Shown here: in pieces, positions 1 through 64,000 of the stretch
Layout of the letters: each line of letters starts with the position of its first letter
How positions within the stretch are numbered: position 1 is the first letter of the stretch
Source of the DNA: Thermoanaerobaculia bacterium
GTDB taxonomy: Bacteria; Acidobacteriota; Thermoanaerobaculia; UBA5066
Reading direction: 5' to 3'
Assembly (NCBI GenBank): GCA_963816185.1
Contig: CAWFJJ010000006.1
Span: 1,326 to 65,325 of the forward strand
Length of the DNA: 64,000 bases
Position numbers and translations under genes: made by a program
The notes under the pieces: model-generated
Seen by the model: the letters and a program-made list of their open reading frames with translations, nothing else
Database searches by the model: none
Told to the model about the DNA's origin: nothing

Positions 1-429
1 ATCGTCGCCCGTCACCTGGATCTGCGCGGCGAAGGCGCAGCTTTCATCGCCGGTCCGGCGCGCGGCCTTGCGATTCGCGGCCGACACCGTGTACGCGACG
101 CCTCCGAGCGATCCTCCGCTCTGGGCAAGGAGCTCCGTCGTGAGAGGCACGGGTTCGTCCCGACCCTGCACGACGGCCCAAAGCTCGAAGAAGGGAGCCA
201 CGGGACGGAACGCGGTACCGTCGCGAAACTGGATCGAGGAGGGGATGGTCGGCTGTACGGAGCCGTCCGACTTCACGAGAAGCGTCGTGGCAGGCTGGAT
301 CATCGTCGAAGCGCCGCCGTGCGTCGAGGGGTCTTCCACCCAGACGAAGCTCTCGAGCGGAACATCGCTTCCACCCAGGCGCGCGACGGCCATCGGCGGT
401 AGAAAGAAGAGCTGTTCGATTACACTCAT
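1..429 (-). CDS. LodA/GoxA-like quinoprotein amine oxidase, N-terminal 143 codons (rest of gene lies outside the window)
   Basis: Absent from the ORF track because there is no stop inside the window. Manual reverse-strand translation from ATG (429..427, GGGAG 7 nt upstream) runs stop-free to position 1: MSVIEQLFFLPPMAVARLGGSDVPLESFVWVED...IQFRDGTAFRPVAPFFELW...VAYTVSAANRKAARRTGDE. The pattern (AVARLGxS ... FRDxxxxxRxxAxFFxLW ... YTVxxANRKAA) recalls the LodA N-terminal domain (Marinomonas LodA: HPSIGVARLGN ... VHLANKKAAW, from memory). Confidence 0.55.
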   Translation of the reverse strand, partial: MSVIEQLFFLPPMAVARLGGSDVPLESFVWVEDPSTHGGASTMIQPATTLLVKSDGSVQPTIPSSIQFRDGTAFRPVAPFFELWAVVQGRDEPVPLTTELLAQSGGSLGGVAYTVSAANRKAARRTGDESCAFAAQIQVTGDD

Positions 430-488
430 TCGGGAGCTCCCTGCACGTCCCGTTTCGGAATCGCTCCGTCGTCTGCCTGAGCATTGCG

Positions 489-1655
489 ATGGACAAGTTC
501 GCAAATCGCGAGGTCGTAATCGCCGGGGCCGGAATTGCGGCCGCCGCGACCGCGCTGCGTCTCGTTTCGCTCGGTTTTCTCCCGCGGCTCATCTCGCTGG
601 GCCGCACCATGACGCCGGGAGTCGAGGCCGTTCCCGAGGGTGCGTTCCCGCTGATCGCGGAGCTCGGTCTGGAGGGAGCCGTGTCCCGCGCTGGCGGAAA
701 GACTTTCGAGGGATTCGAGAACGCGTGGAACTCTTCCGCGCCCCTCGTCCGCTCCGGGCGGTGGCTTCGGGTCGAGCGGAGCACCTTCGCCGCCGCCGCC
801 ATCGAGTGTGCCGTGACGCGGGGCGCTCGCGTTTCGCGCGCGAAGAAGCTGCCCCCCGCGCCGGACGGCTCGTTCATCGCGGTCGACGCCACAGGCCGAT
901 CCGCGGCCTGGTCGCAGCCCATCCGACGCCGGGGGAATCAGATCGCGGACCTTTTCGAGATGCCATCCTCGGTCGCCCGCGGCCGCATCGAGCGTTGCTC
1001 GGGAGGCTGGACGTATCGGGTCGGGACCACGTTGGGAGTCGTGAGCACGCACCGCGGCCGCCCGTGCGTTCCGGCCGGGGCTCGCTACATGGGCCGCCGG
1101 CCCGCGTTTCCCCAGTGGTGCGAAGAGCCGGTCCGAGGCCGCAGGATCGCCGTGGGCGACGCCGCCCTGGCCTACGATCCCCTGGCCGGTCAGGGCGTAC
1201 GGTTCGCGCTCGCGTCGGCCATCGCCGCCTCGACCGTCATCCGCGCCTGGGCCGGGACGGGCGATGCCGACGCCGCCACCCGCTTCTACCGTGACTTCGT
1301 CGCCCACGCCCGGACCCGCCACCTGGAGTTTCTCGCGAATCTGGATCGGGATGAGGCCCCCGAAGCATCGAAGCCCCTGCCCGCGCGGATTCGATTCTGC
1401 GGCCGCATCGGCAGAGCCGAGCTGAGCGTCGACTCGCGGGTCGTCACCGATCACGTGATCCTCCTCGCCGACAAGACCGCGGTCCGCTGGGTCGGCGGCG
1501 TCGATCTCCTGGAGATTTCGCGGCTGGCGCGATCGTCCATAACTTCGAAGTTCCTGATCAGCGAGCTCGAATCGGCGGGTATCGCCCCGGTCACGGCCGG
1601 GGCGGTTCTCGGCTGGTGCTTGCGCAAGGGCGTGCTCAGGGCGACGGATCGATGA
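489..1655 (+). CDS. FAD-dependent oxidoreductase, LodB/GoxB-like candidate
   Basis: 388-aa ORF. N-terminal dinucleotide-binding motif VVIAGAGIAAAATALRL and later GDAALAYDPLAGQGV, typical of FAD monooxygenase/halogenase-like flavoproteins. Lies 59 nt from the LodA-like gene and is divergent to it. Confidence 0.6.
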   Translation: MDKFANREVVIAGAGIAAAATALRLVSLGFLPRLISLGRTMTPGVEAVPEGAFPLIAELGLEGAVSRAGGKTFEGFENAWNSSAPLVRSGRWLRVERSTFAAAAIECAVTRGARVSRAKKLPPAPDGSFIAVDATGRSAAWSQPIRRRGNQIADLFEMPSSVARGRIERCSGGWTYRVGTTLGVVSTHRGRPCVPAGARYMGRRPAFPQWCEEPVRGRRIAVGDAALAYDPLAGQGVRFALASAIAASTVIRAWAGTGDADAATRFYRDFVAHARTRHLEFLANLDRDEAPEASKPLPARIRFCGRIGRAELSVDSRVVTDHVILLADKTAVRWVGGVDLLEISRLARSSITSKFLISELESAGIAPVTAGAVLGWCLRKGVLRATDR

Positions 1656-1839
1656 GGGGCTGGAGCGGTCGGCGTCCTCTGTCCTCGTTTTGGGACTGCG
1701 TCTCAATATGGGCAGTAGCAGCGTCTCTGTCAAGGGTTCGCGGCGGATGAGCCCTCCCGAAAATTGCGCGAGCGACGAAGTCCGGGGTCAAACGCCCGGA
1801 TTCACTTGTCCGAATACCTGAGACACAGGGAGGTCACTC

Positions 1840-2178
1840 GTGGCACGTCACGATTTGAAACCAGGGCTCATGGGCGCCGGGCTCATCCGGGCGCTCGTCG
1901 TCGTCCTCGCCTTTGCGCGCGCCCCTCTCGACGCTCAGCGTCCCGATACATCCTGCAACGACAAGGCTCCGAGCGAGTGCGCGAACGTGAAGTTTCTGGG
2001 GGAAAGCGACGGCTGCGCGTGCTTCGTCTGCAACCCGAACACCCCGAAGCGCAAGGTCGTCTGCACCAAGAATGCCGCCGAGAAGAGAGCTCTCTACAAG
2101 CTTCGCGACCAGGCGGTAAAGCCTGCTTCAGCCGGAGCGGGCCCGACCGCTGGAAAGGCTTCCAGGAGGGATCTGTGA
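1840..2178 (+). CDS. small secreted Cys-rich hypothetical protein
   Basis: 112-aa ORF, GTG start. Signal-like GLMGAGLIRALVVVLAFARAPLDAQ followed by 7 Cys (CNDKAPSEC...GCACFVCNP...VVC). Stop overlaps the next ORF start (GTGA). Confidence 0.4.
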   Translation: MARHDLKPGLMGAGLIRALVVVLAFARAPLDAQRPDTSCNDKAPSECANVKFLGESDGCACFVCNPNTPKRKVVCTKNAAEKRALYKLRDQAVKPASAGAGPTAGKASRRDL

Positions 2179-2813
2179 GCGCCACACAGCCGTCAGCTTC
2201 CCGAGAAGACGTCGCGCAGATGATCGAAAAGGCGAAGGCCGAGATCATCGCGGCCTTACCACGAGATGACTCTCGCGTCTGGAAGCTGACCTCCCTCATT
2301 CTTCCGATCGTCCTGACGAGTCTCCTCGGCCTCTTCGTCTACCTCATCCAGAGCGGCATAGAAGCTCGCTTGGACGACAGCTCGAAGCGCCTTCAAGCCA
2401 CGCTGAGCCTGACGCAGGACTTCTATCAAAGCCGCCTCAAGATCTACCTGGCGATCCACGAGGGCGCCGTGAGGATCGAGGAGAAAGCGGCCATCGCGGG
2501 CGGCGTCCCCGGCGGAGATTCGGGTCTCGAGGACAACGTCATCTCGTTCCACGACGCGTATTCGATCAATTCGATCCTTCTGTCGAGGGACCTTCGGCTC
2601 CTCTTGAAAGACTTCTGGAATGACGCGACCTCGGCCGTTCGTCGGGATGAGATCAGCCCGGACGATGTCTCCAAGATCCTGTCGGGCTTCGATAGGCTCG
2701 AGTGGCAGATGAGGCGCGATCTTCTCGTCGACGAGCTCTTTCCGCCGCAAGCCCCTCCCGCCCGGACGTCCTGGCCGACCCGCGCGTCTTCCGCATCCAC
2801 GGCCTCTCCCTAG
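2175..2813 (+). CDS. hypothetical single-pass membrane protein
   Basis: In-frame part of ORF 1764..2813 starting at GTG 2175, which overlaps the upstream stop (GTGA). One TM helix (WKLTSLILPIVLTSLLGLFVYLI). I recognise no family. Confidence 0.4.
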   Translation: MSATQPSASREDVAQMIEKAKAEIIAALPRDDSRVWKLTSLILPIVLTSLLGLFVYLIQSGIEARLDDSSKRLQATLSLTQDFYQSRLKIYLAIHEGAVRIEEKAAIAGGVPGGDSGLEDNVISFHDAYSINSILLSRDLRLLLKDFWNDATSAVRRDEISPDDVSKILSGFDRLEWQMRRDLLVDELFPPQAPPARTSWPTRASSASTASP

Positions 2814-2883
2814 GGGCGGGACGAGCGTCAGATTCCGCTTCGTGCTTTCACCTTCCCGGCCTTGATCGCCTTTAGGCGAGTCG

Positions 2884-5133
2884 TTATTTCGCGGCGAACT
2901 CGGGGTCCCCGGCGACGCGCAGGAAGAAGGCCCACACGTCGGCAATCTGGGCTACGGCCTGGTCGCGTGTCGAGCCCATGCCGTGCCCCGCGTCGGGGTC
3001 GATCCGGATCAGCACCGGCTTGCCGCTCTCCGTCGCCGCTTGCAGACGTGCCGCCATCTTGGCCGTCATCCACGGCGCGACCCGACGGTCGTTGAGTCCG
3101 ATCGTGAAGACGACCGCCGGATACGCCCCGCGAGGCGCCACGTGCTGGTACGGATCGACCTCGAGGATCGACTTGAAGCCGGCTTCCGCGTCCGGGTCTC
3201 CAAACTCCATCTTCTGGTTCGCGCCGTTCTCGGCGGCCAGGAGGCGCAGAGGGTTGACCATACCCACGGCGATGTGGGCGCCTGCGAACAGGTCGGGCCG
3301 CTCCGTGATCGCGCGGCCGACCAGAACCCCGCCGGCGCTGCCCCCTTGAGCGAAAAGGCGCGACGGAGTCGTCAGCTTCCTGGCGACGAGGTACTCGCCG
3401 CAGGCGATGAAGTCGCGGATGCCGTTCATCTTCTTCTCGTGGCTCCCGTCGACGTGCCAGCGTTCGCCTTTCTCGCCGCCGCCGCGCACGTGAGCCACCG
3501 CGAGAACGCCGCCGCGTTCGAGCCACGCCAGGAAGGAGGGGCGGAAGAACGGCGTCGCGGAGATGCCGTAGGCGCCGTACCCATGAAGGATCGCCGGGTG
3601 CGAGCCGTCGAGGACGAGGTCCTTGCGGTGCAGGATCGACAGCGGCACGTGCGCGCCGTCAGGGCTGACCGCCTCCACTTCCTCGGCGGCAATCTGCGAA
3701 AAGTCGGCGACCGAGGTGCTGCCGATGCCGATCGCCCGGACCTGCTTCGTTTCGGGACCGTAGGCGAAATAGGTACCGGGTCGAGTCCACGTCGTGAGGT
3801 CGAAGCTCGCACCGTCGCGGAGCGCGTCCGTCGCCAGGTCGTCGATCCACCCGTCCGCCGGAAGCGCGAGCGCCGCGGCGGTCTTCGCCTTCCAGGCGAG
3901 GCGCCAGAGCTGCGCGCGACCGTTCGCCATCTTCCGGACGTAGAGCGCGTCGCGCGCCGGCGCGATCGTGTCGATGGTCGCGTTCGGGTCCTCGGCGATC
4001 TCGACGCGTGCCTTGGCGAGATCCGGGTTCTCGAGCGGCACCGAAACGAGTCGCCGGTTCGAGGCGCCCTTGTAGGTGAGAAGGTAGAGGCGGCCGCCAT
4101 GGACGACGGCGGCCTCGACGTCGTCGTCGTAGTTCGCAACCGGACGCCATGCTGTCTTCGCGCTGCCGCTGCGGTCCAGATCCGCGATCGCGGCGACGGC
4201 GAACCGGCTGTTGCTGTGGGCGCCTCCAGCGGATGCGACGAGCCAGCGCGAATCGGGCGAGGCGGAAACACCCGGGAACTCGTCCGGCGCGATTTTCATG
4301 GTCTGCGAGTCGCCGCCTTCGAGGATCAGGACATCCTTCTCGACGGGTTCGCCAAGAACATGGAGCCGCACTTTCATGTTGAGCATCGGATCGGCGCCCG
4401 ATGCCGGCGCGGCCATTTGCGTGTAGAAAAAGCCTTTGCCGTCGGGCAGCCACTCCGCCGGAAACTCGCCCCAGATCCGCTCGACGACGTCGGGAAGCTG
4501 CTTCCCGCTGTCGACGTCGATCACGTGGATCGCGCAGACTTCGCTCCCGCCGGTCGAGAGGTTGTAGGCCACGCGTGCACCGTCGGGCGACGGCGCGTAG
4601 CTGTTGAGCGAGGCATGCGTGTCCTTGCCGCCGAGCGCAGCAGGGTCGACAAGAACCTTCATCTTCGCATCGGCGTCGCGGACGGAAAGCTTGGGAAGCT
4701 GCTCCCCGGCGGCGAGAGCCAAATAGAAGGCTCGCCCGCCGGCGAGCTGCATGGAGGATGCCGTCGACGTGTCGCTCGCGAGGTGGCGCACACGTTCGAA
4801 CAGCTTCGTACGGCCGGGGACGCCCGCGAGGAACGTAGTGGTGTATGCACCCTGCGCGCGGAGCCAACCCTCGAGCTCCGGGTTCTTGGCGCCCTCCATC
4901 CAACGGTACGGGTCGACCACCTTCACGCCGAAGCGCTCCTCGACGACATCCGTCTTTCGCGCCACCGGGAGAGTCGCATGGGGCGCAACCGCGGACGGCA
5001 CGGCCTGCCGCTCTTTCGTCGTCGGCGTCGTGAGGGCCGTGGGCGACGGCTGGCCGAAGCCGGCCCGCGCGAGGAACAAGATCGTCCAGGTCAGAAGCAC
5101 GAGGCGAACCGTTCGGGTCGTCATGTGACGCAT
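2884..5133 (-). CDS. prolyl oligopeptidase family (S9A) serine peptidase, secreted
   Basis: 749-aa ORF. Signal-like N-terminus, DPYRWME motif, beta-propeller region, catalytic Ser motif GGSAGGVLVG and C-terminal DPDAGHG. Confidence 0.9.
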   Translation of the reverse strand: MRHMTTRTVRLVLLTWTILFLARAGFGQPSPTALTTPTTKERQAVPSAVAPHATLPVARKTDVVEERFGVKVVDPYRWMEGAKNPELEGWLRAQGAYTTTFLAGVPGRTKLFERVRHLASDTSTASSMQLAGGRAFYLALAAGEQLPKLSVRDADAKMKVLVDPAALGGKDTHASLNSYAPSPDGARVAYNLSTGGSEVCAIHVIDVDSGKQLPDVVERIWGEFPAEWLPDGKGFFYTQMAAPASGADPMLNMKVRLHVLGEPVEKDVLILEGGDSQTMKIAPDEFPGVSASPDSRWLVASAGGAHSNSRFAVAAIADLDRSGSAKTAWRPVANYDDDVEAAVVHGGRLYLLTYKGASNRRLVSVPLENPDLAKARVEIAEDPNATIDTIAPARDALYVRKMANGRAQLWRLAWKAKTAAALALPADGWIDDLATDALRDGASFDLTTWTRPGTYFAYGPETKQVRAIGIGSTSVADFSQIAAEEVEAVSPDGAHVPLSILHRKDLVLDGSHPAILHGYGAYGISATPFFRPSFLAWLERGGVLAVAHVRGGGEKGERWHVDGSHEKKMNGIRDFIACGEYLVARKLTTPSRLFAQGGSAGGVLVGRAITERPDLFAGAHIAVGMVNPLRLLAAENGANQKMEFGDPDAEAGFKSILEVDPYQHVAPRGAYPAVVFTIGLNDRRVAPWMTAKMAARLQAATESGKPVLIRIDPDAGHGMGSTRDQAVAQIADVWAFFLRVAGDPEFAAK

Positions 5134-5177
5134 CCTTCAACAATCCTCGTGCGTCGGCAAGGTCCTCGTGCAGGCGG

Positions 5178-5969
5178 TCATCCTTTCGGTGCCGTGCCGA
5201 CCTCGAACACCTCTCGCACCTCTCCGAGCGGCGCGCCGCCTTCCCCGAAGCTCCTCTCCGCGAACCGTGCCGTGCCGTCCGTTCCAACGACGAGGGCCGT
5301 CTGGGCACGCGTCCCGTAGCCTGGGAGCAGGACGAACGCCGCAGAGAGAGCCCGCTCCCAATCCGGCGGCAGGCCCGTCGCCGGGAGGTCGCCGTCGGGC
5401 GCAACGGTCCGGTCCGCGAGAAGGTCCAGGAGCCGGCGCTCGAGGTCTTCCGCGCCGTCGGCGGTCTCGAGCGCCGCCTGGACGCGCGAGCGGGCGGTCG
5501 TCACCTTGGGCCACGGCGTTTCGAGGAGGTGATTCGAGAGGCCCCAGACGCCGGGACCGAGGAGCTTGGGGTCTCCCTCCACGTTCGAGAAGGACCATAG
5601 CTCGGCTTCGTCCGAGACGAGGAGGTTGAAACCGTGGTAACGGCCTGCGCCGGCCCGAGCCGCGGCGACATAGTCCGCCGCGGCGGCATCGCCCCGCAGG
5701 AAGTCCGCAACGAGCGCGCCGCGCGAGGGCGCGCCGTCCTTCTTCGGAGCCGACGCGTCCCGGAAGTTCGTGAGCGCGGCGAACCGGCCCCGTCGCGTGA
5801 CTCCCATCCACGTCCCGCCCGCCTCGAGGTCGCGACCCGCGAGAACATCCGGCGCGTCGGCCCACCATGCGGCCGGTGCGGCGTGGCGCGCGAAGAACTC
5901 ATCGCGGTTGGCCGCGACGGCGAGGCGCGTCCTCGGCGACGCCTCCCACGCAAGGACGATCAGGCACAT
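5178..5969 (-). CDS. NRDE family protein (DUF833/TANGO2-like)
   Basis: 263-aa ORF starting MCLIVLAW with the eponymous VAANRDEF motif and GGTWMGV. Confidence 0.85.
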   Translation of the reverse strand: MCLIVLAWEASPRTRLAVAANRDEFFARHAAPAAWWADAPDVLAGRDLEAGGTWMGVTRRGRFAALTNFRDASAPKKDGAPSRGALVADFLRGDAAAADYVAAARAGAGRYHGFNLLVSDEAELWSFSNVEGDPKLLGPGVWGLSNHLLETPWPKVTTARSRVQAALETADGAEDLERRLLDLLADRTVAPDGDLPATGLPPDWERALSAAFVLLPGYGTRAQTALVVGTDGTARFAERSFGEGGAPLGEVREVFEVGTAPKG

Positions 5970-6098
5970 GGCGGCATGCCCATTCCTCCGAGAGCGGGCA
6001 GCCCGTCAGGCCAGAACGGAATTTCGTGCGACACGATCTCAATCGCCATATCATTTCGCGCGGTTTCCGGGCGGTTGACCGACGCCAGAGAGGTCGGG

Positions 6099-7100
6099 GT
6101 GCAGGCTCTCTTTCGGCAGGAAGTATTCCACGCGGGCAGCCGGGTGTTCCGGTGGGAGGACGTCGTCCTGGCGGCGGAGCTGTGGGGCGACTGGAAGCTC
6201 ATCGAAGAGAGGGCGCTTCAGAATCTCGCCGTCCTCGCCTCCGTGGACTCCGGAACCGAATCCGCGGTGCCGGAAGATGAGATCGACAAGGCGGCGGACG
6301 ACTTCCGGTACGAGCGGGATCTCATCACGGCCGAGGAGCTCGAGCGTTGGCTCTCACGCTGGCGCCTCGACGCCGAGACCTGGCTCGGCTGGATTCACGC
6401 CACCCTGCTCCGCGACCGTCTGCCGGGCATCGTCTTTTCAGGCCGGCCGGAAGCAGAGGTTCGTCAGGTCGAGCTGGCCGTCCTCGCCGAGGCCGTCTGC
6501 TCCGGGGAACTGGAGCGTCTCGGTCGGCAGCTCGCCGCCCGCGCCGCGATCGCAGAGCGGGAGAGAGAACGAGAGAAGGTCGCCGACGACGAGGATCGAA
6601 ACTCGGCCGGGTCGCTCGCCGAGCGTCGGGAAGTCCTCGCCCGGCTGGAGCTTTCGTACGAGCGGTTCCGTGAGGAGGTGCTCACTCCGGACGCCCTGGC
6701 TGCGCGGGTCAAGGCGCGCCTTACCGATTGGACCCGAATCAGCTGCAGCGTCCTGAGGCTTTCGGCCGAAGACGCCGCGCGCGAGGCGGCGATGGCGGTG
6801 CGCCAGGAGGGAGTCGACCTCGGAACGCTGGCGGAGGAGATCGGCGAGGCCACGGAAGACGGCGTGGAGTTTCTCGAGGAGGCGGAGCCGGAGGTCCGTG
6901 ACATCCTTCTCTCGGCGAGGCCGGGAGAGCTCGTCGGGCCGGTGAACGTCGGCGACGAGTTCGTGCTCGTCTCTGTCCGCGCGAAGACCCCGCCGGCGCC
7001 CGACGATCCCGAGGTGCTCGAGAGAGCCGAGTCGAGCCTCCTGGAAGGGCTCGTCGCACGCGAGGTCGACAACAGGATCACGTGGACATGGAAGCCGTGA
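6099..7100 (+). CDS. hypothetical accessory protein of the exporter operon (parvulin/SurA-like C-terminal tail?)
   Basis: Downstream part of ORF 5634..7100. The upstream part is antisense to the NRDE gene and is discarded. GTG 6099 has GAGAGG upstream, but the start is uncertain. The C-terminus ARPGELVGPVNVGDEFVLVSVRAK resembles the end of PpiC-type PPIase domains. The 3' end overlaps the exporter start by ~19 nt. Confidence 0.45.
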   Translation: MQALFRQEVFHAGSRVFRWEDVVLAAELWGDWKLIEERALQNLAVLASVDSGTESAVPEDEIDKAADDFRYERDLITAEELERWLSRWRLDAETWLGWIHATLLRDRLPGIVFSGRPEAEVRQVELAVLAEAVCSGELERLGRQLAARAAIAEREREREKVADDEDRNSAGSLAERREVLARLELSYERFREEVLTPDALAARVKARLTDWTRISCSVLRLSAEDAAREAAMAVRQEGVDLGTLAEEIGEATEDGVEFLEEAEPEVRDILLSARPGELVGPVNVGDEFVLVSVRAKTPPAPDDPEVLERAESSLLEGLVAREVDNRITWTWKP

Positions 7101-10100
7101 CGAGCAAGGCGAGCTCGGCCGCCGCATCGGAGATCGAGGCGGCCCGGATCTTCCTCGACGACCTGCCGCTCCTGAAGTTCCTCTCGCCCGCGTCGCGCGC
7201 CGCCGTGACCGCGAAGTTCGTTCCCGTCGCCTTTCCCTTCGGCGCCGTCATTCTCCGCGAGGGCGACCCCGCCGACGCCTTCTTCGTCGTCGTCGCCGGG
7301 AAAGCGCGGGCGGTGAAGACGGGGGAACAGGGCGAGGAGGTTTCGCTTGGCGTACTTCGGCCCGGAGACAGCTTCGGCGAGATGGGTCTTCTGGATCCTT
7401 CAGCAAAGCGGCAGGCCACCGTACGCGCCTCGAGCGCGGCGACGGTCCTCCGGCTCGACCGGAACGCCTTCGACGCGCTTCTTTCCGGTGATCCGGAGAT
7501 CCGGACCTGCCTGGAGCTCCACGTCAGGTACCGGAGCCTCCAGAACCTCTTCCGTCTCTACACTCCTTTTTCCACCCTTCCGCCGTCCGTCCTCGCCGGG
7601 CTCCTCCACCGGTTCGAGACGATCTCCGTCGCCGCCGGTGAGGCCGTCTTTCGACAGGGGGATGGCGAGGGGCCTCTCTTCGTCGTCGAGGAAGGGCGGC
7701 TTCGCGTCTTCACCGAAGACGATGGGCACCGGCGAAACATCGCTTATCTGCGAAAAGGCGACGTCTTCGGAGAGATCTCGGCCTTCACGGGGGAACCGAG
7801 AAAGGCCACGGTCGAGGCTGTCACGCCCTGCCGGCTCCTGAGCCTTCACCCGAGCGCCTTCCGGGCGGTCACGGACGCTCACCCGGAATTTCGCGCGGCC
7901 ATCGGACGACGTATCGCCCAGTACGACTATCGAAAAGAGGCCAGGGTGCCGCTCGACTTCGCCGACGAGCTCCTGCCCGCGGAGGCGCAGGTGGAGGAGG
8001 TGGGACCCGACCAGATCGACGAGGACGCCGATCGTCCGCCGGACGAATCTTCAGCGGAGGGATCCGCCGCTCCCTTCGCGACGGAAGACGGTCGGTTCGT
8101 CAAGGGGCCTCGGCGGATCCGCCGCTTTCGCTTCGTCCGGCAGATCGACGAAATGGACTGCGGCGCGGCCTCCCTCGCGATGGTCTGCCGCCACTTCGGC
8201 CGCGCGGTGAGCCTCGCGCGGATCCGGCAGCTCCTCTTCACGTCGACTGACGGCACCAGCCTCCGGGCGGTCTGCCGCGGTGCGGAGGAGCTGGGGCTCG
8301 CCGCGCGCTCCGTCAAGGCCTCGGCGAGGCACCTGGACCAGATGCCGCTCCCCGCGATCCTGCACTGGGGCGGCAACCACTGGGTCGTCCTTTACGACGT
8401 GAGCCCGACGGAGGCTCGCGTGGCCGACCCGGGGGTCGGGCTCAGGCGCCTTCCCCGCGCGGAGGTCGAGAAGGAGTGGACCGGCTACGCCGCCCTCTTC
8501 GACTACACGGAGGCGTTCGAGAAGGCTCCGGTGGGGCGCTCCAGCTTCGCCTGGCTCACCCGGTTCTTCCGGCCGCACGCGGGCGTCCTCGCGAAGGCGG
8601 CCGGCCTCGCCCTGATCGTCAGCGTCCTGCAGATGGTCCTCCCGGTCTTCAGCCAGGTCATCGTCGACCGGGTTCTCGTCGAGCGCGACGAGGGGCTGCT
8701 CCGGATCCTCCTTTTCGGGATGGGAGGCGTCCTCGTCTTCTCGACTCTCGCGATGGTCCTGCAGCGATATCTCCTGAGCTTCGCCGCGGTCCGGATCGAC
8801 GCCTCGACGCTCGACTTCGTCACGCGGCGCCTCCTGTCGCTTCCGATGTCCTACTTCTCGACGCGGAAGACAGGCGACATCCAGCGCCGCCTCATGGGCC
8901 TCCGGCAGGTGCGAGAGCTCCTCGTCCAGTACGGGGTCTCCTCGCTGACCGCCCTCTCGCAGCTCTCCGCGGTCCTGATCCTGATGTTCGTCTACAGCCC
9001 CCTCCTCGCGGGCGTCTTTCTCGCGACCGTCCCCCTCTACGCCCTTCTCATGCGGTACTCGAGGCGCCGGCTGCGTCCCGTCTTCGACACGCTCGAGGAG
9101 GCGTTCGGAAAGTATTCCGCCCAGCAGATCGACACCATCAAGGGGATCGAGACCGTCAAGTCGCTCGGGGCCGAAGGCTCCCTCCGTCAGCTGATGCTGG
9201 AGAGGTTCCTCGGCCTCGCCCGAAAGCAGTTCCGCGCCGACTTCACGGTCATGACCTACGAAGGCGCCGTCCAGGCCGTGAGCTTCCTCTCGACCGCCCT
9301 CTTCCTCTGGGCGGGGGCCGTCCAGGTGATGCGCGGGTCGCTCACCATCGGCGGGCTCGTCGCGTTCAACACCCTCGTCGCCCTCGCGAACGCCCCGATC
9401 GGGATCCTGCTCGCGACCTGGGACCACCTCCAGTACGGAACGGTTCTCCTCGACCGCCTGAACGACGTCTTCGAGCAGAAGCCCGAGCAGGGCGACGACC
9501 GGTCCCAGCTTCTCCCGGTCCGGACGCTCGCGGGAAAGGTGTCGCTCCGAAACGTCGGCTTCCGATTCGGCGGGCCCGAGTCGCCGTTGATCCTCGACGG
9601 CCTGACGTTCGACGTGGACCCGGGAAAGATGGTGGCGATCGTCGGCCGGAGCGGCTCCGGCAAGACGACCCTCGCCAAGCTCCTCTCCGGCCTCATGGAG
9701 CCGACCGAAGGATCGATTCTTTTCGACGGAGCGGACCTCAAGACGCTGAATTACCGGGACCTCAGGCGCCGCGTCGGCTTCGTCCTCCAGGAGAACTACC
9801 TCTTCGACGAGACGATCGCCCGGAACATCGCCTTCGGCGACGGCGAGCCCGACGTGGACCGGGTCCTTTGGGCCGCCCGGGTCGCGAGCGCCCACGAGTT
9901 CGTCGAGAGGTTTCCGCTCGGCTACGACACCCGGGTCGGCGAGTCGGGCCTCGCCCTCTCCGGCGGGCAGAAGCAGCGCGTCGCCATCGCGCGGGCCGTC
10001 TACAACCGTCCCCCGGTCCTGATCTTCGACGAGGCGACCAGCTCTCTCGACACCGAATCGGAGCGGGCGGTCAAGGAGAACCTCGACCGCCTTCTGGAGG

Positions 10101-10264
10101 GCCGGACGTCGTTCGTGATCGCCCACAGGCTCAGCACCATCCGCGACGCGGACGTCATCCTCGTCCTGGAGAAGGGACGTCTCGTCGAGCACGGGACTCA
10201 CGACGAGCTGATGGACCGCCAGGGGCTCTACTACTACCTGTCGAGCCAGCAGCTCGGGATCTAG
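7082..10264 (+). CDS. peptidase C39 domain-containing ABC exporter with two N-terminal cyclic-nucleotide-binding-like domains
   Basis: 1060-aa ORF. Two CAP/cNMP-type segments (..GDSFGEMGLL.. and ..GDVFGEISAF..). C39 catalytic motifs QIDEMDCGAASLAMV (Cys) and GGNHWVVLYDV (His). ABC membrane domain, Walker A GRSGSGKTT, signature LSGGQKQR, Walker B VLIFDEATS. Confidence 0.9.
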   Translation: MDMEAVTSKASSAAASEIEAARIFLDDLPLLKFLSPASRAAVTAKFVPVAFPFGAVILREGDPADAFFVVVAGKARAVKTGEQGEEVSLGVLRPGDSFGEMGLLDPSAKRQATVRASSAATVLRLDRNAFDALLSGDPEIRTCLELHVRYRSLQNLFRLYTPFSTLPPSVLAGLLHRFETISVAAGEAVFRQGDGEGPLFVVEEGRLRVFTEDDGHRRNIAYLRKGDVFGEISAFTGEPRKATVEAVTPCRLLSLHPSAFRAVTDAHPEFRAAIGRRIAQYDYRKEARVPLDFADELLPAEAQVEEVGPDQIDEDADRPPDESSAEGSAAPFATEDGRFVKGPRRIRRFRFVRQIDEMDCGAASLAMVCRHFGRAVSLARIRQLLFTSTDGTSLRAVCRGAEELGLAARSVKASARHLDQMPLPAILHWGGNHWVVLYDVSPTEARVADPGVGLRRLPRAEVEKEWTGYAALFDYTEAFEKAPVGRSSFAWLTRFFRPHAGVLAKAAGLALIVSVLQMVLPVFSQVIVDRVLVERDEGLLRILLFGMGGVLVFSTLAMVLQRYLLSFAAVRIDASTLDFVTRRLLSLPMSYFSTRKTGDIQRRLMGLRQVRELLVQYGVSSLTALSQLSAVLILMFVYSPLLAGVFLATVPLYALLMRYSRRRLRPVFDTLEEAFGKYSAQQIDTIKGIETVKSLGAEGSLRQLMLERFLGLARKQFRADFTVMTYEGAVQAVSFLSTALFLWAGAVQVMRGSLTIGGLVAFNTLVALANAPIGILLATWDHLQYGTVLLDRLNDVFEQKPEQGDDRSQLLPVRTLAGKVSLRNVGFRFGGPESPLILDGLTFDVDPGKMVAIVGRSGSGKTTLAKLLSGLMEPTEGSILFDGADLKTLNYRDLRRRVGFVLQENYLFDETIARNIAFGDGEPDVDRVLWAARVASAHEFVERFPLGYDTRVGESGLALSGGQKQRVAIARAVYNRPPVLIFDEATSSLDTESERAVKENLDRLLEGRTSFVIAHRLSTIRDADVILVLEKGRLVEHGTHDELMDRQGLYYYLSSQQLGI

Positions 10265-11466
10265 ATGGACGAGGCGCCGTTCCTCCCGAGCGACCCGCCG
10301 CCCTTCGCGGCCCGGAGCCTCGCATGGCTCCTGATCGCCCTCTTCGCAGTGGCCGCTGTCGTATCGGTGGCGGTCAAGGTTCCCGAAACGGTCGTCGCCC
10401 CGTTCGCCCTTGTGCCCATGCGCGGCACCGATCCGGTTCGCGCTCCGCACGGAGGCACGGTCACGGAGGCTCTTGCCGTCGAGGGGCGCCCCGTGGCCAA
10501 GGGCGCGAGGCTCTTTGCCATCCGGTCGCAGGAGTTCGGGGACAGGGCCTCCGAGCGGAAGGCGCTCGAAGCAGGCCTCGGCGGACTTGCCGAGAGCCTT
10601 TCCAACGCCCGGAAGAGATTCGACAGCGAGGCCGGCGAGAGGCGTGAGGAGGCCCGGAGTCTCGCCGATCGCGCGGCCTATCTCGATCGGATGCTGGCTT
10701 TGAAGAGGGAGCAGCTCGCCTTGACGCTGGAGCAGTCCGAGCGGGCGAAGAAGCTCGCCGACCAGGGGCTCGCGAGCTTCAACGACCGTTCCGACGCCCA
10801 GATCCGGCACAGCCAGACCGTCATGGAGCTCGAGCAGCTCCAGTCCGACCGGAGCGCGACCGGGAGCGCCATCGAGAAGCTTCGCGACACCGAAGCGGCG
10901 AAGGGGACCGAGTTCCACGAGGAGGAGCGGGTCCTCGAGGAGAAGATCGCTCAGGCGAGAATCAGGATCGGCGCGCTCAGCGGGGGGCGCCCTCCGCCGG
11001 CGGAGACGAATCTGGAAACGAGCTGGCCGTCACTTCTCCGTGCGACGGCACCGTTCTCGGCGTCACGGCGCGGCGGGCCGGGGCGGTGGTCCGCGAAGGC
11101 GACGTCCTCGCCGAGGTCGCCTGCTCCGCCGAGACCCTGCAGGCCGAGCTGAGCCTCCCGCAGGGAGGGCTCTCCCGGATCCACCCCGGCCAGAGCGTCC
11201 GCCTCCTCCTCGACGCGTTCCCGTACCAGCGCTACGGCGTCCGCGGGGGAAGGGTCCGGTGGGCCAGCCCCTCCGGGGTCGGGACCCGCGAGGCCGCGAC
11301 CTTCCCCGTCCTCGTCGACCTGGACGAGCAGGCCGTCCCGGCGGACGGCGAGCGCAAGCCGCTCCTGGCGGGAATGCGCGGCACCGCGCGCGTCGTCGTC
11401 GGCCGCCGCACGCTCGTCGAGTACGCCTTCGAGCCTCTCCGGCAGCTTCGGGAGAACCTCCGGTGA
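10265..11466 (+). CDS. HlyD-family membrane-fusion/adaptor protein, reading frame interrupted once
   Basis: The ATG abuts the exporter stop (TAGATG). The N-terminal ~240 codons (TM helix LAWLLIALFAVAAVV, long coiled coil) are in one frame. The C-terminal barrel part (NELAVTSPCDGTVLGVTARRAGAVVREGDVLAEV...GMRGTARVVVGRRTLVEY) is in another. The two join only if the run GGGGGG at 10982-10987 gains or loses one G. Confidence 0.75.
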
Positions 11467-11532
11467 CGCGGAAGAGCTTCGCTCGACGCGACGCAACTCA
11501 CGCTCGAGACCTTCCGGAGCGCCGACGCCGCG

Positions 11533-12438
11533 ATGCGCCGCTGCCTCGACGTGGCGCGTGCCGCCTGCCGGACCGAGCTTCCGCTCCTCCTCCTCGGCGA
11601 GTCGGGGACCGGAAAGACGCTCCTCGCCCAGGCGATCCACAACTCCTCTCCGAGAGCGTCGGCTCCCTTCGTCTCCTTCAACGCCGCGGCCCTCTCCGAC
11701 ACGCTCCTCGACAGCCAGCTCTTCGGCCACGAGAAAGGGGCGTTCACGGACGCCAAGCAGCCGCTGCGCGGCAAGTTCGAGGTCGCCGACGGCGGGACCC
11801 TCTTCATCGACGAGATCGCCGACATGAGCCCGCTCGCCCAGGCGAAGATCCTCCGGGCGGTCGAATACGGAGAGTTCGAGAGGCTCGGATCCGAGCGGCT
11901 CCGCAAGGCGGACGTCCGCCTGATCTCGGCCACCCGCCACCCGCTGGAGCGGTTTGCGAACACCGAGCAGTTCCGGAGCGATCTCTTCTACAGGCTCGCG
12001 GGGCTCACCGTCACCCTTCCCCCGCTGCGCGAGCGGCCGAACGACCTGCGCGAGCTCGTCGCGGCCTCGATCCATCGCGCCGCTCACGCACAGGGACGGA
12101 CCATCTCCGGTCTCTCCCAGAAGGCCGCCGATGCCCTTTTCTCGTATCACTGGCCCGGGAATCTCCGGGAGCTCGACCTCGTCATCCACGCCGCAGTCGC
12201 GATGACCGAGGGCTCGGTGATCGAGGAATTTGCGATCCTGGTCCGAAACAACGGCGGGCCCGGGACGTCCCCTTCCGCCGCGCGGCCGGTCCCTGCGGCC
12301 GACCTGAGCCTCCGGGCCGTCGAGCGAGACCACATTCACCGGGTCCTCCGGGAGCTCGGGGGGAACAAGACGAGGGCCGCCAGGACCCTCGGCATCTCGC
12401 GCTCCCGCCTCGAGAGGAAGCTCAACGACGCGAAGTGA
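11533..12438 (+). CDS. sigma-54-dependent transcriptional activator (bEBP) lacking an N-terminal sensory domain
   Basis: 301-aa ORF. AAA+ core GESGTGKT, GAFTDA (GAFTGA variant), LFIDEIADM, WPGNLRELD. C-terminal Fis-type HTH NKTRAARTLGISRSRLERKL. Only ~22 in-frame codons separate the HlyD stop from the first ATG, so there is no room for a receiver, GAF or PAS module. Confidence 0.85.
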   Translation: MRRCLDVARAACRTELPLLLLGESGTGKTLLAQAIHNSSPRASAPFVSFNAAALSDTLLDSQLFGHEKGAFTDAKQPLRGKFEVADGGTLFIDEIADMSPLAQAKILRAVEYGEFERLGSERLRKADVRLISATRHPLERFANTEQFRSDLFYRLAGLTVTLPPLRERPNDLRELVAASIHRAAHAQGRTISGLSQKAADALFSYHWPGNLRELDLVIHAAVAMTEGSVIEEFAILVRNNGGPGTSPSAARPVPAADLSLRAVERDHIHRVLRELGGNKTRAARTLGISRSRLERKLNDAK

Positions 12439-12487
12439 CCGGGCACGGGCGACGGCGACCGCGACAATGAGCCTCGGAACGAGCTAC

Positions 12488-12518
12488 TCGAAACGATGCA
12501 GCAACGCATCGAAACGAT
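12488..12518 (+). promoter_or_regulatory. candidate enhancer (UAS): two TCGAAACGAT boxes 21 nt apart flanking the inverted repeat GATGC-N6-GCATC
   Basis: TCGAAACGAT at 12488-12497 and 12509-12518. GATGCagcaacGCATC at 12495-12510. Lies 56-86 nt upstream of the -24 element. A second inverted repeat, CTGAGA-N5-TCTCAG (12554-12570), abuts the promoter. Confidence 0.3.
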
Positions 12519-12573
12519 ACAGCCCGGGTCCGGAATTCACCGCCATCGCGCGCCTGAGACTGTTTCTCAGCGG

Positions 12574-12589
12574 TGGAACGGTCCTTGCT
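12574..12589 (+). promoter_or_regulatory. sigma-54 (-24/-12) promoter heading the peptide-gene array
   Basis: TGGAAC-GGTCC-TTGCT. GG (12575-76) and GC (12587-88) have the canonical 12-nt register of TGGCAC-N5-TTGC. Located 135 nt downstream of the bEBP stop and 42 nt upstream of the first leader-type RBS and start. Confidence 0.6.
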
Positions 12590-12630
12590 CCGCCCGGGCC
12601 CGGTCCCGAATTCGAGAAAGGAGAAACGAC

Positions 12631-12772
12631 GTGAACCACGAAGAAAACCCCCTCGGGCTTCTACAAGAAGGCGGTGAAGGACCTCGACGTCAAGCCCGCC
12701 AAGGTGACGTCCGCCCGGGCGTCCAGTCTCGAACCGGCCGTCAGCGACCGCGAAGAAGGCGAAGAACCGATC
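12631..12772 (+). pseudogene. decayed copy of the Lys-rich leader peptide gene
   Basis: Preceded by the family RBS (GAAAGGAGAAACGAC-GTG). The nucleotide sequence aligns to the leader consensus only with several small indels. The motif KDLDVKPAK is readable only in a shifted frame and both GG motifs are lost. Confidence 0.5.
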
Positions 12773-12913
12773 ATGAAGAAGACCCCGAAGAAAAGCGCCC
12801 GGACAAGCTTCTCAAAGAAGACGCGGTCAAGGACCTCGCACCAAGCTCCGCCAAGGGCAGGCGGCACGAGGCGGCACGGGAAGGTCTGTGACAGGGGTGG
12901 ATCGAGCATCTGA
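12773..12913 (+). pseudogene. divergent or decayed leader-peptide gene copy (46-codon ORF still open)
   Basis: MKKTPKKSARTSFSKKTRSRTSHQAPPRAGGTRRHGKVCDRGGSSI. The N-terminus (MKKTPKK) and C-terminus (..RGG-SSI) match the family, but the central AVKDLxxKPAKGG block is encoded out of frame (DAVKDLAPSSAKG in another frame). Confidence 0.4.
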
Positions 12914-12968
12914 CGAGCGACCTCCAGCTCGGCAAGGTTCTCGTCCGAGAGATTCCTGTCACTGCGAC

Positions 12969-13190
12969 ATGAAGACGGGCCGCCGCAAGACGAAGCCGTC
13001 GCCGGGGTTCGTCCCCCTCAGGGACCTCGTCCCCCGAAACGACCCCAAGGGCGGGTCGGCCGGGAAGACGGTATTCGGTGAACGTCCCCCGATCGCTCGA
13101 GACAGAAGAAAAGCACCCCTTCAAGGATGTTCCGGCCGAACGAAGGCAGAAGCCGGGTCACGACCGAAACAGGAAGAAAGGAGAAACGCC
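12969..13190 (+). repeat. R-element copy 1 (Arg-rich ORF MKTGRRKTKPSPGFVPLRDLVPRNDPKGGSAGKTVFGERPP.., fused in frame to precursor A by a 1-nt difference)
   Basis: ~225-nt element shared with 5 other copies. It ends in the conserved box CCGGCCGAACGAAGGCAGAAGCCGGGTCACGACCGAAACAGGAAGAAAGGAGAAACG plus the start codon of the next gene. Confidence 0.7.
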
Positions 13191-13376
13191 ATGAAGAAGA
13201 CCACGAAGAAAAGCTCCTCGAAGGCCTCTCACAAGAGAGCCCGCAAAAACCTCGACGTCACGCCTGCCAAGGGCGGGACCGTCCGGGGAGGCGGCAAGGC
13301 GGGCTCGGGCAGGACTACTGTCAGCGACCTCCAGATCAGCAAAGTTGTCGACAAGAGTTCAGCCGTGCTGTTCTGA
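13191..13376 (+). CDS. precursor peptide A: MKKTTKKSSSKASHKRARKNLDVTPAKGGTVRGG / GKAGSGRTTVSDLQISKVVDKSSAVLF
   Basis: ATG preceded by AAAGGAGAAACGCC. 61 codons. Family leader plus a 27-residue C-terminal part. Confidence 0.8.
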   Translation: MKKTTKKSSSKASHKRARKNLDVTPAKGGTVRGGGKAGSGRTTVSDLQISKVVDKSSAVLF

Positions 13377-13399
13377 GAGCGACCTGCTCGAAGACTGGC

Positions 13400-14542
13400 A
13401 TGGTACGGCTTCCGACGATCCCGGACACTCCCGCCAAAGGCCCGGCTCCGCTCCATGCACGCTGGCTCGAAGAGGCCCTCGGGGGAAAGATCCCCTCCGA
13501 GCCCCACGCCACGTGCGAGAGCTGCCCCATGCTCCCTGTGCCCGGCGGCGCGGACGGGGCCCGGGACGCGGTCTTCTTCAATCCCAAGACGAAGTGCTGC
13601 ACCTACCTGCCGAGGCTTCACAACTTTCTCGTCGGCGCGATCCTGGCAGACGAGGCGCCCGACATGGCCGAAGGGCAGGCGCGCGTTCTCGAGAGGATCG
13701 GAAAAAGGGTCGGCGTGACGCCGCTTTGGGTCGGCGCCGGTGGAGCGTACAGCCTCATGTACGACCACGGTGACGGGGTCTTCGGCCACAGCGAGGCGAT
13801 GCGCTGCCCCTACTACCTCGAGGATCGGATCGGCGGCGGCTGCGGGATATGGCGTCACCGCAATTCCATCTGCATGACCTGGTTCTGCAAGCACGAGCGC
13901 GGGGCCCGGGCGCTGCGGTTCTGGGACTCGGCCAAAGAGCTGCTGATGGCCGTCGAGGAGAACCTCGCGATCCACTGCCTCGTCACCCTCGGTTTCGACG
14001 ACGCGGCGCTCCGGACCAATTTCCCGTTCAAGGTTCCGAAGTCTCAGCGGACGGAAACCGTGAAGGGGGACGAGCTCGACGGCACGGTGAGCCCCGAGAG
14101 GTACAAGGCCCTCTGGGGAAGCTGGGCTGGCCGCGAGAAGGAGCTCTACCTCCTAAGCGACGGGATCGTCCGGAACATGGAGTGGAAGGACGTCGAGCGA
14201 ATCGGCGGCGCGAACGTCGCTCTCCTCTCGCAGCTCGCACGCGCTGCCTACCAGACGGCAGCCAGCGACGCTCTTCCGGAGCGCCTCGAAATCGGCAACC
14301 TCAACGTCATCGGCGCCGGGCGTAAGACCGTGCGCCTCGGCACCTACAGCCCATACGACCCCATCGATGCTCCTGCCGCGCTTCTTCCGGCATTGCCCGC
14401 CTTCGACGGCTCCAGGGTACCCGACGCCCTCCGCGCGATCGAGAAGGATCATGGGCTCGTCCTGAGCCCCGAGCTCGTCCGAAAGCTCGTCGACTACGGC
14501 CTGCTCCGCGCGGTGACCGCCCCCGAAGACGAGCGAGTCTAA
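13400..14542 (+). CDS. Cys-rich protein, paralogue 1 (YkgJ/FliB-like CxxC...CC metal-cluster motifs); candidate peptide-tailoring enzyme
   Basis: 380 codons from ATG 13400 within ORF 13127..14542, 23 nt after precursor A. Conserved Cys pattern C-ESC...KCCTYLPRL...MRCPYYLEDRIGGGCGIWRHRNSICMTWFCKHE. The CPYYLEDRxxxxC...RxxxC block resembles the PF03692 (CxxCxxCC / flagellin lysine-N-methylase FliB) family as I remember it. Confidence 0.7.
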   Translation: MVRLPTIPDTPAKGPAPLHARWLEEALGGKIPSEPHATCESCPMLPVPGGADGARDAVFFNPKTKCCTYLPRLHNFLVGAILADEAPDMAEGQARVLERIGKRVGVTPLWVGAGGAYSLMYDHGDGVFGHSEAMRCPYYLEDRIGGGCGIWRHRNSICMTWFCKHERGARALRFWDSAKELLMAVEENLAIHCLVTLGFDDAALRTNFPFKVPKSQRTETVKGDELDGTVSPERYKALWGSWAGREKELYLLSDGIVRNMEWKDVERIGGANVALLSQLARAAYQTAASDALPERLEIGNLNVIGAGRKTVRLGTYSPYDPIDAPAALLPALPAFDGSRVPDALRAIEKDHGLVLSPELVRKLVDYGLLRAVTAPEDERV

Positions 14543-14605
14543 CCAGAACTCGATGAGAAGGCCGAAGCCGGGTCATGAACAAATCAGGGCAAAAGGAGAA
14601 ACGAC

Positions 14606-14737
14606 GTGAAGAAGACCACGAAGAAAAGCCCCTCGAAGGCATCTCACAAGAAGGCGGTCAAGAACCTCGAGCTCAAAACGGTTAAGAGCGGGACGGTCCG
14701 AGGAGGAGTACCCGCGGTCCAAAAGTCAGGGAGATAG
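14606..14737 (+). CDS. precursor peptide B: MKKTTKKSPSKASHKKAVKNLELKTVKSGTVRGG / VPAVQKSGR
   Basis: GTG start 6 nt after AAAGGAGAAACGAC. 43 codons. TAG stop at 14735. Confidence 0.8.
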   Translation: MKKTTKKSPSKASHKKAVKNLELKTVKSGTVRGGVPAVQKSGR

Positions 14738-14747
14738 GAGGAGCAAC

Positions 14748-14885
14748 ATGAAAAAGATCGCGAAGAAGGGCGCCCCGAAGGCCTCTCACAAGAAATCGGT
14801 CAAGGACCTCGAGATCAAGCCCGCCAAGGGCGGGACGGGCGAGACGGTCCGTGGCGGCAAGATGATCGACAAGATCCACATCTGA
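14748..14885 (+). CDS. precursor peptide C: MKKIAKKGAPKASHKKSVKDLEIKPAKGGTGETVRGG / KMIDKIHI
   Basis: ATG after GGAGGAGCAAC. 45 codons. Leader carries the 3-residue insert GET. Confidence 0.8.
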   Translation: MKKIAKKGAPKASHKKSVKDLEIKPAKGGTGETVRGGKMIDKIHI

Positions 14886-14921
14886 CGAGCGCCGCCTGCT
14901 GCAAGGATCGCCCGACCTTCG

Positions 14922-15145
14922 ATGATGAAGACAGGCCGCCGAGGACCAAGCCGTCGCCGGGGGTTCGTCCTCCTCAGAGATCTCATCCCTCGAAACGACC
15001 CCAAAGGCGGGTCGGCCGGGAAAACGGTATTCGGTGAACGTCCCACGGTCCTCGAGACAGAAGAAAAGCACCCCCATGAGGATGTTCCGGCCGAACGAAG
15101 GCAGACGCCGGGTCACGGCCGAAACAGGAGGAAAGGAGACACGAT
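14922..15145 (+). repeat. R-element copy 2 (intact 75-codon ORF 14922..15149: MMKTGRRGPSRRRGFVLLRDLIPRNDPKGGSAGKTVFGERPTVLETEEKH...)
   Basis: Same element as 12969, 15772, 16505, 18386 and 18945. The ORF stop overlaps the precursor D start (ATGA). Confidence 0.7.
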
Positions 15146-15286
15146 ATGAAGAAGACCACGAAGAAGACCCCGAAGGCCTCGCACAAGAAGGCGGTCAGGA
15201 ACCTCGACGTCAAGCCCGCGAAGGGTGGAACGGTCCGTGGCGGAATACATGGTGGCTGGGACCAGCTCGCGAACAAGAAAGTTTGA
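15146..15286 (+). CDS. precursor peptide D: MKKTTKKTPKASHKKAVRNLDVKPAKGGTVRGG / IHGGWDQLANKKV
   Basis: ATG after AAAGGAGACACGAT. 46 codons. Confidence 0.8.
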   Translation: MKKTTKKTPKASHKKAVRNLDVKPAKGGTVRGGIHGGWDQLANKKV

Positions 15287-15373
15287 GTTCCTGGAACACC
15301 CTTCTTAGAAAGTCCGGTCGAACGAAGGTAGAAGCCGGGTCACGACCGAAACAGGAAGTAAGGAGAAGACGTC

Positions 15374-15520
15374 ATGAACAACCCCAAGAAGAAGAGCGCC
15401 TCGAAGGCCTCCCACAAGAGGAAGGTGAAGGACCTCGAGATCAAGCCCGCCAAAGGAGGGACCGTCCGTGGAGGCAAGGTCTTTCCCAAGGTGACCACGG
15501 GTTTGCTCGACAAGTACTAG
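15374..15520 (+). CDS. precursor peptide E: MNNPKKKSASKASHKRKVKDLEIKPAKGGTVRGG / KVFPKVTTGLLDKY
   Basis: ATG after GTAAGGAGAAGACGTC. 48 codons. Confidence 0.8.
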   Translation: MNNPKKKSASKASHKRKVKDLEIKPAKGGTVRGGKVFPKVTTGLLDKY

Positions 15521-15596
15521 CGAGGCTGAAGTTACCCCTTTCGTCGCGCGACCTCGCGCTCGGTCACGACCGAAACAGGAAGAAGGGAGACACGAC

Positions 15597-15734
15597 ATGA
15601 AGAAGAACGCGAAGAAGAACCCTCCGAAGGGTTCCCGAAAGAACGCAATCAAGGACCTCGAGATCAAGCCCGCCAAGGGCGGGACGGACGGGACGGTCCG
15701 TGGCGGCAAGTTCGAGACCAAGATCCACATCTGA
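15597..15734 (+). CDS. precursor peptide F: MKKNAKKNPPKGSRKNAIKDLEIKPAKGGTDGTVRGG / KFETKIHI
   Basis: ATG after AGAAGGGAGACACGAC. 45 codons. Leader insert DGT. Confidence 0.8.
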   Translation: MKKNAKKNPPKGSRKNAIKDLEIKPAKGGTDGTVRGGKFETKIHI

Positions 15735-15771
15735 CGAGGGCCGCTTGCCGTAAGGGCCGATCGGCCCCTCG

Positions 15772-15996
15772 ATGATGAAGACAGTCCGCCGAGGACCAAG
15801 CCTTCGCCAGGGATTCGTTCCCCTCAGGGACCTCGTGCCCTGAAACGACCCCAAGGGGGGGTCCGCTGGGAAGACGGTATTCGGCGAACGTCCCCCGGTT
15901 TCCGTGACAGAAATGACACAGCGCTTCCAGGATGTTCCGGCCGCACGAAGGCAGAAGCCGGGTCACGGTCGAAACAGTAAGTAAGGAGAAGACGTC
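15772..15996 (+). repeat. R-element copy 3 (ORF interrupted by TGA at 15841: MMKTVRRGPSLRQGFVPLRDLVP*)
   Basis: Nucleotide-level homologue of the other R copies, but with an in-frame stop inside the otherwise conserved PRNDPKGG block. Confidence 0.65.
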
Positions 15997-16128
15997 ATGA
16001 ACAACCCCAAGAAGAAGAGCGCCTCGAAGGCTTCCCACAAGAAGACGGTCAAGAACCTCGAGGTCACGCCCGTCAAGGGCGGGAAGGTCCGTGGGGGCTT
16101 CCCGACGCCATGGAAAAACAAGGTCTAA
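15997..16128 (+). CDS. precursor peptide G: MNNPKKKSASKASHKKTVKNLEVTPVKGGKVRGG / FPTPWKNKV
   Basis: ATG after GTAAGGAGAAGACGTC. 43 codons. Confidence 0.8.
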   Translation: MNNPKKKSASKASHKKTVKNLEVTPVKGGKVRGGFPTPWKNKV

Positions 16129-16174
16129 TGCCGCCCGAAATGACGCGCGAATCCAGAAGAAAGGAGAAACGAAC

Positions 16175-16306
16175 ATGAAAAAGACCTCGAAGAAGAGCGC
16201 CTCGAAGGCATCTCACAAGAAGGCGGTCAAGGACCTCGAGGTCAAGCACGCCAAGAGCGGGACGGTTCGCGGAGGACTGCCCCCCGGTCCACCAACCTAC
16301 AAATGA
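16175..16306 (+). CDS. precursor peptide H: MKKTSKKSASKASHKKAVKDLEVKHAKSGTVRGG / LPPGPPTYK
   Basis: ATG after GAAAGGAGAAACGAAC. 43 codons (3' part of ORF 16091..16306). Confidence 0.8.
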   Translation: MKKTSKKSASKASHKKAVKDLEVKHAKSGTVRGGLPPGPPTYK

Positions 16307-16327
16307 GTGGACAAAATGAGAACCGAC

Positions 16328-16453
16328 ATGAAGAAGACCACGAAGAAAGACCCTTCGAAGGCCTCTAAGAAGAAGGCGGTCAAAAACCTCGAGGTCAAGC
16401 CCGCGAGGGGTGGAACGGTCCGCGGAGGCTGGGACCCGACCAAAGCGCGATAG
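16328..16453 (+). CDS. precursor peptide I: MKKTTKKDPSKASKKKAVKNLEVKPARGGTVRGG / WDPTKAR
   Basis: 41 codons. No obvious SD. An in-frame ATG at 16316 would add MRTD. Starts 22 nt after precursor H. Confidence 0.7.
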   Translation: MKKTTKKDPSKASKKKAVKNLEVKPARGGTVRGGWDPTKAR

Positions 16454-16504
16454 CGTCGAAACGAGTCACTCGAAACGACCCCTTCTCCGAAAGTGAACCG
16501 CGAG

Positions 16505-16725
16505 ATGAAGACAGGCCGCGGTAAGACAAAGCCCTCGCCGGGGTTCGTCCCCCTCAGGGACCTCATCCCCCGAAACGATCCCAAGGGCGGGTCGGCCGGG
16601 AAGACGGTATTCGGCGAGCGTCCCCCGGTCCTCGAGGCAGAAGAAAAGCACCCCTTCAAGGATGTTCCGGCCGAACGAAGGCAAAAGCCGGGTCACGACC
16701 GAAACAGGAAGAGAGGAGAGACGAC
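16505..16725 (+). repeat. R-element copy 4 (ORF 16493/16505..16729: MKTGRGKTKPSPGFVPLRDLIPRNDPKGGSAGKTVFGERPPVLEAEEKH...)
   Basis: Belongs with copy 1 to a subclass that differs from copies 2, 5 and 6 by a compensated pair of 1-nt indels near the 5' end. Preceded by two TCGAAACGA boxes (16456, 16470). Confidence 0.7.
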
Positions 16726-16914
16726 ATGAAGAAGAACACGAAGAAGACAGCCTCCAAGGCAAAGGGGCCCAAGGCGACGAAGAATCTCGACGTCAAGCCC
16801 GCCAAGGGCGCGAAGGTCCGTGGTGGAACTGTAAACAAGGGGTGGATCGAAGTTTCATCCTTCAGTTTTAATGCGGAACCCACCGTCAGTGTGACCGCGA
16901 AGAAGCCGTCCTGA
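16726..16914 (+). CDS. precursor peptide J: MKKNTKKTASKAKGPKATKNLDVKPAKGAKVRGG / TVNKGWIEVSSFSFNAEPTVSVTAKKPS
   Basis: 62-aa ORF in the track. RBS GAGAGGAGAGACGAC. Stop overlaps the GT41 start (TGATG). Confidence 0.8.
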   Translation: MKKNTKKTASKAKGPKATKNLDVKPAKGAKVRGGTVNKGWIEVSSFSFNAEPTVSVTAKKPS

Positions 16915-18386
16915 TGAGCACCGGCTGGCCGAAGGGCTGCCGCATGCTCGCGGCGGGCAAGTATGCGAGCGGCCTCGCGGCCTTCGAACCGGCCGTCCGG
17001 GCGAGTCCGGACTCTGCGGCCGCACGATTCCACCTCGCCCGGGCGAGCTTCGCCCTAGGGGAGGTCGAGAGGGCGACCCGGCAGCTTCGGGCGGCACTCC
17101 GGATCCGCACGGATATCCGAGCTCTGCGGTTCCTGGCCACGATCGCCCCGTTCGACCCGCGCCTCGACCACGCGGCGATCCTGAAGGTCCGCCGCGCGCT
17201 GGCCGCTGCGGTTCGCGCTCGAACCGTCGCGCCCGCCAGGGCGATCGTCGTCGGGAGCCCGGCCAGGAAAGTGCTCAAGGTTGGCTACGTCTCGTCTTTC
17301 TTCGACAAGGACAACTGGATGAAGCCGGTGTGGGGGCTGATCGATCACCACGACGCCAAGAGGGTGGAGATCCACCTTTTTGCCGACGTGCCGCGCGTTT
17401 CTGCGGTGCGTCGGCGGGCGCGTGCGAGCGCGGCGCACGTCCACGACATCTCGCGCCTTGACAACGATGTGGCCGCGCGGCTGATCGCCCGGACGGGGCT
17501 CGACGTCCTCGTGGATCTCAATCAGTACAGCCGGGTCGGCCGGATGCCGCTTTTTTCGACCAGGCTGGCGCCGGTCGTCGTCGCGTGGTTCAACATCTTC
17601 GGGACCTCGGGAATGCCGGTTTTCGACGCGCTGATCGGCGATCGATGGCTCGTCCGCGACGTCGAGAAGCCTTGGTACCTCGAAAAGATCGTGAAACTCC
17701 CGTTCTCGTCGCTGACTTTCGCGGTGGACTATCCGGTCCCTGACGTCGGGCCGCCGCCTTTCTTGCGCAACGGCTTCGTCACGTTCGGAAGTCTTTCGTC
17801 GCTGTACAAGCTCAACGACGGCGTCGTCGGCACCTGGGCCGACATTCTGAAGCGGAGCCCGGGAAGCCGTCTTCTCCTGGGCAATGCGGATCTGGGAGAC
17901 CCCGGCAACCGAGCGCACACTCTCGAGCGATTCACCGCGCGCGGGATCGAGCCCGCGCGCGTCACGTTGCTCGGGCCCGACGAGCACTACGAGTTTCTCC
18001 GAAACTACGACGCGATTGACCTCGCTCTCGACACGTTCCCCTACAACGGAGGCACGACGACCACCGAGGCGATCTGGCAAGGAGTCCCGGTCGTCGCGTT
18101 CTTGGGGGACCGGTGGATCTCGCGTACCAGCGCCTCCCTGCTGGAAAACGCCGGTCTTGAGGGCTTCGTCAGCCGGGACGTCCGCGGTTATGTCGAAACG
18201 GCCGTCCGGTGGGGGTCGGGAGCAAAGGCGGAAGAACGGAGAGAGCTCCGCCGCACGATGAGGAAACGCCTGAAAGCCTCACCCGTCACCGACTGCGCGA
18301 GCCTCGCGCGCTGCATCGAGGACGCTTACGTCCAATTGTGGGGCGCGAGGACTCGCTCCGCTCTCCCTCAGCGGATGACAGCGTGA
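16914..18386 (+). CDS. TPR-containing GT41-family glycosyltransferase (OGT/SPINDLY-like)
   Basis: 490-aa ORF. N-terminal TPR-like helices. C-terminal block VTFGSLSSLYKLND...LLLG...IDLALDTFPYNGGTTTTEAIWQGVPVVAF matches the GT41 catalytic-domain signature (DTFPYxGxTTxxxALWxGVPVV). Confidence 0.85.
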   Translation: MSTGWPKGCRMLAAGKYASGLAAFEPAVRASPDSAAARFHLARASFALGEVERATRQLRAALRIRTDIRALRFLATIAPFDPRLDHAAILKVRRALAAAVRARTVAPARAIVVGSPARKVLKVGYVSSFFDKDNWMKPVWGLIDHHDAKRVEIHLFADVPRVSAVRRRARASAAHVHDISRLDNDVAARLIARTGLDVLVDLNQYSRVGRMPLFSTRLAPVVVAWFNIFGTSGMPVFDALIGDRWLVRDVEKPWYLEKIVKLPFSSLTFAVDYPVPDVGPPPFLRNGFVTFGSLSSLYKLNDGVVGTWADILKRSPGSRLLLGNADLGDPGNRAHTLERFTARGIEPARVTLLGPDEHYEFLRNYDAIDLALDTFPYNGGTTTTEAIWQGVPVVAFLGDRWISRTSASLLENAGLEGFVSRDVRGYVETAVRWGSGAKAEERRELRRTMRKRLKASPVTDCASLARCIEDAYVQLWGARTRSALPQRMTA

Positions 18387-18606
18387 TGAAGACAGGCCGT
18401 CGAGGACCAAGCCGTCGCCGCGGGTTCGTCCTCCTCAGAGATCTCGTCCCCCGAAACGATCCCAAGGGCGGATCGGCCGGGAAGACGGTATTCAGCGAGC
18501 GTCCCCCGGTCCTCGAGACAGAAGATAAGCATCACCTTAAAGATGTTCCGGCCGAACGAAGGCAAAAGCCGGGTCACGACCGAAACAGGAAGAAAGGAGA
18601 AACGAC
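18386..18606 (+). repeat. R-element copy 5 (ORF 18386..18610: MKTGRRGPSRRRGFVLLRDLVPRNDPKGGSAGKTVFSERPPVLETEDKHHLKD...)
   Basis: The ATG overlaps the GT41 stop (TGATG). The stop overlaps the precursor K start (GTGA). Confidence 0.7.
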
Positions 18607-18741
18607 GTGAAGAAGATCACGAAGAAAGGTCCCTCGAAGGCCCCCAAGAAGAGGACGACGAAGAATCTCGACGTCAAGCCCGCCAAGGGCGGGACGATCC
18701 GCGGGGGGAGCCTCCCCCGACAGTGGAAGTGGATCGAGTGA
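18607..18741 (+). CDS. precursor peptide K: MKKITKKGPSKAPKKRTTKNLDVKPAKGGTIRGG / SLPRQWKWIE
   Basis: GTG after AAAGGAGAAACGAC. 44 codons. Confidence 0.8.
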   Translation: MKKITKKGPSKAPKKRTTKNLDVKPAKGGTIRGGSLPRQWKWIE

Positions 18742-18776
18742 CGCCGGCCGACGGCCAGAAGGAAAGGAGAAACGCC

Positions 18777-18908
18777 ATGAAAAAGACCACGAAGAAGAAC
18801 CCTCCGAAGGTGTATCGAAAGAAGGCAATCAAGGACCTCGAGATCAAGCCCGCCAAGGGCGGGACGGGCGAGACAGTCCGTGGCGGCAAGGATAAGATCC
18901 ACATCTGA
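18777..18908 (+). CDS. precursor peptide L: MKKTTKKNPPKVYRKKAIKDLEIKPAKGGTGETVRGG / KDKIHI
   Basis: ATG after GAAAGGAGAAACGCC. 43 codons. Leader insert GET as in precursor C. Confidence 0.8.
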   Translation: MKKTTKKNPPKVYRKKAIKDLEIKPAKGGTGETVRGGKDKIHI

Positions 18909-18944
18909 CGAGAGCCGCTTCCTGCAAGGACCGCCCGATCCTCG

Positions 18945-19168
18945 ATGATGAAGACAGGCCGCCGAGGACCAAGCCGTCGCCGGGGGTTCGTCCTCCTCAG
19001 AGATCTCGTCCCCCGAAACGATCCCAAGGGCGGGTCGGCCGGGAAGACGGTATTCGGCGAGCGTCCCCCGGTCCTCGAGACAGAAGATAAGCATCACCTT
19101 AGAGATGTTCCGGCCGAACGAAGGCAGAAGCCGGGTCACGACCGAAACAGGAAGAGAGGAGAAACGAC
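18945..19168 (+). repeat. R-element copy 6 (ORF 18945..19172: MMKTGRRGPSRRRGFVLLRDLVPRNDPKGGSAGKTVFGERPPVLETEDKHHLRD...)
   Basis: Near-identical to copies 2 and 5. Most differences from them fall on third codon positions of this frame (manual comparison). Confidence 0.7.
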
Positions 19169-19312
19169 GTGAAGAAGATCACGAAGAAAGGTCCCTCGAA
19201 GGCTTCCAAGAAGAGGACGACGAAGAATCTCGACGTCAAGCCCGCCAAGGGCGCGACGGTTCGTGGCGGAGTGCATGGCGGTTGGGACCAGATCGCGAAC
19301 AAGAAGATTTGA
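19169..19312 (+). CDS. precursor peptide M: MKKITKKGPSKASKKRTTKNLDVKPAKGATVRGG / VHGGWDQIANKKI
   Basis: GTG after AGAGGAGAAACGAC. 47 codons. Confidence 0.8.
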   Translation: MKKITKKGPSKASKKRTTKNLDVKPAKGATVRGGVHGGWDQIANKKI

Positions 19313-19393
19313 GTTCCTGGAACACCCTTCATAGGTCTGGTCGAACCACTACAAGCCGGGTTACGACCGAAACAGGAAGAGAGGAGACACGAC

Positions 19394-19537
19394 ATGAAGA
19401 AGAACACGAAGAAGACAGCCTCCAAGGCAAAGGGGCCCAAGGCGACGAAGAACCTAGAGGTCAAACCCGCCAAGGGGGCGTCGGTCCGTGGCGGAGTGCA
19501 TGGTGGCTGGGACCAGGTCGGGAACAAGAAGTATTAG
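19394..19537 (+). CDS. precursor peptide N: MKKNTKKTASKAKGPKATKNLEVKPAKGASVRGG / VHGGWDQVGNKKY
   Basis: ATG after AGAGAGGAGACACGAC. 47 codons. The stop abuts the Cys-rich paralogue 2 ORF. Confidence 0.8.
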   Translation: MKKNTKKTASKAKGPKATKNLEVKPAKGASVRGGVHGGWDQVGNKKY

Positions 19538-20782
19538 TTGCCCTCTGATCAAGTGACCTCTCCGAAGACCCGCGCGGTCCGGCTCCCGTCGATCACCGAT
19601 GCTCCCGCCAGGGGCCTGGCACCGCTTCATGCGCGCTGGCTCGAGGCGGCGCTCGGGGGCAAGATTCCTTCCGAGCCACACGCGGCGTGCGACAACTGCG
19701 CGATGCTGCCGGTGTCCGGAGGCGCGGATGAAGAGCGCGGCGCAGTCTTCTTCAACCCCAGGACGAAGTGCTGCACTTACCTGCCGAGACTTCACAACTT
19801 TCTCGTCGGGGCGATCCTCGCAGACGAAGCGACCGATATGGCCGAAGGGCGTGCCCGCGTCCTGGAGAGGATCGGGAAGAAGGTCGGCGTGACGCCGCTC
19901 TGGGTCGGCGCCGGCGGCGCGTACAGCCTCGTGTACGACCACGGAGACGGGGTCTTCGGCCACAGCGAGGCGATGCGCTGCCCCTACTATCTCGAAGACC
20001 GGATCGACGGCGGCTGCGGGGTGTGGCGTCACCGCAATTCCATCTGCATGACCTGGTTCTGCAAGCATGAGCGCGGGGCCCCGGCGCTGCGGTTCTGGGA
20101 CTCGGCCAAAGAGCTGCTGATGGCCGTCGAGGAGAATCTCGCGATCCATTGCCTCGTCACTCTGGGTTTCGACGACGCGGCGCTCCGGACCAATTTCCCG
20201 TTCAAGGTTCCGAAATCTCAGCGGTCGGAAACCGTGAAGGGGGACGAGCTCGACGGCACGGTGAGCCCGGAACGATACAAGGCTCTCTGGGGGAGCTGGA
20301 CGGGCCGCGAGGAGGAGCTCTACCGCCAATGCGACGCGATCGTCCGAGACATCGAGTGGAAGGACGTCGAGCGCATCGGCGGCGCGAGCGTCGCACTCCT
20401 GTCGCAGCTCGCGCGCGCGGCCTATCAGGCGGTGATCCGTGACGACCTTCCCGAGCGGCTCGAGATCGGCAATCTCAGCGTCATCGGCACGGGGCGCGGG
20501 ACCTTGCGCCTGGCCACGTACAGCGCCTACGACCCCATCGACGCCCCGGCCGCGCTTCTCCCCGTGCTTCCCGCGTTCGACGGCTCCAGGGTGCCCGACG
20601 CCCTTCGCGCGATCGAAAGGGACCATGGGCTCGTCCTGAGCCCCGAGCTCGTCCGAAAGCTCGTCGACTACGGCCTGCTCCGCGCGGTGGACGCCCCCGA
20701 AGACGAGCAAGTCTGGCGAAACTCCATGAAAAGGCGGAAGCCGGGTCATCGCCAAAACAGGATGAAAGGAGAAACGACATGA
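19538..20782 (+). CDS. Cys-rich protein, paralogue 2 (YkgJ/FliB-like motifs)
   Basis: 414-aa ORF. Start is TTG 19538 or GTG 19553. About 47 substitutions over ~378 aligned residues versus paralogue 1 (manual count), and all 9 Cys of paralogue 1 are conserved. It lacks the stop used by paralogue 1 and reads 22 codons further, ending in an ATGA overlap with precursor O. Confidence 0.7.
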   Translation: MPSDQVTSPKTRAVRLPSITDAPARGLAPLHARWLEAALGGKIPSEPHAACDNCAMLPVSGGADEERGAVFFNPRTKCCTYLPRLHNFLVGAILADEATDMAEGRARVLERIGKKVGVTPLWVGAGGAYSLVYDHGDGVFGHSEAMRCPYYLEDRIDGGCGVWRHRNSICMTWFCKHERGAPALRFWDSAKELLMAVEENLAIHCLVTLGFDDAALRTNFPFKVPKSQRSETVKGDELDGTVSPERYKALWGSWTGREEELYRQCDAIVRDIEWKDVERIGGASVALLSQLARAAYQAVIRDDLPERLEIGNLSVIGTGRGTLRLATYSAYDPIDAPAALLPVLPAFDGSRVPDALRAIERDHGLVLSPELVRKLVDYGLLRAVDAPEDEQVWRNSMKRRKPGHRQNRMKGETT

Positions 20783-20910
20783 AGAAGATCACGAAGAAAG
20801 GTTCCTCAAAGGCTTCCAAGAAGAAGGCGGTCAGGAACCTCGACGTCAAGCCTGCGAAGGGCGGGACGGTCCGTGGAGGGGCAACCAGACTCGACAAGTG
20901 GCCCGGGTAG
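20779..20910 (+). CDS. precursor peptide O: MKKITKKGSSKASKKKAVRNLDVKPAKGGTVRGG / ATRLDKWPG
   Basis: ATG after GAAAGGAGAAACGAC. 43 codons. Confidence 0.8.
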   Translation: MKKITKKGSSKASKKKAVRNLDVKPAKGGTVRGGATRLDKWPG

Positions 20911-20934
20911 ACGCTTGGCGGCCGGCAGCACGCG

Positions 20935-21149
20935 AGGCCGGCTACGCGGTACTTCCGCGCGAAGAGCGTGAGCCGCGCGGAGAGGTGGAGAAGCTGAGCG
21001 AGCTGCGTCGCACGATGAGGATACGGTTGCGGGCTTCGCCGGTCACCGATTGCCCAAGGCTCGCGCGCCGCATGGACGATGTCTACCTCCGGCTATCGGG
21101 CGCGAGCCCTCGTCGGAAACGACCCCGGGCCGCGCTCCCGCGTAATTGA
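20935..21149 (+). pseudogene. C-terminal remnant of a second GT41 glycosyltransferase gene
   Basis: ..ELRRTMRIRLRASPVTDCPRLARRMDDVYLRL.. aligns to the last ~45 residues of the intact GT41 protein (ELRRTMRKRLKASPVTDCASLARCIEDAYVQLW). Nothing corresponding to the TPR or catalytic parts precedes it. Confidence 0.7.
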
Positions 21150-21227
21150 GATTGACTCTCGGTACAAACCCGCGTCAGAATTCGCGGCCTTCAACGAGTG
21201 CCAAACGGGAATTTCGGAGGTGATGCC

Positions 21228-22404
21228 ATGCCGGTCGCGATGAAACCTGTGCTCACGGACGCCCTTCTCGAAAAGTGCCGCGAGAGGGCTCCTCTCTACG
21301 ACCGCGAGAACCGCTTCTGCCAGGAGGACTTCGACGACCTGAAGGCTGCCGGGCTATCTCCTCATGGCGGTTCCGAAGGAGTTTGGGGGGGCCGGCCTGA
21401 CGGTCGAGGAGGTCGGGCTCGAGACGCGCCGGCTCGCCTATTACGCTCCCGCGACCGCGCTCTGCCTCAACATGCACAACTACTGGGTGGGCGACGCGGC
21501 GGATCTCTGGCGGAGCGGCGACAAGTCCTGCGAGTGGGTCCTCAGGGAGGCGGCGGCCGGAGAGGTCTTCGCCGCTGGCCACGCCGAGCACGGCAACGAC
21601 ATCCCGGGTCTCCTGTCGACCTCGAAGGCCGAGCGCGTCGACGGGGGTTGGCGCATCACGGGAAAGAAGGCCTTCGGCAGCCTCACTCCGGTCTGGACGC
21701 GCCTCGGGCTCCACGCCATGGACACGAGCGACCCCGCCGCCCCGAAGATCGTGCATGTGTTCCTGCCGAAGGGGACGAAGGGCGTCACGGTCAAGGAGAC
21801 CTGGGACGTGCTCGGCATGCGCGCGACGAAGAGCGACGACACGATCCTCGACGGCGCGTTCGTCCCCGACAAGTACGTCGCACGTGTCGTCCCCGCCGGC
21901 GTCGCCGGGGTGGATATGTTCATCCTCGGCTTCTTCACGTGGGGCCTCGTCGGCTTCGCGAACGTCTACTACGCGATCGGGCAGAGGGCGCGCGACGTCA
22001 TCGTCGAGCAGCTCAAGACGAAGACGTCGATCGGCCTGACCCGGCCGATGACCTATCACCCGGAGATCCAGCACGGCGTCGCGGAGATCGCGCTCGAGCT
22101 CGAGTCGATCGGCCCGCACGTCGACGCGATCGCGCACGACTGGACACGCGGCGCCATCGGGCCGGACTGGTTTCTCAGGCTTGTCGCGATGAAGTACCAC
22201 GCGGTCGAGGGGGCCTTCCGCGTTGCGGACCGCGCGCTCGACCTCTCCGGCGGATTCGGCATGTTCAGGAAGAGCGAGCTCGAGCGGCTCTTCCGCGACT
22301 CGCGCGCGGGGCGGTTCCACCCGGCGAACTCGGCGCTCGCTCACGAGATCGTCGGAAAGCTGACGCTCGGGATCAGCCCGGACGAGCAGCCGCGCTGGGG
22401 CTGA
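21228..22404 (+). CDS. acyl-CoA dehydrogenase family protein, reading frame interrupted once
   Basis: N-terminal 41 codons (MPVAMKPVLTDALLEKCRERAPLYDRENRFCQEDFDDLKAAG, GGAGG 8 nt upstream) are in one frame. The rest (YLLMAVPKEFGGAGLTVEE... = ORF 21364..22404) is in another. The frames join if GGG at 21351-21353 were GG. Confidence 0.75.
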
Positions 22405-22563
22405 CGGCTTCCTCGACCCGGGCAGACACTGAGCCGAGCCCGGCGTCGGGGCGCAGACGACGTTACGCCAGAGTTACACCGCTCCGTCCCCGTTACGGCC
22501 GCCCAAGGCCGTGCTGCGCAAGGCAAGCCATTCTCTAGAGAGCGTTTCGGCTCTCGTCTCGGC

Positions 22564-22579
22564 TGGCAGCGTACTTGCT
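22564..22579 (+). promoter_or_regulatory. sigma-54 (-24/-12) promoter
   Basis: TGGCAG-CGTAC-TTGCT with canonical GG/GC register (22565-66 / 22577-78). Lies ~30 nt upstream of the probable TTG start of the next gene. Confidence 0.55.
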
Positions 22580-22607
22580 CCGTCAGGGGGTTGTCCTAGG
22601 GGGACGA

Positions 22608-23420
22608 TTGTCGTCTGTCCTCATCTCTCGCGGCACCATGTCGGGCGGCGAGGCATTGGCTCATCGCCTGGCGGAGCGTCTCTCCCTCCGTTACGTCTCC
22701 CGGGAGGACCTCATCGAGGTGGTCGACGCCCAGGGCGAGCACGCGAAGAAAGTCAGGGCGAGCCTCGACCGCGCCACCCGCGCGTACGACCAGTTCGGCC
22801 AGCTCCGCCGCCCGTACCTCGTGCTGATGCGACGTGCCTTGCTGGGTTTCATCCGGGAAGGCAACGTCGTGTACGCCGGGTACGCGAGCCATCTCCTCGT
22901 GCCCACCGTGCCCTGTTGCATGCGCGTTCGAATCAACGCCCCCATGTCCCTCCGGGTCAAGAATGCAATTCAGCGGCTCGGCCTGGGGGAGGAAGAGGCG
23001 CGCGAAGCGGTTCTGCGCGAGGACGAGCAGCGCGTCCGGTGGGGTCGCTTCATGTATGGGCACGACATTCGCGACCCGAATCTCTATGACGTCTGTTTTC
23101 TGCTCGACAGGATGTCGGTCGACGCGATCTGCACCATGATCGCCGCGGGTCTCGGTGAGAAGGATTTCCAGCCCACGCCCCAGGCTGCGAAGGCGCTTCA
23201 GGATCTTTTCGTCGCCGCGAGCGTCGAGGCGGCGCTCGTGAGCGATCCCCGCACGCTCTCCTGGGAGATCGGGGCGCGTTCGCGGGGTGGAAACGTCCTG
23301 CTGGAGGGGCCGTTCCTCGAAGATCGCAAGCTTATCGACGTCCTCGAGGTCGCGCGAGGAGTCGAGGGCGTCGAGGCCGCCGAGTACCAGCCTGGATGTG
23401 TGTCGAGTTTCGACCACTGA
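22608..23420 (+). CDS. cytidylate-kinase-like (PF13189-type) P-loop protein with C-terminal BON-like domain
   Basis: In-frame part of ORF 22575..23420. The track start (TTG 22575) lies inside the sigma-54 promoter, so TTG 22608 (GGGGGA upstream) is preferred. VLISRGTMSGGEALAHRLAERL matches the family N-terminus (ITIsRexGSGGxxIaxxLA). Confidence 0.6.
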   Translation: MSSVLISRGTMSGGEALAHRLAERLSLRYVSREDLIEVVDAQGEHAKKVRASLDRATRAYDQFGQLRRPYLVLMRRALLGFIREGNVVYAGYASHLLVPTVPCCMRVRINAPMSLRVKNAIQRLGLGEEEAREAVLREDEQRVRWGRFMYGHDIRDPNLYDVCFLLDRMSVDAICTMIAAGLGEKDFQPTPQAAKALQDLFVAASVEAALVSDPRTLSWEIGARSRGGNVLLEGPFLEDRKLIDVLEVARGVEGVEAAEYQPGCVSSFDH

Positions 23421-23451
23421 CCGATTGCCAGCGTATGCCGGGAGTCAATCC

Positions 23452-24339
23452 ATGCCCATAACAGCCGACACCAGCCGCCGCGCCGCCTTCGAAACGATAA
23501 GAGAATTCCTCGTGCGAGCCGCCGAGGCCGAGGAATCGCTGATCCAGCTCGCCGCGGCTCGCAACGAGCTGCTCCGGCACTCGAGCAAGACCGGCGACGA
23601 CCTACTGGGCTTCACCTCCAACACGACGGACCTGACCGAACGACAGACCTCCATGGCCCAGGAGCGGACCGCCCTGACCCGCGAGCAGACGCGCCTCTCG
23701 ACCCGAAGCACCGAGCTCGCGAACATCCGTACGGAGCTCGGCCGCGAGCGAACTTCACTCGCCGGCGAACGAACCGACATGGCGGTGGCCCGGACCGAAA
23801 TGGCGCGCCGCCGCTCCTCGCTGGCCGAAGGACGCACGGGTCTCGCGCAGTCGCGAACGGTTCTCGCCGAAGAGCGCACAGGGCTCGCGAAGCAGCGCAC
23901 CGGCATGGCGCACGAGCGGACGGACCTCTCCGTCACGCGCACCAGCATGGCGCGTGAACGCAACGAGCTCGCTCTCCAGCGCACCGACTACTCCGTGCGC
24001 CGAACCAACCTCGCCGGGGAGCGAAACCAGCTCGCGACGGTGCGTACGGTCAGGGCCGCGTCGCGCACCCGGCTTTCGTTCCAGAGGACCGAAATGGCCC
24101 GGGAGAGGACGTACCTTGCTCTCCTGCGCACGGGCCTCGCCTTGCTCACTTTCGGAGTCGTTCTCTTCCGGACGTTCGGAGTCTCCTGGTGGAGCCTCTT
24201 CGACGGGGCACTCGTCCTCATCAGCATCGGCCTCGTCGTCGTGGGATCCTCGGGTTATGTCAAGAGTCACCGGCTGGTGCAGAAGCTCGGCATTCTGATC
24301 CAGTCCGACAGGGGGCTGACGGATCTCGAAGCGGGCTGA
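23452..24339 (+). CDS. DUF202/YidH-like membrane protein with ~23 tandem xRTxLAx heptads
   Basis: 295 codons from ATG 23452 within ORF 23287..24339. Residues ~60-225 are an uninterrupted heptad series (ERTALTR EQTRLST RSTELAN IRTELGR ERTSLAG ERTDMAV ...). It ends in the DUF202-type ERTYLALLRTGLAL motif and two TM helices. Confidence 0.65.
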   Translation: MPITADTSRRAAFETIREFLVRAAEAEESLIQLAAARNELLRHSSKTGDDLLGFTSNTTDLTERQTSMAQERTALTREQTRLSTRSTELANIRTELGRERTSLAGERTDMAVARTEMARRRSSLAEGRTGLAQSRTVLAEERTGLAKQRTGMAHERTDLSVTRTSMARERNELALQRTDYSVRRTNLAGERNQLATVRTVRAASRTRLSFQRTEMARERTYLALLRTGLALLTFGVVLFRTFGVSWWSLFDGALVLISIGLVVVGSSGYVKSHRLVQKLGILIQSDRGLTDLEAG

Positions 24340-24353
24340 TTCCGATACGAAGG

Positions 24354-24956
24354 TCAGGTTGCAGCGGTTCCGGCATCGCGACGCCCGCCGTGCTCTGCCG
24401 TGTCAGTGTCTGCCTGAAATTTCTCGACTTGATAGACCGCAAGCTGCACGGCACCAGCCCAAAGGCCGGCGGGAACCCCGGCCTTTTGCTTGAGAAGAGC
24501 CATGAACTCGCGCGGCTCCGGGTGCTGGCTCCAGACCTGCGGCAGAAAAGTGGCGCGCCGCCCGCCGTACTGAAAAATGACGCCGTCGACGCCCGGACGA
24601 AGGAGGCTCAGGGCTTCCGCCTCGCTGCTGAACTGGAGCGGTTGCGGCGCGGTCAGCACGGAGACCTCGATGCTCACGGCAGACAATTCCTCGGATGCAA
24701 GGGTTGGAAAGCGCGGGTCGCCAAAAGCGGCGGCGCAGGCGTTCCGAGTCACGTCGTCGTAGAGGGAACGATGCGCCTCGAGCGAGCCGATGCAGCCGCG
24801 CAGCCGCCCGTGAAGGGTGAGGGTGACGAAGGTGGCAGCCGGCTCGTCGAGCCAGAGGGGACGTGGCAACGCGGGCCAAGCCTCGCCGAATTCGGCCGCT
24901 ATGGCGGCGCGTGCCAGTGAGGTGAGAAGCCGCCCTCTGGCCTGATGCTCCGTGAG
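24354..24956 (-). CDS. AMMECR1 domain protein (AmmeMemoRadiSam system protein A-like); start codon unresolved
   Basis: C-terminal ~200 codons of ORF 24354..25262. Motif LHGRLRGCIGSLEAH. The family-like N-terminus (LTEHQARGRLLTSLARAAI) has no ATG, GTG or TTG nearby. The long upstream extension is Arg-rich and overlaps the divergent gene at 25162. Confidence 0.65.
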   Translation of the reverse strand, partial: LTEHQARGRLLTSLARAAIAAEFGEAWPALPRPLWLDEPAATFVTLTLHGRLRGCIGSLEAHRSLYDDVTRNACAAAFGDPRFPTLASEELSAVSIEVSVLTAPQPLQFSSEAEALSLLRPGVDGVIFQYGGRRATFLPQVWSQHPEPREFMALLKQKAGVPAGLWAGAVQLAVYQVEKFQADTDTAEHGGRRDAGTAAT

Positions 24957-25161
24957 CGAATGAGTTCCTTCCGTAAGGCCACCGCCGCGTAACCGACGAC
25001 GCGCCCTTTGTCGACGACCGCCTCGTCGGGAGTTCCGCGAGTCTATCAGGCGGGCACGAACGTGTCGCCGTGAACCGCGGACCTTTACGCTATAGAATCG
25101 TCGCGCGTTCAAACCAACCCGGCGCGACGCACGTTCGCGCCCTTTCCAGAAAGGAAGGTCC

Positions 25162-25602
25162 ATGAGACGTTTCCTCACTTTCACCGTCGCCGCGCTGTTC
25201 GTGGTCGCGGCCTTCTCCGTCTCCGCGGGCGATCCGCCGAAGGGCGGAGGCGACGCGGCCAAGAGCCCGCAGGCGAAGGTCTACCTCGACTGGGTCAAGG
25301 CCGTGAAGGCTGGGAACCTCGACGCGTGGAAGAAGGTCGTTCCGGCCGAGGCGTCGCAGCAGATCGAAGCCCAGGCCAAGGAGATGAAGAAGACGCCCAA
25401 GGACGTGCTCGAGTTCCTCGGGGCGATGACCCCGGACGACAGCAAGATCACGGGCCTCAAGGTCGACGGAAAGAAAGCCACGCTCAAGGTGACCGGGAAG
25501 ACGAAGGGCGATCCCAAGCCCTCGTATGGGAGCGTCGAGATGATCCAGGAGGGAGGCGGCTGGAAGGTCGGCAAGCAAAGCTGGAGCGACAAGCCGGAGT
25601 AG
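25162..25602 (+). CDS. secreted hypothetical protein
   Basis: 146-aa ORF. RBS GAAAGGAAGG. Signal peptide MRRFLTFTVAALFVVAAFSVSAG. Lys-rich mature part. Confidence 0.6.
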   Translation: MRRFLTFTVAALFVVAAFSVSAGDPPKGGGDAAKSPQAKVYLDWVKAVKAGNLDAWKKVVPAEASQQIEAQAKEMKKTPKDVLEFLGAMTPDDSKITGLKVDGKKATLKVTGKTKGDPKPSYGSVEMIQEGGGWKVGKQSWSDKPE

Positions 25603-25651
25603 CGGGGATCGACGGAGCTCCTTCGACTGCCGGGCCTTTGAACATGAGACC

Positions 25652-25681
25652 CTAGGGGGGGCCGCTCTTGGCCCCCCCTAG
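25652..25681. terminator. perfect 12-bp GC hairpin between convergent genes (bidirectional terminator candidate)
   Basis: CTAGGGGGGGCC-gctctt-GGCCCCCCCTAG. The right arm contains the stop codon (25678-25680, reverse strand) of the M1 peptidase gene. Confidence 0.55.
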
Positions 25682-27705
25682 CGAGGTAGTCCCATCCCCC
25701 AGTAGTTCGCCTCGAAGAACGGCATGTAGTCCTTCTTCGTCAGGAAACCGAGCAAGCCGGCGACGTGCTTCGTCGTGCCGAACTTCCAACGAAACGTCTT
25801 TTGATACGACTTGAGGAACGTCAGGAAGGTCGCCTCGCCGATTTCCTTGTGCAGCACCGACAGAAGGTACGGACCCTTTCCGTACAGGAGCCCTGTACGG
25901 TATTGGTCCTCCATCTCGCGGTCGTTCGGCATGTCGATGCGGTTGGCGAGCGCGATCGGCGCGACGCCATTGGCGAGCTTCGCACGCGATTTCCAGCCCG
26001 CCACGAGCATCTCGTAGTCACCCTTGCCCTTGGCGTCGCGAATGAAGAGCGCCGCGCAGTATTCCGCGAATGCCTCCTCCAGCCACTGCTCTTCCGGGCC
26101 CGGGCTCTTCACCACCGTGCCCCAATACTGGTGGGCGATTTCGTGGGCGAAGCGGTGATTGACGCCTCCGGAGAAAAGCTGGTTCGCCTCACCCATGATC
26201 GGGTTGAACGCCTCCTTGGTGATGAAGAGAGTGCCCGGCGGCGCCTGCCCCCAGCCGTAGTCGTTGATCTCGATGATGTTGAGCTCCCGGAACGGGAAAG
26301 GCCCGAGGAAGCCTTCGTAGTACTTGATTACGCTGAATGCGAGGTTCGTGAGCTTCTTGAACGCGTGCGGATGGTTCATCGCGTACGAGGCCACGCGCAC
26401 GGTCATTCCCTCGCGCGTCTCCTCCTGGTAGCGGTAGTTGCCCGCCAAGACAACGGGAAAGTCCACTGGGTCGGCGATCTCCGTCTCGACGACGTTCTCG
26501 TCTCCGTCCACCCGACGGCTCGTTGTGACGCCAGGCGCGAACGGCAAGAACGGCTTCTTGACCCGCACCGTGGCGCGCATCGTGAATGAGCGGCCCGTCT
26601 GCTGCGGCAGCGGCAGCCAGTTGCCCTCCAGGAGCCAGAAGTTATCGCCCTGCGGGCGCACGAGAAAATCGCCTTCAACCTCGAAGGTCAGCTTGAACGG
26701 CCTGTTCGCTGCGGCGACCGTGGGGAGACCCACCAGGAGCGCGCCGCGGTCGTGGTGGAACGGTAGAGACGTCCCGTCCTCAGCCTTCACCGAGCGCAGC
26801 CGCTCGGAGCGCAACCGCACGACGCCCGTTCCCGTCACGTCCCAGCGCGTGTTCGTCAGGCCGAAGTCGAAGACGGAGCGCGGTCGCCGGAGGGGCACGA
26901 TCGTCTCGACGACCGTGAGGGTTGTGTCGCGGCCGTCCGTCGCGCGAAGCGTGTAGTCGATATTGGTCACGACGAAGGGGGCCGGCTGCAGGTCCCGTCG
27001 GTCTCGAGCGGACTGGCTCGATAGCGTCGTCCTCCAAAGGCGCTTCTTCACCTCGTCGTCGGCCAGACTGTCTTTGATCTTCCGGATCACGTCGAGGCGT
27101 TCGACGTCGCCCTCGATGGAATCGGAGACGTAGACGTAGGCCTCCTGCCCACCGGAGATCTCGAGGCGCAGCACTTTTGCCGAGGGCGCGTCGAGCCGCT
27201 GGAGGATGAACGGATGCGAAGGAGGGCTCTCCTGTATCCGCCCGAACCATCCTCGGTGCGCCTTGAACGCTCCGTCGAGTGGCGCGCCTTGCGCAGCGGC
27301 CGCGGCGGCATCGGGGTCCGTGGTCAGGACGAGGAGCTCCGTGAAGGTGTCCCTGAGCGTGAGGGACTTGTCGCCCTTCTCCAGCTTGAGCGACGTCGCC
27401 TTCTTGACGTTGAACTCGACGGCCGGCAGCTCGATCGGATCGGCGGCTCGATACTCGAAGGAGCCTCTTCCCGTGAAGAAGAAGCCGACGACGTCGTCAC
27501 CGGCCTTGACTGGCACACGCCAGCCGTCGGCTAGCAGCACCACCATGTGCCCGGACTCAATGCGGGTTCCTCGTACCTGTGTCGATGCGCCCGCCGCGGC
27601 AAGGGCTTCGTAGCTCTTCGCAAGCGCGGCCACACTCGGCGCAGCGGCGGATGCAGGACCGGAGAGCGCGAGGACTGCTCCTGCCATCCGGAAAAAGTCT
27701 CTCAT
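25678..27705 (-). CDS. M1-family zinc metallopeptidase (aminopeptidase N-like), secreted
   Basis: 675-aa ORF. Signal-like N-terminus. HEIAHQYWG...(18)...WLEEAFAEY gluzincin motif. Confidence 0.85.
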   Translation of the reverse strand: MRDFFRMAGAVLALSGPASAAAPSVAALAKSYEALAAAGASTQVRGTRIESGHMVVLLADGWRVPVKAGDDVVGFFFTGRGSFEYRAADPIELPAVEFNVKKATSLKLEKGDKSLTLRDTFTELLVLTTDPDAAAAAAQGAPLDGAFKAHRGWFGRIQESPPSHPFILQRLDAPSAKVLRLEISGGQEAYVYVSDSIEGDVERLDVIRKIKDSLADDEVKKRLWRTTLSSQSARDRRDLQPAPFVVTNIDYTLRATDGRDTTLTVVETIVPLRRPRSVFDFGLTNTRWDVTGTGVVRLRSERLRSVKAEDGTSLPFHHDRGALLVGLPTVAAANRPFKLTFEVEGDFLVRPQGDNFWLLEGNWLPLPQQTGRSFTMRATVRVKKPFLPFAPGVTTSRRVDGDENVVETEIADPVDFPVVLAGNYRYQEETREGMTVRVASYAMNHPHAFKKLTNLAFSVIKYYEGFLGPFPFRELNIIEINDYGWGQAPPGTLFITKEAFNPIMGEANQLFSGGVNHRFAHEIAHQYWGTVVKSPGPEEQWLEEAFAEYCAALFIRDAKGKGDYEMLVAGWKSRAKLANGVAPIALANRIDMPNDREMEDQYRTGLLYGKGPYLLSVLHKEIGEATFLTFLKSYQKTFRWKFGTTKHVAGLLGFLTKKDYMPFFEANYWGMGLPR

Positions 27706-27846
27706 CTATGTTTATGCGGCTCCCACCGTGCGCTCTGACATGGCCAGCCACGCGCAACAAATCATCATACCCTTCCGATTTCATGAGCTCCCGCCCGTTT
27801 GGGCTCGAGAAGCTCGAAAGATCGTCGGCCGGAAGGACCGCACGGC

Positions 27847-29127
27847 CTACCTGCGGTCCGGCGACTGGATATGCCCGGCGCCCGTGTGGAGGTCGAGGCG
27901 GAGAATCCCCCTGCTCACCACGCTGGCTCGTGTGGAGTCCGTGACTCGGATGTCGCCTTGGCGCAGCCGCACGACGACCTGTTCCAGGCCGGCGGCTGGA
28001 ACGCGGAGGCTTGCGAAGCAATTCAGGTCCGTAAACAGGCCGCGCTGCTCGATCCGGAACAGGAGCCTCGGCACGGGACCCGGGATGAATTCGACGTGCG
28101 CGCCAAGCCGGCTCAGTGGCAGCCCGAAGCCGTGCAGCTCGCCCCGAATCGTCACCTGCGAAGACGGTGCGTCGACGAGAGCGATTTCGATCGTCCCTTT
28201 CGGGGCCTGGACCTCCAGAACCCGCGGCGCCTGCGGCAGGGAGGGGAGTGGCACGACCGAGTCGATCGGCGTGCCGTGCGGCGTCGCGAAGAGCGCGACG
28301 AGGACACCCGCAGCTCCGAGGACGGCTGTGACACTCGAAGCCCTGGGCCAGCGCCACTCGGGGCGGGCTGCAAGTGGAGCGGCGTCCAGCGCTTCGTCGC
28401 GGGGAAGGTGCAGCACATGGTAGTAGAGGACGTGCGATACCCCGGCCGCAAGGAGCGCCGACCAGAGGATATCGGAGAGGAAATGGGCGCCCGCGGCCAT
28501 GCGTCCCACCCCCAGGAGCCCTCCCGCGAGGAGACCCGTTGAGAGCGAAGTGAGCGCCGGCGCTCGGCGGCGTTTCCAGATCCACCAGCCGATGCCGTAG
28601 AGGAAGCCAACCGTGCAATGGCCGCAGGGAAACGAGGCCCCTCCTTCGCGACCGGGAAGAGGCGTCGGGACGTAGCGCAACGCCCCCCCGAATTCGACGA
28701 TCTCGCGGGGCCGCGGGTGATTCCAGTGATCCTTGAGCAGCACGTTGCCGAGAAGGCCGGGGCCCAGAACAACGCTCAGCAGGACGAAGACCCCGTGCCG
28801 GCTCCACGGCCTGCGCCTGAGGTGGGCGCCGGCCGCGAGCATCGCGAGGCCCGCGATCACGAGCGACGCCGTGATCCAGGGTGACGCGCGATAAAGCAAC
28901 GGCCAAGGGGCTTGCGTCGCGAGAGGCCAGTGGTCGGTGCCGGTCGGCCGGTAGAACCAGCGTGCGACGGCGACGTCGAGGGACGAGACGCCGAAGAGGA
29001 GCGTTACAGCCAGCGCCGACAGCACGAGCAGCGCCCCTTCCTGCAGCCGCCCTGATTCGGGCGGAGGCGAGCTGCCGACGATCACGCCGTCGTCCGTTCG
29101 CATCCGCCGATTATCGGTTTCGTCCAC
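27847..29127 (-). CDS. PAP2-family phosphatase with extra C-terminal domain
   Basis: 426-aa ORF. Multiple TM helices. PAP2 motifs KDHWNHPRP, FPCGH, GRMAAGAHFLSD. Confidence 0.8.
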   Translation of the reverse strand: MDETDNRRMRTDDGVIVGSSPPPESGRLQEGALLVLSALAVTLLFGVSSLDVAVARWFYRPTGTDHWPLATQAPWPLLYRASPWITASLVIAGLAMLAAGAHLRRRPWSRHGVFVLLSVVLGPGLLGNVLLKDHWNHPRPREIVEFGGALRYVPTPLPGREGGASFPCGHCTVGFLYGIGWWIWKRRRAPALTSLSTGLLAGGLLGVGRMAAGAHFLSDILWSALLAAGVSHVLYYHVLHLPRDEALDAAPLAARPEWRWPRASSVTAVLGAAGVLVALFATPHGTPIDSVVPLPSLPQAPRVLEVQAPKGTIEIALVDAPSSQVTIRGELHGFGLPLSRLGAHVEFIPGPVPRLLFRIEQRGLFTDLNCFASLRVPAAGLEQVVVRLRQGDIRVTDSTRASVVSRGILRLDLHTGAGHIQSPDRR

Positions 29128-29255
29128 CGTCGGGCTCCCGACATCGGGTACGACGTCGAGACCACTGATATCCGCCCACTCACGTGCCCGCCGTCGGACA
29201 CGATATCGTCAGCTCGTCGAGTGCCAGATTCGCTCGACCGGGTCGGAGGGCGTCG

Positions 29256-30935
29256 ATGAATACGGCGGGAAAAGAGTTTCTCAAGGCTCGCGACTTTCTG
29301 CAGGAGCATCGCGAGGACTACGAATCGGCGTACCGCGGCTTCCGCTGGCCCGAGCTCGAGGAGTTCAACTGGGCCCTCGACTTCTTCGACCCCTGGGCCG
29401 AGGGTAACCAACGCCCGGCTCTCTGGATCGTCGACGAACAGGGTCGCGAGTGGAAATACTCGTTCGCCGAGATGCGGGAACGCTCGAACCGCGTCGCGAA
29501 CTTCCTCCGACGGCTGGGGCTTCAGCGCGGAGGCCGGGTCCTTCTCATGCTCGACAACCAGCCCGAGCTGTGGGAGACGGTTCTGGCCGCCATCAAGCTC
29601 GGCGCGGTCCTCATCCCGTCGTCGCTTCTCCTGACGAAGAGCGACCTTCAGGACCGGATTCGCCGCGGACAGGTGACGCTCGTCGCCGCGACACCCGAGA
29701 ACACTGGCAAGTTCGAGGGGCTCGAAGGGAGTTTCGTGAAGGTCCTCGTCGGCGGAAAAGCGGACGGCTGGGTCTCGTACGAGGAGGCGGGCGAGGCCCC
29801 CGCAGCCTTCCGCGCCGACTTCGTGACGAAGATCTCCGACGCCCTCTTCCTCTATTTCACGTCCGGAACGACCGCGCTTCCCAAGATGGTGCTTCACACG
29901 AACGGCTCCTATCCGGTCGGGCATCTTTCGACGATGTACTGGGTCGGGCTGAAGGAGGGCGACCTTCACCTGAACATCAGCTCGCCGGGGTGGGCCAAGC
30001 ACGCATGGAGCTCTTTCTTCGCGCCCTGGAACGCCGGCGCGACGATCTTCGTCCACAAGTACGCACGCTTTTCCCCGGCTTCCCTTCTCGAGACGCTGCG
30101 GAAATACCGGATCAACACGCTCTGCGCACCGCCGACCGTCTGGAGGATGGTGATCCTCGAGACCCTGGGAGCGCGGCCCGAAGGGCTGCGCGAGCTCGTG
30201 AGCGCCGGCGAGCCGCTGAACCCGGAGGTCATTGCACGGGTCGAGAAGGAGTGGGGCCTCACGATCCGCGACGGCTACGGCCAAACGGAGACGACGCTGC
30301 AGGTGGGAAACATGCCCGGCCTCCCCGTGAAGGTCGGCTCCATGGGGCGTCCCGCGCCCGGCTACCGGCTGGAGTTGCTCGACTCCGACGGCCGGGAGGC
30401 CGACGAAGGAGAGCTGGCTGTCCACCTCGAGCCGCGCCCCCTCGGTTTGATGGTCAACTACGCGGACGATCTCGCCCGCACCCGCGCTGCGATGTCGGGG
30501 GGCTACTACCGGACGGGCGACACGGCCTCGCGCGATTCGGAGGGGTACTTCTGGTTCATCGGCCGCGCGGACGACGTCTTCAAGAGCTCGGACTACCGGA
30601 TCAGCCCGTTCGAGATCGAGAGCTCCCTCCTCGAGTGCGGCCCCGTCGCCGAGGCGGCCGTCGTTCCCTCTCCCGACCCGATCCGCGGCTTCGTTCCGAA
30701 GGCCTACGTCACGCTCAAGCCCGGCTTCAAGCCGGATGCGGCGACCGCGGCGATGATCTTCGAGACGCTCCGGGCGAAGGTGGCCCCTTTCCGCCGCGTC
30801 CGGCGCCTCGAGTTCGTCACGGACCTCCCGAAGACCGTATCGGGCAAGATCCGCCGCGTCCAGCTTCGCGGCCAGGAGACGAACCGCGACGCGATGAGGC
30901 CGCAAGAGTTCCGCGAGGAGAGTTCGAAGGGTTGA
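29256..30935 (+). CDS. AMP-forming acyl-CoA synthetase (medium-chain type)
   Basis: ATG 29256 with GGAGGG upstream, inside ORF 29184..30935. Motifs YFTSGTTALPKMV, GYGQTET, YYRTGD, LPKTVSGKIRR. Confidence 0.85.
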   Translation: MNTAGKEFLKARDFLQEHREDYESAYRGFRWPELEEFNWALDFFDPWAEGNQRPALWIVDEQGREWKYSFAEMRERSNRVANFLRRLGLQRGGRVLLMLDNQPELWETVLAAIKLGAVLIPSSLLLTKSDLQDRIRRGQVTLVAATPENTGKFEGLEGSFVKVLVGGKADGWVSYEEAGEAPAAFRADFVTKISDALFLYFTSGTTALPKMVLHTNGSYPVGHLSTMYWVGLKEGDLHLNISSPGWAKHAWSSFFAPWNAGATIFVHKYARFSPASLLETLRKYRINTLCAPPTVWRMVILETLGARPEGLRELVSAGEPLNPEVIARVEKEWGLTIRDGYGQTETTLQVGNMPGLPVKVGSMGRPAPGYRLELLDSDGREADEGELAVHLEPRPLGLMVNYADDLARTRAAMSGGYYRTGDTASRDSEGYFWFIGRADDVFKSSDYRISPFEIESSLLECGPVAEAAVVPSPDPIRGFVPKAYVTLKPGFKPDAATAAMIFETLRAKVAPFRRVRRLEFVTDLPKTVSGKIRRVQLRGQETNRDAMRPQEFREESSKG

Positions 30936-31021
30936 GGGGCGGACTTTTCGCCTCGGGATCAAGCAGCTGAATGTCCGTCCTCTATGAACTGCCTCCGCGT
31001 ACCCTTCCAGCGACAGTGCCG

Positions 31022-31037
31022 TGGCATAGGTGTTGCT
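31022..31037 (+). promoter_or_regulatory. sigma-54 (-24/-12) promoter
   Basis: TGGCAT-AGGTG-TTGCT with canonical GG/GC register. Lies 55 nt upstream of the DUF3300 gene ATG. Confidence 0.5.
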
Positions 31038-31091
31038 GCGCCCTGTCATGGGTCCCGTTCGGCGTGAACCAAGACCCAGCGGAGGTATGAG

Positions 31092-32522
31092 ATGGCATAC
31101 CGAATGGCCCGGCAGGTCTGTGTCTTAGCGGCTATGTCAGGAAGTCCGCTTCTCTTGATGGCTCAGGAGCAGGGGCCGGCAGCAGAGGCTTCCGGGAACG
31201 AGGCATCGGTCCAGTCGCAAAATCTGGCCCCGGAGCAACTCGCCGACCTGGTCGCGCCCATCGCGCTGTATCCCGATCCGCTTCTGAGTCAGGTCCTGGT
31301 CGCGAGCACCTACCCGTTGGAGGTCGTCGAGGCGCAGCAGTGGCTGCAACGGAATAGACGTCTGAGGGGCCGGCAGCTGATGGACGCAGCCCAGGAGCAG
31401 AACTGGGACGCCAGCGTTCAGGGACTGGTGGCCTTTCCGGACGTGCTGGACACGCTGAACCAGGACGTCCAATGGACCACGGCATTGGGCAATGCCTTCC
31501 TCGCGCAGCAAGCGGACGTCATGAACGCGGTGCAGCGACTGCGCGCACGGGCGCAGGCGAACGGTACGCTCTCCTCCACCCGGGAGCAGACGGTTACCAC
31601 CGAGACGCCGGGCGAGCAGTCGGTCATAGAGATCGTGCCGGCCGATCCGCAGGTGATTTACGTGCCGGAATACGATCCAGACTCCATCTGGGGACCCCCG
31701 GAGTGGGGCACCTATCCGCCGCTGGATTACGTCAGCTACGGCTTCGGTTTCGGTCCGGCGATTGACATCGGATTTTGCTTCGGCGGGTGGAACGGCTGGG
31801 GCTGGCGCGGCTGGGGTTGGGGCTGGGGCCCGAACTGGTTTGGCGGCTCGGTGTTCGTCAACGGAGCGTTCTTCCGACATCATGGTTTCCACGGCCGGTT
31901 CCTGGCCGGCGGGTTTGCCGGCAGGAGGGTGTGGCGGCACGATCCAGGCCACCGGTCGGGAGTCTCGTACCCGAACGCTCGACTGGCAGCCCGGTATCAG
32001 TCTGCCTCGCTGGCTTCCCGGAGCACGATGGCAAGGCCGGAAAGCTTCAATTCGGCCCGATCGGCCGGCACGGGAAGCTGGAACCGGCTCGGGCCTGGGA
32101 CCGCGTCGACACGCGGAAGCCGACCGGTCACGCAGGGCGTTCGCGCCGCGACACCGCGGAGCACACGGCGCACAACCGAGGAAGCGTGGCGACGCTCTCC
32201 CGGTGCGCAACGCGAGCAGGTTCCCGTGCAGCGTTACTCGGCTCCGATGCGGCGCTATTCGGCCCCGGTGCGGCAGTACTCGGCTCCGGTGCAGCGGTAT
32301 TCGGCTCCGATCCAGCGGTATTCGGCTCCGGTGCAGCGGTATTCGGCTCCGGTCCAGCGCTACCCTTCTTCTACGCCGCGAGTGTCCCCGACGGGAAGTG
32401 GCGGGCGCAGCTTCGGCGGCGGTGCCGGCTCATACGGCTCAAGCCGTGGCGGAGGCGTGAGCAGCACGGGCGGCGGCCATGCCTCCGGTGGCGGCTCACA
32501 CGTTGGCGGCCACCGCCGGTGA
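31092..32522 (+). CDS. DUF3300 domain protein with C-terminal YSAP heptad repeats and Gly/Ser-rich tail
   Basis: 476-aa [35 protein letters not shown] is the DUF3300 signature. Also has a GW-rich segment and a VQRYSAP x7 block. Confidence 0.8.
32226..32364 (+). repeat. 21-nt tandem repeat (~6.5 copies) encoding (V/M/I)(Q/R)(R/Q)YSAP
   Basis: gtgcagcgttactcggctccg / atgcggcgctattcggccccg / gtgcggcagtactcggctccg / gtgcagcggtattcggctccg ... read directly from the sequence. Confidence 0.9.
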
Positions 32523-32682
32523 CTCGGATGAAGGAGTCGACCGCCTAGACGCCCCCGCGGCGCCCCCGCGCGCCTCGCCCGCGCTCCGCATCGCTCACGG
32601 GTCGGCCCTCGGTCGGCTTCCGGCTCTCCGCTTGATGATTGACGCGGGAAGAGCGGGAGTTCACTTTAGCCACGGAGGTTCC

Positions 32683-35214
32683 GTGCCGAAGATCGCTTTG
32701 TCGCTGCTGGAGGCGACCCTCGAGTCCACGGCGGACGGCATCCTCGTGGTGGACCTGAACGGGCGCATCGTCTCGTACAACCAACGGTTCGCCGAGATGT
32801 GGCGGATTCCCCCGGAAGTCCTGCAGACACACGACGACGATCGGGCGCTCGGCTTCGTCATCGAGCAACTCGCGGATCCGGAGGCCTTCCTCGAAAAGGT
32901 ACGGGAACTGTACGCAACCCCCGAGGCGGAGAGCATGGACGTCCTCACATTTCGCGACGGCCGGGTCTTCGAGCGCCTCTCGAGACCCCAGCTTCTGCAG
33001 GGACGCCCCGCGGGACGAGTCTGGAGCTTCCGAGACGTCACCGAGAGGAAGCGCTCCGAACTGCTACAGCAGGCGACCTATCGGATTTCCGAATCGGCGC
33101 ACGAGGCCACGAGCCTCGAGGAGCTCTTCCGGGCTCTTCACGCCATCGTCAGCGAGCTGATGCCGGCCCAGAATTTCTACATCGCTCTCCACGACCGGCA
33201 GAGCGACACCATCAGCTTCCCCTACTTCGTCGACGAGTTCGATGCTCCGCCCGCCCCCAAGCCCCTCGGACGGGGGCTCACCGAATACGTTCTTCGGACC
33301 GGCCAGCCGATCCTGGCCTCTCCGGAGGTTTTCGAGGAGCTTGTTCGCCGGGGGGAAGTCGAGCTCCTCGGCGCCCCCTCGGTCGACTGGCTCGGCGTTC
33401 CGTTGCGGACGGCTCAGGAGACGATCGGGATCGTCGTGGTCCAGAGCTACACGGAAGGTGTCCGGTTCCGCGACACCGACCGGGACCTCCTCGCGTTCGT
33501 GTCGACCCAGCTCGCGATGGCCATCGAGCGCAAGGCAGCCGAAGCGGCCATGCGGGCGTCAGAGCTTCGCTACCGACTTCTGTTCGAGCGGGGTCTGGCC
33601 GGCGTGTACCGGATGACTGCCGACGGGTACGTCGTGGAATGCAACCGGGCTCTCGCCAGCCTGCTCGGGTACGCTTCGCCCGGTGAAGTTCGCGGCCTCG
33701 GCCCCGCCGAGCTCTTCGTGGACCCTGCCGAGCGGCTGGCCGGACTCGAGCGTTTGCGCACACAGCGCATCGCCGTCAACCAGGAGGTGTGGATGCGTCG
33801 CCGCGACGACACATCCGTCTGGGTTCTCCTGAACGAGAGTCTCGTCCAGGAGGCCGGTGCCCCTCCCGTCGTGGACGGCAGTCTCATCGACATCACCGAC
33901 CGGAAGGTGGCGGAGGAGAAGAGCTGGAAGATGGCGCACCACGACTCGCTGACCGGCCTTCCCAATCGGACGCTCTTCAACGACCGTCTCGAGCTGGCCA
34001 TCCAGCGAGCTCGGCGAGGCAGCCAGCGGCTCGCCATCATGTTTCTGGACCTGGACGACTTCAAGCACGTCAACGACACGCTCGGGCATTCGGCAGGGGA
34101 CGAGCTGCTCGTGCAGGTCGGAGGGCGCCTCCGGCATATTCTTCGCGGAGAGGACACGGTGGCGCGACTGGGAGGAGACGAGTTTCTTCTCCTGATAACC
34201 GACGTTAAGGATTCGACCGGCGTCGGCGTGATGGCACGGAAGGTCCTCGCGGTCTTTGAATCTCCCTTCCTCGTCAAGAAAAGGGAGCTCTTTCTCTCCG
34301 CCAGCCTCGGCATCGTGCTCTACCCTGAAGACGGAAGCGACCCGGAGGTCCTGCTCTCCAACGTCGACACCGCGATGTACCGGGCGAAGAAGATCGGTCG
34401 TAACAACTACCAGTTCTTCACCGCCGAGATGCAGCAGCACGCACAGGAGCGGGCCCGGCTCGAGAGCGGTCTCAGGCGCGCCTTGCCGCGAGACGAGTTC
34501 GTGCTCCACTATCAGCCTATCCGGGACCTGCGCAGCAGAAAAATCGTCGGTCTCGAGGCGCTCGTGCGATGGCAGCACCCCGAGCACGGTTTGCTTCCCC
34601 CGCGAAACTTCGTTGCGCTCGCCGAGGACGTTGGCCTGATCATGCCGCTGGGAGCCTGGGTTCTCCGACGGGCCTGCGAACGAACGCGCGCCTGGCGGGA
34701 GCAAAACGTCCGCAACCTCACGATCGCCGTGAATCTGTCGGCCCGCCAGGTCCAGAGCGAGGAATTCGCGCGCCAGGTGACCCAGATTCTCCATGAAACA
34801 GGTCTGCCGCCGATCGGCCTCGACCTGGAGATCACCGAGTCCGCCGCCATGCAGAACGTCGAGGTCACCGGCCATGTCCTCGGTCAACTCTCGGCGCTGG
34901 GAGTGAGGATCTCCATCGACGACTTCGGCACGGGGCACTCGTCGCTCAGCTACCTGAAGCACTTCCCCATCAATCGCCTGAAGATAGACCGCTCGTTCAT
35001 CGACGGAATGACTCGCGACACGCGCGACCGCGCCATCGTCGCCGGAATCCTTTCCATCGCCCACAATCTCGGACTGAGGGTCGTAGCCGAAGGCGTCGAA
35101 ACCAAAGAGCAGGCTGCCCTCCTCGGAGATCTCGACTGTGACGAGGTGCAGGGGTTCTTCTTTGGCGCGCCTGTGCCCGAGAGCCAGGTCGAGAAGCTGC
35201 TTGCCGAGGGATAG
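32683..35214 (+). CDS. PAS-GAF-PAS-GGDEF-EAL signalling protein (c-di-GMP turnover)
   Basis: In-frame part of ORF 32479..35214. GTG 32683 has GGAGG 5 nt upstream (alternative ATG at 32635). Motifs RLGGDEFLL and [12 protein letters not shown]-like [16 protein letters not shown]. Confidence 0.85.
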
Positions 35215-35431
35215 GACCGGGTACTCAGGGTAGGTTCCGGGGGGTCAACCAGTTGCGCGCCTGAGTCGCCATCAACTGAAGACTGCCCTCTCTCGCGCAG
35301 GTTCCAGACTGCCGGCTTAGGCGGGCTGGCCGTCGGCCGCGCAGGCCGGCAATTTTTCGATGTCAACTTCAAGCCGTGGGGAATATTCCCGGGCTTCCGC
35401 CAGTCCACTCATCAGCTTGGAGGGAGGCGTG

Positions 35432-35887
35432 ATGAGAAACGTCCGCCCACGCATGGAGTCTGCTCTGCTCGACGCCTCGTCCGTGTCGTCGGCGAGACGG
35501 CAGACTCCTGCGGTTGCAGCGCACGAACATGACGGACAGTGCAGACTTGCGGTATCCGCCACGACGTGGGTGTGTGCGCTCTTCCTGGCGTTCGCCTTGC
35601 TCGGCCCAAGCGGCGGCAACGCGCAAGCCCAGGTCGTCACCGAGTTCAGTTCCGGCATTACCGCCAGCGCAAGCCCCCTCGGCATCACGGCAGGCCCCGA
35701 CGGCAACCTGTGGTTCACGGAATACAGCGGCCACCGCATCGGGCGGATCACCCCGCTCGGAGCCGTGACCGAGTTCAGCGCCGGCATCACCGCCGGCGCG
35801 CGGCCCGTCGGCATCGCGTCCGGCCCCGATGGCGATTTGTGGTTCGCGGAAGACGACGGCAACCGGGTGAACGGCTTCTTCAGGTGA
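35432..35887 (+). CDS. truncated Vgb/streptogramin-lyase-like beta-propeller repeat protein
   Basis: ATG 35432 after GGAGGGAGG. TM/signal segment, then only two blades ([23 protein letters not shown] / [19 protein letters not shown]) before the stop. Confidence 0.5.
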
Positions 35888-35954
35888 GCACTTGCGATCT
35901 TTCCGCCCGGAATCACTTTCAATGTGGGCACTTCTCAAGGAGGAGATTCGAATC

Positions 35955-36794
35955 ATGAAGTCACCGGCCGTTCGGGGGTACGCAGTCATCTTCGCTTTCG
36001 CTCTGCAACTCGTCGTCATGGGCCGCGCCTTGGCCGACGACCAAAAACACGATCCGCTCATCCTGGCGGCCGTGCCGGACTCGTCCGTCAGCCCGACTCA
36101 ACTCACGATCATGGGAGAGAACTTCGGTACGCTGAAGCCGGCAGTCACCCTCGATTCGATCCCGCTGACGGTCGTCAACTTCGGATCCACTTCTGTCACG
36201 GCGCTGCTTCCGGCAGGGCTGACTCCGGGCTCCTACCTGCTGACGTTGCAGCGGAACGGACAAAAGCAGAACACGGCGGAGTTCGATGTCGCACTCGGCG
36301 CGATCGGGCCAAAAGGCGAGAAGGGCGATCCGGGGGCTCTCGGACCGGCGGGGCCAGCGGGGCCATCCGGACCGACGGGGCCCGTCGGACCGACGGGTCC
36401 ACAGGGTCCAGAGGGAGCACCGGGCGCCGGTGCGAGTGACGTCTTCTCCGTCACGGGGCCGAGTGTCTCACTTCGCATCTTCGCCAAGAGCGTGGCCACC
36501 CTGGACGTGCCGGCTGGCGAATACTGGATCGTGTTCACGTCCACCGTGACGAATACGACGGGCGATATCTTGAACCCGACGGATACGATTGCGTGCTCGA
36601 TCGCCGGCGTCGGATCTCCGAACTCGGTTCGCCTTGGGCAGGACGCCAATCAGGGCGTCATGGCGCTTCAAGGGGTGGCCGCCTTTGGCGCGCCGACTTC
36701 GATAGACGTCACGTGTCAGGGATCCACCATATTCTTCAGTGGACGGTCCGACAACAACGTGCTGACCGCATTGAAGGTAGGCGCGATTCACTGA
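35955..36794 (+). CDS. secreted IPT/TIG-like plus collagen-triple-helix-repeat protein
   Basis: ATG 35955 after AAGGAGGAG. Signal peptide. 13 uninterrupted GXY triplets ([40 protein letters not shown]). Globular C-terminal domain. Confidence 0.75.
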
Positions 36795-36847
36795 GCCCGA
36801 TCCGTTTGTCGACCGATTCGTGCGCGTAAACTGCGGCGAGGGAGTCG

Positions 36848-37309
36848 GTGCCACAGCGTCTTCAGATCTCCGGTTCGCGGGCGATCATCCTCATCCGGCT
36901 GATGGTGGGGATCGTGTTCCTCTCCGAGGGGATCCAGAAATTCCTCCACCCGGCTGAGATGGGGGCGGGACGCTTCGCGAAGATCGGAATCCCGTCGCCC
37001 GAGCTCATGGGACCCTTCGTCGGCGTGGCCGAGATCGTGTGCGGGACCCTGGTCCTCTTAGGGCTCTTCATCCGTCTCGCGGCCGCCGTCATGCTGATCA
37101 ACATCTCGGTCGCGCTGCTGTCGACGAAGCTGCCGATCCTGCTCGGACGTGCCATAGGACCTTTTGCTCTCCCGAAGGTCCCGCGATACGGCGTCTGGAG
37201 CTCGCTGCACGAGGCGCGCGTCGATCTCTGCATGTGGCTCGGCTCGCTCTTCCTGATCCTGGTGTCGGCGAAAACGAGAGCCGGGCAGGTCAAGGATCCG
37301 CCTCGTTAG
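36848..37309 (+). CDS. DoxX family membrane protein
   Basis: 153-aa ORF with four TM helices. RLMVGIVFLSEGIQKF and GVAEIVCGTLVLLGLF are typical of DoxX. Confidence 0.7.
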   Translation: MPQRLQISGSRAIILIRLMVGIVFLSEGIQKFLHPAEMGAGRFAKIGIPSPELMGPFVGVAEIVCGTLVLLGLFIRLAAAVMLINISVALLSTKLPILLGRAIGPFALPKVPRYGVWSSLHEARVDLCMWLGSLFLILVSAKTRAGQVKDPPR

Positions 37310-37348
37310 AAGGCGACCGCCGCCCCGTGCGCGGGCGATAATGAGTTC

Positions 37349-37708
37349 ATGAATCTTTTGAACGAGCGTCTCCATGGCGTTCTCGACCTCGTCACCGTAG
37401 CCGTCTTTCTTCTCGCGCCATCTTTCTTCGGGCTCGGTGGCTACGTGGCCGCCGTGGCTTGGGCGCTCGCGGTCGTCCATCTTCTGATGACACTCTTCAC
37501 GCGTTTTCCGCTTGGCGTCGTCAAGGTGATCCCTTTCCCGATTCACGGGGTGGTCGAGCTCGTCGCCGGAGTCGTCCTCGTGCTCGCCATGCCGCGTTTG
37601 CTCCGCGCCGGCCCCGGCTCGCCTGCACGAACGTTCTTCATCGGCGCGGGCGTGGCCATCCTCATCGTCTGGCTGCTGACGCGCTACCGGGAGTCTCCGC
37701 GGCGCTGA
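37349..37708 (+). CDS. hypothetical 4-TM membrane protein
   Basis: 119-aa ORF, hydrophobic throughout. I recognise no family. Confidence 0.5.
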   Translation: MNLLNERLHGVLDLVTVAVFLLAPSFFGLGGYVAAVAWALAVVHLLMTLFTRFPLGVVKVIPFPIHGVVELVAGVVLVLAMPRLLRAGPGSPARTFFIGAGVAILIVWLLTRYRESPRR

Positions 37709-37728
37709 CGCTCGGGGCCTTACGCAGC

Positions 37729-40425
37729 TCACGGCTTCGCCGCGAGCCGCGCGTCCAGGTTCTCGAGCCAGTGGAACGTGGCGATCACGGTGCGGGTCGG
37801 GGCCGTCCCGTCCTGCGAGCTGGTCGGCTCGAGGAAGACGAAGGAGCCGTCCGGAAAAACGTCGTAGGTGGTATGCGCGGCACCCTGCGGCCGCGCGAAG
37901 CGGTCCTTGAAAACGGTGACCGGCGGCTGGAAGGCGGGCGCCGGAGCCGTGCCGAGGCGCGCCACCATCAGATCGGCGTCGGAGCGGAAGTAGAGTGACC
38001 GGCCGTCGCGCGCCCAGACGGGCTGGATACCCCCGTCGGTCGAGATCGGTACTTTGCCGCCACCGTTCGGCAAGGGCTGCAGATAGACCTCGTCCCGCCC
38101 GGACTCGTTCGACCGGTACGCGAGCCACCGGCCGTCGGGGGAGACCCGGCCCGAGGACTCGTCGAACGGCGTTTCGAGGAAAGGCCGCGGCATCGGCTTC
38201 TCTTCCAGGTCCAGGCGCACGATGTCGGTGCGCGATTTCGTTCGATACACGTCCACCAACAGGAACCGGCCGTCGGGGGACCAGTCGGTCACGTGGGCGT
38301 GGTCGGAAAGAGTCCAGAGCACCTCCTCGGCGCCGCTGCCGTCGGCGGGCCTCCGGATCACGCGCCGCTTCTCCCCCCGCGTTGCGCTGAACGCGATCCA
38401 CCGGCCGTCGGGGGACCAGACCGGCGTCTCGTCCTCCCCCGGCTCGAACGTCAGCCGCGTCAGCGAGTCGCGCACGAGGTCGAGCGTCCAGACGTCGTCT
38501 CCCTCTTCCTGCACGTGGAGCGCGAGGCGGCGTCCGTCGGGCGAAACGCGCGAGTCCGAGTACTCGTGGACCGTCTTCGACAGGGGCGTGGCGAGACCGG
38601 TCGCCTTCACGCGCCGCAGGAGACAGGGCGACTCGTTGAGGACGCTCCCCGGCAGGTGGACCAGAGTACCCGTCTCCGAGACGTCGTATTGCGCGGCGCT
38701 GCCCACCAGCGCGACTCCCGGGACCACGAGGACGGGCTCCTTCGTGAGCCGTCGCTCGCGGAGCGACAGGGGCGCCGCGAATAGGCCTTCGGCGCGGGCC
38801 ACGAGCAGCATCCCGGTGGCGAGCCAGGTCGGGCTGGTTCCCGTCGTGAGCGTGGTCTCCTTCCCGTCCTCGAGCGACCGCAGGACGACCTGGCCGTCGG
38901 GCGCGAACGAGATCGCCGCCTGGCGAGCGTAGAGAAGCCAGCGGGAGCCCGGGAGCATCTGCGGGTGTGCGAGGCTCGAGCCGGCGACGACCAGCTGCGA
39001 CGTGCCTCCGGTCGCCGGGACGACGCGGATACCGTCGAGCGCGCCGAAGTAGATGAGGCCGTTGTCTCCCCATGCGATGCCGCTCGGACCGGACGAGAGG
39101 TTCGTCCCGATCTCCGCCACGAGCACGACCTCGCTCGACCCGACCGCGACCTTCTTGATGGCGGTGTCGGTGGTGAAGCCGATGAAGCGGCTGTCGGGCG
39201 AGAAGAAGACGCTCTGGATCCCGTCCGATCCCGGGACCCGCGACGACCCCAGCTCGTCGAGGTGCCGGACCTCGAGGTACGAGCCCGTTCCGACCGACCC
39301 AACGACCGAGGCGAGGGTGCGGCCGTCGGGCGCGATCGCGAGAAGGCGCCGCTGGATCGTGAGGCCGAGTCGGGGTCCCATCGGGTAGCTCGTCCGGATG
39401 AGCGGGTGCCGGCGGACCGCCGGCGCGGGCTTCAGCATCCACGCCGCGGCGGCCGCGAGGGCGGCCGCACCGAGCACGGCGATTGCGAGGGGGAGAGAAG
39501 GGCTCCGGCGGGTCGCGGCGGGGGCTTCGGCGAGCCGGTCGGTGCCGGCGACGTCGAGCTCGAGGCGCGCGTCGCCGATGTCGCGGAGCCGCAGTTTCGG
39601 TTCGCGCACGAGGCAGCGGATCAGGAGGCGGCGAACGTGGTCGGGAGTCTCCGCCGGGAGCGCGGCAAGGTCCAGGTCCTGCCTCAGGACCGCAGCCAGC
39701 GTGTCGCTGACCGTCTCGCCACCGAAGAGGCGCTTGCCCGCGAGCATCTCGTGGAGGACGACGCCGAAGGACCAGATGTCGGTCCTCTTGTCGACCGGTT
39801 TGCCGCGCGCCTGCTCGGGGCTCATGTAAGCCGCGGTGCCGAGGATCATTCCCGCCTCGGTCAAATGTCGAGACATCGTCGGCGACTGCGTGAGGGACGC
39901 TACACTCGAGGCCGCGGCGTCGTCTCCCCCGAACGCCTTCGCGAGCCCGAAGTCGAGGATCTTCACGACCCCGTCGCGCGTGAGTTTCACGTTCGCGGGC
40001 TTCAGGTCGCGGTGGACGATCCCCTTCTCGTGCGCCGCCTCGAGCCCCTCGGCGATCTGCTTCGCGATCGCGATTGCCTCGTCCACCGGGATCGCGCCGC
40101 GCGCGAGGCGCCGCGCGAGGTCCTCGCCGTCGACGAGCTCCATGACGAGGATGTGGCGCGTCGAAGAGGAAGAGGAAGAGGGGATTTCTTCGAAGGAATA
40201 GATGGCGGCGATCCCGGGATGGTTCAGGCTAGCCAGCGTGCGGGCTTCCCTTTCGAAGCGCGCTCTTCTTTCTTCACCTTCAAAGAATTTTTCCGGCAGC
40301 ACCTTGATCGCAACGTCTCTCGCGAGCCGAGGGTCCCGGGCGCGGTAGACCTCGCCCATCCCGCCCGCGCCGAGAGGCGAGGACACCTCGTAGGGACCGA
40401 GCCTAGTACCGGGCTCGAGAGCCAT
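37729..40425 (-). CDS. Ser/Thr protein kinase fused to TolB-like beta-propeller
   Basis: 898-aa ORF. Motifs GAGGMGEVYRA, VAIKVL, HRDLKPANV, DFGLAKA. One TM helix. Many SPDGR-type propeller repeats. Confidence 0.9.
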   Translation of the reverse strand: MALEPGTRLGPYEVSSPLGAGGMGEVYRARDPRLARDVAIKVLPEKFFEGEERRARFEREARTLASLNHPGIAAIYSFEEIPSSSSSSTRHILVMELVDGEDLARRLARGAIPVDEAIAIAKQIAEGLEAAHEKGIVHRDLKPANVKLTRDGVVKILDFGLAKAFGGDDAAASSVASLTQSPTMSRHLTEAGMILGTAAYMSPEQARGKPVDKRTDIWSFGVVLHEMLAGKRLFGGETVSDTLAAVLRQDLDLAALPAETPDHVRRLLIRCLVREPKLRLRDIGDARLELDVAGTDRLAEAPAATRRSPSLPLAIAVLGAAALAAAAAWMLKPAPAVRRHPLIRTSYPMGPRLGLTIQRRLLAIAPDGRTLASVVGSVGTGSYLEVRHLDELGSSRVPGSDGIQSVFFSPDSRFIGFTTDTAIKKVAVGSSEVVLVAEIGTNLSSGPSGIAWGDNGLIYFGALDGIRVVPATGGTSQLVVAGSSLAHPQMLPGSRWLLYARQAAISFAPDGQVVLRSLEDGKETTLTTGTSPTWLATGMLLVARAEGLFAAPLSLRERRLTKEPVLVVPGVALVGSAAQYDVSETGTLVHLPGSVLNESPCLLRRVKATGLATPLSKTVHEYSDSRVSPDGRRLALHVQEEGDDVWTLDLVRDSLTRLTFEPGEDETPVWSPDGRWIAFSATRGEKRRVIRRPADGSGAEEVLWTLSDHAHVTDWSPDGRFLLVDVYRTKSRTDIVRLDLEEKPMPRPFLETPFDESSGRVSPDGRWLAYRSNESGRDEVYLQPLPNGGGKVPISTDGGIQPVWARDGRSLYFRSDADLMVARLGTAPAPAFQPPVTVFKDRFARPQGAAHTTYDVFPDGSFVFLEPTSSQDGTAPTRTVIATFHWLENLDARLAAKP

Positions 40426-40538
40426 CCGCCCCCTCCGACTCGACGGGTTACGTGGTCCGAGCTGTCGGCGGGCAGTCTACCCTTCACCTCAAGAGGCGGA
40501 TGCCTCATCCGAGCCCGGCTCCGCGGCCGAAGAATGAA

Positions 40539-41210
40539 TCAAGGCACGGCGTCCTGAACCACGACCTCTACGCGGCGGTTCTGACTCCGGCCCTCTGGCG
40601 TGCCGTTACTCGCTACCGGTTTTGTCGAACCGTAACCGTGGGTCTCGATTCGGTCCCCCGAAACGCCGTTCTTGATGAAGATGGCTCTTACGGACTCGGC
40701 CCTGAGCTCTGAGAGCCTCATGTTGAACTTGGCCGGCCCGGTCGAGTCGGTGTGGCCTTCCACGAGGATTTTTCCGTCGGCGGCGCCGGCCAGCGCCTGA
40801 CCGATCCGGGCGAGGCGCTCGCGGGCGCGACGCTTCACATCCGAGTGGCCGGAATCGAAGTACACGCTACCGGGAAGCGTCAGAACGATCCCTCGCGGCT
40901 CGATCCGCGCGGACTGCTCGATCTGCTGGAGACGGACCAGGAGCTCGCCTTGCCTCTTCTCGCGCTCGGCGGCCTGCCTCCGGGCTTCGTCGGCCCGGGC
41001 GCGCTCTTCATCCGCCCGCCGGGCAGCGGCAACCTGCTCGTCGGCCTGGCGCTTCTCTGCGGCAGCCTGCTCCTCGGTCTGCTTCTTCTCCTCTCCGTCC
41101 GGCTTAGGTTTCGTTTCCGCGCAGGCGCCGAGGAAGAGGAGAACGGCGGCCGCAGAGAGGACCGCCGACGCGGAGGTCCGTCGCGAGAGAGCGTCACGAA
41201 TCATTGTCAT
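40539..41210 (-). CDS. OmpA-family lipoprotein with coiled-coil linker
   Basis: ATG 41210 with GGGAGGA upstream, inside ORF 40539..41318. Lipobox LFLGAC. OmpA C-terminal domain (VEGHTDSTGPAKFNMRLSELRAESV). Confidence 0.8.
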   Translation of the reverse strand: MTMIRDALSRRTSASAVLSAAAVLLFLGACAETKPKPDGEEKKQTEEQAAAEKRQADEQVAAARRADEERARADEARRQAAEREKRQGELLVRLQQIEQSARIEPRGIVLTLPGSVYFDSGHSDVKRRARERLARIGQALAGAADGKILVEGHTDSTGPAKFNMRLSELRAESVRAIFIKNGVSGDRIETHGYGSTKPVASNGTPEGRSQNRRVEVVVQDAVP

Positions 41211-41392
41211 TCCTCCCACGGGCCCCGCGCTTGCGCGTTGAATTCCCGATTCCGCTTGTCGAGGTCGTCGAGCTGTTCTTGGAGCGTGGCCGCTTGCTCC
41301 GCGAGCTGAACAGAGCACGCTTTACCCCAAGGCGGCACGGGAGGGCCTCGATCCACTGGTGGCGCGCCCCGCGTGCGCGCCGATGATCGAGA

Positions 41393-41977
41393 TCACTGAA
41401 GCGCGCCGGCAAAGCCCGCGCTCCCGGATCCCCGGGTCCTTCCCACCCTCGCCTCACTGACGACCGCAACAGCGACCGGATCCCGATTGGGAATCCCGCG
41501 GTCGAGGGCCTTCTCAACCTTGGTGGCGACCTCGCTCTCCGGCAGTCCGTTGATCTGCGCGATCTCGGAGACGATGAGATACCGGGCGTGCTCGTACATC
41601 TTCTTCTCTTGAGAGGAGAGCGCCTTCTGCGTCTGGGCACACGCCAGGTTCCTGAGGACGTCGGCGATATCCGTGAGGTGGCCCGAGCGCATTCTGTCTA
41701 GGTTCTGCTTGTACCGGCCTTTCCAGTCGGCGCTCGGCGGGAGCGTCGCGTTCTCGAGGACGCGGAACACCGACCCCACATCCGTGCGCCGTGTGAGCAG
41801 GCGCAGCCCAATGCGGTCGGAGTTTCCCACCGGCACCATCACGCGCGAATTGTTTCCGAAAAGGCGAAGGTGGTACCAGGGGACGGGCGAGCCTCCGAGG
41901 AGGGAGTCCTGAATCGTTTCGACGACCCCGACACCGTAGTTCGGGTAAACAAGCCTATCGCCGATCTTGAAGGACAC
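41393..41977 (-). CDS. carD: CarD/CdnL family RNA-polymerase-binding regulator with ~30-residue C-terminal extension
   Basis: 194-aa ORF. FKIGDRLVYPNYGVGVVETI is the Tudor-like N-terminus of the family. The tail ..RTRGSGSAGFAGALQ is encoded by a 64-nt sequence repeated at 46172. Confidence 0.85.
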   Translation of the reverse strand: MSFKIGDRLVYPNYGVGVVETIQDSLLGGSPVPWYHLRLFGNNSRVMVPVGNSDRIGLRLLTRRTDVGSVFRVLENATLPPSADWKGRYKQNLDRMRSGHLTDIADVLRNLACAQTQKALSSQEKKMYEHARYLIVSEIAQINGLPESEVATKVEKALDRGIPNRDPVAVAVVSEARVGRTRGSGSAGFAGALQ

Positions 41978-42289
41978 GGAATTGCCTCCTTTAGAAGCGC
42001 AACTGCGAGGATACTCCTACGCCTCTCATCCGTCAATGGCGTCTATGGCGGACGCGGCCGATGGCGGACTGTTGCAAGCATGCGAAACATACGTCCTATG
42101 GTGGGAGATTGGTTAACTGCGCCGGCCTCGCAAAGAGAAGCAGAGCTTGCAAGCCTCTAAGAACCGTACCCCACGAACGTACGCGCGCCGACGTAGTCGT
42201 ATCCCTCGGTCGAAGGGGTTATAAGCTAGCGGGAGTCCGCCCCTGCGGATTTCTGCCTGATCGGATGGCTCCTGAAAGGAGAACAACCC

Positions 42290-44437
42290 ATGAAGCGGTT
42301 CGCCCCCCTCGCTCTCGTTTTGCTGACGGCCGCCCCCTGCGCCGCGCAGTGGCGCTACCCACCCTCCAGGACTGTCGACGCTGCGGATACGTACTTCGGG
42401 AAGACCTACAAGGATCCCTACCGCTGGCTGGAGAACCTCAAGGACAAGGAGGCCGAGGCATGGTTCAAGGCGCAGGGGGAGCTGACGGAACGCCTCCTGG
42501 CGAAGATCCCGGCACGGGATGCCCTCGCCAAGGAGTGGATGGAGCTGGACAAGCTGAAGCCCGCAACGTACTCGTCCATCACCTACGAGAACGGGCGGAT
42601 CTTCTACAAGAAGACCCTCGGAGGCGAGAACGTGGGCAAGCTCTTCTTCCGCCAGGGTTGGAACGGGACGGAAAAGCTGCTCTTCGACGCCTCCACCTAC
42701 AAGGCGGGGGTGACGACGACGATCGAGAGCCTGCTCCCCTCTGTTGACGGGCATTACGTCGCCATAGGCCTCTCAGCGAACGGGGCCGAATACTCCGAGA
42801 TCCGGATCCTGGACGTCGACCGGGGGGCCCTGCTCCCCGAGAGCATCTACCCTTCCTACGGCCCGTATGGTTGGACGCTGGACAGCAAGTCTCTCTTCTA
42901 CGACGCAGGGAAGGTCACCGACATCAAGAGCCTCGACATCGAACTGAACCGCAAGACCAGGCTGCACAAGATCGGCACGAACTTCGCCGCCGACCGCGAC
43001 TTCTTCAGCAACGAGAGCAACCCCGAACTCGGGATCGCTCCGAAGGAATTCCCGTCGGCCTTCATCGACGAGTCGTACCCCGACACGATCGTGGGAACGG
43101 CCGGCACGGTGCAGAACGAGATGCGGGTCTTCTACGCTCCTGCTTCCGAGTTGAAGTCCCCGAAGATCAAATGGAAGGTCCTCTGTACACCTTCGGACAA
43201 CCTCGTCCGCGGCATGGCCTTCCACAAGGGCTTCGTCTACGCCGTCACCCATACGAACGCCCCCCGCTACAAAGTGGTCCGGACAAGCGTGAAGCATCCC
43301 GACTGGGCGCACGCGGAGACCGTCCTTCCGGAAGCGAAGGACTCCATCCAGTCCATTACCAAGACCAAGGACTTCCTCTTCGTCGTGTACTCCAACGGGA
43401 TCCTCGCCCGCATCGTCAAGTACGAATTCGCGACCGGGAAGGCGAACGAGATCAAGCTTCCCGGTTCGGGTACGGTCTTTGTAGTCTGTCCCGACTGGCA
43501 TACCAACCGGTGCATCGTCTACCTAACCTCGTGGACCAGCCCCACGACCCTCTACGATTTCGACGGGGACAAGGACACCTTCGCAAAGAGCATCTTCAAC
43601 ACGGACGTCTCGTACCCGGGCTTCGACACCCTCGTCACGGAAGAGGTGGAGGTTCCGGGACACGACGGCGCCCTGATCCCCCTCTCCATCATCCACAAGA
43701 AGGGCATTCCGCTCGACGGGAGCAGCAGCTGCATCCTGGGGGGCTATGGCGCCTACGGGATCAGCGCTTCGCCGTACTTCGACGTGAAGCGTTCGATCGC
43801 CTTGCGGGGTGTCGTCCTGGCCTACGCTCATCCCAGGGGTGGAAGTGAGAAGGGCGAGGCCTGGTACAAGGCGGGCTACAAGACGACCAAGCCGAACACT
43901 TGGAAGGACTTCATCTCCTGCGCGGAATTCCTGGTGAAGAAGGGCTATACCAGCCCCGAGCATCTCGCGGGCACCGGCACCAGTGCCGGAGGGATCCTGA
44001 TCAGCCGGGCCGTCACCTCGCGCCCGGACCTCTTCGCCGCCGCCGTCTGTAACGTCGGATGCGCCAACGCCATGCGCATGGAGTTCTCCCCGAACGGCCC
44101 TGTCAATACTCCCGAATTCGGCACGGTCAAGGATCCCGTCGAATGTGAAGCCCTATACGAGATGGACGGGGTCCAGCACGTCCAGCCGGGGGTGAAGTAC
44201 CCGGCCGTGCTCTGCGTCGGCGGCTGGAACGATCCGCGCGTCGCCCCGTGGGAGCCCGGGAAGTTCGCGGCCGCCCTCCAGAACGCGAGCACCTCGGGAA
44301 AGCCCGTCCTGATGAAGGTCAACTACGACAACGGCCACTTCACCGAGGAGAAGATCGTCACCTTCAAGAATTTCGCGGGCCAGTTCGCGTTTCTGCTCTG
44401 GCAGACCGGCCACAAGGAGTTCCAACCGGTGAACTAG
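42290..44437 (+). CDS. prolyl oligopeptidase family (S9A) serine peptidase, secreted (second paralogue)
   Basis: 715-aa ORF. RBS AAAGGAGAA. Signal peptide. DPYRWLEN. Catalytic GTSAGGILIS. C-terminal NYDNGHF. Confidence 0.9.
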   Translation: MKRFAPLALVLLTAAPCAAQWRYPPSRTVDAADTYFGKTYKDPYRWLENLKDKEAEAWFKAQGELTERLLAKIPARDALAKEWMELDKLKPATYSSITYENGRIFYKKTLGGENVGKLFFRQGWNGTEKLLFDASTYKAGVTTTIESLLPSVDGHYVAIGLSANGAEYSEIRILDVDRGALLPESIYPSYGPYGWTLDSKSLFYDAGKVTDIKSLDIELNRKTRLHKIGTNFAADRDFFSNESNPELGIAPKEFPSAFIDESYPDTIVGTAGTVQNEMRVFYAPASELKSPKIKWKVLCTPSDNLVRGMAFHKGFVYAVTHTNAPRYKVVRTSVKHPDWAHAETVLPEAKDSIQSITKTKDFLFVVYSNGILARIVKYEFATGKANEIKLPGSGTVFVVCPDWHTNRCIVYLTSWTSPTTLYDFDGDKDTFAKSIFNTDVSYPGFDTLVTEEVEVPGHDGALIPLSIIHKKGIPLDGSSSCILGGYGAYGISASPYFDVKRSIALRGVVLAYAHPRGGSEKGEAWYKAGYKTTKPNTWKDFISCAEFLVKKGYTSPEHLAGTGTSAGGILISRAVTSRPDLFAAAVCNVGCANAMRMEFSPNGPVNTPEFGTVKDPVECEALYEMDGVQHVQPGVKYPAVLCVGGWNDPRVAPWEPGKFAAALQNASTSGKPVLMKVNYDNGHFTEEKIVTFKNFAGQFAFLLWQTGHKEFQPVN

Positions 44438-44581
44438 GGGGCTTGGCCCTGTCGGTGAGGATTCTCTGAGATCGGCTAGCTTCGGTATTCGCGCAGGAAC
44501 AATGGCTCCAACCCTCGGGTGCAGAGAGGAAGGTGTAATCGATGAGGCCGAGATCGTCCATGACTTGCGGGCCAGCCGGGG

Positions 44582-45526
44582 TTATGGGACGACGTGGGTG
44601 CCCGCCTTGCCGGCGAGGGCGAGGCCGACGTGGGCAGGGTCGGTGATGATCGCCTCGCGGCCGCCTCCCTCCAGGAAGTCGATCACCGCCTCGATCTTCG
44701 GAAGCATGCTCCCCGCCTTGAAATGACCTTCGGCCATGTAGCGCCGCGCATCGGCGACGGTCATCCGGTCGATGTCCTTCTGGTGCGGCGTCCCGAAGTC
44801 GAGGCAAACCGTCGCGACGCCCGTCGAAACGACGAACAACGCGGCTCCCAGCTCGCGCGCCAGGAGGCTCGACGCATGGTCTTTGTCGATGACCGCGGCC
44901 GCGCCCCGGATAACCCCCGCGGCGTCTTCGACCACGGCGATCCCCCCTCCGCCCGCCGCGACGACCACGAAGCCGGCGTCGAGCAGACTCTTTACCGCGC
45001 CGAGCTGAAGGATCGCGGTCGGCGCCGGCGAGGCGACGACGCGCCGCCATCCCCGCCCAGCGTCCTCGACCAGGTCCCACCCGTCCGCCGCGCGGTGGAA
45101 CTCCGCCTGCTCCTTAGACAGGAACGATCCGATGGGTTTGTTCGGCTTCTCGAACGCGGGATCGGCGCGGTCCACGAGACAGAGCGTGACCAACGTGGCC
45201 GTTGCCTTCTCGATGCCGAGACGCCGGAACTCATTGAAGAGCGCGAGCTGGATGTGGTAGCCGAGCGCCCCCTGCGTGTCCGCCACGCAGGAGTCAAGCG
45301 GCACCGTGTGGAGCTCTTTCGACGCGAGCTCGGACCGGCGCAGGATGAAGCCCACCTGCGGGCCGTTTCCGTGCGTGATCACGAGCCTGAGGTTCGGCTC
45401 TCGGAGGAGCGGCGCGATGTGGCGGCACGTTTCGGAGCACGCCTGGTATTGGTCCGGGACGCGCTGGTGCTCCTTGTCCGTGATGAGCGAGTTCCCGCCG
45501 ATTGCGATGACGGCCGTCCTGATCAC
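44582..45526 (-). CDS. arcC: carbamate kinase
   Basis: 314 codons from GTG 45526 (AAGGAGG 5 nt upstream), inside ORF 44582..45853. Motifs AIGGNSL, ITHGNGPQVG, VVAAGGGGIAV. Confidence 0.85.
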   Translation of the reverse strand: MIRTAVIAIGGNSLITDKEHQRVPDQYQACSETCRHIAPLLREPNLRLVITHGNGPQVGFILRRSELASKELHTVPLDSCVADTQGALGYHIQLALFNEFRRLGIEKATATLVTLCLVDRADPAFEKPNKPIGSFLSKEQAEFHRAADGWDLVEDAGRGWRRVVASPAPTAILQLGAVKSLLDAGFVVVAAGGGGIAVVEDAAGVIRGAAAVIDKDHASSLLARELGAALFVVSTGVATVCLDFGTPHQKDIDRMTVADARRYMAEGHFKAGSMLPKIEAVIDFLEGGGREAIITDPAHVGLALAGKAGTHVVP

Positions 45527-45989
45527 GTGAACCTCCTTCCTCCGGCACGCCGAGGATGTCAGTCCGCCGCCCGCTACGCTTTCTGGCGTCAGTCTAACAT
45601 CAAGCGGTAGAGAGACCTGTGACGCAGGTGGCCAGTCTTGCCCCTTGAGTGTAGGGGTGCAATCGGAATTGGCGAAGGCACGATGGATCTGCCGTTTCGC
45701 GTCGACTACCTCGACGCCGAGCGGATGCTGCCGGTGCTGAATCGAAAAGCAGCCTGAAGGGTGGTTACGAAAGGCGTGGGCCGTGTGCGCGCCGAGAAAG
45801 GAGCCGAGGGCGTGACTCTGGTCTCTACCCGCTACAGCGTCCCGCAATCCCACTGCCTCTTACACCGTCGGTCACGTTCTCAATCCCCGGCCCCGTAGAC
45901 GGCACTCTGTCCAGACTGATATCGTCGGGCGAACCACCCGGAGTCGACGGCAACGCAGACAACGAGATCGGACCGAAGGGGACACGCTC

Positions 45990-46262
45990 GTGAAGGTCAA
46001 CGTATCGAGGTTCAACGCGTCCATTTTCGAGCTCGTCTACCCGGACAAGAAGGAGCGCGCCTTCCTGCGCCGCGTGGACCCGGAGTTCCTCGAAGCCCTG
46101 CAAGCCGAGGCCGCGTACGAGAGCAAGCTCAAGAAATTGCCGTTCGGCCTGGGGAAGAAACTGCTCTCCCCGCCGACGATCGAGATCACTGAAGCGCGCT
46201 GGCAAAGTCTGCGCGCCCGGATCTCCGGCTCCTTCCCGGCCGTGAAGATCGGTGGATCATGA
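45990..46262 (+). CDS. hypothetical protein (lower-GC patch)
   Basis: 90-aa ORF, GTG start. Normal amino-acid composition, unlike the overlapping reverse ORFs. The C-terminal part is encoded by the 64-nt repeat shared with the carD 3' end. Confidence 0.4.
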   Translation: MKVNVSRFNASIFELVYPDKKERAFLRRVDPEFLEALQAEAAYESKLKKLPFGLGKKLLSPPTIEITEARWQSLRARISGSFPAVKIGGS

Positions 46263-46743
46263 GGCTAGTCCTCACCAGGATCGCATCCGACTCTCGAATG
46301 GGACGCCGGTGAGCGAGGAAAGCGTTCTCTTGGTGGTTCCACGGCTCAGTCTCGATGGAGATAGCCGCGAGGTTGGAGACCTCGTCTTCACAACCCGGCA
46401 AGTCTTCCTGGTCAAGACGGCCGACAACGCGGTCGCACGAACGTTCGGCCTTATCGAAGCAGCCGCAGCAGCGGCCCAACGCAGCAGAAACTCCTTCCAA
46501 CAGCTTCAGGCTCGGCCTCTCAAGACTCTTCTCGCCATGGCGGAGCCACGCACGCGGTTCGAGTATCGTGAGCTTCAGAGCATCACCGTCAAGCTCGGCG
46601 GCCTCTTTTCCTGCCCCGCCGTCAGGATGATCCCCCACCACGGCCGGCGCCTCAAGCTCTCGGGTAAGCGGTCGACTCTCATACACCTCGCCACCGCCAT
46701 TTCCCTCCTGGCTCGTGTTGGAGCACCTATATCGCTTTCGTAG
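46252..46743 (+). CDS. hypothetical protein (lower-GC patch)
   Basis: 163-aa ORF, GTG start overlapping the previous stop. I recognise no family. Confidence 0.4.
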   Translation: MDHEASPHQDRIRLSNGTPVSEESVLLVVPRLSLDGDSREVGDLVFTTRQVFLVKTADNAVARTFGLIEAAAAAAQRSRNSFQQLQARPLKTLLAMAEPRTRFEYRELQSITVKLGGLFSCPAVRMIPHHGRRLKLSGKRSTLIHLATAISLLARVGAPISLS

Positions 46744-47535
46744 CGTCGCGTCGCCCAACCCCGCGCTCAGGCCTGGGCGCCTGACGCCGGCAAGCTCGCC
46801 GAATGGCCCTCGAAGGCGAGGCGCGCAGCGTCGGCGTGTCGTGATACAGCCTGCAGCAGTCGCTGAGCCAGATTTTGTCTGATGAAAGTGACCGGCAGGC
46901 ATCAAAAACTGGCATCGCAAGCGCTTCTAGCCAAGGCATCGCCCTGGTCCACAACTTGCGTAAAGGGCACGCGACCAGCTCCGGTCCGTCCGGAGTCTAT
47001 TGCCTAACCGATAGGAGGCTTGCTTGACGTTCGCTGTTTCGTTGCAGGCTGTTCTGCTCGCGGGAACTTCTTCTGGGCGCGGCACGCGCGTCCGCTATCC
47101 TGGCATCCACGAGGACGCCGAGTACTTTGCTAAGCGCTGGAATCAGGGGAGCGACTTGCTCCACATCAACCAGGATGGGCGCTCGCTGCGTCTTGATGGG
47201 GGGGTGGAAAGTGAGTAGGGTCTATGCTTGTCCTGCCTGCCGTGATTCAGGGTTCCGTTTCGTCGCAGTCCACGATGCGGCCAACACCAACGTCAATTCG
47301 ACAGGATATGTGTTTCGCTGGCAACCATGCAACGCTAATCCGTGCCTCGCTCCCGATGACGAAGAGACACTTTCCGTCCGGAGGAAGAACGAGCCAAGAC
47401 ACGCTCCGAGCGGACTTGAATCAAGCGGCGTCGAGAATCGCTCGACACGTGCCCATCAGATTCCTCGTTCCTAGCCGCTTTCCCCCGTCCGGTTCAAATA
47501 GCCAGTCGTTCATTCAGTAGGGGTTTTGGCGGTGC

Positions 47536-47736
47536 TCAACTCTTCGGCTTCCAGACCGCCGCGTCAATCGTGGCGAGGATGTGTCCTATCCAGCCGAGGA
47601 GGAGGAACCAAAGAACGCCGGACAGAATGAAGAACCCGAGGGCGGCGAGTACACGCCCCTGAATGAGCTGCCCGAGCCCCGGGATGAAGAAGCTGACGAG
47701 CGCGGCGATCACGTTCCCAGCCGATCCCTGTCCCAT
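47536..47736 (-). CDS. small two-TM membrane protein
   Basis: 66 codons from ATG 47736 (MGQGSAGNVIAALVSFFIPGLGQLIQGR...). The upstream part of ORF 47536..48003 looks non-coding. Confidence 0.45.
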   Translation of the reverse strand: MGQGSAGNVIAALVSFFIPGLGQLIQGRVLAALGFFILSGVLWFLLLGWIGHILATIDAAVWKPKS

Positions 47737-47990
47737 GCCGGAATGATACGGCTCGGCGACGAGGCGGTTTTCCCGCGGGTTCTGCAGCCGACGAGCGCGC
47801 CCACACCGCCTTGCCTCGATCATCGGCAGTCCTGTTAACCAGCGAAGCATCGCCCCAGCGGATCTGTTGACCGTTCTCAGCCGCTCTCGACACTTCAGGC
47901 CCCGAATCCACCAAAGAGGCCCTGCTGACAAACACTCGGAACAGGGCCATTCTGGGCTCGCGTCGCGAGGCGCGGCCGCGAAGGAGGACG

Positions 47991-49001
47991 ATGGACAATT
48001 CACGGACGTACCGCGCCGTGATGCTCACGAGGAAAGGCGGCCCGGAGGCGCTAGAGGTGGTGGAGCTGCCTGTCCGCGAGCCGGCCCCAGACGAGCTGCG
48101 TGTGCGCGTACGCGCAGCGGGCGTCGGCTCCACCGACGTCGTCATGCTCAGCGGTTCGTACCCGTACGCGCCGAAGATCCCCTTCGTGCCGGGCTACGAG
48201 GTGGCCGGCGTCGTCGACGCGGTCGGGTCGGGCGTGACGGGCTTCGCGCCCGGACAGCGCGTCGCCGCGCTCACGGTTCACGGCGGCTTCGGCGAGCTCC
48301 TCTATCGCGAGGCGGAGCATTTCCTGCCGATACCCGACGGGGTGTCCGATGTCGAAGCAGCTGCGGTCATCCTCAACTACGTGACCGCCTGGCAGGCGAT
48401 CCACCGCAAGGCCAAGGTCCGCGAAGGAAGGACCGCGCTCGTCACGGCGGCGGCCGGCGGCGTTGGCACGGCGGTACTGCAGCTCTTGCGGCTCGCCGGA
48501 CTGAGGACCTACGGCGCGGCGTCGGCCGGCAAGCACGGCACCGTGCGCGCGCTCGGCGCCACGCCGATCGACTACCGCGCCGGGCGCCTCGACCGCCTCG
48601 TTCGCGCATTCGAGCCACAGGGCGTCGACTACGTCTTCGACGGCGTGGGCGGAAGCGGCCTAAGCGCGTGCATCGGCGCGCTCCGCCGCGACGGCACGCT
48701 GGTCGGCTATGGTTTCATGGCAACCCGAGGACCGGTCGAAACCGTAGCAATGTTCGCGCGGATCTTCGTCGGCGCGCGCCTTCGTGGGCGGCGCGGAGCC
48801 TTCTACGGCATCACCATGCTCTACCGCAAAGACCCGCAGCCTCTGCGCGAGGACCTGCCCAAGATCTTCACGCTTCTCACCGAGAAGAAGATCGACCCGC
48901 TGGTGACGCGCCGCTTCCCGCTGCTCGGAGCGCGCCAGGCGATCGAGCTGCTGGCCGCCGGCAGCGTAGAGGGCAAGATCGTGCTCGAGAACCCGGGATG
49001 A
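47991..49001 (+). CDS. zinc-type alcohol dehydrogenase/quinone oxidoreductase (MDR superfamily)
   Basis: 336-aa ORF. PGYEVAGVV substrate-domain motif and AAAGGVGTAVLQL NAD(P)-binding motif. Confidence 0.85.
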   Translation: MDNSRTYRAVMLTRKGGPEALEVVELPVREPAPDELRVRVRAAGVGSTDVVMLSGSYPYAPKIPFVPGYEVAGVVDAVGSGVTGFAPGQRVAALTVHGGFGELLYREAEHFLPIPDGVSDVEAAAVILNYVTAWQAIHRKAKVREGRTALVTAAAGGVGTAVLQLLRLAGLRTYGAASAGKHGTVRALGATPIDYRAGRLDRLVRAFEPQGVDYVFDGVGGSGLSACIGALRRDGTLVGYGFMATRGPVETVAMFARIFVGARLRGRRGAFYGITMLYRKDPQPLREDLPKIFTLLTEKKIDPLVTRRFPLLGARQAIELLAAGSVEGKIVLENPG

Positions 49002-49184
49002 GCGCCGGTGAGCCCGCTCAATAGGCGGTACGGCCAAGCCTCTCGTTGTCGCGTCAGTCGTGCTTGCTGCCGAGCTCTGCGAACCGGAATCTCTGATGAG
49101 ACATTCAGCTTCAACCCGCTCTCAACGGATAACCGAAGGCAGCTCTGTGTCTTACAGATCGTCGACCGATAGGACCGAACACTG

Positions 49185-49349
49185 CCCCGGGGATTGACTT
49201 TTGCCGCGCCCAGCACCACGTTGAGACGAAGACGATGTTGAGGCGTTGACCTGCCGGGCCCTTCGTGGCCACCCATGCCCGTCAGCGAGCCACTAGTGAA
49301 ACCGGCAACGTCTCGTTGCCGGTTCTTGCTTTCTCCGACGGTTTGAGGG
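49185..49349 (+). other. conserved non-coding element, copy 1 (candidate sRNA or 5' leader with terminator-like hairpin)
   Basis: ~165 nt, almost identical to 63427..63593. Contains TTGACT/TTGAGA/TTGAGG/TTGACC boxes, the stem CTGCCGGGC/GCCCGTCAG with a variable loop, and the hairpin ACCGGCAAC-gtctc-GTTGCCGGT (49301-49323) followed by TCTTGCTTTCT. Lies ~100 nt upstream of the S8 peptidase start. Confidence 0.5.
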
Positions 49350-49447
49350 GGCCCTCGTATCTCTCAACCCTCTCAAACTCCTGGCCACACAGCTTCTCGC
49401 CCTTCTCCATCTTCTGCTCGTGGGATTTCCCCCAAGGAGGTTTCTCG

Positions 49448-51634
49448 ATGAGTATAGGAATACTTCGATCCACCTTTCTGCTCGGTGTCGCGGCTCTGTT
49501 GACCGCGGCCGAGCTCGCAGCGGACCAGGCGGTCATCGTGCGGACGATGAAACCGTACGGCGCGGTCAAGCAGAAGATTGCCGCCCTCGGCGGGACCGTG
49601 ACATACGAGTTCAAGAATGCGAACGGTCTGGCGGTGAGCATTCCCGACAACAAGCTCGACGCGTTGAACCTGACCGACGGAGTCCTTTACACCGTGCGCG
49701 ATGAAACCGTGCCTGCCCCGAAGCCCAAGCTGATCGTCGACGTCACAGGCGACGTTCAGTCGGACCTGGGCTCGGATGCGGCACCGGCGAACTACTACCC
49801 CTACAACAGCGATCTGACCGATGCGCTGCCGCTGCAGACGGCGGGAATTCTCGGGCAGGGGGTCGTGGTCGGAGTCATCGACACGGGCACCTCTCGCTCG
49901 GCGACGGCTCTCTGCACGGGCGCCTGCGCGACGGGGACACGCGTCCTCGGCGGCGAGAGCTTCGTCCCGGGCGAGCCGGACGCCACGGCCCCCACAAACG
50001 GCGCTCACGGAACCTGGGTCGCCTGCATGATCGGCGCGAATCGCACGTTCGGGTTCGCCAGCACCAGCGCGCTCGCGATCGCTGTCCGCACGTACTGCAC
50101 ACCGGCGGCTTCCTCCCCCTGCTCGTTCACGGCGGCTCCGGGTGTCGATGGGATCCCGATGGTCGGCCAGGCTCCCGCAGTGCAATTCTTTGCCCTGAAG
50201 GTCTTCCCGGCGTCGGGAGCCGGAGCGCCGACCAGCCGCATCATGGCGGCCATGGATCGCGCGATCGATCTGAAGAACTCCACCCAGCCGAATATGAAGG
50301 TCGTCAACATGAGCCTGGGCGGGCCGACGCTTCTTGCGGGCGGAGACATCGAAGATGAGCTCGCGACTTCCATGGCCAACTCAGGCATCACCCTCGCCGT
50401 CTCGGCAGGCAACGCGGGGCCGAGCGGCATGACGGTCGGAAGCCCCGGTACGGCGCACGGCATCCTGACGGTGGGCGCGGCCTCGAGCCCCGTCCATGAG
50501 CGCATCCTGCGAGACCTACAGTACGGGGCCGGCGTCGGGCCGCTCTATCGCCCGGACAACAACCAGCAGATGGCCTACTTCAGCTCGCGCGGCCCCGACG
50601 CGGATGGCCGCATCGATCCGGAGGTCGTCGCCAACGGCTTCGCCTCCTACGCCCAGGGCGCCGACGGCTCGATCTCCCTGGTCTCCGGAACTTCCTTCTC
50701 CGCGCCGACCATCTCCGGCGTCGCGGCCCTCCTCTACAGCGCGAAGCCGTCGGCGACGCCGGCGCAAATCCGCTCCGCGATCGTCGGCTCGGCGCGTTCG
50801 ACAGTCATTCCGACCGCGACCGCTGTCGATCAGGGCCACGGCTACGTCGACGCGGCTGCTGCGGAGACGCTTCTGAATACGAATCCCGGCCCGATCGCCG
50901 ACACCGGTCCCGCAAAGAAGAAGGTGACGCAGAATGTCCAGGAGGGCGCCGGCATTCAGCCGATCAACAGCTCCTCGTTCACCACGCACGTTGCCGATCT
51001 GCGGCCCGCGGAGCGCCGCGAGTACTACTACGTCGTCAGCAAGAACACGGCCCAAGTCCGCGTTACCCTCTCCAACGTGACGCCGGCGCTCCCGGCCTCA
51101 CAGCAGAACGCGTTGTTCGGCGACGACCTCCTCTTTGCCGTCCACTCCGCCAAGACCTCGGCGATCGGCGAAGGGGACTACCTCGCCTTCGATTTCGTCA
51201 ACGGCGCGAGATCCTTCGTTTTCGACCGGCCGGAAAACGGCGTCATGCGCGTCACCGTCAACGGAGACTGGACCAACGCCGGGAAGATCGCGACCGACCT
51301 CGCGATCGAGGAAGTCACGGCGCCCCGCTCCAAGAAAGACTTCAAGGGGAAGATCTCGCAGGGCGAGCTCGTCACGCAGACAGTCGACATCCCGGCGGGA
51401 ACCGCGTCCGTCACGTTCAGCCTCTCCTGGGACAACGACTGGAGCAGCTACCCAACCAACGATCTCGATCTGTACCTCGTGTCTCCCGGCGGCGTCCTGA
51501 ACACCAGCGGTGCGACGTTGAACAGCCCGGAAGTCGTCACGATCACGAACCCGCTGCCGGGCACCTGGACGATCTTCGCCGACGGGTTCACGATCTTCGG
51601 CAAGGATGACAAGTACGAAATCCGGATCGACTAA
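49448..51634 (+). CDS. secreted subtilisin-like (S8) serine peptidase with C-terminal beta-sandwich domain
   Basis: ATG 49448 after AAGGAGG, inside ORF 49265..51634. Signal peptide. Catalytic triad motifs VGVIDTGTS, HGTWVACM, SGTSFSAPTISG. Confidence 0.9.
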   Translation: MSIGILRSTFLLGVAALLTAAELAADQAVIVRTMKPYGAVKQKIAALGGTVTYEFKNANGLAVSIPDNKLDALNLTDGVLYTVRDETVPAPKPKLIVDVTGDVQSDLGSDAAPANYYPYNSDLTDALPLQTAGILGQGVVVGVIDTGTSRSATALCTGACATGTRVLGGESFVPGEPDATAPTNGAHGTWVACMIGANRTFGFASTSALAIAVRTYCTPAASSPCSFTAAPGVDGIPMVGQAPAVQFFALKVFPASGAGAPTSRIMAAMDRAIDLKNSTQPNMKVVNMSLGGPTLLAGGDIEDELATSMANSGITLAVSAGNAGPSGMTVGSPGTAHGILTVGAASSPVHERILRDLQYGAGVGPLYRPDNNQQMAYFSSRGPDADGRIDPEVVANGFASYAQGADGSISLVSGTSFSAPTISGVAALLYSAKPSATPAQIRSAIVGSARSTVIPTATAVDQGHGYVDAAAAETLLNTNPGPIADTGPAKKKVTQNVQEGAGIQPINSSSFTTHVADLRPAERREYYYVVSKNTAQVRVTLSNVTPALPASQQNALFGDDLLFAVHSAKTSAIGEGDYLAFDFVNGARSFVFDRPENGVMRVTVNGDWTNAGKIATDLAIEEVTAPRSKKDFKGKISQGELVTQTVDIPAGTASVTFSLSWDNDWSSYPTNDLDLYLVSPGGVLNTSGATLNSPEVVTITNPLPGTWTIFADGFTIFGKDDKYEIRID

Positions 51635-51654
51635 TTTCTGGCTTCACTGATATC

Positions 51655-51682
51655 GAGAGGCCGCCCGAGAGGGCGGCCTCTC
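51655..51682 (+). terminator. rho-independent terminator
   Basis: GAGAGGCCGCCC-gaga-GGGCGGCCTCTC followed by TTTCT, 20 nt after the S8 stop. Confidence 0.7.
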
Positions 51683-51948
51683 TTTCTAGGCTCCTCGCGC
51701 TTGGCCCGAAGGGTTGCCTCCTGAGATGTCCGTCGCTTTCACCTGCCGCTAGCCTGAACATGGCCCGAGAAAGCGCGCCGGCGACGAAAACGCGGCGGCT
51801 TTCCCAGAATCCCACGCGGAAAGTGAACCGCTCGTGATCTCCGACACTCTCGCTGCGTTCAATGTGGTGAGACGCTGGGAAGCGTCCGCCATTTCGGGCG
51901 GACACGCGTCGCGGCCGCCCCTTGCGACGCATTGAGAGGAGCAACTCG

Positions 51949-53004
51949 ATGAGAACACCGGCGTCCGTACGTTTCGTCACACCCCTCGCTTTGACCCTCG
52001 CGTTTGCCGCCGCCGCGGCGAGGGCCGACGTCGTGATCCCGTCGACTGTCTACCGCCGCGGCGCCGGCGGCGCCGAGTTCCGGAGCGACGTCCGGGTCTT
52101 AAACCCGACCGCCTCGCCGATCAACTACACGCCCGTCCTCTACGACCAGGTCTCCGGCCAGACGCTCACGGCTCCCCTTCAGACGATCCCCGCACGGACA
52201 CAACAGTCCTTCGACAACATCGTCGGGACGCTCTTCGGCAAGACGCTCGTGGACGGTGCGTTCGGGCCGATCCGTTTCCAGACGTCCGGCGCCATCCTCG
52301 TCTCGTCCTCCGTCAACAACTACAACGCCTGCGGCAACGGCGCGATCTCCGGCCAGTGGCTGCCCGGACTCGACGCGACGGCCGCCGTGAAGGCCGGGAC
52401 GCTTGTTCAACTGGCCTCGAGCGTGGACCTGAACAGCGGGTACCGGACGAACGTCGTCTTCACGAATCCCGGCACGCAGCCCGCGATCGTCACGGCGAAG
52501 GTGCGGAAGGGCGACGGTTCGCAGGTCTCGAGCGCGACGCTCGACCCGCTCGGGGCGAACGGGTTCGTCCAGATCGGCAACTGGGGCTCGTTCCCGGGCG
52601 TCGCGGGCACCGCAGACACGAATCTCTGGCTCGAGTTCACGAGCGACCAGCCCGTCCTCGCCTTCGCGTCCGTCATCAACAACGCGTCCGGAGATCCGTT
52701 CGCGATTGTCATGACGGCCGAGCCGAACGTCTCGTCGCCGGCTCCCGTCGCCTCCTATACCGTCTCCGACAGCCCCACGACGGGCCAGCTGGTCACGTTC
52801 ACCGACACGTCCTCGAATTCCCCCGTGAATCGGTTCTGGGCGTTCGGCGACGGCACGGTCAGCACGACGACGACCAGCACCACGACGCATACATACTCGA
52901 CGTCAGGGACGTACCACTCGGCGTTCTTCGTCGAAAATGCGAGCGGCTCGAGCAGCGCGACCAAGGACGTCGTCGTGGTGGGCAAACCCCCGGTGGGGTA
53001 CTGA
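51949..53004 (+). CDS. secreted protein with C-terminal PKD domain
   Basis: ATG 51949 after GAGAGGAG, inside ORF 51922..53004. Signal peptide. PKD signature FTDTS...WAFGDGT...HTYSTSGTY. Confidence 0.7.
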   Translation: MRTPASVRFVTPLALTLAFAAAAARADVVIPSTVYRRGAGGAEFRSDVRVLNPTASPINYTPVLYDQVSGQTLTAPLQTIPARTQQSFDNIVGTLFGKTLVDGAFGPIRFQTSGAILVSSSVNNYNACGNGAISGQWLPGLDATAAVKAGTLVQLASSVDLNSGYRTNVVFTNPGTQPAIVTAKVRKGDGSQVSSATLDPLGANGFVQIGNWGSFPGVAGTADTNLWLEFTSDQPVLAFASVINNASGDPFAIVMTAEPNVSSPAPVASYTVSDSPTTGQLVTFTDTSSNSPVNRFWAFGDGTVSTTTTSTTTHTYSTSGTYHSAFFVENASGSSSATKDVVVVGKPPVGY

Positions 53005-53092
53005 TTCACTGGAAGAAGGTAGATCTCCGGAAAGCCGAACTCCCGCGGGAATAGAATCGCAGCCGCTCTTCGTCTCCGGAGGTTTCACGCCG

Positions 53093-55663
53093 ATGCTCGC
53101 CCCGGGGACCCGGCTGGGCCCGTACGAGATTCTCTCTCCGCTCGGGGCCGGCGGAATGGGGGAAGTCTACCGGGCAGTCGACGAGCGGCTGAAGCGCGAG
53201 GTCGCCGTGAAGGTGCTGTCGCGTTTCGGCAGCCACGACCCGGAGCGTCTGAAGCGCTTCGAGCAGGAGGCGCGCGCCGCCTCGGCGCTCTCCCACCCAA
53301 ACATCCTGACGATCTTCGATGTCGGCGAAAACGAAGGCGTCCCGTTCGTCGTGTCGGAGCTCCTCGAGGGCGAGACGCTGAGGGAGCGTCTCGCCCGGGG
53401 ACCGCTCCCGTCACGGAAGGTCGTCGAGCTCGCCCGGGAACTGGCGCGCGGCCTCGCCGCCGCGCACGAGGCCGGCATCGTGCACCGCGATCTGAAGCCG
53501 GAAAACGTCTTCCTGACAAAGGATGGGAGGCTGAAGATCCTCGACTTCGGCCTCGCGAAGATCGTCTCGGGGTCCGAGGGCCGGAAGGCCGCCCCTGAGG
53601 CGACGACGATGACGGTCCTGACGGATTCCGGCTTCGTCGTGGGGACGGCGGGTTACATGTCGCCGGAGCAGGTGCGGGGCTTGCCCGTGGATCACAGGTC
53701 GGACATCTTTTCGTTCGGCTCGATCCTCTACGAGATGCTGACGGCACGGCGTGCGTTCCAAGGCGCGTCGGCCGTCGAGACGATGAACGCCGTTCTCACG
53801 ACGGACCCGCCCGAGCTCGCGGGAATTTCGGCGGTCATGCCGCCGGGTCTCGAGAGAATCCTTCGGCACTGTCTCGAGAAGGAGCGGGACGACCGCTTCC
53901 AGTCGACGCGCGACCTCGCGTTCCACCTCGACGCGCTCTCGTCGATCTCGTCGGCTGCCCTTCCGGTTCCCGCCGTACCCGCGGTGCCGCGGCGACGGCC
54001 GCTTCTCCTCGCCGGCGCGGGCGTCCTCGCGGCAGCCGTCGTGGCGGGTGCGGTCTGGCTTCTTGCGACGCTGAATACGGTGGAGCCGGCCCGGTACCGC
54101 CAGCTCACGTTCCGACGGGGAACGATCCTGACGGCGCGCTTCGCGAAGGACGGCGAGTCGATCGTCTACGGCGCCGCCTGGGATGGCGAGCCGTTCCGCG
54201 TCTTCTCCATGCGCGCGGGGAGTCCCGAGTCGGCGGCGGTCGCGCTTCCGCCCGCCGACGTCCTCTCGATTTCGGCGTCCGAGGAGCTCGCCCTCGCGCT
54301 GAACCAGCGCTTCGCGTTCGGATGGATCACCTCCGGGACGCTCGCTCGGGTGCCGTTCGCGGGCGGGGCGCCGCGGGAGCTCCTCGAGCGCGTGCAGGAG
54401 GCTGACTGGGCGCCGGACGGGAGCCTTGCCATCGTCCGGCGGGTCGAAGGACGGACGCGGCTCGAATGTCCGCAGGGACGCGTCCTGTTCGAGACGCCGA
54501 GCTGGGTCAGCCACCCGCGCGTCTCGCCCGACGGCAGCCGGATCGCGTTCCTCGACCATCCGGTCTACGCCGACGACCACGGCGCCGTGACCGTCGTCCG
54601 CGCCGGCGAGGCGCCGCGCCGTCTGACGCTCGTCTACGCCTCTGCGCAGGGGATCTCCTGGACCCCGAACGGCCGCGAGATCTGGTTCTCGGCCTCCGAG
54701 AAGGGAGCGAATACGGCGCTCCTTGCGGTCACCCCCGCGGGCCGGGTCCGGACGGTGGTCCGGGCTCTCGGGCGTCTGCGGCTCCTCGACATCTCCCGCG
54801 CGGGGCGAGTCCTCGTCACCCGGGAAAGCTCGGTCGCCAGCGTCTTCGTCCGCGGACCCGGGGGCCGCGAGGAACGTGATCTCTCGTGGCTCGACCGCTC
54901 CACCGCCGAGGACCTTTCGGCCGACGGTACGAAGCTGCTCCTCAACGAGGAAGGGGAAGGGGCCGGCGCCTCGTCGAGCGTCTACCTCCGCGGGACCGAC
55001 GGCTCCCCGGCCGTGCGGCTCGGCGAAGGGGTCGGCACGTCGCTCTCCGCCGACGGGAAATGGGCGGTCGCCATCAACTACGGCTCACCGCCCCAGCTCT
55101 GGCTCCTTCCCACCGGACCCGGAGAGCCGAGGCTCGTTCCCCGGGGGCCGATGGAGCAATACCACTGGGCGCGCGTGCTCCCCGACGGGCGGCGCGTTTT
55201 GATCTCGGGCAATGAGAAGGGTGGAGGCGTCCGGCTCTTCGTCCAGGAGATCACCGGGGCAACCGCGCGTCCGATCACGCCGGAAGGAACCGGCTACCTC
55301 CTGCCCCCGTCGCCGGACGGCAGGTTCGTCCCGTCGGCCGATCCGGAAGGACGGGTGAATCTCTACCCGGTCGACGGCGGCGAGCCCCGGCCGCTTCCCG
55401 GCATCGCGCGCGGGGACGAGGTCCTTCTCTGGAAGGCCGACGGCCGCTCGTTGCTCGTCCGGCGTGGGCTCAGCATGCCCGTCCGCATCGACCGCGTCGA
55501 CGTCGCCACGGGCAAGGCAGAACTCTGGCGCGAGATCGCTCCGGCCGACCGGACAGGGATGACCGAGGTCCCTTCGATCCGGGTTTCGGCGGACGAAAGC
55601 ACGTTCACGTATACGGTGCATCGGCTTCTCTCCGAGCTCTACGTCGCCGACGGGTTACGCTGA
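53093..55663 (+). CDS. Ser/Thr protein kinase fused to TolB-like beta-propeller (paralogous architecture to 37729..40425)
   Basis: ATG 53093 (GGAGG upstream), inside ORF 52937..55663. Motifs GAGGMGEVYRA, VAVKVL, HRDLKPENV, DFGLAK. TM helix. SPDGS/SADGK propeller repeats. Confidence 0.9.
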   Translation: MLAPGTRLGPYEILSPLGAGGMGEVYRAVDERLKREVAVKVLSRFGSHDPERLKRFEQEARAASALSHPNILTIFDVGENEGVPFVVSELLEGETLRERLARGPLPSRKVVELARELARGLAAAHEAGIVHRDLKPENVFLTKDGRLKILDFGLAKIVSGSEGRKAAPEATTMTVLTDSGFVVGTAGYMSPEQVRGLPVDHRSDIFSFGSILYEMLTARRAFQGASAVETMNAVLTTDPPELAGISAVMPPGLERILRHCLEKERDDRFQSTRDLAFHLDALSSISSAALPVPAVPAVPRRRPLLLAGAGVLAAAVVAGAVWLLATLNTVEPARYRQLTFRRGTILTARFAKDGESIVYGAAWDGEPFRVFSMRAGSPESAAVALPPADVLSISASEELALALNQRFAFGWITSGTLARVPFAGGAPRELLERVQEADWAPDGSLAIVRRVEGRTRLECPQGRVLFETPSWVSHPRVSPDGSRIAFLDHPVYADDHGAVTVVRAGEAPRRLTLVYASAQGISWTPNGREIWFSASEKGANTALLAVTPAGRVRTVVRALGRLRLLDISRAGRVLVTRESSVASVFVRGPGGREERDLSWLDRSTAEDLSADGTKLLLNEEGEGAGASSSVYLRGTDGSPAVRLGEGVGTSLSADGKWAVAINYGSPPQLWLLPTGPGEPRLVPRGPMEQYHWARVLPDGRRVLISGNEKGGGVRLFVQEITGATARPITPEGTGYLLPPSPDGRFVPSADPEGRVNLYPVDGGEPRPLPGIARGDEVLLWKADGRSLLVRRGLSMPVRIDRVDVATGKAELWREIAPADRTGMTEVPSIRVSADESTFTYTVHRLLSELYVADGLR

Positions 55664-55758
55664 TTGCGCCCACCTGTGACGCAGATCAACTCTGGAGACG
55701 AGGCGATGGAGCTAGCATCGCGGCCGGGAGCCGGCCCAGCAGCGGCGCCGAAACATCG

Positions 55759-56463
55759 ATGCAGAGTGCGGAACAGGTTGCACGGATACGCTCGATCTTC
55801 GGGGGCACCGCTTCTGTCTACGACGAAATCGTGGACGCGGCGACGCAGGGTGAGGATCGCTACTGGAAAGAGCGGGTGCTGGAGAAACTGGACCAGCCAC
55901 GGCGTGTCCTCGACCTCGCCTGCGGGACCGGAATTCTCGCCTTCATGATCAGGGACCGCTTTCCCGCCACGCGGGTGGTCGGCCTCGACATCTCGGAGGA
56001 GTACCTCGACCGCGCTCGGGCGCGCGCCCACGGGCGGCGCGACGACGGCGTCGAGTTCGTGTGCGGGGCCGCCGAGGAGCTGGACGTCCCGAAGGCCTTC
56101 GACGCCATCACCTCGTGCTACCTCCCGAAATACGCGAACCTGCCGCTCCTCGCGAGCCGCCTCGGAGAAAAGCTCGAGAGAGGAGCGCGCCTCGTGATGC
56201 AGGACTTCGACTACCCCGAGCGCGCGGAGGTTCAGGCCGTCTGGGAGGCCCGCTTCGAATCGCTTCGCCGCTGGGCGCACGCGTCGCGGCCCGAGGCCGA
56301 GCGCATGATGACCGTGCTTCCCGGGATCATCCGGGAGTCACGGTGGAGTCGCAACCTGCCGGAACTGCTCGTTCGGGAGGGTTTCACCGACGTGACGCTC
56401 GAGCGGCTGAGTCTTGGAACGTCCTCGATCGTGTCGGCACGATGGAAACTTCCGGTCCAGTAG
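55759..56463 (+). CDS. class I SAM-dependent methyltransferase
   Basis: 234-aa ORF with motif I VLDLACGTGIL. UbiE/COQ5-like N-terminal region. Confidence 0.8.
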   Translation: MQSAEQVARIRSIFGGTASVYDEIVDAATQGEDRYWKERVLEKLDQPRRVLDLACGTGILAFMIRDRFPATRVVGLDISEEYLDRARARAHGRRDDGVEFVCGAAEELDVPKAFDAITSCYLPKYANLPLLASRLGEKLERGARLVMQDFDYPERAEVQAVWEARFESLRRWAHASRPEAERMMTVLPGIIRESRWSRNLPELLVREGFTDVTLERLSLGTSSIVSARWKLPVQ

Positions 56464-56605
56464 CCTCTCCCTAAGGCAAGAAAGTCGCTCGGAAGCTCTT
56501 CGACGAAACCCTAAACAAGGGTGAGTGGGACACCTACCTCGCCACCCACGCCCCGGCGTTTCAGGCGCACTCCCTTGACAGAATCCGAGTCGCAATCGAG
56601 ACTGA

Positions 56606-59600
56606 ATGATCAGCGGAACGCCCGCCGACGACGCCGAAACGACACTGGACACGCCGGGCCTGAAGGACGGGGCGGGTCGTCCGATCCTGCCGGCCGATCG
56701 GGCAGCCGCGGGCGAAGCGTCCGAGGCCACGGACTCGTTCATCCGGCCGGGCCTCGTCATGAACGGGCGCTACCGGGTCGACCGTCTCCTCGCGCGCGGG
56801 GGAATGGGAGGCGTCTACCGCGTCGACGATCAGCTCTTTCCGGGGCGTCCGACGGCCCTCAAGATCTTCCTTCACCCGCTCCGGAACACGGTCGAGCTGT
56901 TCCGCGCCGAGTTCAGAACCATGGCGTCGCTGCGCCACCCGAACGTCGCCCGCGTGTACGACTTCGAGCAGGTCGCGGGCCAGGACGCGTTCTTCTTCAC
57001 GATGGAGCTCCTGCCCGGCGTGCCGCTCGACCGCTTCCTGGCCGAGCCGCGCGCCGAAGCGGAGACGTCCGATGCGGGGTCTCCGCCGCCCGCCTCCACG
57101 GTCGACGCGTCGGCCGTGCGCGGCCCCTCGGCCGGGCGGATCGTGCCGTGGGGGGACGCTCTCGAGCTTCTCGTCCCCGTCATCCGCGCGCTCGCGTACC
57201 TTCACGGCCGCGGCGTCGTCCACTTCGACCTCAAGCCCGGCAACATCGTGGTCAGCTCGCGCGGCGCCCAGCGCCACGTGAAGGTCCTCGACTTCGGCCT
57301 CGCGGGCCTGCGCGGCGTCCGCGGGCTCGTGATGGGCACTCCGCATTACCTCTCGCCCGAGATCGCGAGCGCGAAGGAAGGCGACCACCGCTCCGACCTC
57401 TACAGCCTCGGCATCATGGCGTACCGCCTGCTGACGGGCGAAACGCCATTCAGCACGACGCAGGGCCTCAGCGTCCTCCTCAAGCGGAAGCTCACCGAGC
57501 CGGTGCGCTTCACGAGTGCGCACGCGGAACGCGTGCCGGACTGGCTCCGCACGATCGTCGAGCGCCTCTGCTCCGTCGATCCGGCCGGGCGACCCGCGAG
57601 CGCCGGCGACCTCCTCGACGAGATCAACCGCGCGGGCGGCCTCGCGTACGAACTCGAGACGCGCGACGCCCGCGAGAACTATCTCTTCTCGAGCGCCTTC
57701 GTCGGCCGCTCTCACGAGATGGAGGACGTGAACCGCTCGATCGACGCGGCCCTCAAGGGCGATCGGCACGCCGGCCTCTTCGTCACGGGCCGGAGCGGCA
57801 TGGGGAAGTCGCGCCTCATGCGCGAGGTGCGGCTGGCCGTCCAGCTGCGCGGCGTCCCGTTCCTCGAGGTCGACTGCTTCGAGCGCGACCTGACCGAGTC
57901 CGGGCCGATGGCGAACCTCGTCCTGCAGGCCGCCCGCCTCGCGACATCCGTGGGCGCGCAGTCGCTCCTCAATGCGCACGCGCCGGAGATGGTCAAGCTC
58001 GTTCCGTCGCTCCCGCTCGACGCGGGGGTCGCGCCGACGCCGCCGCTCCCGAACGCGGACGCCGAACGCCGGCGCGTCCTCGAGGCCATCGCCGCGTTCC
58101 TCGTCGGGCTCGGCCGCATCACGCCGTACGTCGCGTACGTGAACGACTTTCAGTGGGCGCGCGACGGCACCGTCGACGTCGCCTCGTCGCTCCTCGCGAT
58201 CCGCTCGGGCGCGGCTGTCGCGGCCACGGGCTCGAAGTTCTGCCTCCTCGGCAGCTACCGCGTCGACGACGTGACGGGCCGGCCGCTCGCGCGCCTCGTC
58301 CAGCCGGGACCCGAGCGCCCGGCGCCGCGCGTCGTCGAGCTCTCCCCGCTTCGCGACGAGGACGTCGCCGGCCTCCTCAGGTCCATGCTCGGCCTCTCCG
58401 AGCTGCCCGATTGGCTCGCCGCGCACGTCGCCGAGTCGAGCGAGGGCCTCCCGTTCTTCGTCGAGGAGATCCTGCGCGACCTCCTCGAAGAGGGCCGGCT
58501 CGGGATGGCGGACGGAAGGGGTGCAAAGCTCGCCGAGGGCCTGCGCATCGACGCGGCCGCGTCCTTCCTGAAGCGCGCGGCGCGCGTCTCGCCCGGCGAG
58601 CGGAGCCTCCTCGACATCCTCGCCGTCTCGGGGCGGCCCTTGGACACGGACGTCCTGCAGGAGGTGAGCGGCCTTCCGCGGCCGGCGGCCCGCGAGGCCC
58701 TCCAGATCCTCGGCGAGAAGCAGATGGTCGTCGCGATCCAGGGCGAGAAGGAGCGCTACAACCTCGCCCACGACCGCATGCGCGAGGCGCTCTACGTGGG
58801 CCTGCACGCGGACGCGCAGACGGCCCTCCACCTGCGCCTCGGGAGGAGCCTCGCCCGCGCGCTCGCGGCGGGCGGCCGGTGGGAGACGCTCTTCGAGGCC
58901 GTCGCCCACTTCGGCCAGGCCCTCGACCGCGACGGCCCCGGGGCGCTCGCCGACGAAGCCGAGCGCACGGGCGTCGCGCGCCTTCAGCTTCGGGCGGCCG
59001 TGGCCACGAACGCGACGGGAGCCTTCTCGACCGGCGTCTCCTACCTCGAGCGCGCGCTCTCCCTCCTCCCCGAGCGCGCGTACGAGCGTACGTACGACCT
59101 TGCCCTCGCCGTCGACCACGCGCTCGCCGCGACGCTCATCCCGCTCGGGCGCGTCGACGAGGCGCTAAGGGCCGCGGACCGCATCGTCGCGAACGCGCGC
59201 GGCGCCCTCGACGAGTCGCCCGGATGGGAGGCCCGCATTCTCGCGTACGCCGCGCTCAACGAGTATCCGAAGGCGATCGCGGCCGGCATCGAGATCTGCG
59301 GGCGGCTCGGCCTCGCGCTGCCCACGGACCCCACGCGCCTCGACATCGCCCGGATCCTCGGCCGCGTCCTCTGGAAGGTCCGCAACATGACGGACGAGAC
59401 GCTCGCCACGCTCCCAGAGGTCGAGGACCCGCGCGCCCTGCGCCTCATTCGCATCATGTCGTCGATGACGGCGTGCGCGTACGTCTCGCGGCCGTACCTG
59501 TGGCCCGTCCTCATCGGCAATTGCCTGACGCTCATGCTGCGCCACGGCCGCGGGCCCACGCACGCGCTCCTCTTCGTCTGGTTCGCGACGGCGCTCAACG

Positions 59601-60596
59601 CCGTGGGCCTCTACGGCGCGTCGGTGCGCTTCTCGCGCCTCGGCACGCGCCTCATGGGCGCGCCCGACGGCGCCGCGTTCCTCCCGAAGCTGCACCACGC
59701 GATGGGGCAGTTCGTGTCGCACTGGAGGGAGCCGATCGCCCGCTCGGCCGAGTGGTGCCGCGAGGGCTACGCGCTCGGCCGGCGCGTGGAGGACGCGGAG
59801 TTCGCGGGCTACTGCCACATGGGCTGGGCGAAGGCGCGGCTCGAGATGGGCGAGCCGCTCTCCGAGGTGCGGACGACGGCGCTCGACGCCCTCGAGACGA
59901 TCCGGGCTTCGGGACAGATCGGCACCGAGGTCATGCACCGGACGACGATCGAAGTCGTCGACGCCCTCATGGGCCTCGCCCCCGTGCCGGCCGCCGGCGC
60001 CGGCGACGCCGCGCGCTCCGCCGAGCTCAGCAACACGCAGAACGCTTTCCGCCTCCTCGACCGCGCGCGCCTCCTCTGCTTCTTCCGGAGGAGCGGCGGC
60101 TCCGCGCTGGGACGCGAGCTCCTGAAGGTGAGCGAGATCGGCCTGCCGGCGACGTTCTTCCTCTCCATCGCGCACTACGTCGCGTGCCTGGGCTGGATGC
60201 TCGAGGCGCGCCGCGGCGGCGCCTTCACGCGGCTCGCAGTGCCTCGTTCGCGTGCGCCTTGCGCGCGGCCGGATTCGCAAATGGGCGCGCCTCTGCCCCC
60301 ACAATTTCGAGCACCGCGCGCTCCTCGTGGACGCCGAGTGGCTGCGCACGACGGGACGCCCCGGGCGCTCGCTTCGCAGATACGAAGAGGCGATCGCGGC
60401 GGCGTACGACCACGGGTTCGTCCAGGACGCGGGGCTCGCGCACGAACTCGCGGCCGAGATGCTGGTCGACCGCGGGGACGAGCGCGCGGCGCGGACGCAC
60501 GTCCTCGCGGCGCTGGAGAGATACCGCGCGTGGGGCGCCGACGCGAAGGTCCTGGACCTGCAGACGCGTTACGCCCGATTCCTCGCCGCCGCCTGA
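56606..60596 (+). CDS. Ser/Thr kinase - AAA(STAND) ATPase - TPR multidomain protein, frame interrupted near the 3' end
   Basis: ORF 56606..60664 carries the kinase (RGGMGGVYRV, HFDLKPGNIV, DFGLAG) and P-loop (VTGRSGMGKSRLM), then turns into Arg/Pro-rich sequence after ~60240. The family-typical C-terminus (NFEHRALLVDAEWLR...ALERYRAWGADAKV) is ORF 60252..60596 in another frame. A single-nt shift lies between ~60236 and 60252. Confidence 0.8.
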
Positions 60597-60615
60597 CGCG
60601 TGACCGCCCGGCCGG

Positions 60616-62791
60616 TCAGATCGAGATGCTGTTCGGAATCATCGAGGGCAGCTGGTTCTCGTAAGGCAGCGGGCGCGTCCGGTTGCGCTTGCGGATCTCG
60701 GCCTCGATGGCGGCGAGCGCCATCCTGAAGTCGACGTTGACGGCCTCGGCCCGCGCGTCGGCGAAGTAGGGCCGGCGGGGATTGTCGGAGTACGTGCCGA
60801 ACGTGTCGTACTGCACGCTGCTCAGGAGGTACCCGAACGCCACCTGGTAGAGCGCGACGTCGACGGGCGGCAGCAAGCCGAGCAGGGGGTCGGGAGAACC
60901 GGCGGCCCTCGAGCCCGAGGGCGGCGGCGCGTACGCCGTGCCCGAGACGCTCGGCAGGTACGACATCAGGGGGTACTGCGCGTAGTTCACGTTCGCGTGC
61001 TGCGGTCCGGCCGTGTAGACGATGAGCGACACCATGTCGACGAGGTAGTCGAAGCTGTCGAGCTGCGCCGTGCCCTGTCCCTCGGCGCCGCCTGTCGAAC
61101 GTCAGGCCGCCGAGCCCGCGGAACGCCGCGCCGGCCGGGCTCGTGATCTCCTCGACCCACGCCTGCACTTCCTTGTCCGCGCGCACGTCGTCGTTGCCCG
61201 CCGTAGTAGCACGCGAGATACGCGCGCACGTACTCGCGGATCGCGTCCCAGAGGAGGAGGGTGTCGTCGCGGAACGGGAACTCGGGCAGCCGCTCGCGGT
61301 CGACTCCCCGGAGCGCGAACAGGCGGTGCGGCAGGTTCTGGTCGAAGCGCCACGCGAGCCGCGCGTCCCGCACCATCCCGAGGCTTCCGGCGATGCTCGG
61401 CGACAGCACCGACGCCACGACGCCGTGCGGAATGATGAGGCTGTGCTTGGCGCCCTCGTTGATGTCGAGCGTGAACCGGAAGTGCGGCGCCAGGAGCGCG
61501 AGGATCGGATGCTCGACCGAGAGCTGGCGGTTCGTGGCGACGACGAGCGTCTCGACGGTGAGATGGCAGGCGCCGAGGTGCGCGACCGTCTCGTGCTGCA
61601 CGGCGACGGCGTTCAGCACCCAGAACTTCGCGACCTTCCACGCCGTGGCGTCGCCGCCGGGAAGGAAGATCGGACAGGTCACGGGGTCGTGCTTCTGGCC
61701 GACCTGGATCGCGACCGGCTGCAGGCTGCCGCGCCCCTCCGGGAAACCCGGCCCCGGCTCGGGGTTCCAGTAGAAGAGGGCGATCGGCGCGGCGAGGTAG
61801 CGCTGGTCCCCGTGGAGCCTGCTCGCCTCTACGCCGTCGAACATCGTGAGGTCGAGCGCGTAGAGACGGCCGATCTCCGCCGCCCGCTGCAGCGTGAGGG
61901 ACGAGTCGCCGGAGGCGGCCTTCAAGCATCGCGTCGGTCACGGGCATCTTCGAAAGCAGAGCGCCGAGGTCGACCGCGAGCTCGGGTGCCATACCCCTCG
62001 GGAAGACGCCCTTGAGGTTCGAAGTGTTGAAGCCGGCGATCTGGAGCCAGCCGAAATACCAGTCGCTCTCCCACACCTCCTGGCCGGGCGCGAGGCGCAT
62101 CCACGGCTGCGGCTCGAAGTTCGATCACGGCGGGCGGTCCGGGGAAGCCCGGGTACAGCGTCTTGAACTCCGCGAGGTCCTTCGCGTGCAGGTACCCGTC
62201 GCCCGTCTGTGGCGTCCGGAGAACTTCGTAGAGCGTGTCCCTCAGGAACGACGTGATGCCGACGTCCTTCATGTCCTGGAGCGACTTCGAGACCGCCTTC
62301 TCGAGCCCCTCGACGAGCGGCGGGATCTCGGACATCTTCTTGTACGCCTCAGCGAGCTCCGGCGGGCCGCCTTCGAGCGACTCGAAGATCCTGACGATTG
62401 CAGCGAGGTCCGCGGGGACGTTCAGCGGGTTGAGACCCGAGAACTGTTTCTTCGCGGCGTCGATCGCGCTCTGCAGCGCGACCATCCACGGCATCGGCAT
62501 CGCCGGAAGGTCCGCGCGCAGCTGCGCCTCGAATCGGGCGACGAGGACGCTCTTGAGGTTCTCGGCGACCTCGAGGAGGACGGGCGCGACCTTCGCCTTG
62601 TACGCGAGCGAGAACCTCTCGGAGTCGGGCACCTGCGCCGCGAGCGGCGCGGGGTACAGGTAGCTCGTCGTGTAGTTGTATCGCGTGCGCGCGAGCGAGA
62701 GCTCGTAGCTCCGGTGATGGGCACGTTTCTCGTCGTCCTTCTGCGGGAGGGATGGAAGGGAGCCAATCACGAAGCCTCCTCGACACGTCAT
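60616..62791 (-). pseudogene. lipoxygenase gene broken by four single-nucleotide frameshifts
   Basis: Four consecutive reverse-strand pieces in different frames: (1) ..SLPQKDDEKRAHHRSYELSLARTRYNY..LYPGFPGPPAV. (2) NFEPQPWMRLAPGQEVWESDWYFGWLQIAGFN..PVTDAML. (3) KAASGDSSLTLQRAAEIGRLYALD..WKVAKFWVLNAVAVQHETVAHLGACH..LLLWDAIREYVRAYLACYYG, then NDDVRADKEVQAWVEEITSPAGAAFRGLGGLTFD. (4) GGAEGQGTAQLDSFDYLVDMVSLIVYTAGPQHANVNYAQY...IPNSISI. Shifts lie near 62120-62130, 61919-61928, 61197-61202 and 61088-61097. Metal-ligand motifs and the C-terminal Ile are retained. Confidence 0.8.
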
Positions 62792-62963
62792 CGGACGACC
62801 GGGTTACGTGCAGGCAGTATACAGACGCGTCAACCAGTCTCAACCGCAGGCGGGCTGGGCGAGGTCTACGGGGCGAATAACACGAAGATCGAACGCGGCG
62901 CTGCTACTCGTGTGTAATAGTTGACGTCTGGGGTTCAGAAGTAATTGGGCCTGAGGTGGAACG

Positions 62964-63368
62964 ATGAACAAGAGCGCAGATCGCTACACCATTAGTTTGC
63001 TTGGGCCATTTGGTCCAGCGAGGCTCGTGGGCAGTTTCTCCGGCACGTCCGGGATCTTCCCCACCCACCACATTCAAAAGGTCGCCGGCATAAACAAGGC
63101 GGGTGACGTCACGTTGAAGCGCGGAGTGGTCGATTCTTCGTGCTTGTGGAATTGGATTTCGCAAGTCAGGCAGTCGGGAGGCGCGAGCGAACACGACGTC
63201 ATTATCACGCGGCTGGTTACCGCCAACCGCCCGATCCAGGCGTGGAGGCTGCGCAACGCCAAGCCGACGAAGTACACAGGTCCGCCGCTGGGTGGAAAGA
63301 GTGGCAAGGTAGCTATGGAGGAACTCGTTCTGTCCGCAGAAGCGATCGAGATCGTGCCTCCGGGCTGA
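62964..63368 (+). CDS. phage-tail-tube-like protein (T4 gp19 / eCIS tube family, TIGR02241-like)
   Basis: 134-aa ORF. ..GDVTLKRGVVDSSCLWNWISQV...HDVIITRL...IQAWRLRNAKPTKYTGPPLGGKSGKVAMEELVLSAEAIEI follows the family pattern (nvtLkrGvxxdxxLwdW ... WxLxnawPxkxxGPxLxAxxxevAiEeLxLxhe). Confidence 0.65.
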   Translation: MNKSADRYTISLLGPFGPARLVGSFSGTSGIFPTHHIQKVAGINKAGDVTLKRGVVDSSCLWNWISQVRQSGGASEHDVIITRLVTANRPIQAWRLRNAKPTKYTGPPLGGKSGKVAMEELVLSAEAIEIVPPG

Positions 63369-63426
63369 AGCCGGAGATCGGCGACGCTCGTCCGCATCTC
63401 GAGGGCTTCGCGGCGCTGGGGGCTGG

Positions 63427-63593
63427 CCCCGGGGATTGACTTTTGCCGTGTCCGGCACCACGTTGAGACAAAGACGATGTTGAGGCGTTGACCTGCCGGG
63501 CCCTTCGTGGACACCTACGCCCGTCAGCGAGCCACTAGTGAAACCGGCAACGTCGCGATACCGGTTTTTTGCTTTCTCCGACGGCTTCGAGGG
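63427..63593 (+). other. conserved non-coding element, copy 2
   Basis: Near-identical to 49185..49349. The hairpin is AACCGG-N13-CCGGTT followed by TTTTGCTTTCT. Lies ~85 nt upstream of the CsbD-like gene. Confidence 0.5.
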
Positions 63594-63675
63594 TACCCGA
63601 GCCCGAAGTTGAAGCGACGTGTTTGCATGCAGGCGAGCGCAATCTTTGTAAACGTTTGTGGAAAGGAAAACCCCC

Positions 63676-63879
63676 ATGAAAAAGCAGGAAGTTCGCGGAA
63701 AAGTGAAGAAGGTCAAGGGGAAGGCTAAGGAGACCGTCGGGATCCTCACCGGCAACAAGAAGATGGAAGGTGAGGGGTCCCTTCAGCGCGCCGCGGGCGC
63801 GGTCCAGGAGGGGTTCGGCAGGGCTGGCCGCATGGTCGGCGATGCCGTGACCAGTCTCGGCAACGTTTTCAAGAAGTAG
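63676..63879 (+). CDS. CsbD-family general-stress protein
   Basis: 67 codons from ATG 63676 (AAAGGAAAA upstream), inside ORF 63658..63879. KGKAKETVGILTGNKKMEGEG matches the CsbD repeat. Confidence 0.75.
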   Translation: MKKQEVRGKVKKVKGKAKETVGILTGNKKMEGEGSLQRAAGAVQEGFGRAGRMVGDAVTSLGNVFKK

Positions 63880-64000
63880 CGGACTACGACAGGCGAAAGC
63901 CCGAGTCTCGCCAAGGCCGTCACGCCGTTCCTCGACACCCCAATGCCGGGAGGCAGGTGAGGCGGACAGATTGAACGGACCGCGCTGATCTGAATGCATC

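Follow-up and report, generated by a model that had tools for sequence, protein, structure and literature searches.

Two nearly identical non-coding elements in the window (the whole 64-kb stretch of DNA that was analysed, from an Acidobacteriota-like metagenome genome) are two members of the already known c-di-GMP-II riboswitch clan. Each copy can be read, with a probability of about 80%, as the 5' leader of an mRNA bearing an ON riboswitch of the c-di-GMP-II fold, with cyclic di-GMP as its likely ligand and with the whole cassette duplicated. Two previously unrecognised regulatory leaders are thereby annotated, and a secreted subtilase (downstream of copy A) and a small CsbD-like stress protein (downstream of copy B) are linked to putative second-messenger control in an uncultured, probably acidobacterial organism. 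Knowledge of the riboswitch class itself is unchanged, and the element is ordinary apart from an in-between binding-site signature. The features of the two loci are as follows.

49075..49183, + strand: conserved non-coding block with copy A only, which may be a promoter or regulatory region or a 5' leader
49184..49229, + strand: 5' shared segment of copy A, a candidate promoter region, with a -35-like TTGACT (49194-49199) and, 21 nt later, TTGAGA (49221-49226)
49230..49316, + strand: aptamer of copy A, c-di-GMP-II-type fold
49234..49240, + strand: P1 5' strand of copy A, GAUGUUG, pairing with CAACGUC at 49306-49312 (7 pairs, including one G.U)
49242..49249, + strand: P2 5' strand of copy A, GGC, a 3-nt bulge GUU and GA, opposite GA-GCC at 49287-49291
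49251..49285, + strand: P3 hairpin of copy A, CUGCCGGGC / GCCCGUCAG, with a 17-nt loop
49266..49272, + strand: pseudoknot strand in the P3 loop of copy A, UGGCCAC
49296..49304, + strand: 3' pseudoknot strand of copy A, GUGAAACCG, containing the signature triplet G49298 A49299 A49300
49300..49336, + strand: predicted intrinsic terminator of copy A, stem AACCGGCAAC(G) / (C)GUUGCCGGUU and U/C-rich tail CUUGCUUUCUCC
49448..51634, + strand: putative regulated gene A, a secreted subtilase (Peptidase_S8 and PPC domain) with a signal-peptide-like N-terminus and AAGGAGG 7 nt before the ATG
63426..63471, + strand: 5' shared segment of copy B, with TTGACT at 63436-63441
63472..63558, + strand: aptamer of copy B
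63476-63482 / 63548-63554, + strand: P1 of copy B, extended to 8 pairs by C63475-G63555 when folded with P1 forced
63484-63486 / 63531-63533, + strand: P2 of copy B
63493-63501 / 63519-63527, + strand: P3 of copy B
63508-63514 / 63538-63546, + strand: pseudoknot of copy B
63542..63577, + strand: weakened terminator-like hairpin of copy B, AACCGG, a 13-nt loop, CCGGUU and UUUUGCUUUCU
63676..63879, + strand: putative regulated gene B, a CsbD-like small stress protein of 67 aa (PF05532, 51 bits)

The twofold element reported by the first-pass annotation was recovered on the + strand at 49184-49349 and 63426-63593, with 154 of 168 columns identical (92%) in a gapped alignment; a gap-free repeat search paired 49184-49327 with 63426-63569, also at 92% identity. 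Its position upstream of genes held as well, the subtilase ATG (49448) lying 99 nt past the end of copy A and the CsbD ATG (63676) 83 nt past the end of copy B. The core (49234-49312) contains only three differences between the copies (49269 C/A, 49274 C/T and 49276 T/C), all within the P3 loop and all as had been described; the stem CTGCCGGGC/GCCCGTCAG that had been noted around them is P3, with nine pairs including one C.U mismatch. Of the 14 differences in total, the other 11 are outside the core. They are not limited to the terminal hairpin, the second place named in the first-pass annotation, as four are in the 5' segment (49207, 49209, 49212 and 49228) and two are at the 3' end.

Duplication of the whole cassette, comprising the 5' promoter-like segment, the aptamer and the terminator, gave rise to both copies. 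It is extremely improbable that they are instead a dispersed repeat, or a miniature mobile element, lacking any regulatory function: two near-identical copies 14 kb apart, whose flanking DNA proved unrelated on either side when aligned, would suit such an element, but there are just two per 64 kb, no terminal inverted repeats or target duplications were seen on reading and aligning both copies, substitutions avoid the aptamer core, and orthologous elements of other phyla lie in 5' leaders and covary structurally. A search of the window for further copies with a covariance model of our own, with filters off, found none, the next best match scoring 12 bits.

Among Rfam families, RF03169 (c-di-GMP-II-GAG) is the best match within the clan and the sole family above threshold for both copies, two lower clan matches having been suppressed. 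Both matches are full-length (49230-49316 and 63472-63558, covering all 86 model positions) and have an E-value near 1e-6 in the search of the whole window; their scores of 49.0 bits (copy A) and 49.8 bits (copy B) exceed the RF03169 gathering score of 40 bits by just 9-10 bits, whereas typical members of that family score 58-77 bits. Both copies fall below the gathering score of the canonical c-di-GMP-II family, RF01786 (<49.0 and <49.8 bits versus 53.5 bits). Our own covariance model (R1) gave 69 bits for copy A and 69.7 bits for copy B. No other Rfam family passed near copy A, everything else having E>2. Acido-1 and Acido-Lenti-1, which the first-pass annotation had proposed as candidates, resemble the element in their taxonomic neighbourhood and intergenic location, but their Rfam models do not match it, either at gathering score in the window or at E<=10 in 49100-49460.

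Both copies form P1 (seven pairs in copy A, eight in copy B), P2 (three pairs), P3 (nine pairs) and a pseudoknot (3+3 pairs), which is the fold of Rfam clan CL00127, and both have the conserved junctions: an A between P1 and P2; GGC, a 3-nt bulge and GA; GA-GCC; and A.U..G..ACCG. The canonical c-di-GMP-II riboswitch, reportedly described by Lee et al. in Science (2010) and said to be represented by structure 3Q3Z of Smith et al. in PNAS (2011), has the same architecture of P1, k-turn-type P2, P3 and pseudoknot, the same junctions (GA..GGC, UGA, GAGCC and ACCG), and the same AA bulge between the pseudoknot segments (compare the consensus GUG-C-AA-CCG), the bulged AA of copy A being 49300-49301 in the canonical register. 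The canonical riboswitch is also covered in PMC7583470 and PMC12564702. The C stem, 3-nt bulge and tandem G.A of copy A P2 suggest a k-turn-like arrangement, a reading that leans on the sequence and on the c-di-GMP-II consensus as published in a figure legend of PMC12564702. The copies differ from the canonical riboswitch in their GC-rich helices, in their Acidobacteriota-like rather than clostridial source, and in a platform that is a predicted intrinsic terminator whose 5' arm is common to the pseudoknot and P1.

The fold is supported by covariation of P1, the k-turn-type P2, P3 and the pseudoknot in about 100 relatives from other genomes and metagenomes. The first set comprised 86 loci with one genome per species (97 matches in all, nine missed by the search pattern), and the metagenome set comprised 22 model matches on metagenome contigs. 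In the family alignment, 82-83% of cells are paired versus 29-46% with the partners slid, and both-sided changes occur at 20-21 pairs; the close subfamily has 91.5% of its cells paired and both-sided changes at eight pairs. P1 is paired in 99% (subfamily alignment A6), and P2 is invariant in all 52 sequences of alignment A2. P3 has both-sided changes at eight of nine pairs and 92% of cells paired in the family, and both-sided changes at seven of nine pairs in the subfamily. The pseudoknot is paired in 93-96% of the family, with an A-U to G-C compensation at columns 48-76. A first register of the pseudoknot (U46-A80, C47-G79) was dropped for the canonical one (46-78, 47-77), which is paired in 95.9% versus 93.0% and also fits members with a GAA triplet.

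The 5' shared segment is common to copy A, copy B and three metagenome contigs (L098, L102 and L109), and the spacing within TTGACT...TT(G/A)AGA is constant at 21 nt. Two of the four TTGA boxes marked by the first-pass annotation, TTGAGG at 49238 and TTGACC at 49246, are conserved nucleotides of the aptamer core rather than boxes. TTGACT is a good -35 element but has no -10 element at sigma-70 spacing, and a sigma-70 promoter scan of both copies found none. CACGTT, 17 nt after TTGACT, was rejected by eye as a -10 element. A sigma-54-like GGCAC-N4-TTGA, found in copy B but missing from copy A, is wrongly spaced and has no GC at -12; in an ECF-like ..GAC-N20-CGTT the spacing is too long, and its CGTT is not conserved in L109 or L098.

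Upstream of copy A, the block at 49075-49183 is about 80% identical at the same position in contigs L098, L102 and L109 and does not occur at copy B, elsewhere in the window or at the other loci. It has no Rfam match, and its predicted structure is weak and non-covarying (four sequences). A 33-codon ORF inside it was rejected as coding, not being conserved, as were antisense ORFs at 48821-49276 and 62904-63758. An ORF at 49265-51634 is only the protease frame extended through the element, the start being the ATG at 49448 with its Shine-Dalgarno sequence and signal peptide.

Of the two readings put forward in the first-pass annotation, the first was a small RNA gene equipped with its own promoter and terminator, and the second a leader of riboswitch or attenuator type. 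The promoter was not confirmed. The leader reading is supported by the Rfam match, by the covariation in the roughly 100 relatives, and by a terminator arm that overlaps the 3' part of the aptamer. A stand-alone gene for a trans-acting small RNA, with a transcript of about 105-140 nt and incidental downstream genes, is not needed to account for the element and is very unlikely. The duplicated cassette does include both a -35-like TTGACT and a terminator, and trans action by terminated riboswitch transcripts occurs elsewhere, as with SreA and SreB of Listeria. Nevertheless the sequence belongs to a family of cis-regulatory aptamers, and in 94 of the 97 relatives a same-strand ORF begins no more than about 350 nt away, in most of these no more than about 100 nt. 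Many relatives have platforms that sequester the Shine-Dalgarno sequence instead of terminators, which fit cis control only, and no target complementarity is known.

Both elements are located in 5' leaders and point the same way as the gene that follows, and their platform overlaps the aptamer. A terminator scan of copy A matched 49300-49324 (11 pairs, 3-nt loop), a hairpin of -19.5 kcal/mol with z = -4.1, although its U tract is interrupted (UUCUUGCUUUCU). The stem is paired in 96% over 15 subfamily members and kept in 13 of them, with one compensatory change (L107), and relatives have the same strong stem with U/C-rich tails. In copy A and its closest relatives, the 5' arm of the terminator, AACCGGCAAC, is made up of the 3' strands of the pseudoknot and of P1. 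Because terminator and bound aptamer both need AACCGGCAAC, they should be mutually exclusive, and a ligand-dependent ON switch is predicted. Without ligand, AACCGGCAAC would pair with the downstream GUUGCCGGUU to form an intrinsic terminator, stopping transcription roughly 110 nt short of the start codon; once ligand is bound, the aptamer would keep AACCGGCAAC, no terminator would form, and the S8 protease (copy A) or CsbD (copy B) would be transcribed. ON logic has been reported for the c-di-GMP-II class (PMC7583470), and the logic predicted here is the same. The terminator state is more stable than the aptamer state by 13.8 kcal/mol in copy A and 4.5 kcal/mol in copy B, with the energy of the pseudoknot and ligand left out.

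In copy B, the terminal hairpin differs as the first-pass annotation had stated, but it is less aptly called rebuilt than described as the copy-A or ancestral stem with two substitutions in the 3' arm (GTTGCCGG -> GATACCGG) plus one extra T. The substitutions are mismatches relative to the conserved arm. The hairpin has a stem of 6-8 pairs followed by U6, its energy of -9.3 kcal/mol is no better than that of shuffled sequence (z about 0), and the terminator scan did not call it. Copy B should be leakier, given its weaker terminator and the additional pair in P1: the loss of two terminator pairs and the gain of a P1 pair and a longer U run would ease read-through, raising the basal level or lowering the ligand threshold. 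The same features might mean that copy B is decaying or reads through constitutively, its aptamer intact but its platform no longer terminating, so that CsbD is not truly controlled by ligand. This is the less likely but not a remote reading, as the arm that carries the two mismatches is conserved in 13 of 15 relatives, one relative (L098) has lost the arm altogether, and CsbD lies downstream of such an aptamer in this window only (one of 92 downstream genes). Against it, no substitution affects the pairs of P1, P2 or P3 or the conserved junction nucleotides, and the sole change in a pseudoknot strand (63511) is at a position already mismatched in copy A. Nor do the changes look random: they are coherent, in that P1 gains a pair, the stem weakens and the U tract lengthens to U6. 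Stems of 6-8 bp with U6 are still able to terminate, and the terminator state of copy B keeps its 4.5 kcal/mol advantage over the aptamer state. If copy B is a retuned switch, as preferred here, copy A with its strong terminator and copy B with its weakened one and longer P1 would together be a natural example of the retuning of a riboswitch cassette after duplication.

The genes downstream of the family's aptamers include nine BldD-like regulators, adhesin folds (six SpaA and five SdrD_B), four Peptidase_S8 proteins (that of the window included), pilins and LPXTG proteins; those of the closest relatives encode GYD, a PA14 adhesin, an Ig-like surface protein, and papain- and M29-type peptidases. 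BldD binds c-di-GMP. Such a repertoire of surface, adhesion and secreted proteins is what would be expected of c-di-GMP control, and c-di-GMP-II riboswitches have been linked to surface-anchor proteins (PMC9481103). The window itself encodes a PAS-GAF-PAS-GGDEF-EAL protein (32479-35214). Indirectly, the gene associations and this GGDEF-EAL gene support c-di-GMP as the probable ligand.

The binding-site signature is unlike that of either named family. RF03169 was reportedly defined by Weinberg et al. (2017, PNAS 114:E2077) as a variant class with possibly altered ligand specificity. The copies share with it the fold, GC-rich helices, an A at the middle signature position, and an overlapping range of phyla (Actinomycetota, Chloroflexota and Acidobacteriota). 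The signature positions, as inferred from the consensus lines of RF03169 and RF01786, are positions 7-9 of a 14-nt junction (GCGAGACC in RF03169, GUGCAACC in RF01786), and on this placement both copies have GAA (G63540 A63541 A63542 in copy B) instead of the GAG of RF03169. The third letter, A, agrees with the canonical consensus, whereas that of the GAG consensus is G. Set against the canonical GCA, both copies have the AA bulge and an A as third letter, but their middle letter is A instead of C and is opposite C in copy A and A in copy B, with no pairing partner. The pair beside the bulge (columns 46-78), G-C in the canonical riboswitch and typically U-A in the variant, is a C.A mismatch in copy A (C49269 opposite A49299) and A.A in copy B. 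The difference between the copies at 49269, on the loop strand of the pseudoknot, falls where there was already a mismatch. The GAA triplet appears to lie between canonical GCA and variant GAG and to fit neither named class.

It is possible, though improbable, that the fold and switch are the same but the ligand is another, with 3'3'-cGAMP, c-di-AMP or a related nucleotide being sensed by the GAA / C.A subfamily or by all of the GAG-like branch. In favour of this, changes in binding-site nucleotides define the variant class behind the best-scoring Rfam model, and finding such variants was the general aim of the pipeline concerned (PMC5473149); the triplet is unlike the canonical GCA; and in the close subfamily a C.A mismatch recurs beside the bulge and position 72 is C, where the majority has G. 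On the other hand, the third letter, which separates GAG from the canonical consensus, is the canonical A. Bacillota aptamers with GAA score 65-69 bits on RF01786, and the nearest relatives also pass its gathering score of 53.5 bits (L109 with 56.4 bits, L006 with 54.7 bits). The gene associations, BldD among them, are typical of c-di-GMP, and a GGDEF-EAL gene lies within the window. Natural GAA intermediates bridge the two classes that Rfam separates, canonical c-di-GMP-II and the GAG variant, which is relevant to anyone predicting ligand specificity from those labels. The Acidobacteriota-like subfamily, recognizable by its GGCCAC loop, CCACU, GAA triplet and C.A mismatch by the AA bulge, straddles RF01786 and RF03169. 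More speculatively, and with little likelihood, it may be a distinct specificity or tuning class (for another ligand, or for c-di-GMP at very different affinity), spread as a portable promoter-aptamer-terminator cassette that was copied before unrelated genes (S8 protease, CsbD, GYD).

The c-di-GMP-I riboswitch (GEMM-I, RF01051) has an unrelated fold, and its model has no match in the window; it resembles the elements described here in its presumed ligand, in the kind of regulon (surface, motility and secreted proteins) and in the presence of several copies per genome. At one of the loci surveyed (L080), c-di-GMP-I and c-di-GMP-II aptamers occur together.

The duplicated element at 49184-49349 (copy A) and 63426-63593 (copy B) belongs, as a new member, to a riboswitch clan already known. 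An Rfam scan of the whole window at gathering thresholds returned exactly two matches, each of them to the c-di-GMP-II-GAG riboswitch aptamer RF03169 (gathering score 40):

49230-49316, + strand, copy A aptamer: RF03169, 49.0 bits, model positions 1-86 of 86
63472-63558, + strand, copy B aptamer: RF03169, 49.8 bits, model positions 1-86 of 86

The first-pass annotation had proposed either a small RNA gene or a riboswitch or attenuator-type leader, and the matches in both copies bear out the riboswitch half of that interpretation; a stand-alone small RNA is very unlikely. The Acido-1 and Acido-Lenti-1 motifs suggested at the time found no match in a permissive Rfam scan around copy A, in which no other match reached an E below 2.7. 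Both copies would be picked up by routine Rfam annotation, and the remaining interest lies in an intermediate binding-site signature, a duplicated cassette with a retuned terminator, and the association with CsbD.

Both copies are present where they were first noted. A gap-free repeat search (repeat family D8) finds 49184-49327 and 63426-63569 to be 92% identical; they lie 14,242 nt apart, on one strand. When 49184-49349 and 63426-63593 are aligned with gaps, 154 of 168 columns are identical; the flanks on either side are unrelated. The 14 differences are distributed as follows:

49207, 49209, 49212, 49228: 5' segment (four differences)
49269, 49274, 49276: loop of the CTGCCGGGC/GCCCGTCAG stem (three)
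49313, 49316, 49318, one extra T, 49325: terminal hairpin region (five)
3' edge: two differences

The stem loop and terminal hairpin do hold the clusters originally described, but with four more differences in the 5' segment and two at the 3' edge that description is right only in part. Copy A ends 99 nt before the gene of an S8 subtilase with a PPC domain (ATG at 49448, with AAGGAGG ahead of it), and copy B ends 83 nt before the gene of a 67-aa CsbD protein (ATG at 63676). Immediately upstream of copy B is a lone gene for a T4 gp19-like tail-tube protein (PF06841; 62964-63368), and on the minus strand at 60616-62791 is a lipoxygenase gene broken across three overlapping frames (60616-61035, 60987-61925 and 61922-62791), which is either a pseudogene or the product of assembly frameshifts.

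A degenerate pattern derived from the conserved junctions, which constrains only these and does not demand pairing of P1, P3 or the pseudoknot loop strand, matched 86 loci in one-genome-per-species contigs, mostly from Acidimicrobiia, other Actinomycetota, Thermoleophilia, Chloroflexota and Bacillota, with a few from Acidobacteriota. With 52 short-form members aligned (A2), the structure pairs 82-83% of cells, versus 29-46% when the partners are slid by 1-3 columns. The fold covaries among these relatives: both-sided changes occur in eight of the nine P3 pairs, the inner pairs of P1 covary, and six compensatory A-U to G-C exchanges occur at one pseudoknot pair. R1, a covariance model derived from A2, picks out the two copies alone in the window, at 69-70 bits (next best 12 bits, filters off), and makes 97 matches in the loci. 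Nine of these were missed by the pattern; they are mostly a second or third copy lying 1-3 kb away from a first one. It is therefore normal for a genome to hold several members of the family in front of different genes. A dispersed repeat, which would also account for two similar copies between unrelated flanks, is barely credible beside this covarying fold.

Columns 46 and 72 of A2 (49269/49295 and 63511/63537 in the window) show an odd, non-Watson-Crick co-variation that may reflect a tertiary contact: U at loop position 46 goes with G or A at 72, and C at 46 mostly with C, copy A having C/C and copy B A/C. One Bacillota contig, L080, carries canonical c-di-GMP-II, c-di-GMP-I-GGC and c-di-GMP-I riboswitches within 2.7 kb (the three at 1964-2050, 4379-4463 and 4571-4658).

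A score of 58-77 bits on RF03169 is typical of Actinomycetota members; from Bacillota, L024 and L080 reach 65-69 bits on RF01786, the canonical c-di-GMP-II family (gathering score 53.5). The relatives nearest to the window copies, L109 (56.4 bits) and L006 (54.7 bits), are likewise assigned to RF01786; L102 and L104 fall to RF03169. The consensus of a 14-nt junction is AGUgGUG-CA-ACCGg in the canonical family and AgUGGCG-AG-ACCGa in the RF03169 variant, and the loop partner changes concurrently from G to U. Junction positions 7-9 appear to constitute the three-letter code, GCA in the canonical family and GAG or GCG in the variants, which were reportedly defined by Weinberg et al. in PNAS in 2017. 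The canonical register, with two pseudoknot segments around a 2-nt bulge (AA in the canonical family, GA in the GAG variant), fits all members, with 95.9% paired. Both window copies have the triplet GAA; they share the AA bulge of canonical c-di-GMP-II, and they keep the canonical A at the one letter where the GAG consensus departs from it. The middle A of the triplet faces C in copy A and A in copy B, and so has no pairing partner. The RF01786 score of the copies is masked by clan competition, is necessarily below 49-50 bits, and thus lies under the cut-off. Because of the triplet, the canonical bulge and third A, the unpaired middle A and this low score, the copies are filed as c-di-GMP-II clan members between the two curated families rather than as strict members of the GAG variant.

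The family's downstream genes, together with a gene for a PAS-GAF-PAS-GGDEF-EAL protein in the window (32479-35214), point to c-di-GMP as the probable ligand. BldD is a c-di-GMP receptor in actinomycetes, where it acts as a developmental regulator, and BldD-like regulators follow nine of the 92 family aptamers whose downstream ORF is usable. Adhesin folds (SpaA in six, SdrD_B in five) and Peptidase_S8 (four, including the window gene) are also found, as are type IV pilins, LPXTG proteins and malectin domains; CsbD occurs only in this window. Genes downstream of the closest relatives encode a PA14 adhesin, an Ig-like surface protein, a papain-type protease, an M29 peptidase, a secreted beta-helix protein and GYD. 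Canonical c-di-GMP-II riboswitches most often control surface-anchor proteins (PMC9481103). It is improbable that the aptamers, with their GAA triplet, are an altered-ligand variant.

The RF03169-type aptamers ahead of bldD (L048, L050, L054, L057, L067, L075, L077, L082 and L085), in MAGs of Mycobacteriales, Frankiales and related Actinomycetota, have an additional hairpin inserted in the P3 loop. Just upstream of the GGDEF-EAL gene, at 32223-32369, is a 21-nt tandem repeat of seven units (reported as six overlapping 42-nt copies, D7) that probably encodes a heptad peptide repeat.

A metagenome scan with the subfamily signature yielded 31 contigs, 22 of them with model matches, in two groups:

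Group 1 (L098, L102, L109): aptamer and 45-nt 5' segment with TTGACT in common with the window copies
Group 2 (L006 from a Thermoanaerobaculaceae MAG, and L104, L099, L089, L090, L115, L108, L107, L110, L092, L095): different 5' region

In this close subfamily the aptamer structure is 91.5% paired, with both-sided changes at eight pairs. A hairpin of the copy A type follows the aptamer in both groups (5' arm AACCGGCAAC, 3' arm GUUGCCGGUU, then a U/C-rich tail), its stem 96% paired in a 15-sequence alignment with one compensatory change, in L107. The 5' arm of this terminator joins the pseudoknot 3' strand (AACCGG) to CAAC, the four nucleotides with which the P1 3' strand begins, an overlap read directly from the sequence, and aptamer and terminator are therefore mutually exclusive. 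In copy A a terminator scan calls the hairpin at 49300-49324 (-19.5 kcal/mol, z = -4.1), and the terminator state lies 13.8 kcal/mol below a state with P1 and P2 forced, pseudoknot and ligand energy being excluded. Since the terminator state is the more stable, copy A would be OFF by default, the terminator forming without ligand, and a ligand-stabilised aptamer would permit read-through. This inferred ON logic is in line with a report that c-di-GMP-II riboswitches act as ON switches (PMC7583470).

The aptamer of copy B is free of substitutions in the P1, P2 and P3 pairs and the conserved junctions, and its sole change on a pseudoknot strand, at 63511, where copy A has C and copy B has A, falls in a column already mismatched in copy A. 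Its expression platform departs from that of copy A and 13 of the 15 relatives: the 3' arm of the hairpin is GAUACCGG versus GUUGCCGG in copy A, an extra U makes a U6 run, and P1 gains a C-G pair through a U to G change at 63555. All three changes favour read-through. The copy B hairpin (-9.3 kcal/mol) folds no more stably than shuffled sequence and is not called by the terminator scan, and a mere 4.5 kcal/mol separates the terminator state from the less stable aptamer state. With its platform weakened and its aptamer intact, copy B is probably leakier, or responds more sensitively, than copy A; a complete loss of switching is the less likely reading, though a real one to weigh.

The 45-nt common 5' segment is kept in Group 1, as is the 21-nt distance from TTGACT to TT(G/A)AGA. 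If TT(G/A)AGA were -10-like, transcription would start just before P1. As a sigma-70 promoter the pair was rejected, the 21-nt spacer being too long and a promoter scan at both copies finding none. Group 1 and copy A alone have a further ~110 nt upstream in common, a conserved non-coding block (49075-49183) that directly precedes copy A, is absent from copy B and is ~80% identical to L098, L102 and L109; it has no Rfam match and no conserved ORF, and its predicted structure is weak and not convincing. The gene downstream in Group 1 encodes a GYD-domain protein.

Elsewhere in the window, a dense family of direct repeats occupies 12600-20900 (with 7082-10264) and comprises a 70-nt unit present 16 times and larger units of 143-300 nt. 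The 70-nt unit presumably encodes the conserved K-rich stretch of the "...KKAVKDLDVKPAKG" type that opens many small paralogous ORFs. These adjoin a gene for a protein with two cNMP-binding domains, a C39 peptidase domain and an ABC exporter, and the region looks like a bacteriocin or RiPP-type cluster with many precursors. A second two-copy repeat (D9), of 67 nt, lies at 41378-41444 and 46171-46237; its copies are 4.8 kb apart and 90% identical. Three large Ser/Thr protein kinase genes (37729-40425, 52937-55663 and 56606-60664) are also present, two encoding PD40/beta-propeller repeats and one an AAA_16 domain.

What the first reader, a model, noticed from the sequence alone, without database searches (positions are those of the whole stretch)
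60616..62791. Bacterial lipoxygenase gene with four frameshifts but intact catalytic motifs
Lipoxygenases are uncommon in bacteria (established). Here the whole ~715-codon gene can be reconstructed from four or five reverse-strand pieces, each separated by a single-nt indel. The metal ligands (HETVAH...H, HANVN, C-terminal ..PNSISI) and long conserved blocks show no missense decay or stop codons within the correct frames. That pattern fits either very recent inactivation or local sequencing error. Programmed frameshifting at four sites is implausible.
Basis: partly seen in the sequence, partly recalled or inferred. Interest (0 to 1): 0.5.

Follow-up and report, generated by a model that had tools for sequence, protein, structure and literature searches.

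The report
Lipoxygenase gene broken by assembly errors
This is an ordinary bacterial lipoxygenase gene from an uncultured Acidobacteriota lineage, and its four reading-frame breaks are most likely single-base insertion errors of a long-read metagenome assembly rather than real gene decay.

Summary
A minus-strand lipoxygenase gene (60616-62770, GTG start) is split into five pieces by four single-base insertions at about 62123, 61925, 61199 and 61096. Once repaired, it gives a 716-aa protein with no internal stop. The protein matches PF00305, keeps the iron-ligand motifs, and is 89-90% identical to intact 725-727-aa proteins from Thermoanaerobaculia/Acidobacteriota MAGs.

The breaks are most likely assembly artefacts, for four reasons:
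- All ten close orthologues lack the four insertions; every other indel among the intact orthologues is a multiple of three.
- The window's own branch shows purifying selection (27 synonymous, 15 non-synonymous changes), also downstream of the first break, with no excess over its sister.
- The same contig carries the same kind of +1 insertion in the adjacent kinase gene (about 60238) and in an acyl-CoA dehydrogenase gene (about 21352). A HlyD-type gene has a one-base loss in a G run.
- The closest relative is a contig of a Nanopore-only Flye/Medaka metagenome assembly. It has seven different private frameshifts in the same two genes, six of them +1 insertions.

One caveat remains. The breaks cluster more in this gene than a uniform error rate predicts, so a very recent real pseudogene is not excluded (about 0.1). 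Only reads or Sanger sequencing can settle it. Interest is low.

The parts
60616..62770 (-). Lipoxygenase gene. GTG start at 62770-62768 behind GAGGAGG; TGA stop at 60618-60616. 2155 nt as given, 2151 nt (716 aa plus stop) once the four inserted bases are removed.
62120..62123 (-). Frameshift 1: a 1-nt insertion, GATCGAAC where the orthologues have GAT-CGGC or GAT-GAAC. The frame moves by +1.
   Evidence: All 10 orthologues have a gap here.
61924..61925 (-). Frameshift 2: a 1-nt insertion, GCTTGAAGG where L003/L004 have GC-TGAAGG and L001 GC-TCGTGG (T read as TT).
61197..61199 (-). Frameshift 3: a 1-nt insertion, GGCGGGCAAC where the orthologues have GGC-GGCAAC (GG read as GGG).
61093..61096 (-). 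Frameshift 4: a 1-nt insertion, TTCGACAGGCGG where the orthologues have TTC-GCCGGCGG or TTC-ACCGGAGG.
56606..60596 (+). Adjacent convergent gene for a STAND-type Ser/Thr kinase (Pkinase + AAA_16 in the orthologue L002). It is broken by a private 1-nt insertion at about 60238. Its last 117 codons (60240-60593, stop at 60594-60596) are in the next frame.
21228..22404 (+). Acyl-CoA dehydrogenase gene with a +1 insertion at 21351-21354 (GCCGGGCTAT). This is a control showing the same defect type elsewhere on the contig.
   Evidence: The repaired protein aligns across the junction with PDB 5GJ7, residues 10-377.
10265..11466 (+). HlyD-type gene with a probable 1-nt deletion in the G6 run at 10982-10987. 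This is a control and is less certain than the acyl-CoA dehydrogenase case.

Best explanation
The organism, an uncultured Thermoanaerobaculia-like member of the Acidobacteriota, most likely carries an intact, functional iron lipoxygenase gene of the bacterial type: a PF00305 catalytic domain with an N-terminal extension of about 230 aa that matches no Pfam family (no PLAT hit). The four frame breaks in the window are single-base insertion errors in the consensus of a long-read metagenome assembly, probably Nanopore-type. They are concentrated in a 1.9-kb patch (60238-62123) that also covers the 3' end of the convergent kinase gene.

What is shown: the insertions exist in the sequence, are private to it, and have left no trace of relaxed selection. 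Frameshifts also occur in three other genes of the contig, two of them with the same +1 insertion. What is inferred: the insertions are absent from the organism's DNA. The cause of the local clustering is speculative; candidates are low effective coverage, or reads from related co-occurring strains mixed during polishing of a module conserved between genomes.
For: 1. All 10 orthologues compared lack the four insertions. Every other indel among the nine intact orthologues is a multiple of 3; the only other odd-length indels are two private +1 insertions in L001, itself a frameshifted Nanopore contig. The set includes short-read assemblies (k141_ and NODE_ contigs) and two Microflora Danica MAGs.
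2. In the repaired frame, dN/dS against the orthologues is 0.24-0.39, the same range as intact pairs (0.24-0.37).
3. Changes polarised onto the window's own branch are 27 synonymous and 15 non-synonymous (P=1e-7 against neutrality). Downstream of the first break they are 14 and 10 (P=6e-4). The sister branch (L001) has 23 and 17, so the window shows no excess. There are no in-frame stops.
4. Three other genes on the same contig are also frameshifted. The kinase (about 60238) and the acyl-CoA dehydrogenase (about 21352) carry the same non-homopolymer +1 insertion, and HlyD has lost one base in a G6 run. That makes 6 of the 7 frameshifts +1 insertions.
5. The closest relative, L001, is ENA ERZ25039554 contig_71078, about 94% amino-acid identity. 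Its accession and contig naming match the same series as L002, the contig_35474 that GenBank lists as part of MAG MFD01872.bin.2.157. L001 has 7 different private frameshifts in the same two genes, 6 of them +1 insertions. L002 has a split AMP-binding gene where the window's copy is intact.
6. The MFD assemblies are Nanopore-only: Flye --meta with one round of Medaka (PMC12313526). Such consensus sequences are known to contain indels that cause frameshifts when coverage is below about 40x (PMC9262707).
7. The window's contig (87,587 bp) is held by NCBI and ENA, as the MFD MAG contigs are.
Against: 1. The clustering is real. About 4 of 7 verified frameshifts fall in 2.15 kb out of roughly 41 kb of coding sequence that could be checked by homology (my estimate). 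The binomial P is about 2e-4 before allowing for post hoc selection. A uniform error model is therefore not enough, and the local cause I propose is untested.
3. No intact full-length copy at 95% identity or more from the same population was found to compare with.
4. Three of the four LOX insertions are not in homopolymer runs of three or more bases, which is where residual Nanopore errors are classically found.
Confidence: 0.82

Rival explanations
1. The gene is a real, very recent pseudogene. It was inactivated in this population by one frameshift and then picked up three more, perhaps along with the kinase as part of a decaying two-gene module.
For: The frameshifts are significantly concentrated in the LOX gene and the adjacent kinase 3' end compared with the rest of the window, where large multi-domain genes are intact. 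The window also has a private 27-nt N-terminal deletion. The sister contig L001 is also broken in both genes.
Against: No shift is shared with L001. There is no excess of non-synonymous changes on the window branch (15, against 17 on the sister branch). dN/dS for the pair (0.28) is within the range of intact pairs, and there are no stop codons. From general knowledge, spontaneous indels are roughly ten times rarer than substitutions in bacteria, so three further neutral indels should come with tens of extra substitutions; none is seen. All the indels are +1 insertions, whereas bacterial pseudogenes typically show a deletion bias (general knowledge). The same defect also hits unrelated genes 40-50 kb away.
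Confidence: 0.12
2. The population is heterogeneous. The consensus merges reads from two or more co-occurring strains that share the conserved LOX-kinase module, and this creates hybrid alleles with extra bases at multi-nucleotide polymorphisms. This is a specific mechanism within the artefact explanation.
For: At sites 1 and 4 the window sequence looks like a hybrid of the L001-type and L003-type alleles: GAT-C-GAA against GAT-CGG or GAT-GAA, and TTC-G-AC against TTC-GCC or TTC-ACC. The LOX-kinase module is 90-95% identical between genomes whose flanks are unrelated.
Against: The association of the insertion sites with variable patches is not significant: 3 of 5 sites, null fraction 0.24, P of about 0.1.
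Confidence: 0.3
3. Programmed +1 ribosomal frameshifting or transcriptional slippage restores the protein at all four sites.
For: Only that the downstream frames are intact.
Against: None of the orthologues needs a shift at these positions. The four sites share no sequence motif, and the incoming frame has no stop or known slippery signal at any of them. Four sites in one gene would be unprecedented.
Confidence: 0.01

Closest known systems
Lipoxygenase family proteins of Thermoanaerobaculia/Acidobacteriota MAGs (for example P0001, P0003 and P0135 = HEX7614714.1; 725-727 aa)
   Same: They are 89-90% identical over the whole repaired protein and have the same length class. The convergent STAND Ser/Thr kinase neighbour is found next to the gene in every locus searched for it (L002-L005, L008, L009, L017; in part L006, L007).
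   Different: Their reading frames are uninterrupted. The window has four 1-nt insertions and is 9 codons shorter at the N-terminus.
Bacterial lipoxygenase structures annotated as arachidonate 15-lipoxygenase: PDB 5MED (569 aa), and 4G32 and 4RPE (688 aa). From memory, 5MED is the Cyanothece enzyme and 4G32 the Pseudomonas aeruginosa enzyme.
   Same: The catalytic domain aligns over residues 260-716 (E=1.4e-70 and 1.5e-58). The H-x4-H, H-x3-N and C-terminal Ile motifs are conserved.
   Different: Only the catalytic domain is clearly homologous. The N-terminal 230 aa or so of the Acidobacteriota protein has only a weak match (8.6 bits). Substrate and product specificity are unknown.
Indel-induced frameshifts in Nanopore-only metagenome assemblies
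   Same: Single-base indels fragment otherwise conserved genes. Each assembly carries its own private set. The effect is documented for bins below about 40x coverage (PMC9262707). The related MFD contigs were produced with Flye plus one round of Medaka (PMC12313526).
   Different: The classic residual errors are homopolymer deletions. Here 6 of 7 are +1 insertions, mostly outside long homopolymers, and they are locally clustered.

Membership tests
Lipoxygenase (Pfam PF00305) | Significant match to the family profile above the curated cut-off | tested here: met
   The repaired protein scores E=2.8e-51 and 175.3 bits against a cut-off of 23.6. Residues 238-705 match profile positions 188-655 of 673.
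Lipoxygenase (Pfam PF00305) | Non-haem iron ligands: two His in H-x4-H, a His and Asn in H-x3-N, and the C-terminal Ile carboxylate. The ligand set is from established knowledge. | tested here: met
   HETVAH, HANVN and the terminal ...PNSISI align with HEAISH, HAAVN and ...PNSTSI of PDB 5MED.
Lipoxygenase (Pfam PF00305) | A single uninterrupted reading frame that encodes the whole enzyme | tested here: not met
   In the sequence as given the gene is in five pieces with four +1 shifts. Whether this holds for the organism's DNA cannot be tested here.
Lipoxygenase (Pfam PF00305) | Dioxygenation of polyunsaturated fatty acids | not testable with these tools
   This requires an enzyme assay of the repaired or re-sequenced gene.
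Genuine pseudogene | Relaxed selection: dN/dS rising towards 1, stop codons in the ancestral frame, excess substitutions on the lineage | tested here: not met
   The window branch has 27 synonymous and 15 non-synonymous changes; the sister has 23 and 17. The pair's dN/dS is 0.28, against 0.24-0.37 for intact pairs. There are no internal stops.
Genuine pseudogene | The disabling mutations are present in the organism's DNA, with read-level support | not testable with these tools
   No reads are available, and the window's own record could not be retrieved.
Programmed ribosomal frameshifting | The shift site is conserved in orthologues and has a recognisable slippery or stall signal | tested here: not met
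   All orthologues are in frame at the four sites. The sites share no motif.
Long-read assembly indel artefact | The same kind of indel also breaks unrelated conserved genes in the same assembly, and sister assemblies carry different private sets | tested here: met
   The kinase, the acyl-CoA dehydrogenase and HlyD are broken in the window. L001 has 7 other frameshifts, and L002 has a split AMP-binding gene.
Long-read assembly indel artefact | The source is a long-read-only assembly with low local coverage | tested here: inconclusive
   The relatives are Nanopore-only MFD assemblies. The window's contig is held by NCBI and ENA and is 87,587 bp long, but its record and coverage could not be seen.

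The most novel reading that the evidence does not exclude
The four insertions, and the one in the neighbouring kinase, are real. The conserved LOX-kinase module would then have been inactivated very recently in this population by an unusually insertion-prone local mutational process, too recently for substitutions to accumulate.
Probability: 0.1. Interest if true: 0.25.

Novelty: already known. Interest (0 to 1): 0.07.

Why it matters
The main value is as a caution. Gene callers will report this locus as four or five fragments or as a pseudogene, when the organism almost certainly has a working lipoxygenase. Frameshift-aware annotation or short-read polishing is needed before drawing conclusions about gene loss in MAGs of this kind. 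Lipoxygenases of the Acidobacteriota have not been characterised experimentally; a 2026 review of bacterial lipoxygenases does not mention the phylum.

Tried and rejected
- I tried to retrieve the window's own record, to learn the sequencing technology, the coverage and how the locus was annotated. Exact look-ups of four window proteins found no gene on record. The cluster look-up showed only that three window proteins are in the collection, from an 87,587-bp NCBI/ENA contig.
- I looked for an independent assembly of the same population with an intact gene, scanning genome contigs, metagenome contigs and cluster members. The best full-length relatives are about 90% identical. The closest are L001 (about 94%, itself frameshifted) and a 252-aa JGI fragment, P0148, which is 94% identical and uninterrupted across sites 3 and 4.
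- I tested whether the insertion sites coincide with multi-nucleotide polymorphic patches, which would support the strain-mixture idea. The result was 3 of 5 sites, P of about 0.1, which is not significant.
- A home-made codon-usage dynamic-programming gene map only suggested candidate junctions. Several of them could not be checked because the ORFs have no Pfam match (about 2115-2205, 31874-32006, 35881-35931, 46250-46402). The background frameshift count outside the locus is therefore somewhere between 3 and about 7.
- Programmed frameshifting was considered and rejected on the orthologue evidence.

Full report
**The observation**

ORF listing and three-frame translation of the minus strand between 60560 and 62900 show five consecutive open pieces that together read like a lipoxygenase. 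A conceptually joined protein matches Pfam PF00305 at E=2.8e-51 over residues 238-705. A search of the large protein database returns more than 120 full-length relatives. The best are 88-89% identical over 98-99% of the query and 721-727 aa long. They come from JGI, ENA and NCBI metagenomes and MAGs, and the named ones are Thermoanaerobaculia or Acidobacteriota "lipoxygenase family protein". tblastn of these intact proteins against the window covers their whole length in five segments, in frames -1, -2, -3, -1, -2.

Nucleotide alignments with ten orthologous genes place four private 1-nt insertions in the window at about 62123, 61925, 61199 and 61096. Apart from two private +1 insertions in L001, every other indel in the alignment is a multiple of three.

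Two small corrections apply:
- The conserved start is the GTG at 62770, behind GAGGAGG. The upstream ATG at 62791 has no counterpart in the relatives. The repaired product is 716 aa.
- The window lacks 27 nt, in frame, in the variable N-terminus.

The repaired frame has no internal stop. The metal-ligand motifs (HETVAH...H, HANVN, terminal Ile) align with those of the closest solved structure, 5MED (E=1.4e-70), and of 4G32.

**Real decay or artefact**

Four lines of evidence bear on this.

1. Selection. In the repaired frame, dN/dS between the window and each orthologue is 0.24-0.39. Pairs of intact orthologues give 0.24-0.37. I polarised the differences between the window and its closest relative (L001) using five outgroups. 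This puts 27 synonymous and 15 non-synonymous changes on the window's branch, against a neutral expectation of 75% non-synonymous (P=1e-7). Downstream of the first frameshift the counts are 14 and 10 (P=6e-4). The sister branch has 23 and 17, so the window shows no excess of changes. If three further indels had accumulated neutrally after a first inactivating one, tens of extra substitutions, mostly non-synonymous, would be expected. That expectation is an inference from the general indel-to-substitution ratio in bacteria. No such excess is seen.

2. The defect is not specific to this gene.
 - The convergent neighbour, a 1334-aa-class STAND Ser/Thr kinase, has a private +1 insertion at about 60238, and its last 117 codons continue in the next frame.
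 - An acyl-CoA dehydrogenase 40 kb away has a +1 insertion at 21351-21354. After removal of one base, the protein aligns across the junction with PDB 5GJ7 (residues 10-377), and the Pfam N-domain match lengthens from profile positions 44-90 to 16-90.
 - A HlyD-type gene appears to have lost one G from a G run at 10982-10987.
 - In total, six of the seven frameshifts in the window are +1 insertions.

3. The relatives.
 - The closest relative, L001 (ENA ERZ25039554 contig_71078, about 94% amino-acid identity), carries two different private +1 insertions in its LOX gene and five frameshifts in its kinase gene. Six of those seven are also +1 insertions.
 - L002/L003 has both genes intact but a split AMP-binding gene where the window's copy is intact.
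 - GenBank titles identify L003 and L017 as Microflora Danica MAGs, MFD01872.bin.2.157 and MFD04944.bin.1.209.
 - That project used Nanopore-only assembly: Flye --meta --nano-hq with one round of Medaka (PMC12313526).
 - The same group documented that such consensus sequences retain frameshift-causing indels, and that bins below about 40x need short-read polishing (PMC9262707).
 - Short-read assemblies of comparably related genomes (k141_ and NODE_ contigs) have both genes intact.
 - Three exact proteins of the window are in the collection, from one 87,587-bp contig held by NCBI and ENA. This is the same source pattern as the MFD MAG contigs. I could not retrieve the record itself.

4. Programmed frameshifting is excluded for practical purposes. 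No orthologue needs a shift, and the four sites share no motif.

**What does not fit neatly**

The frameshifts are clustered. Pfam shows complete domain architectures in most large genes of the window: two prolyl oligopeptidases, a C39 ABC exporter, a GGDEF-EAL protein, two PD40 kinases, an S8 protease, an AMP-binding enzyme and others. I estimate these at about 32 kb with no break. By contrast, five breaks lie between 60238 and 62123. Four of seven falling in about 5% of the checkable coding sequence gives a binomial P of about 2e-4, which stays nominally significant after allowing for post hoc selection of the gene.

A uniform error rate therefore does not explain the pattern. Either there is a local technical cause or the decay is real. 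The LOX-kinase pair is 90-95% identical at the DNA level between genomes whose flanking genes differ. Reads from related co-occurring strains could thus have been mixed during consensus polishing of exactly this module. Sites 1 and 4 do look like hybrids of two alleles seen in relatives. However, the association with variable patches is not significant (3 of 5 sites, P of about 0.1). The L001 contig shows that densities of about one frameshift per kb do occur in contigs of this kind.

Weighing the selection evidence against the clustering, I put about 0.82 on artefact, about 0.12 on a real and very recent pseudogene, and about 0.01 on recoding; the small remainder is left unassigned. The strain-mixture mechanism (about 0.3) is a special case of the artefact explanation, not an addition to these figures.

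**Comparison with what is known**

The gene is a member of the lipoxygenase family. The profile match and the ligand motifs were tested and met; activity was not testable. Only the catalytic domain (residues 260-716) aligns clearly with the bacterial LOX structures 5MED and 4G32/4RPE, and no family other than PF00305 (hence no PLAT match) was reported. [quoted passage not shown]

Lipoxygenases are reported in fewer than 0.5% of sequenced bacterial species (PMC6612559). In metagenomic collections, though, this clade is well populated, with near-identical orthologues already annotated. Nothing here is new in kind. The finding is an annotated-elsewhere gene family member with assembly-type frameshifts. 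Interest is low.

Noticed in passing
window 12600-20910 (+), with 7082-12438 upstream: At least 12 small ORFs (41-62 aa) form one family. They share a leader, MKKTTKK..SKASHKKAVKNLEVKPAKGGTVRGG, followed by short variable tails. Examples are 13191-13376, 14748-14885, 15146-15286, 15374-15520, 15597-15734, 15997-16128, 16175-16306, 16328-16453, 16726-16914, 18777-18908, 19394-19537 and 20779-20910. They lie directly downstream of an ABC exporter with a cNMP-binding (two matched stretches) and a peptidase C39 domain, a HlyD-type protein and a sigma-54 activator. They are interleaved with a Cys-rich 471-aa ORF and a TPR plus GT41 glycosyltransferase. This looks like a multi-precursor locus for export or modification of double-glycine-leader peptides.
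   Followed up: partly
window 49230-49316 (+) and 63472-63558 (+): Two Rfam hits above the gathering score to the c-di-GMP-II-GAG riboswitch variant RF03169 (49.0 and 49.8 bits). One lies just upstream of an S8 subtilase with a PPC domain (about 49265-51634). The other lies upstream of a CsbD-like small protein (63658-63879).
   Followed up: no
window 56606-62770; L002-L005, L008, L009, L017 (also L011, L015): The lipoxygenase gene and a roughly 1330-aa STAND-type Ser/Thr kinase (Pkinase + AAA_16) form a tail-to-tail pair only a few bases apart. The pair is conserved in Thermoanaerobaculia loci and at least some Vicinamibacteria loci, while the flanking genes differ in the three loci whose flanks were compared (window, L001, L002). 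This suggests a functional link.
   Followed up: partly
L001 1-16549 and L002 19618-21298: Related Nanopore-derived contigs carry their own frameshifts. L001 has 7 in the LOX-kinase module, and probably more in a second kinase that is split into three ORFs (33-2307). L002 has an AMP-binding gene split in two, where the window's copy (29184-30935) is intact.
   Followed up: partly
window 56560-56606: At the 5' end of the kinase gene the window lacks about 45 nt that L001, L003 and L004 have. The ATG at 56606 follows a stop codon directly, and the orthologue's N-terminus is 7 aa longer.
   Followed up: no
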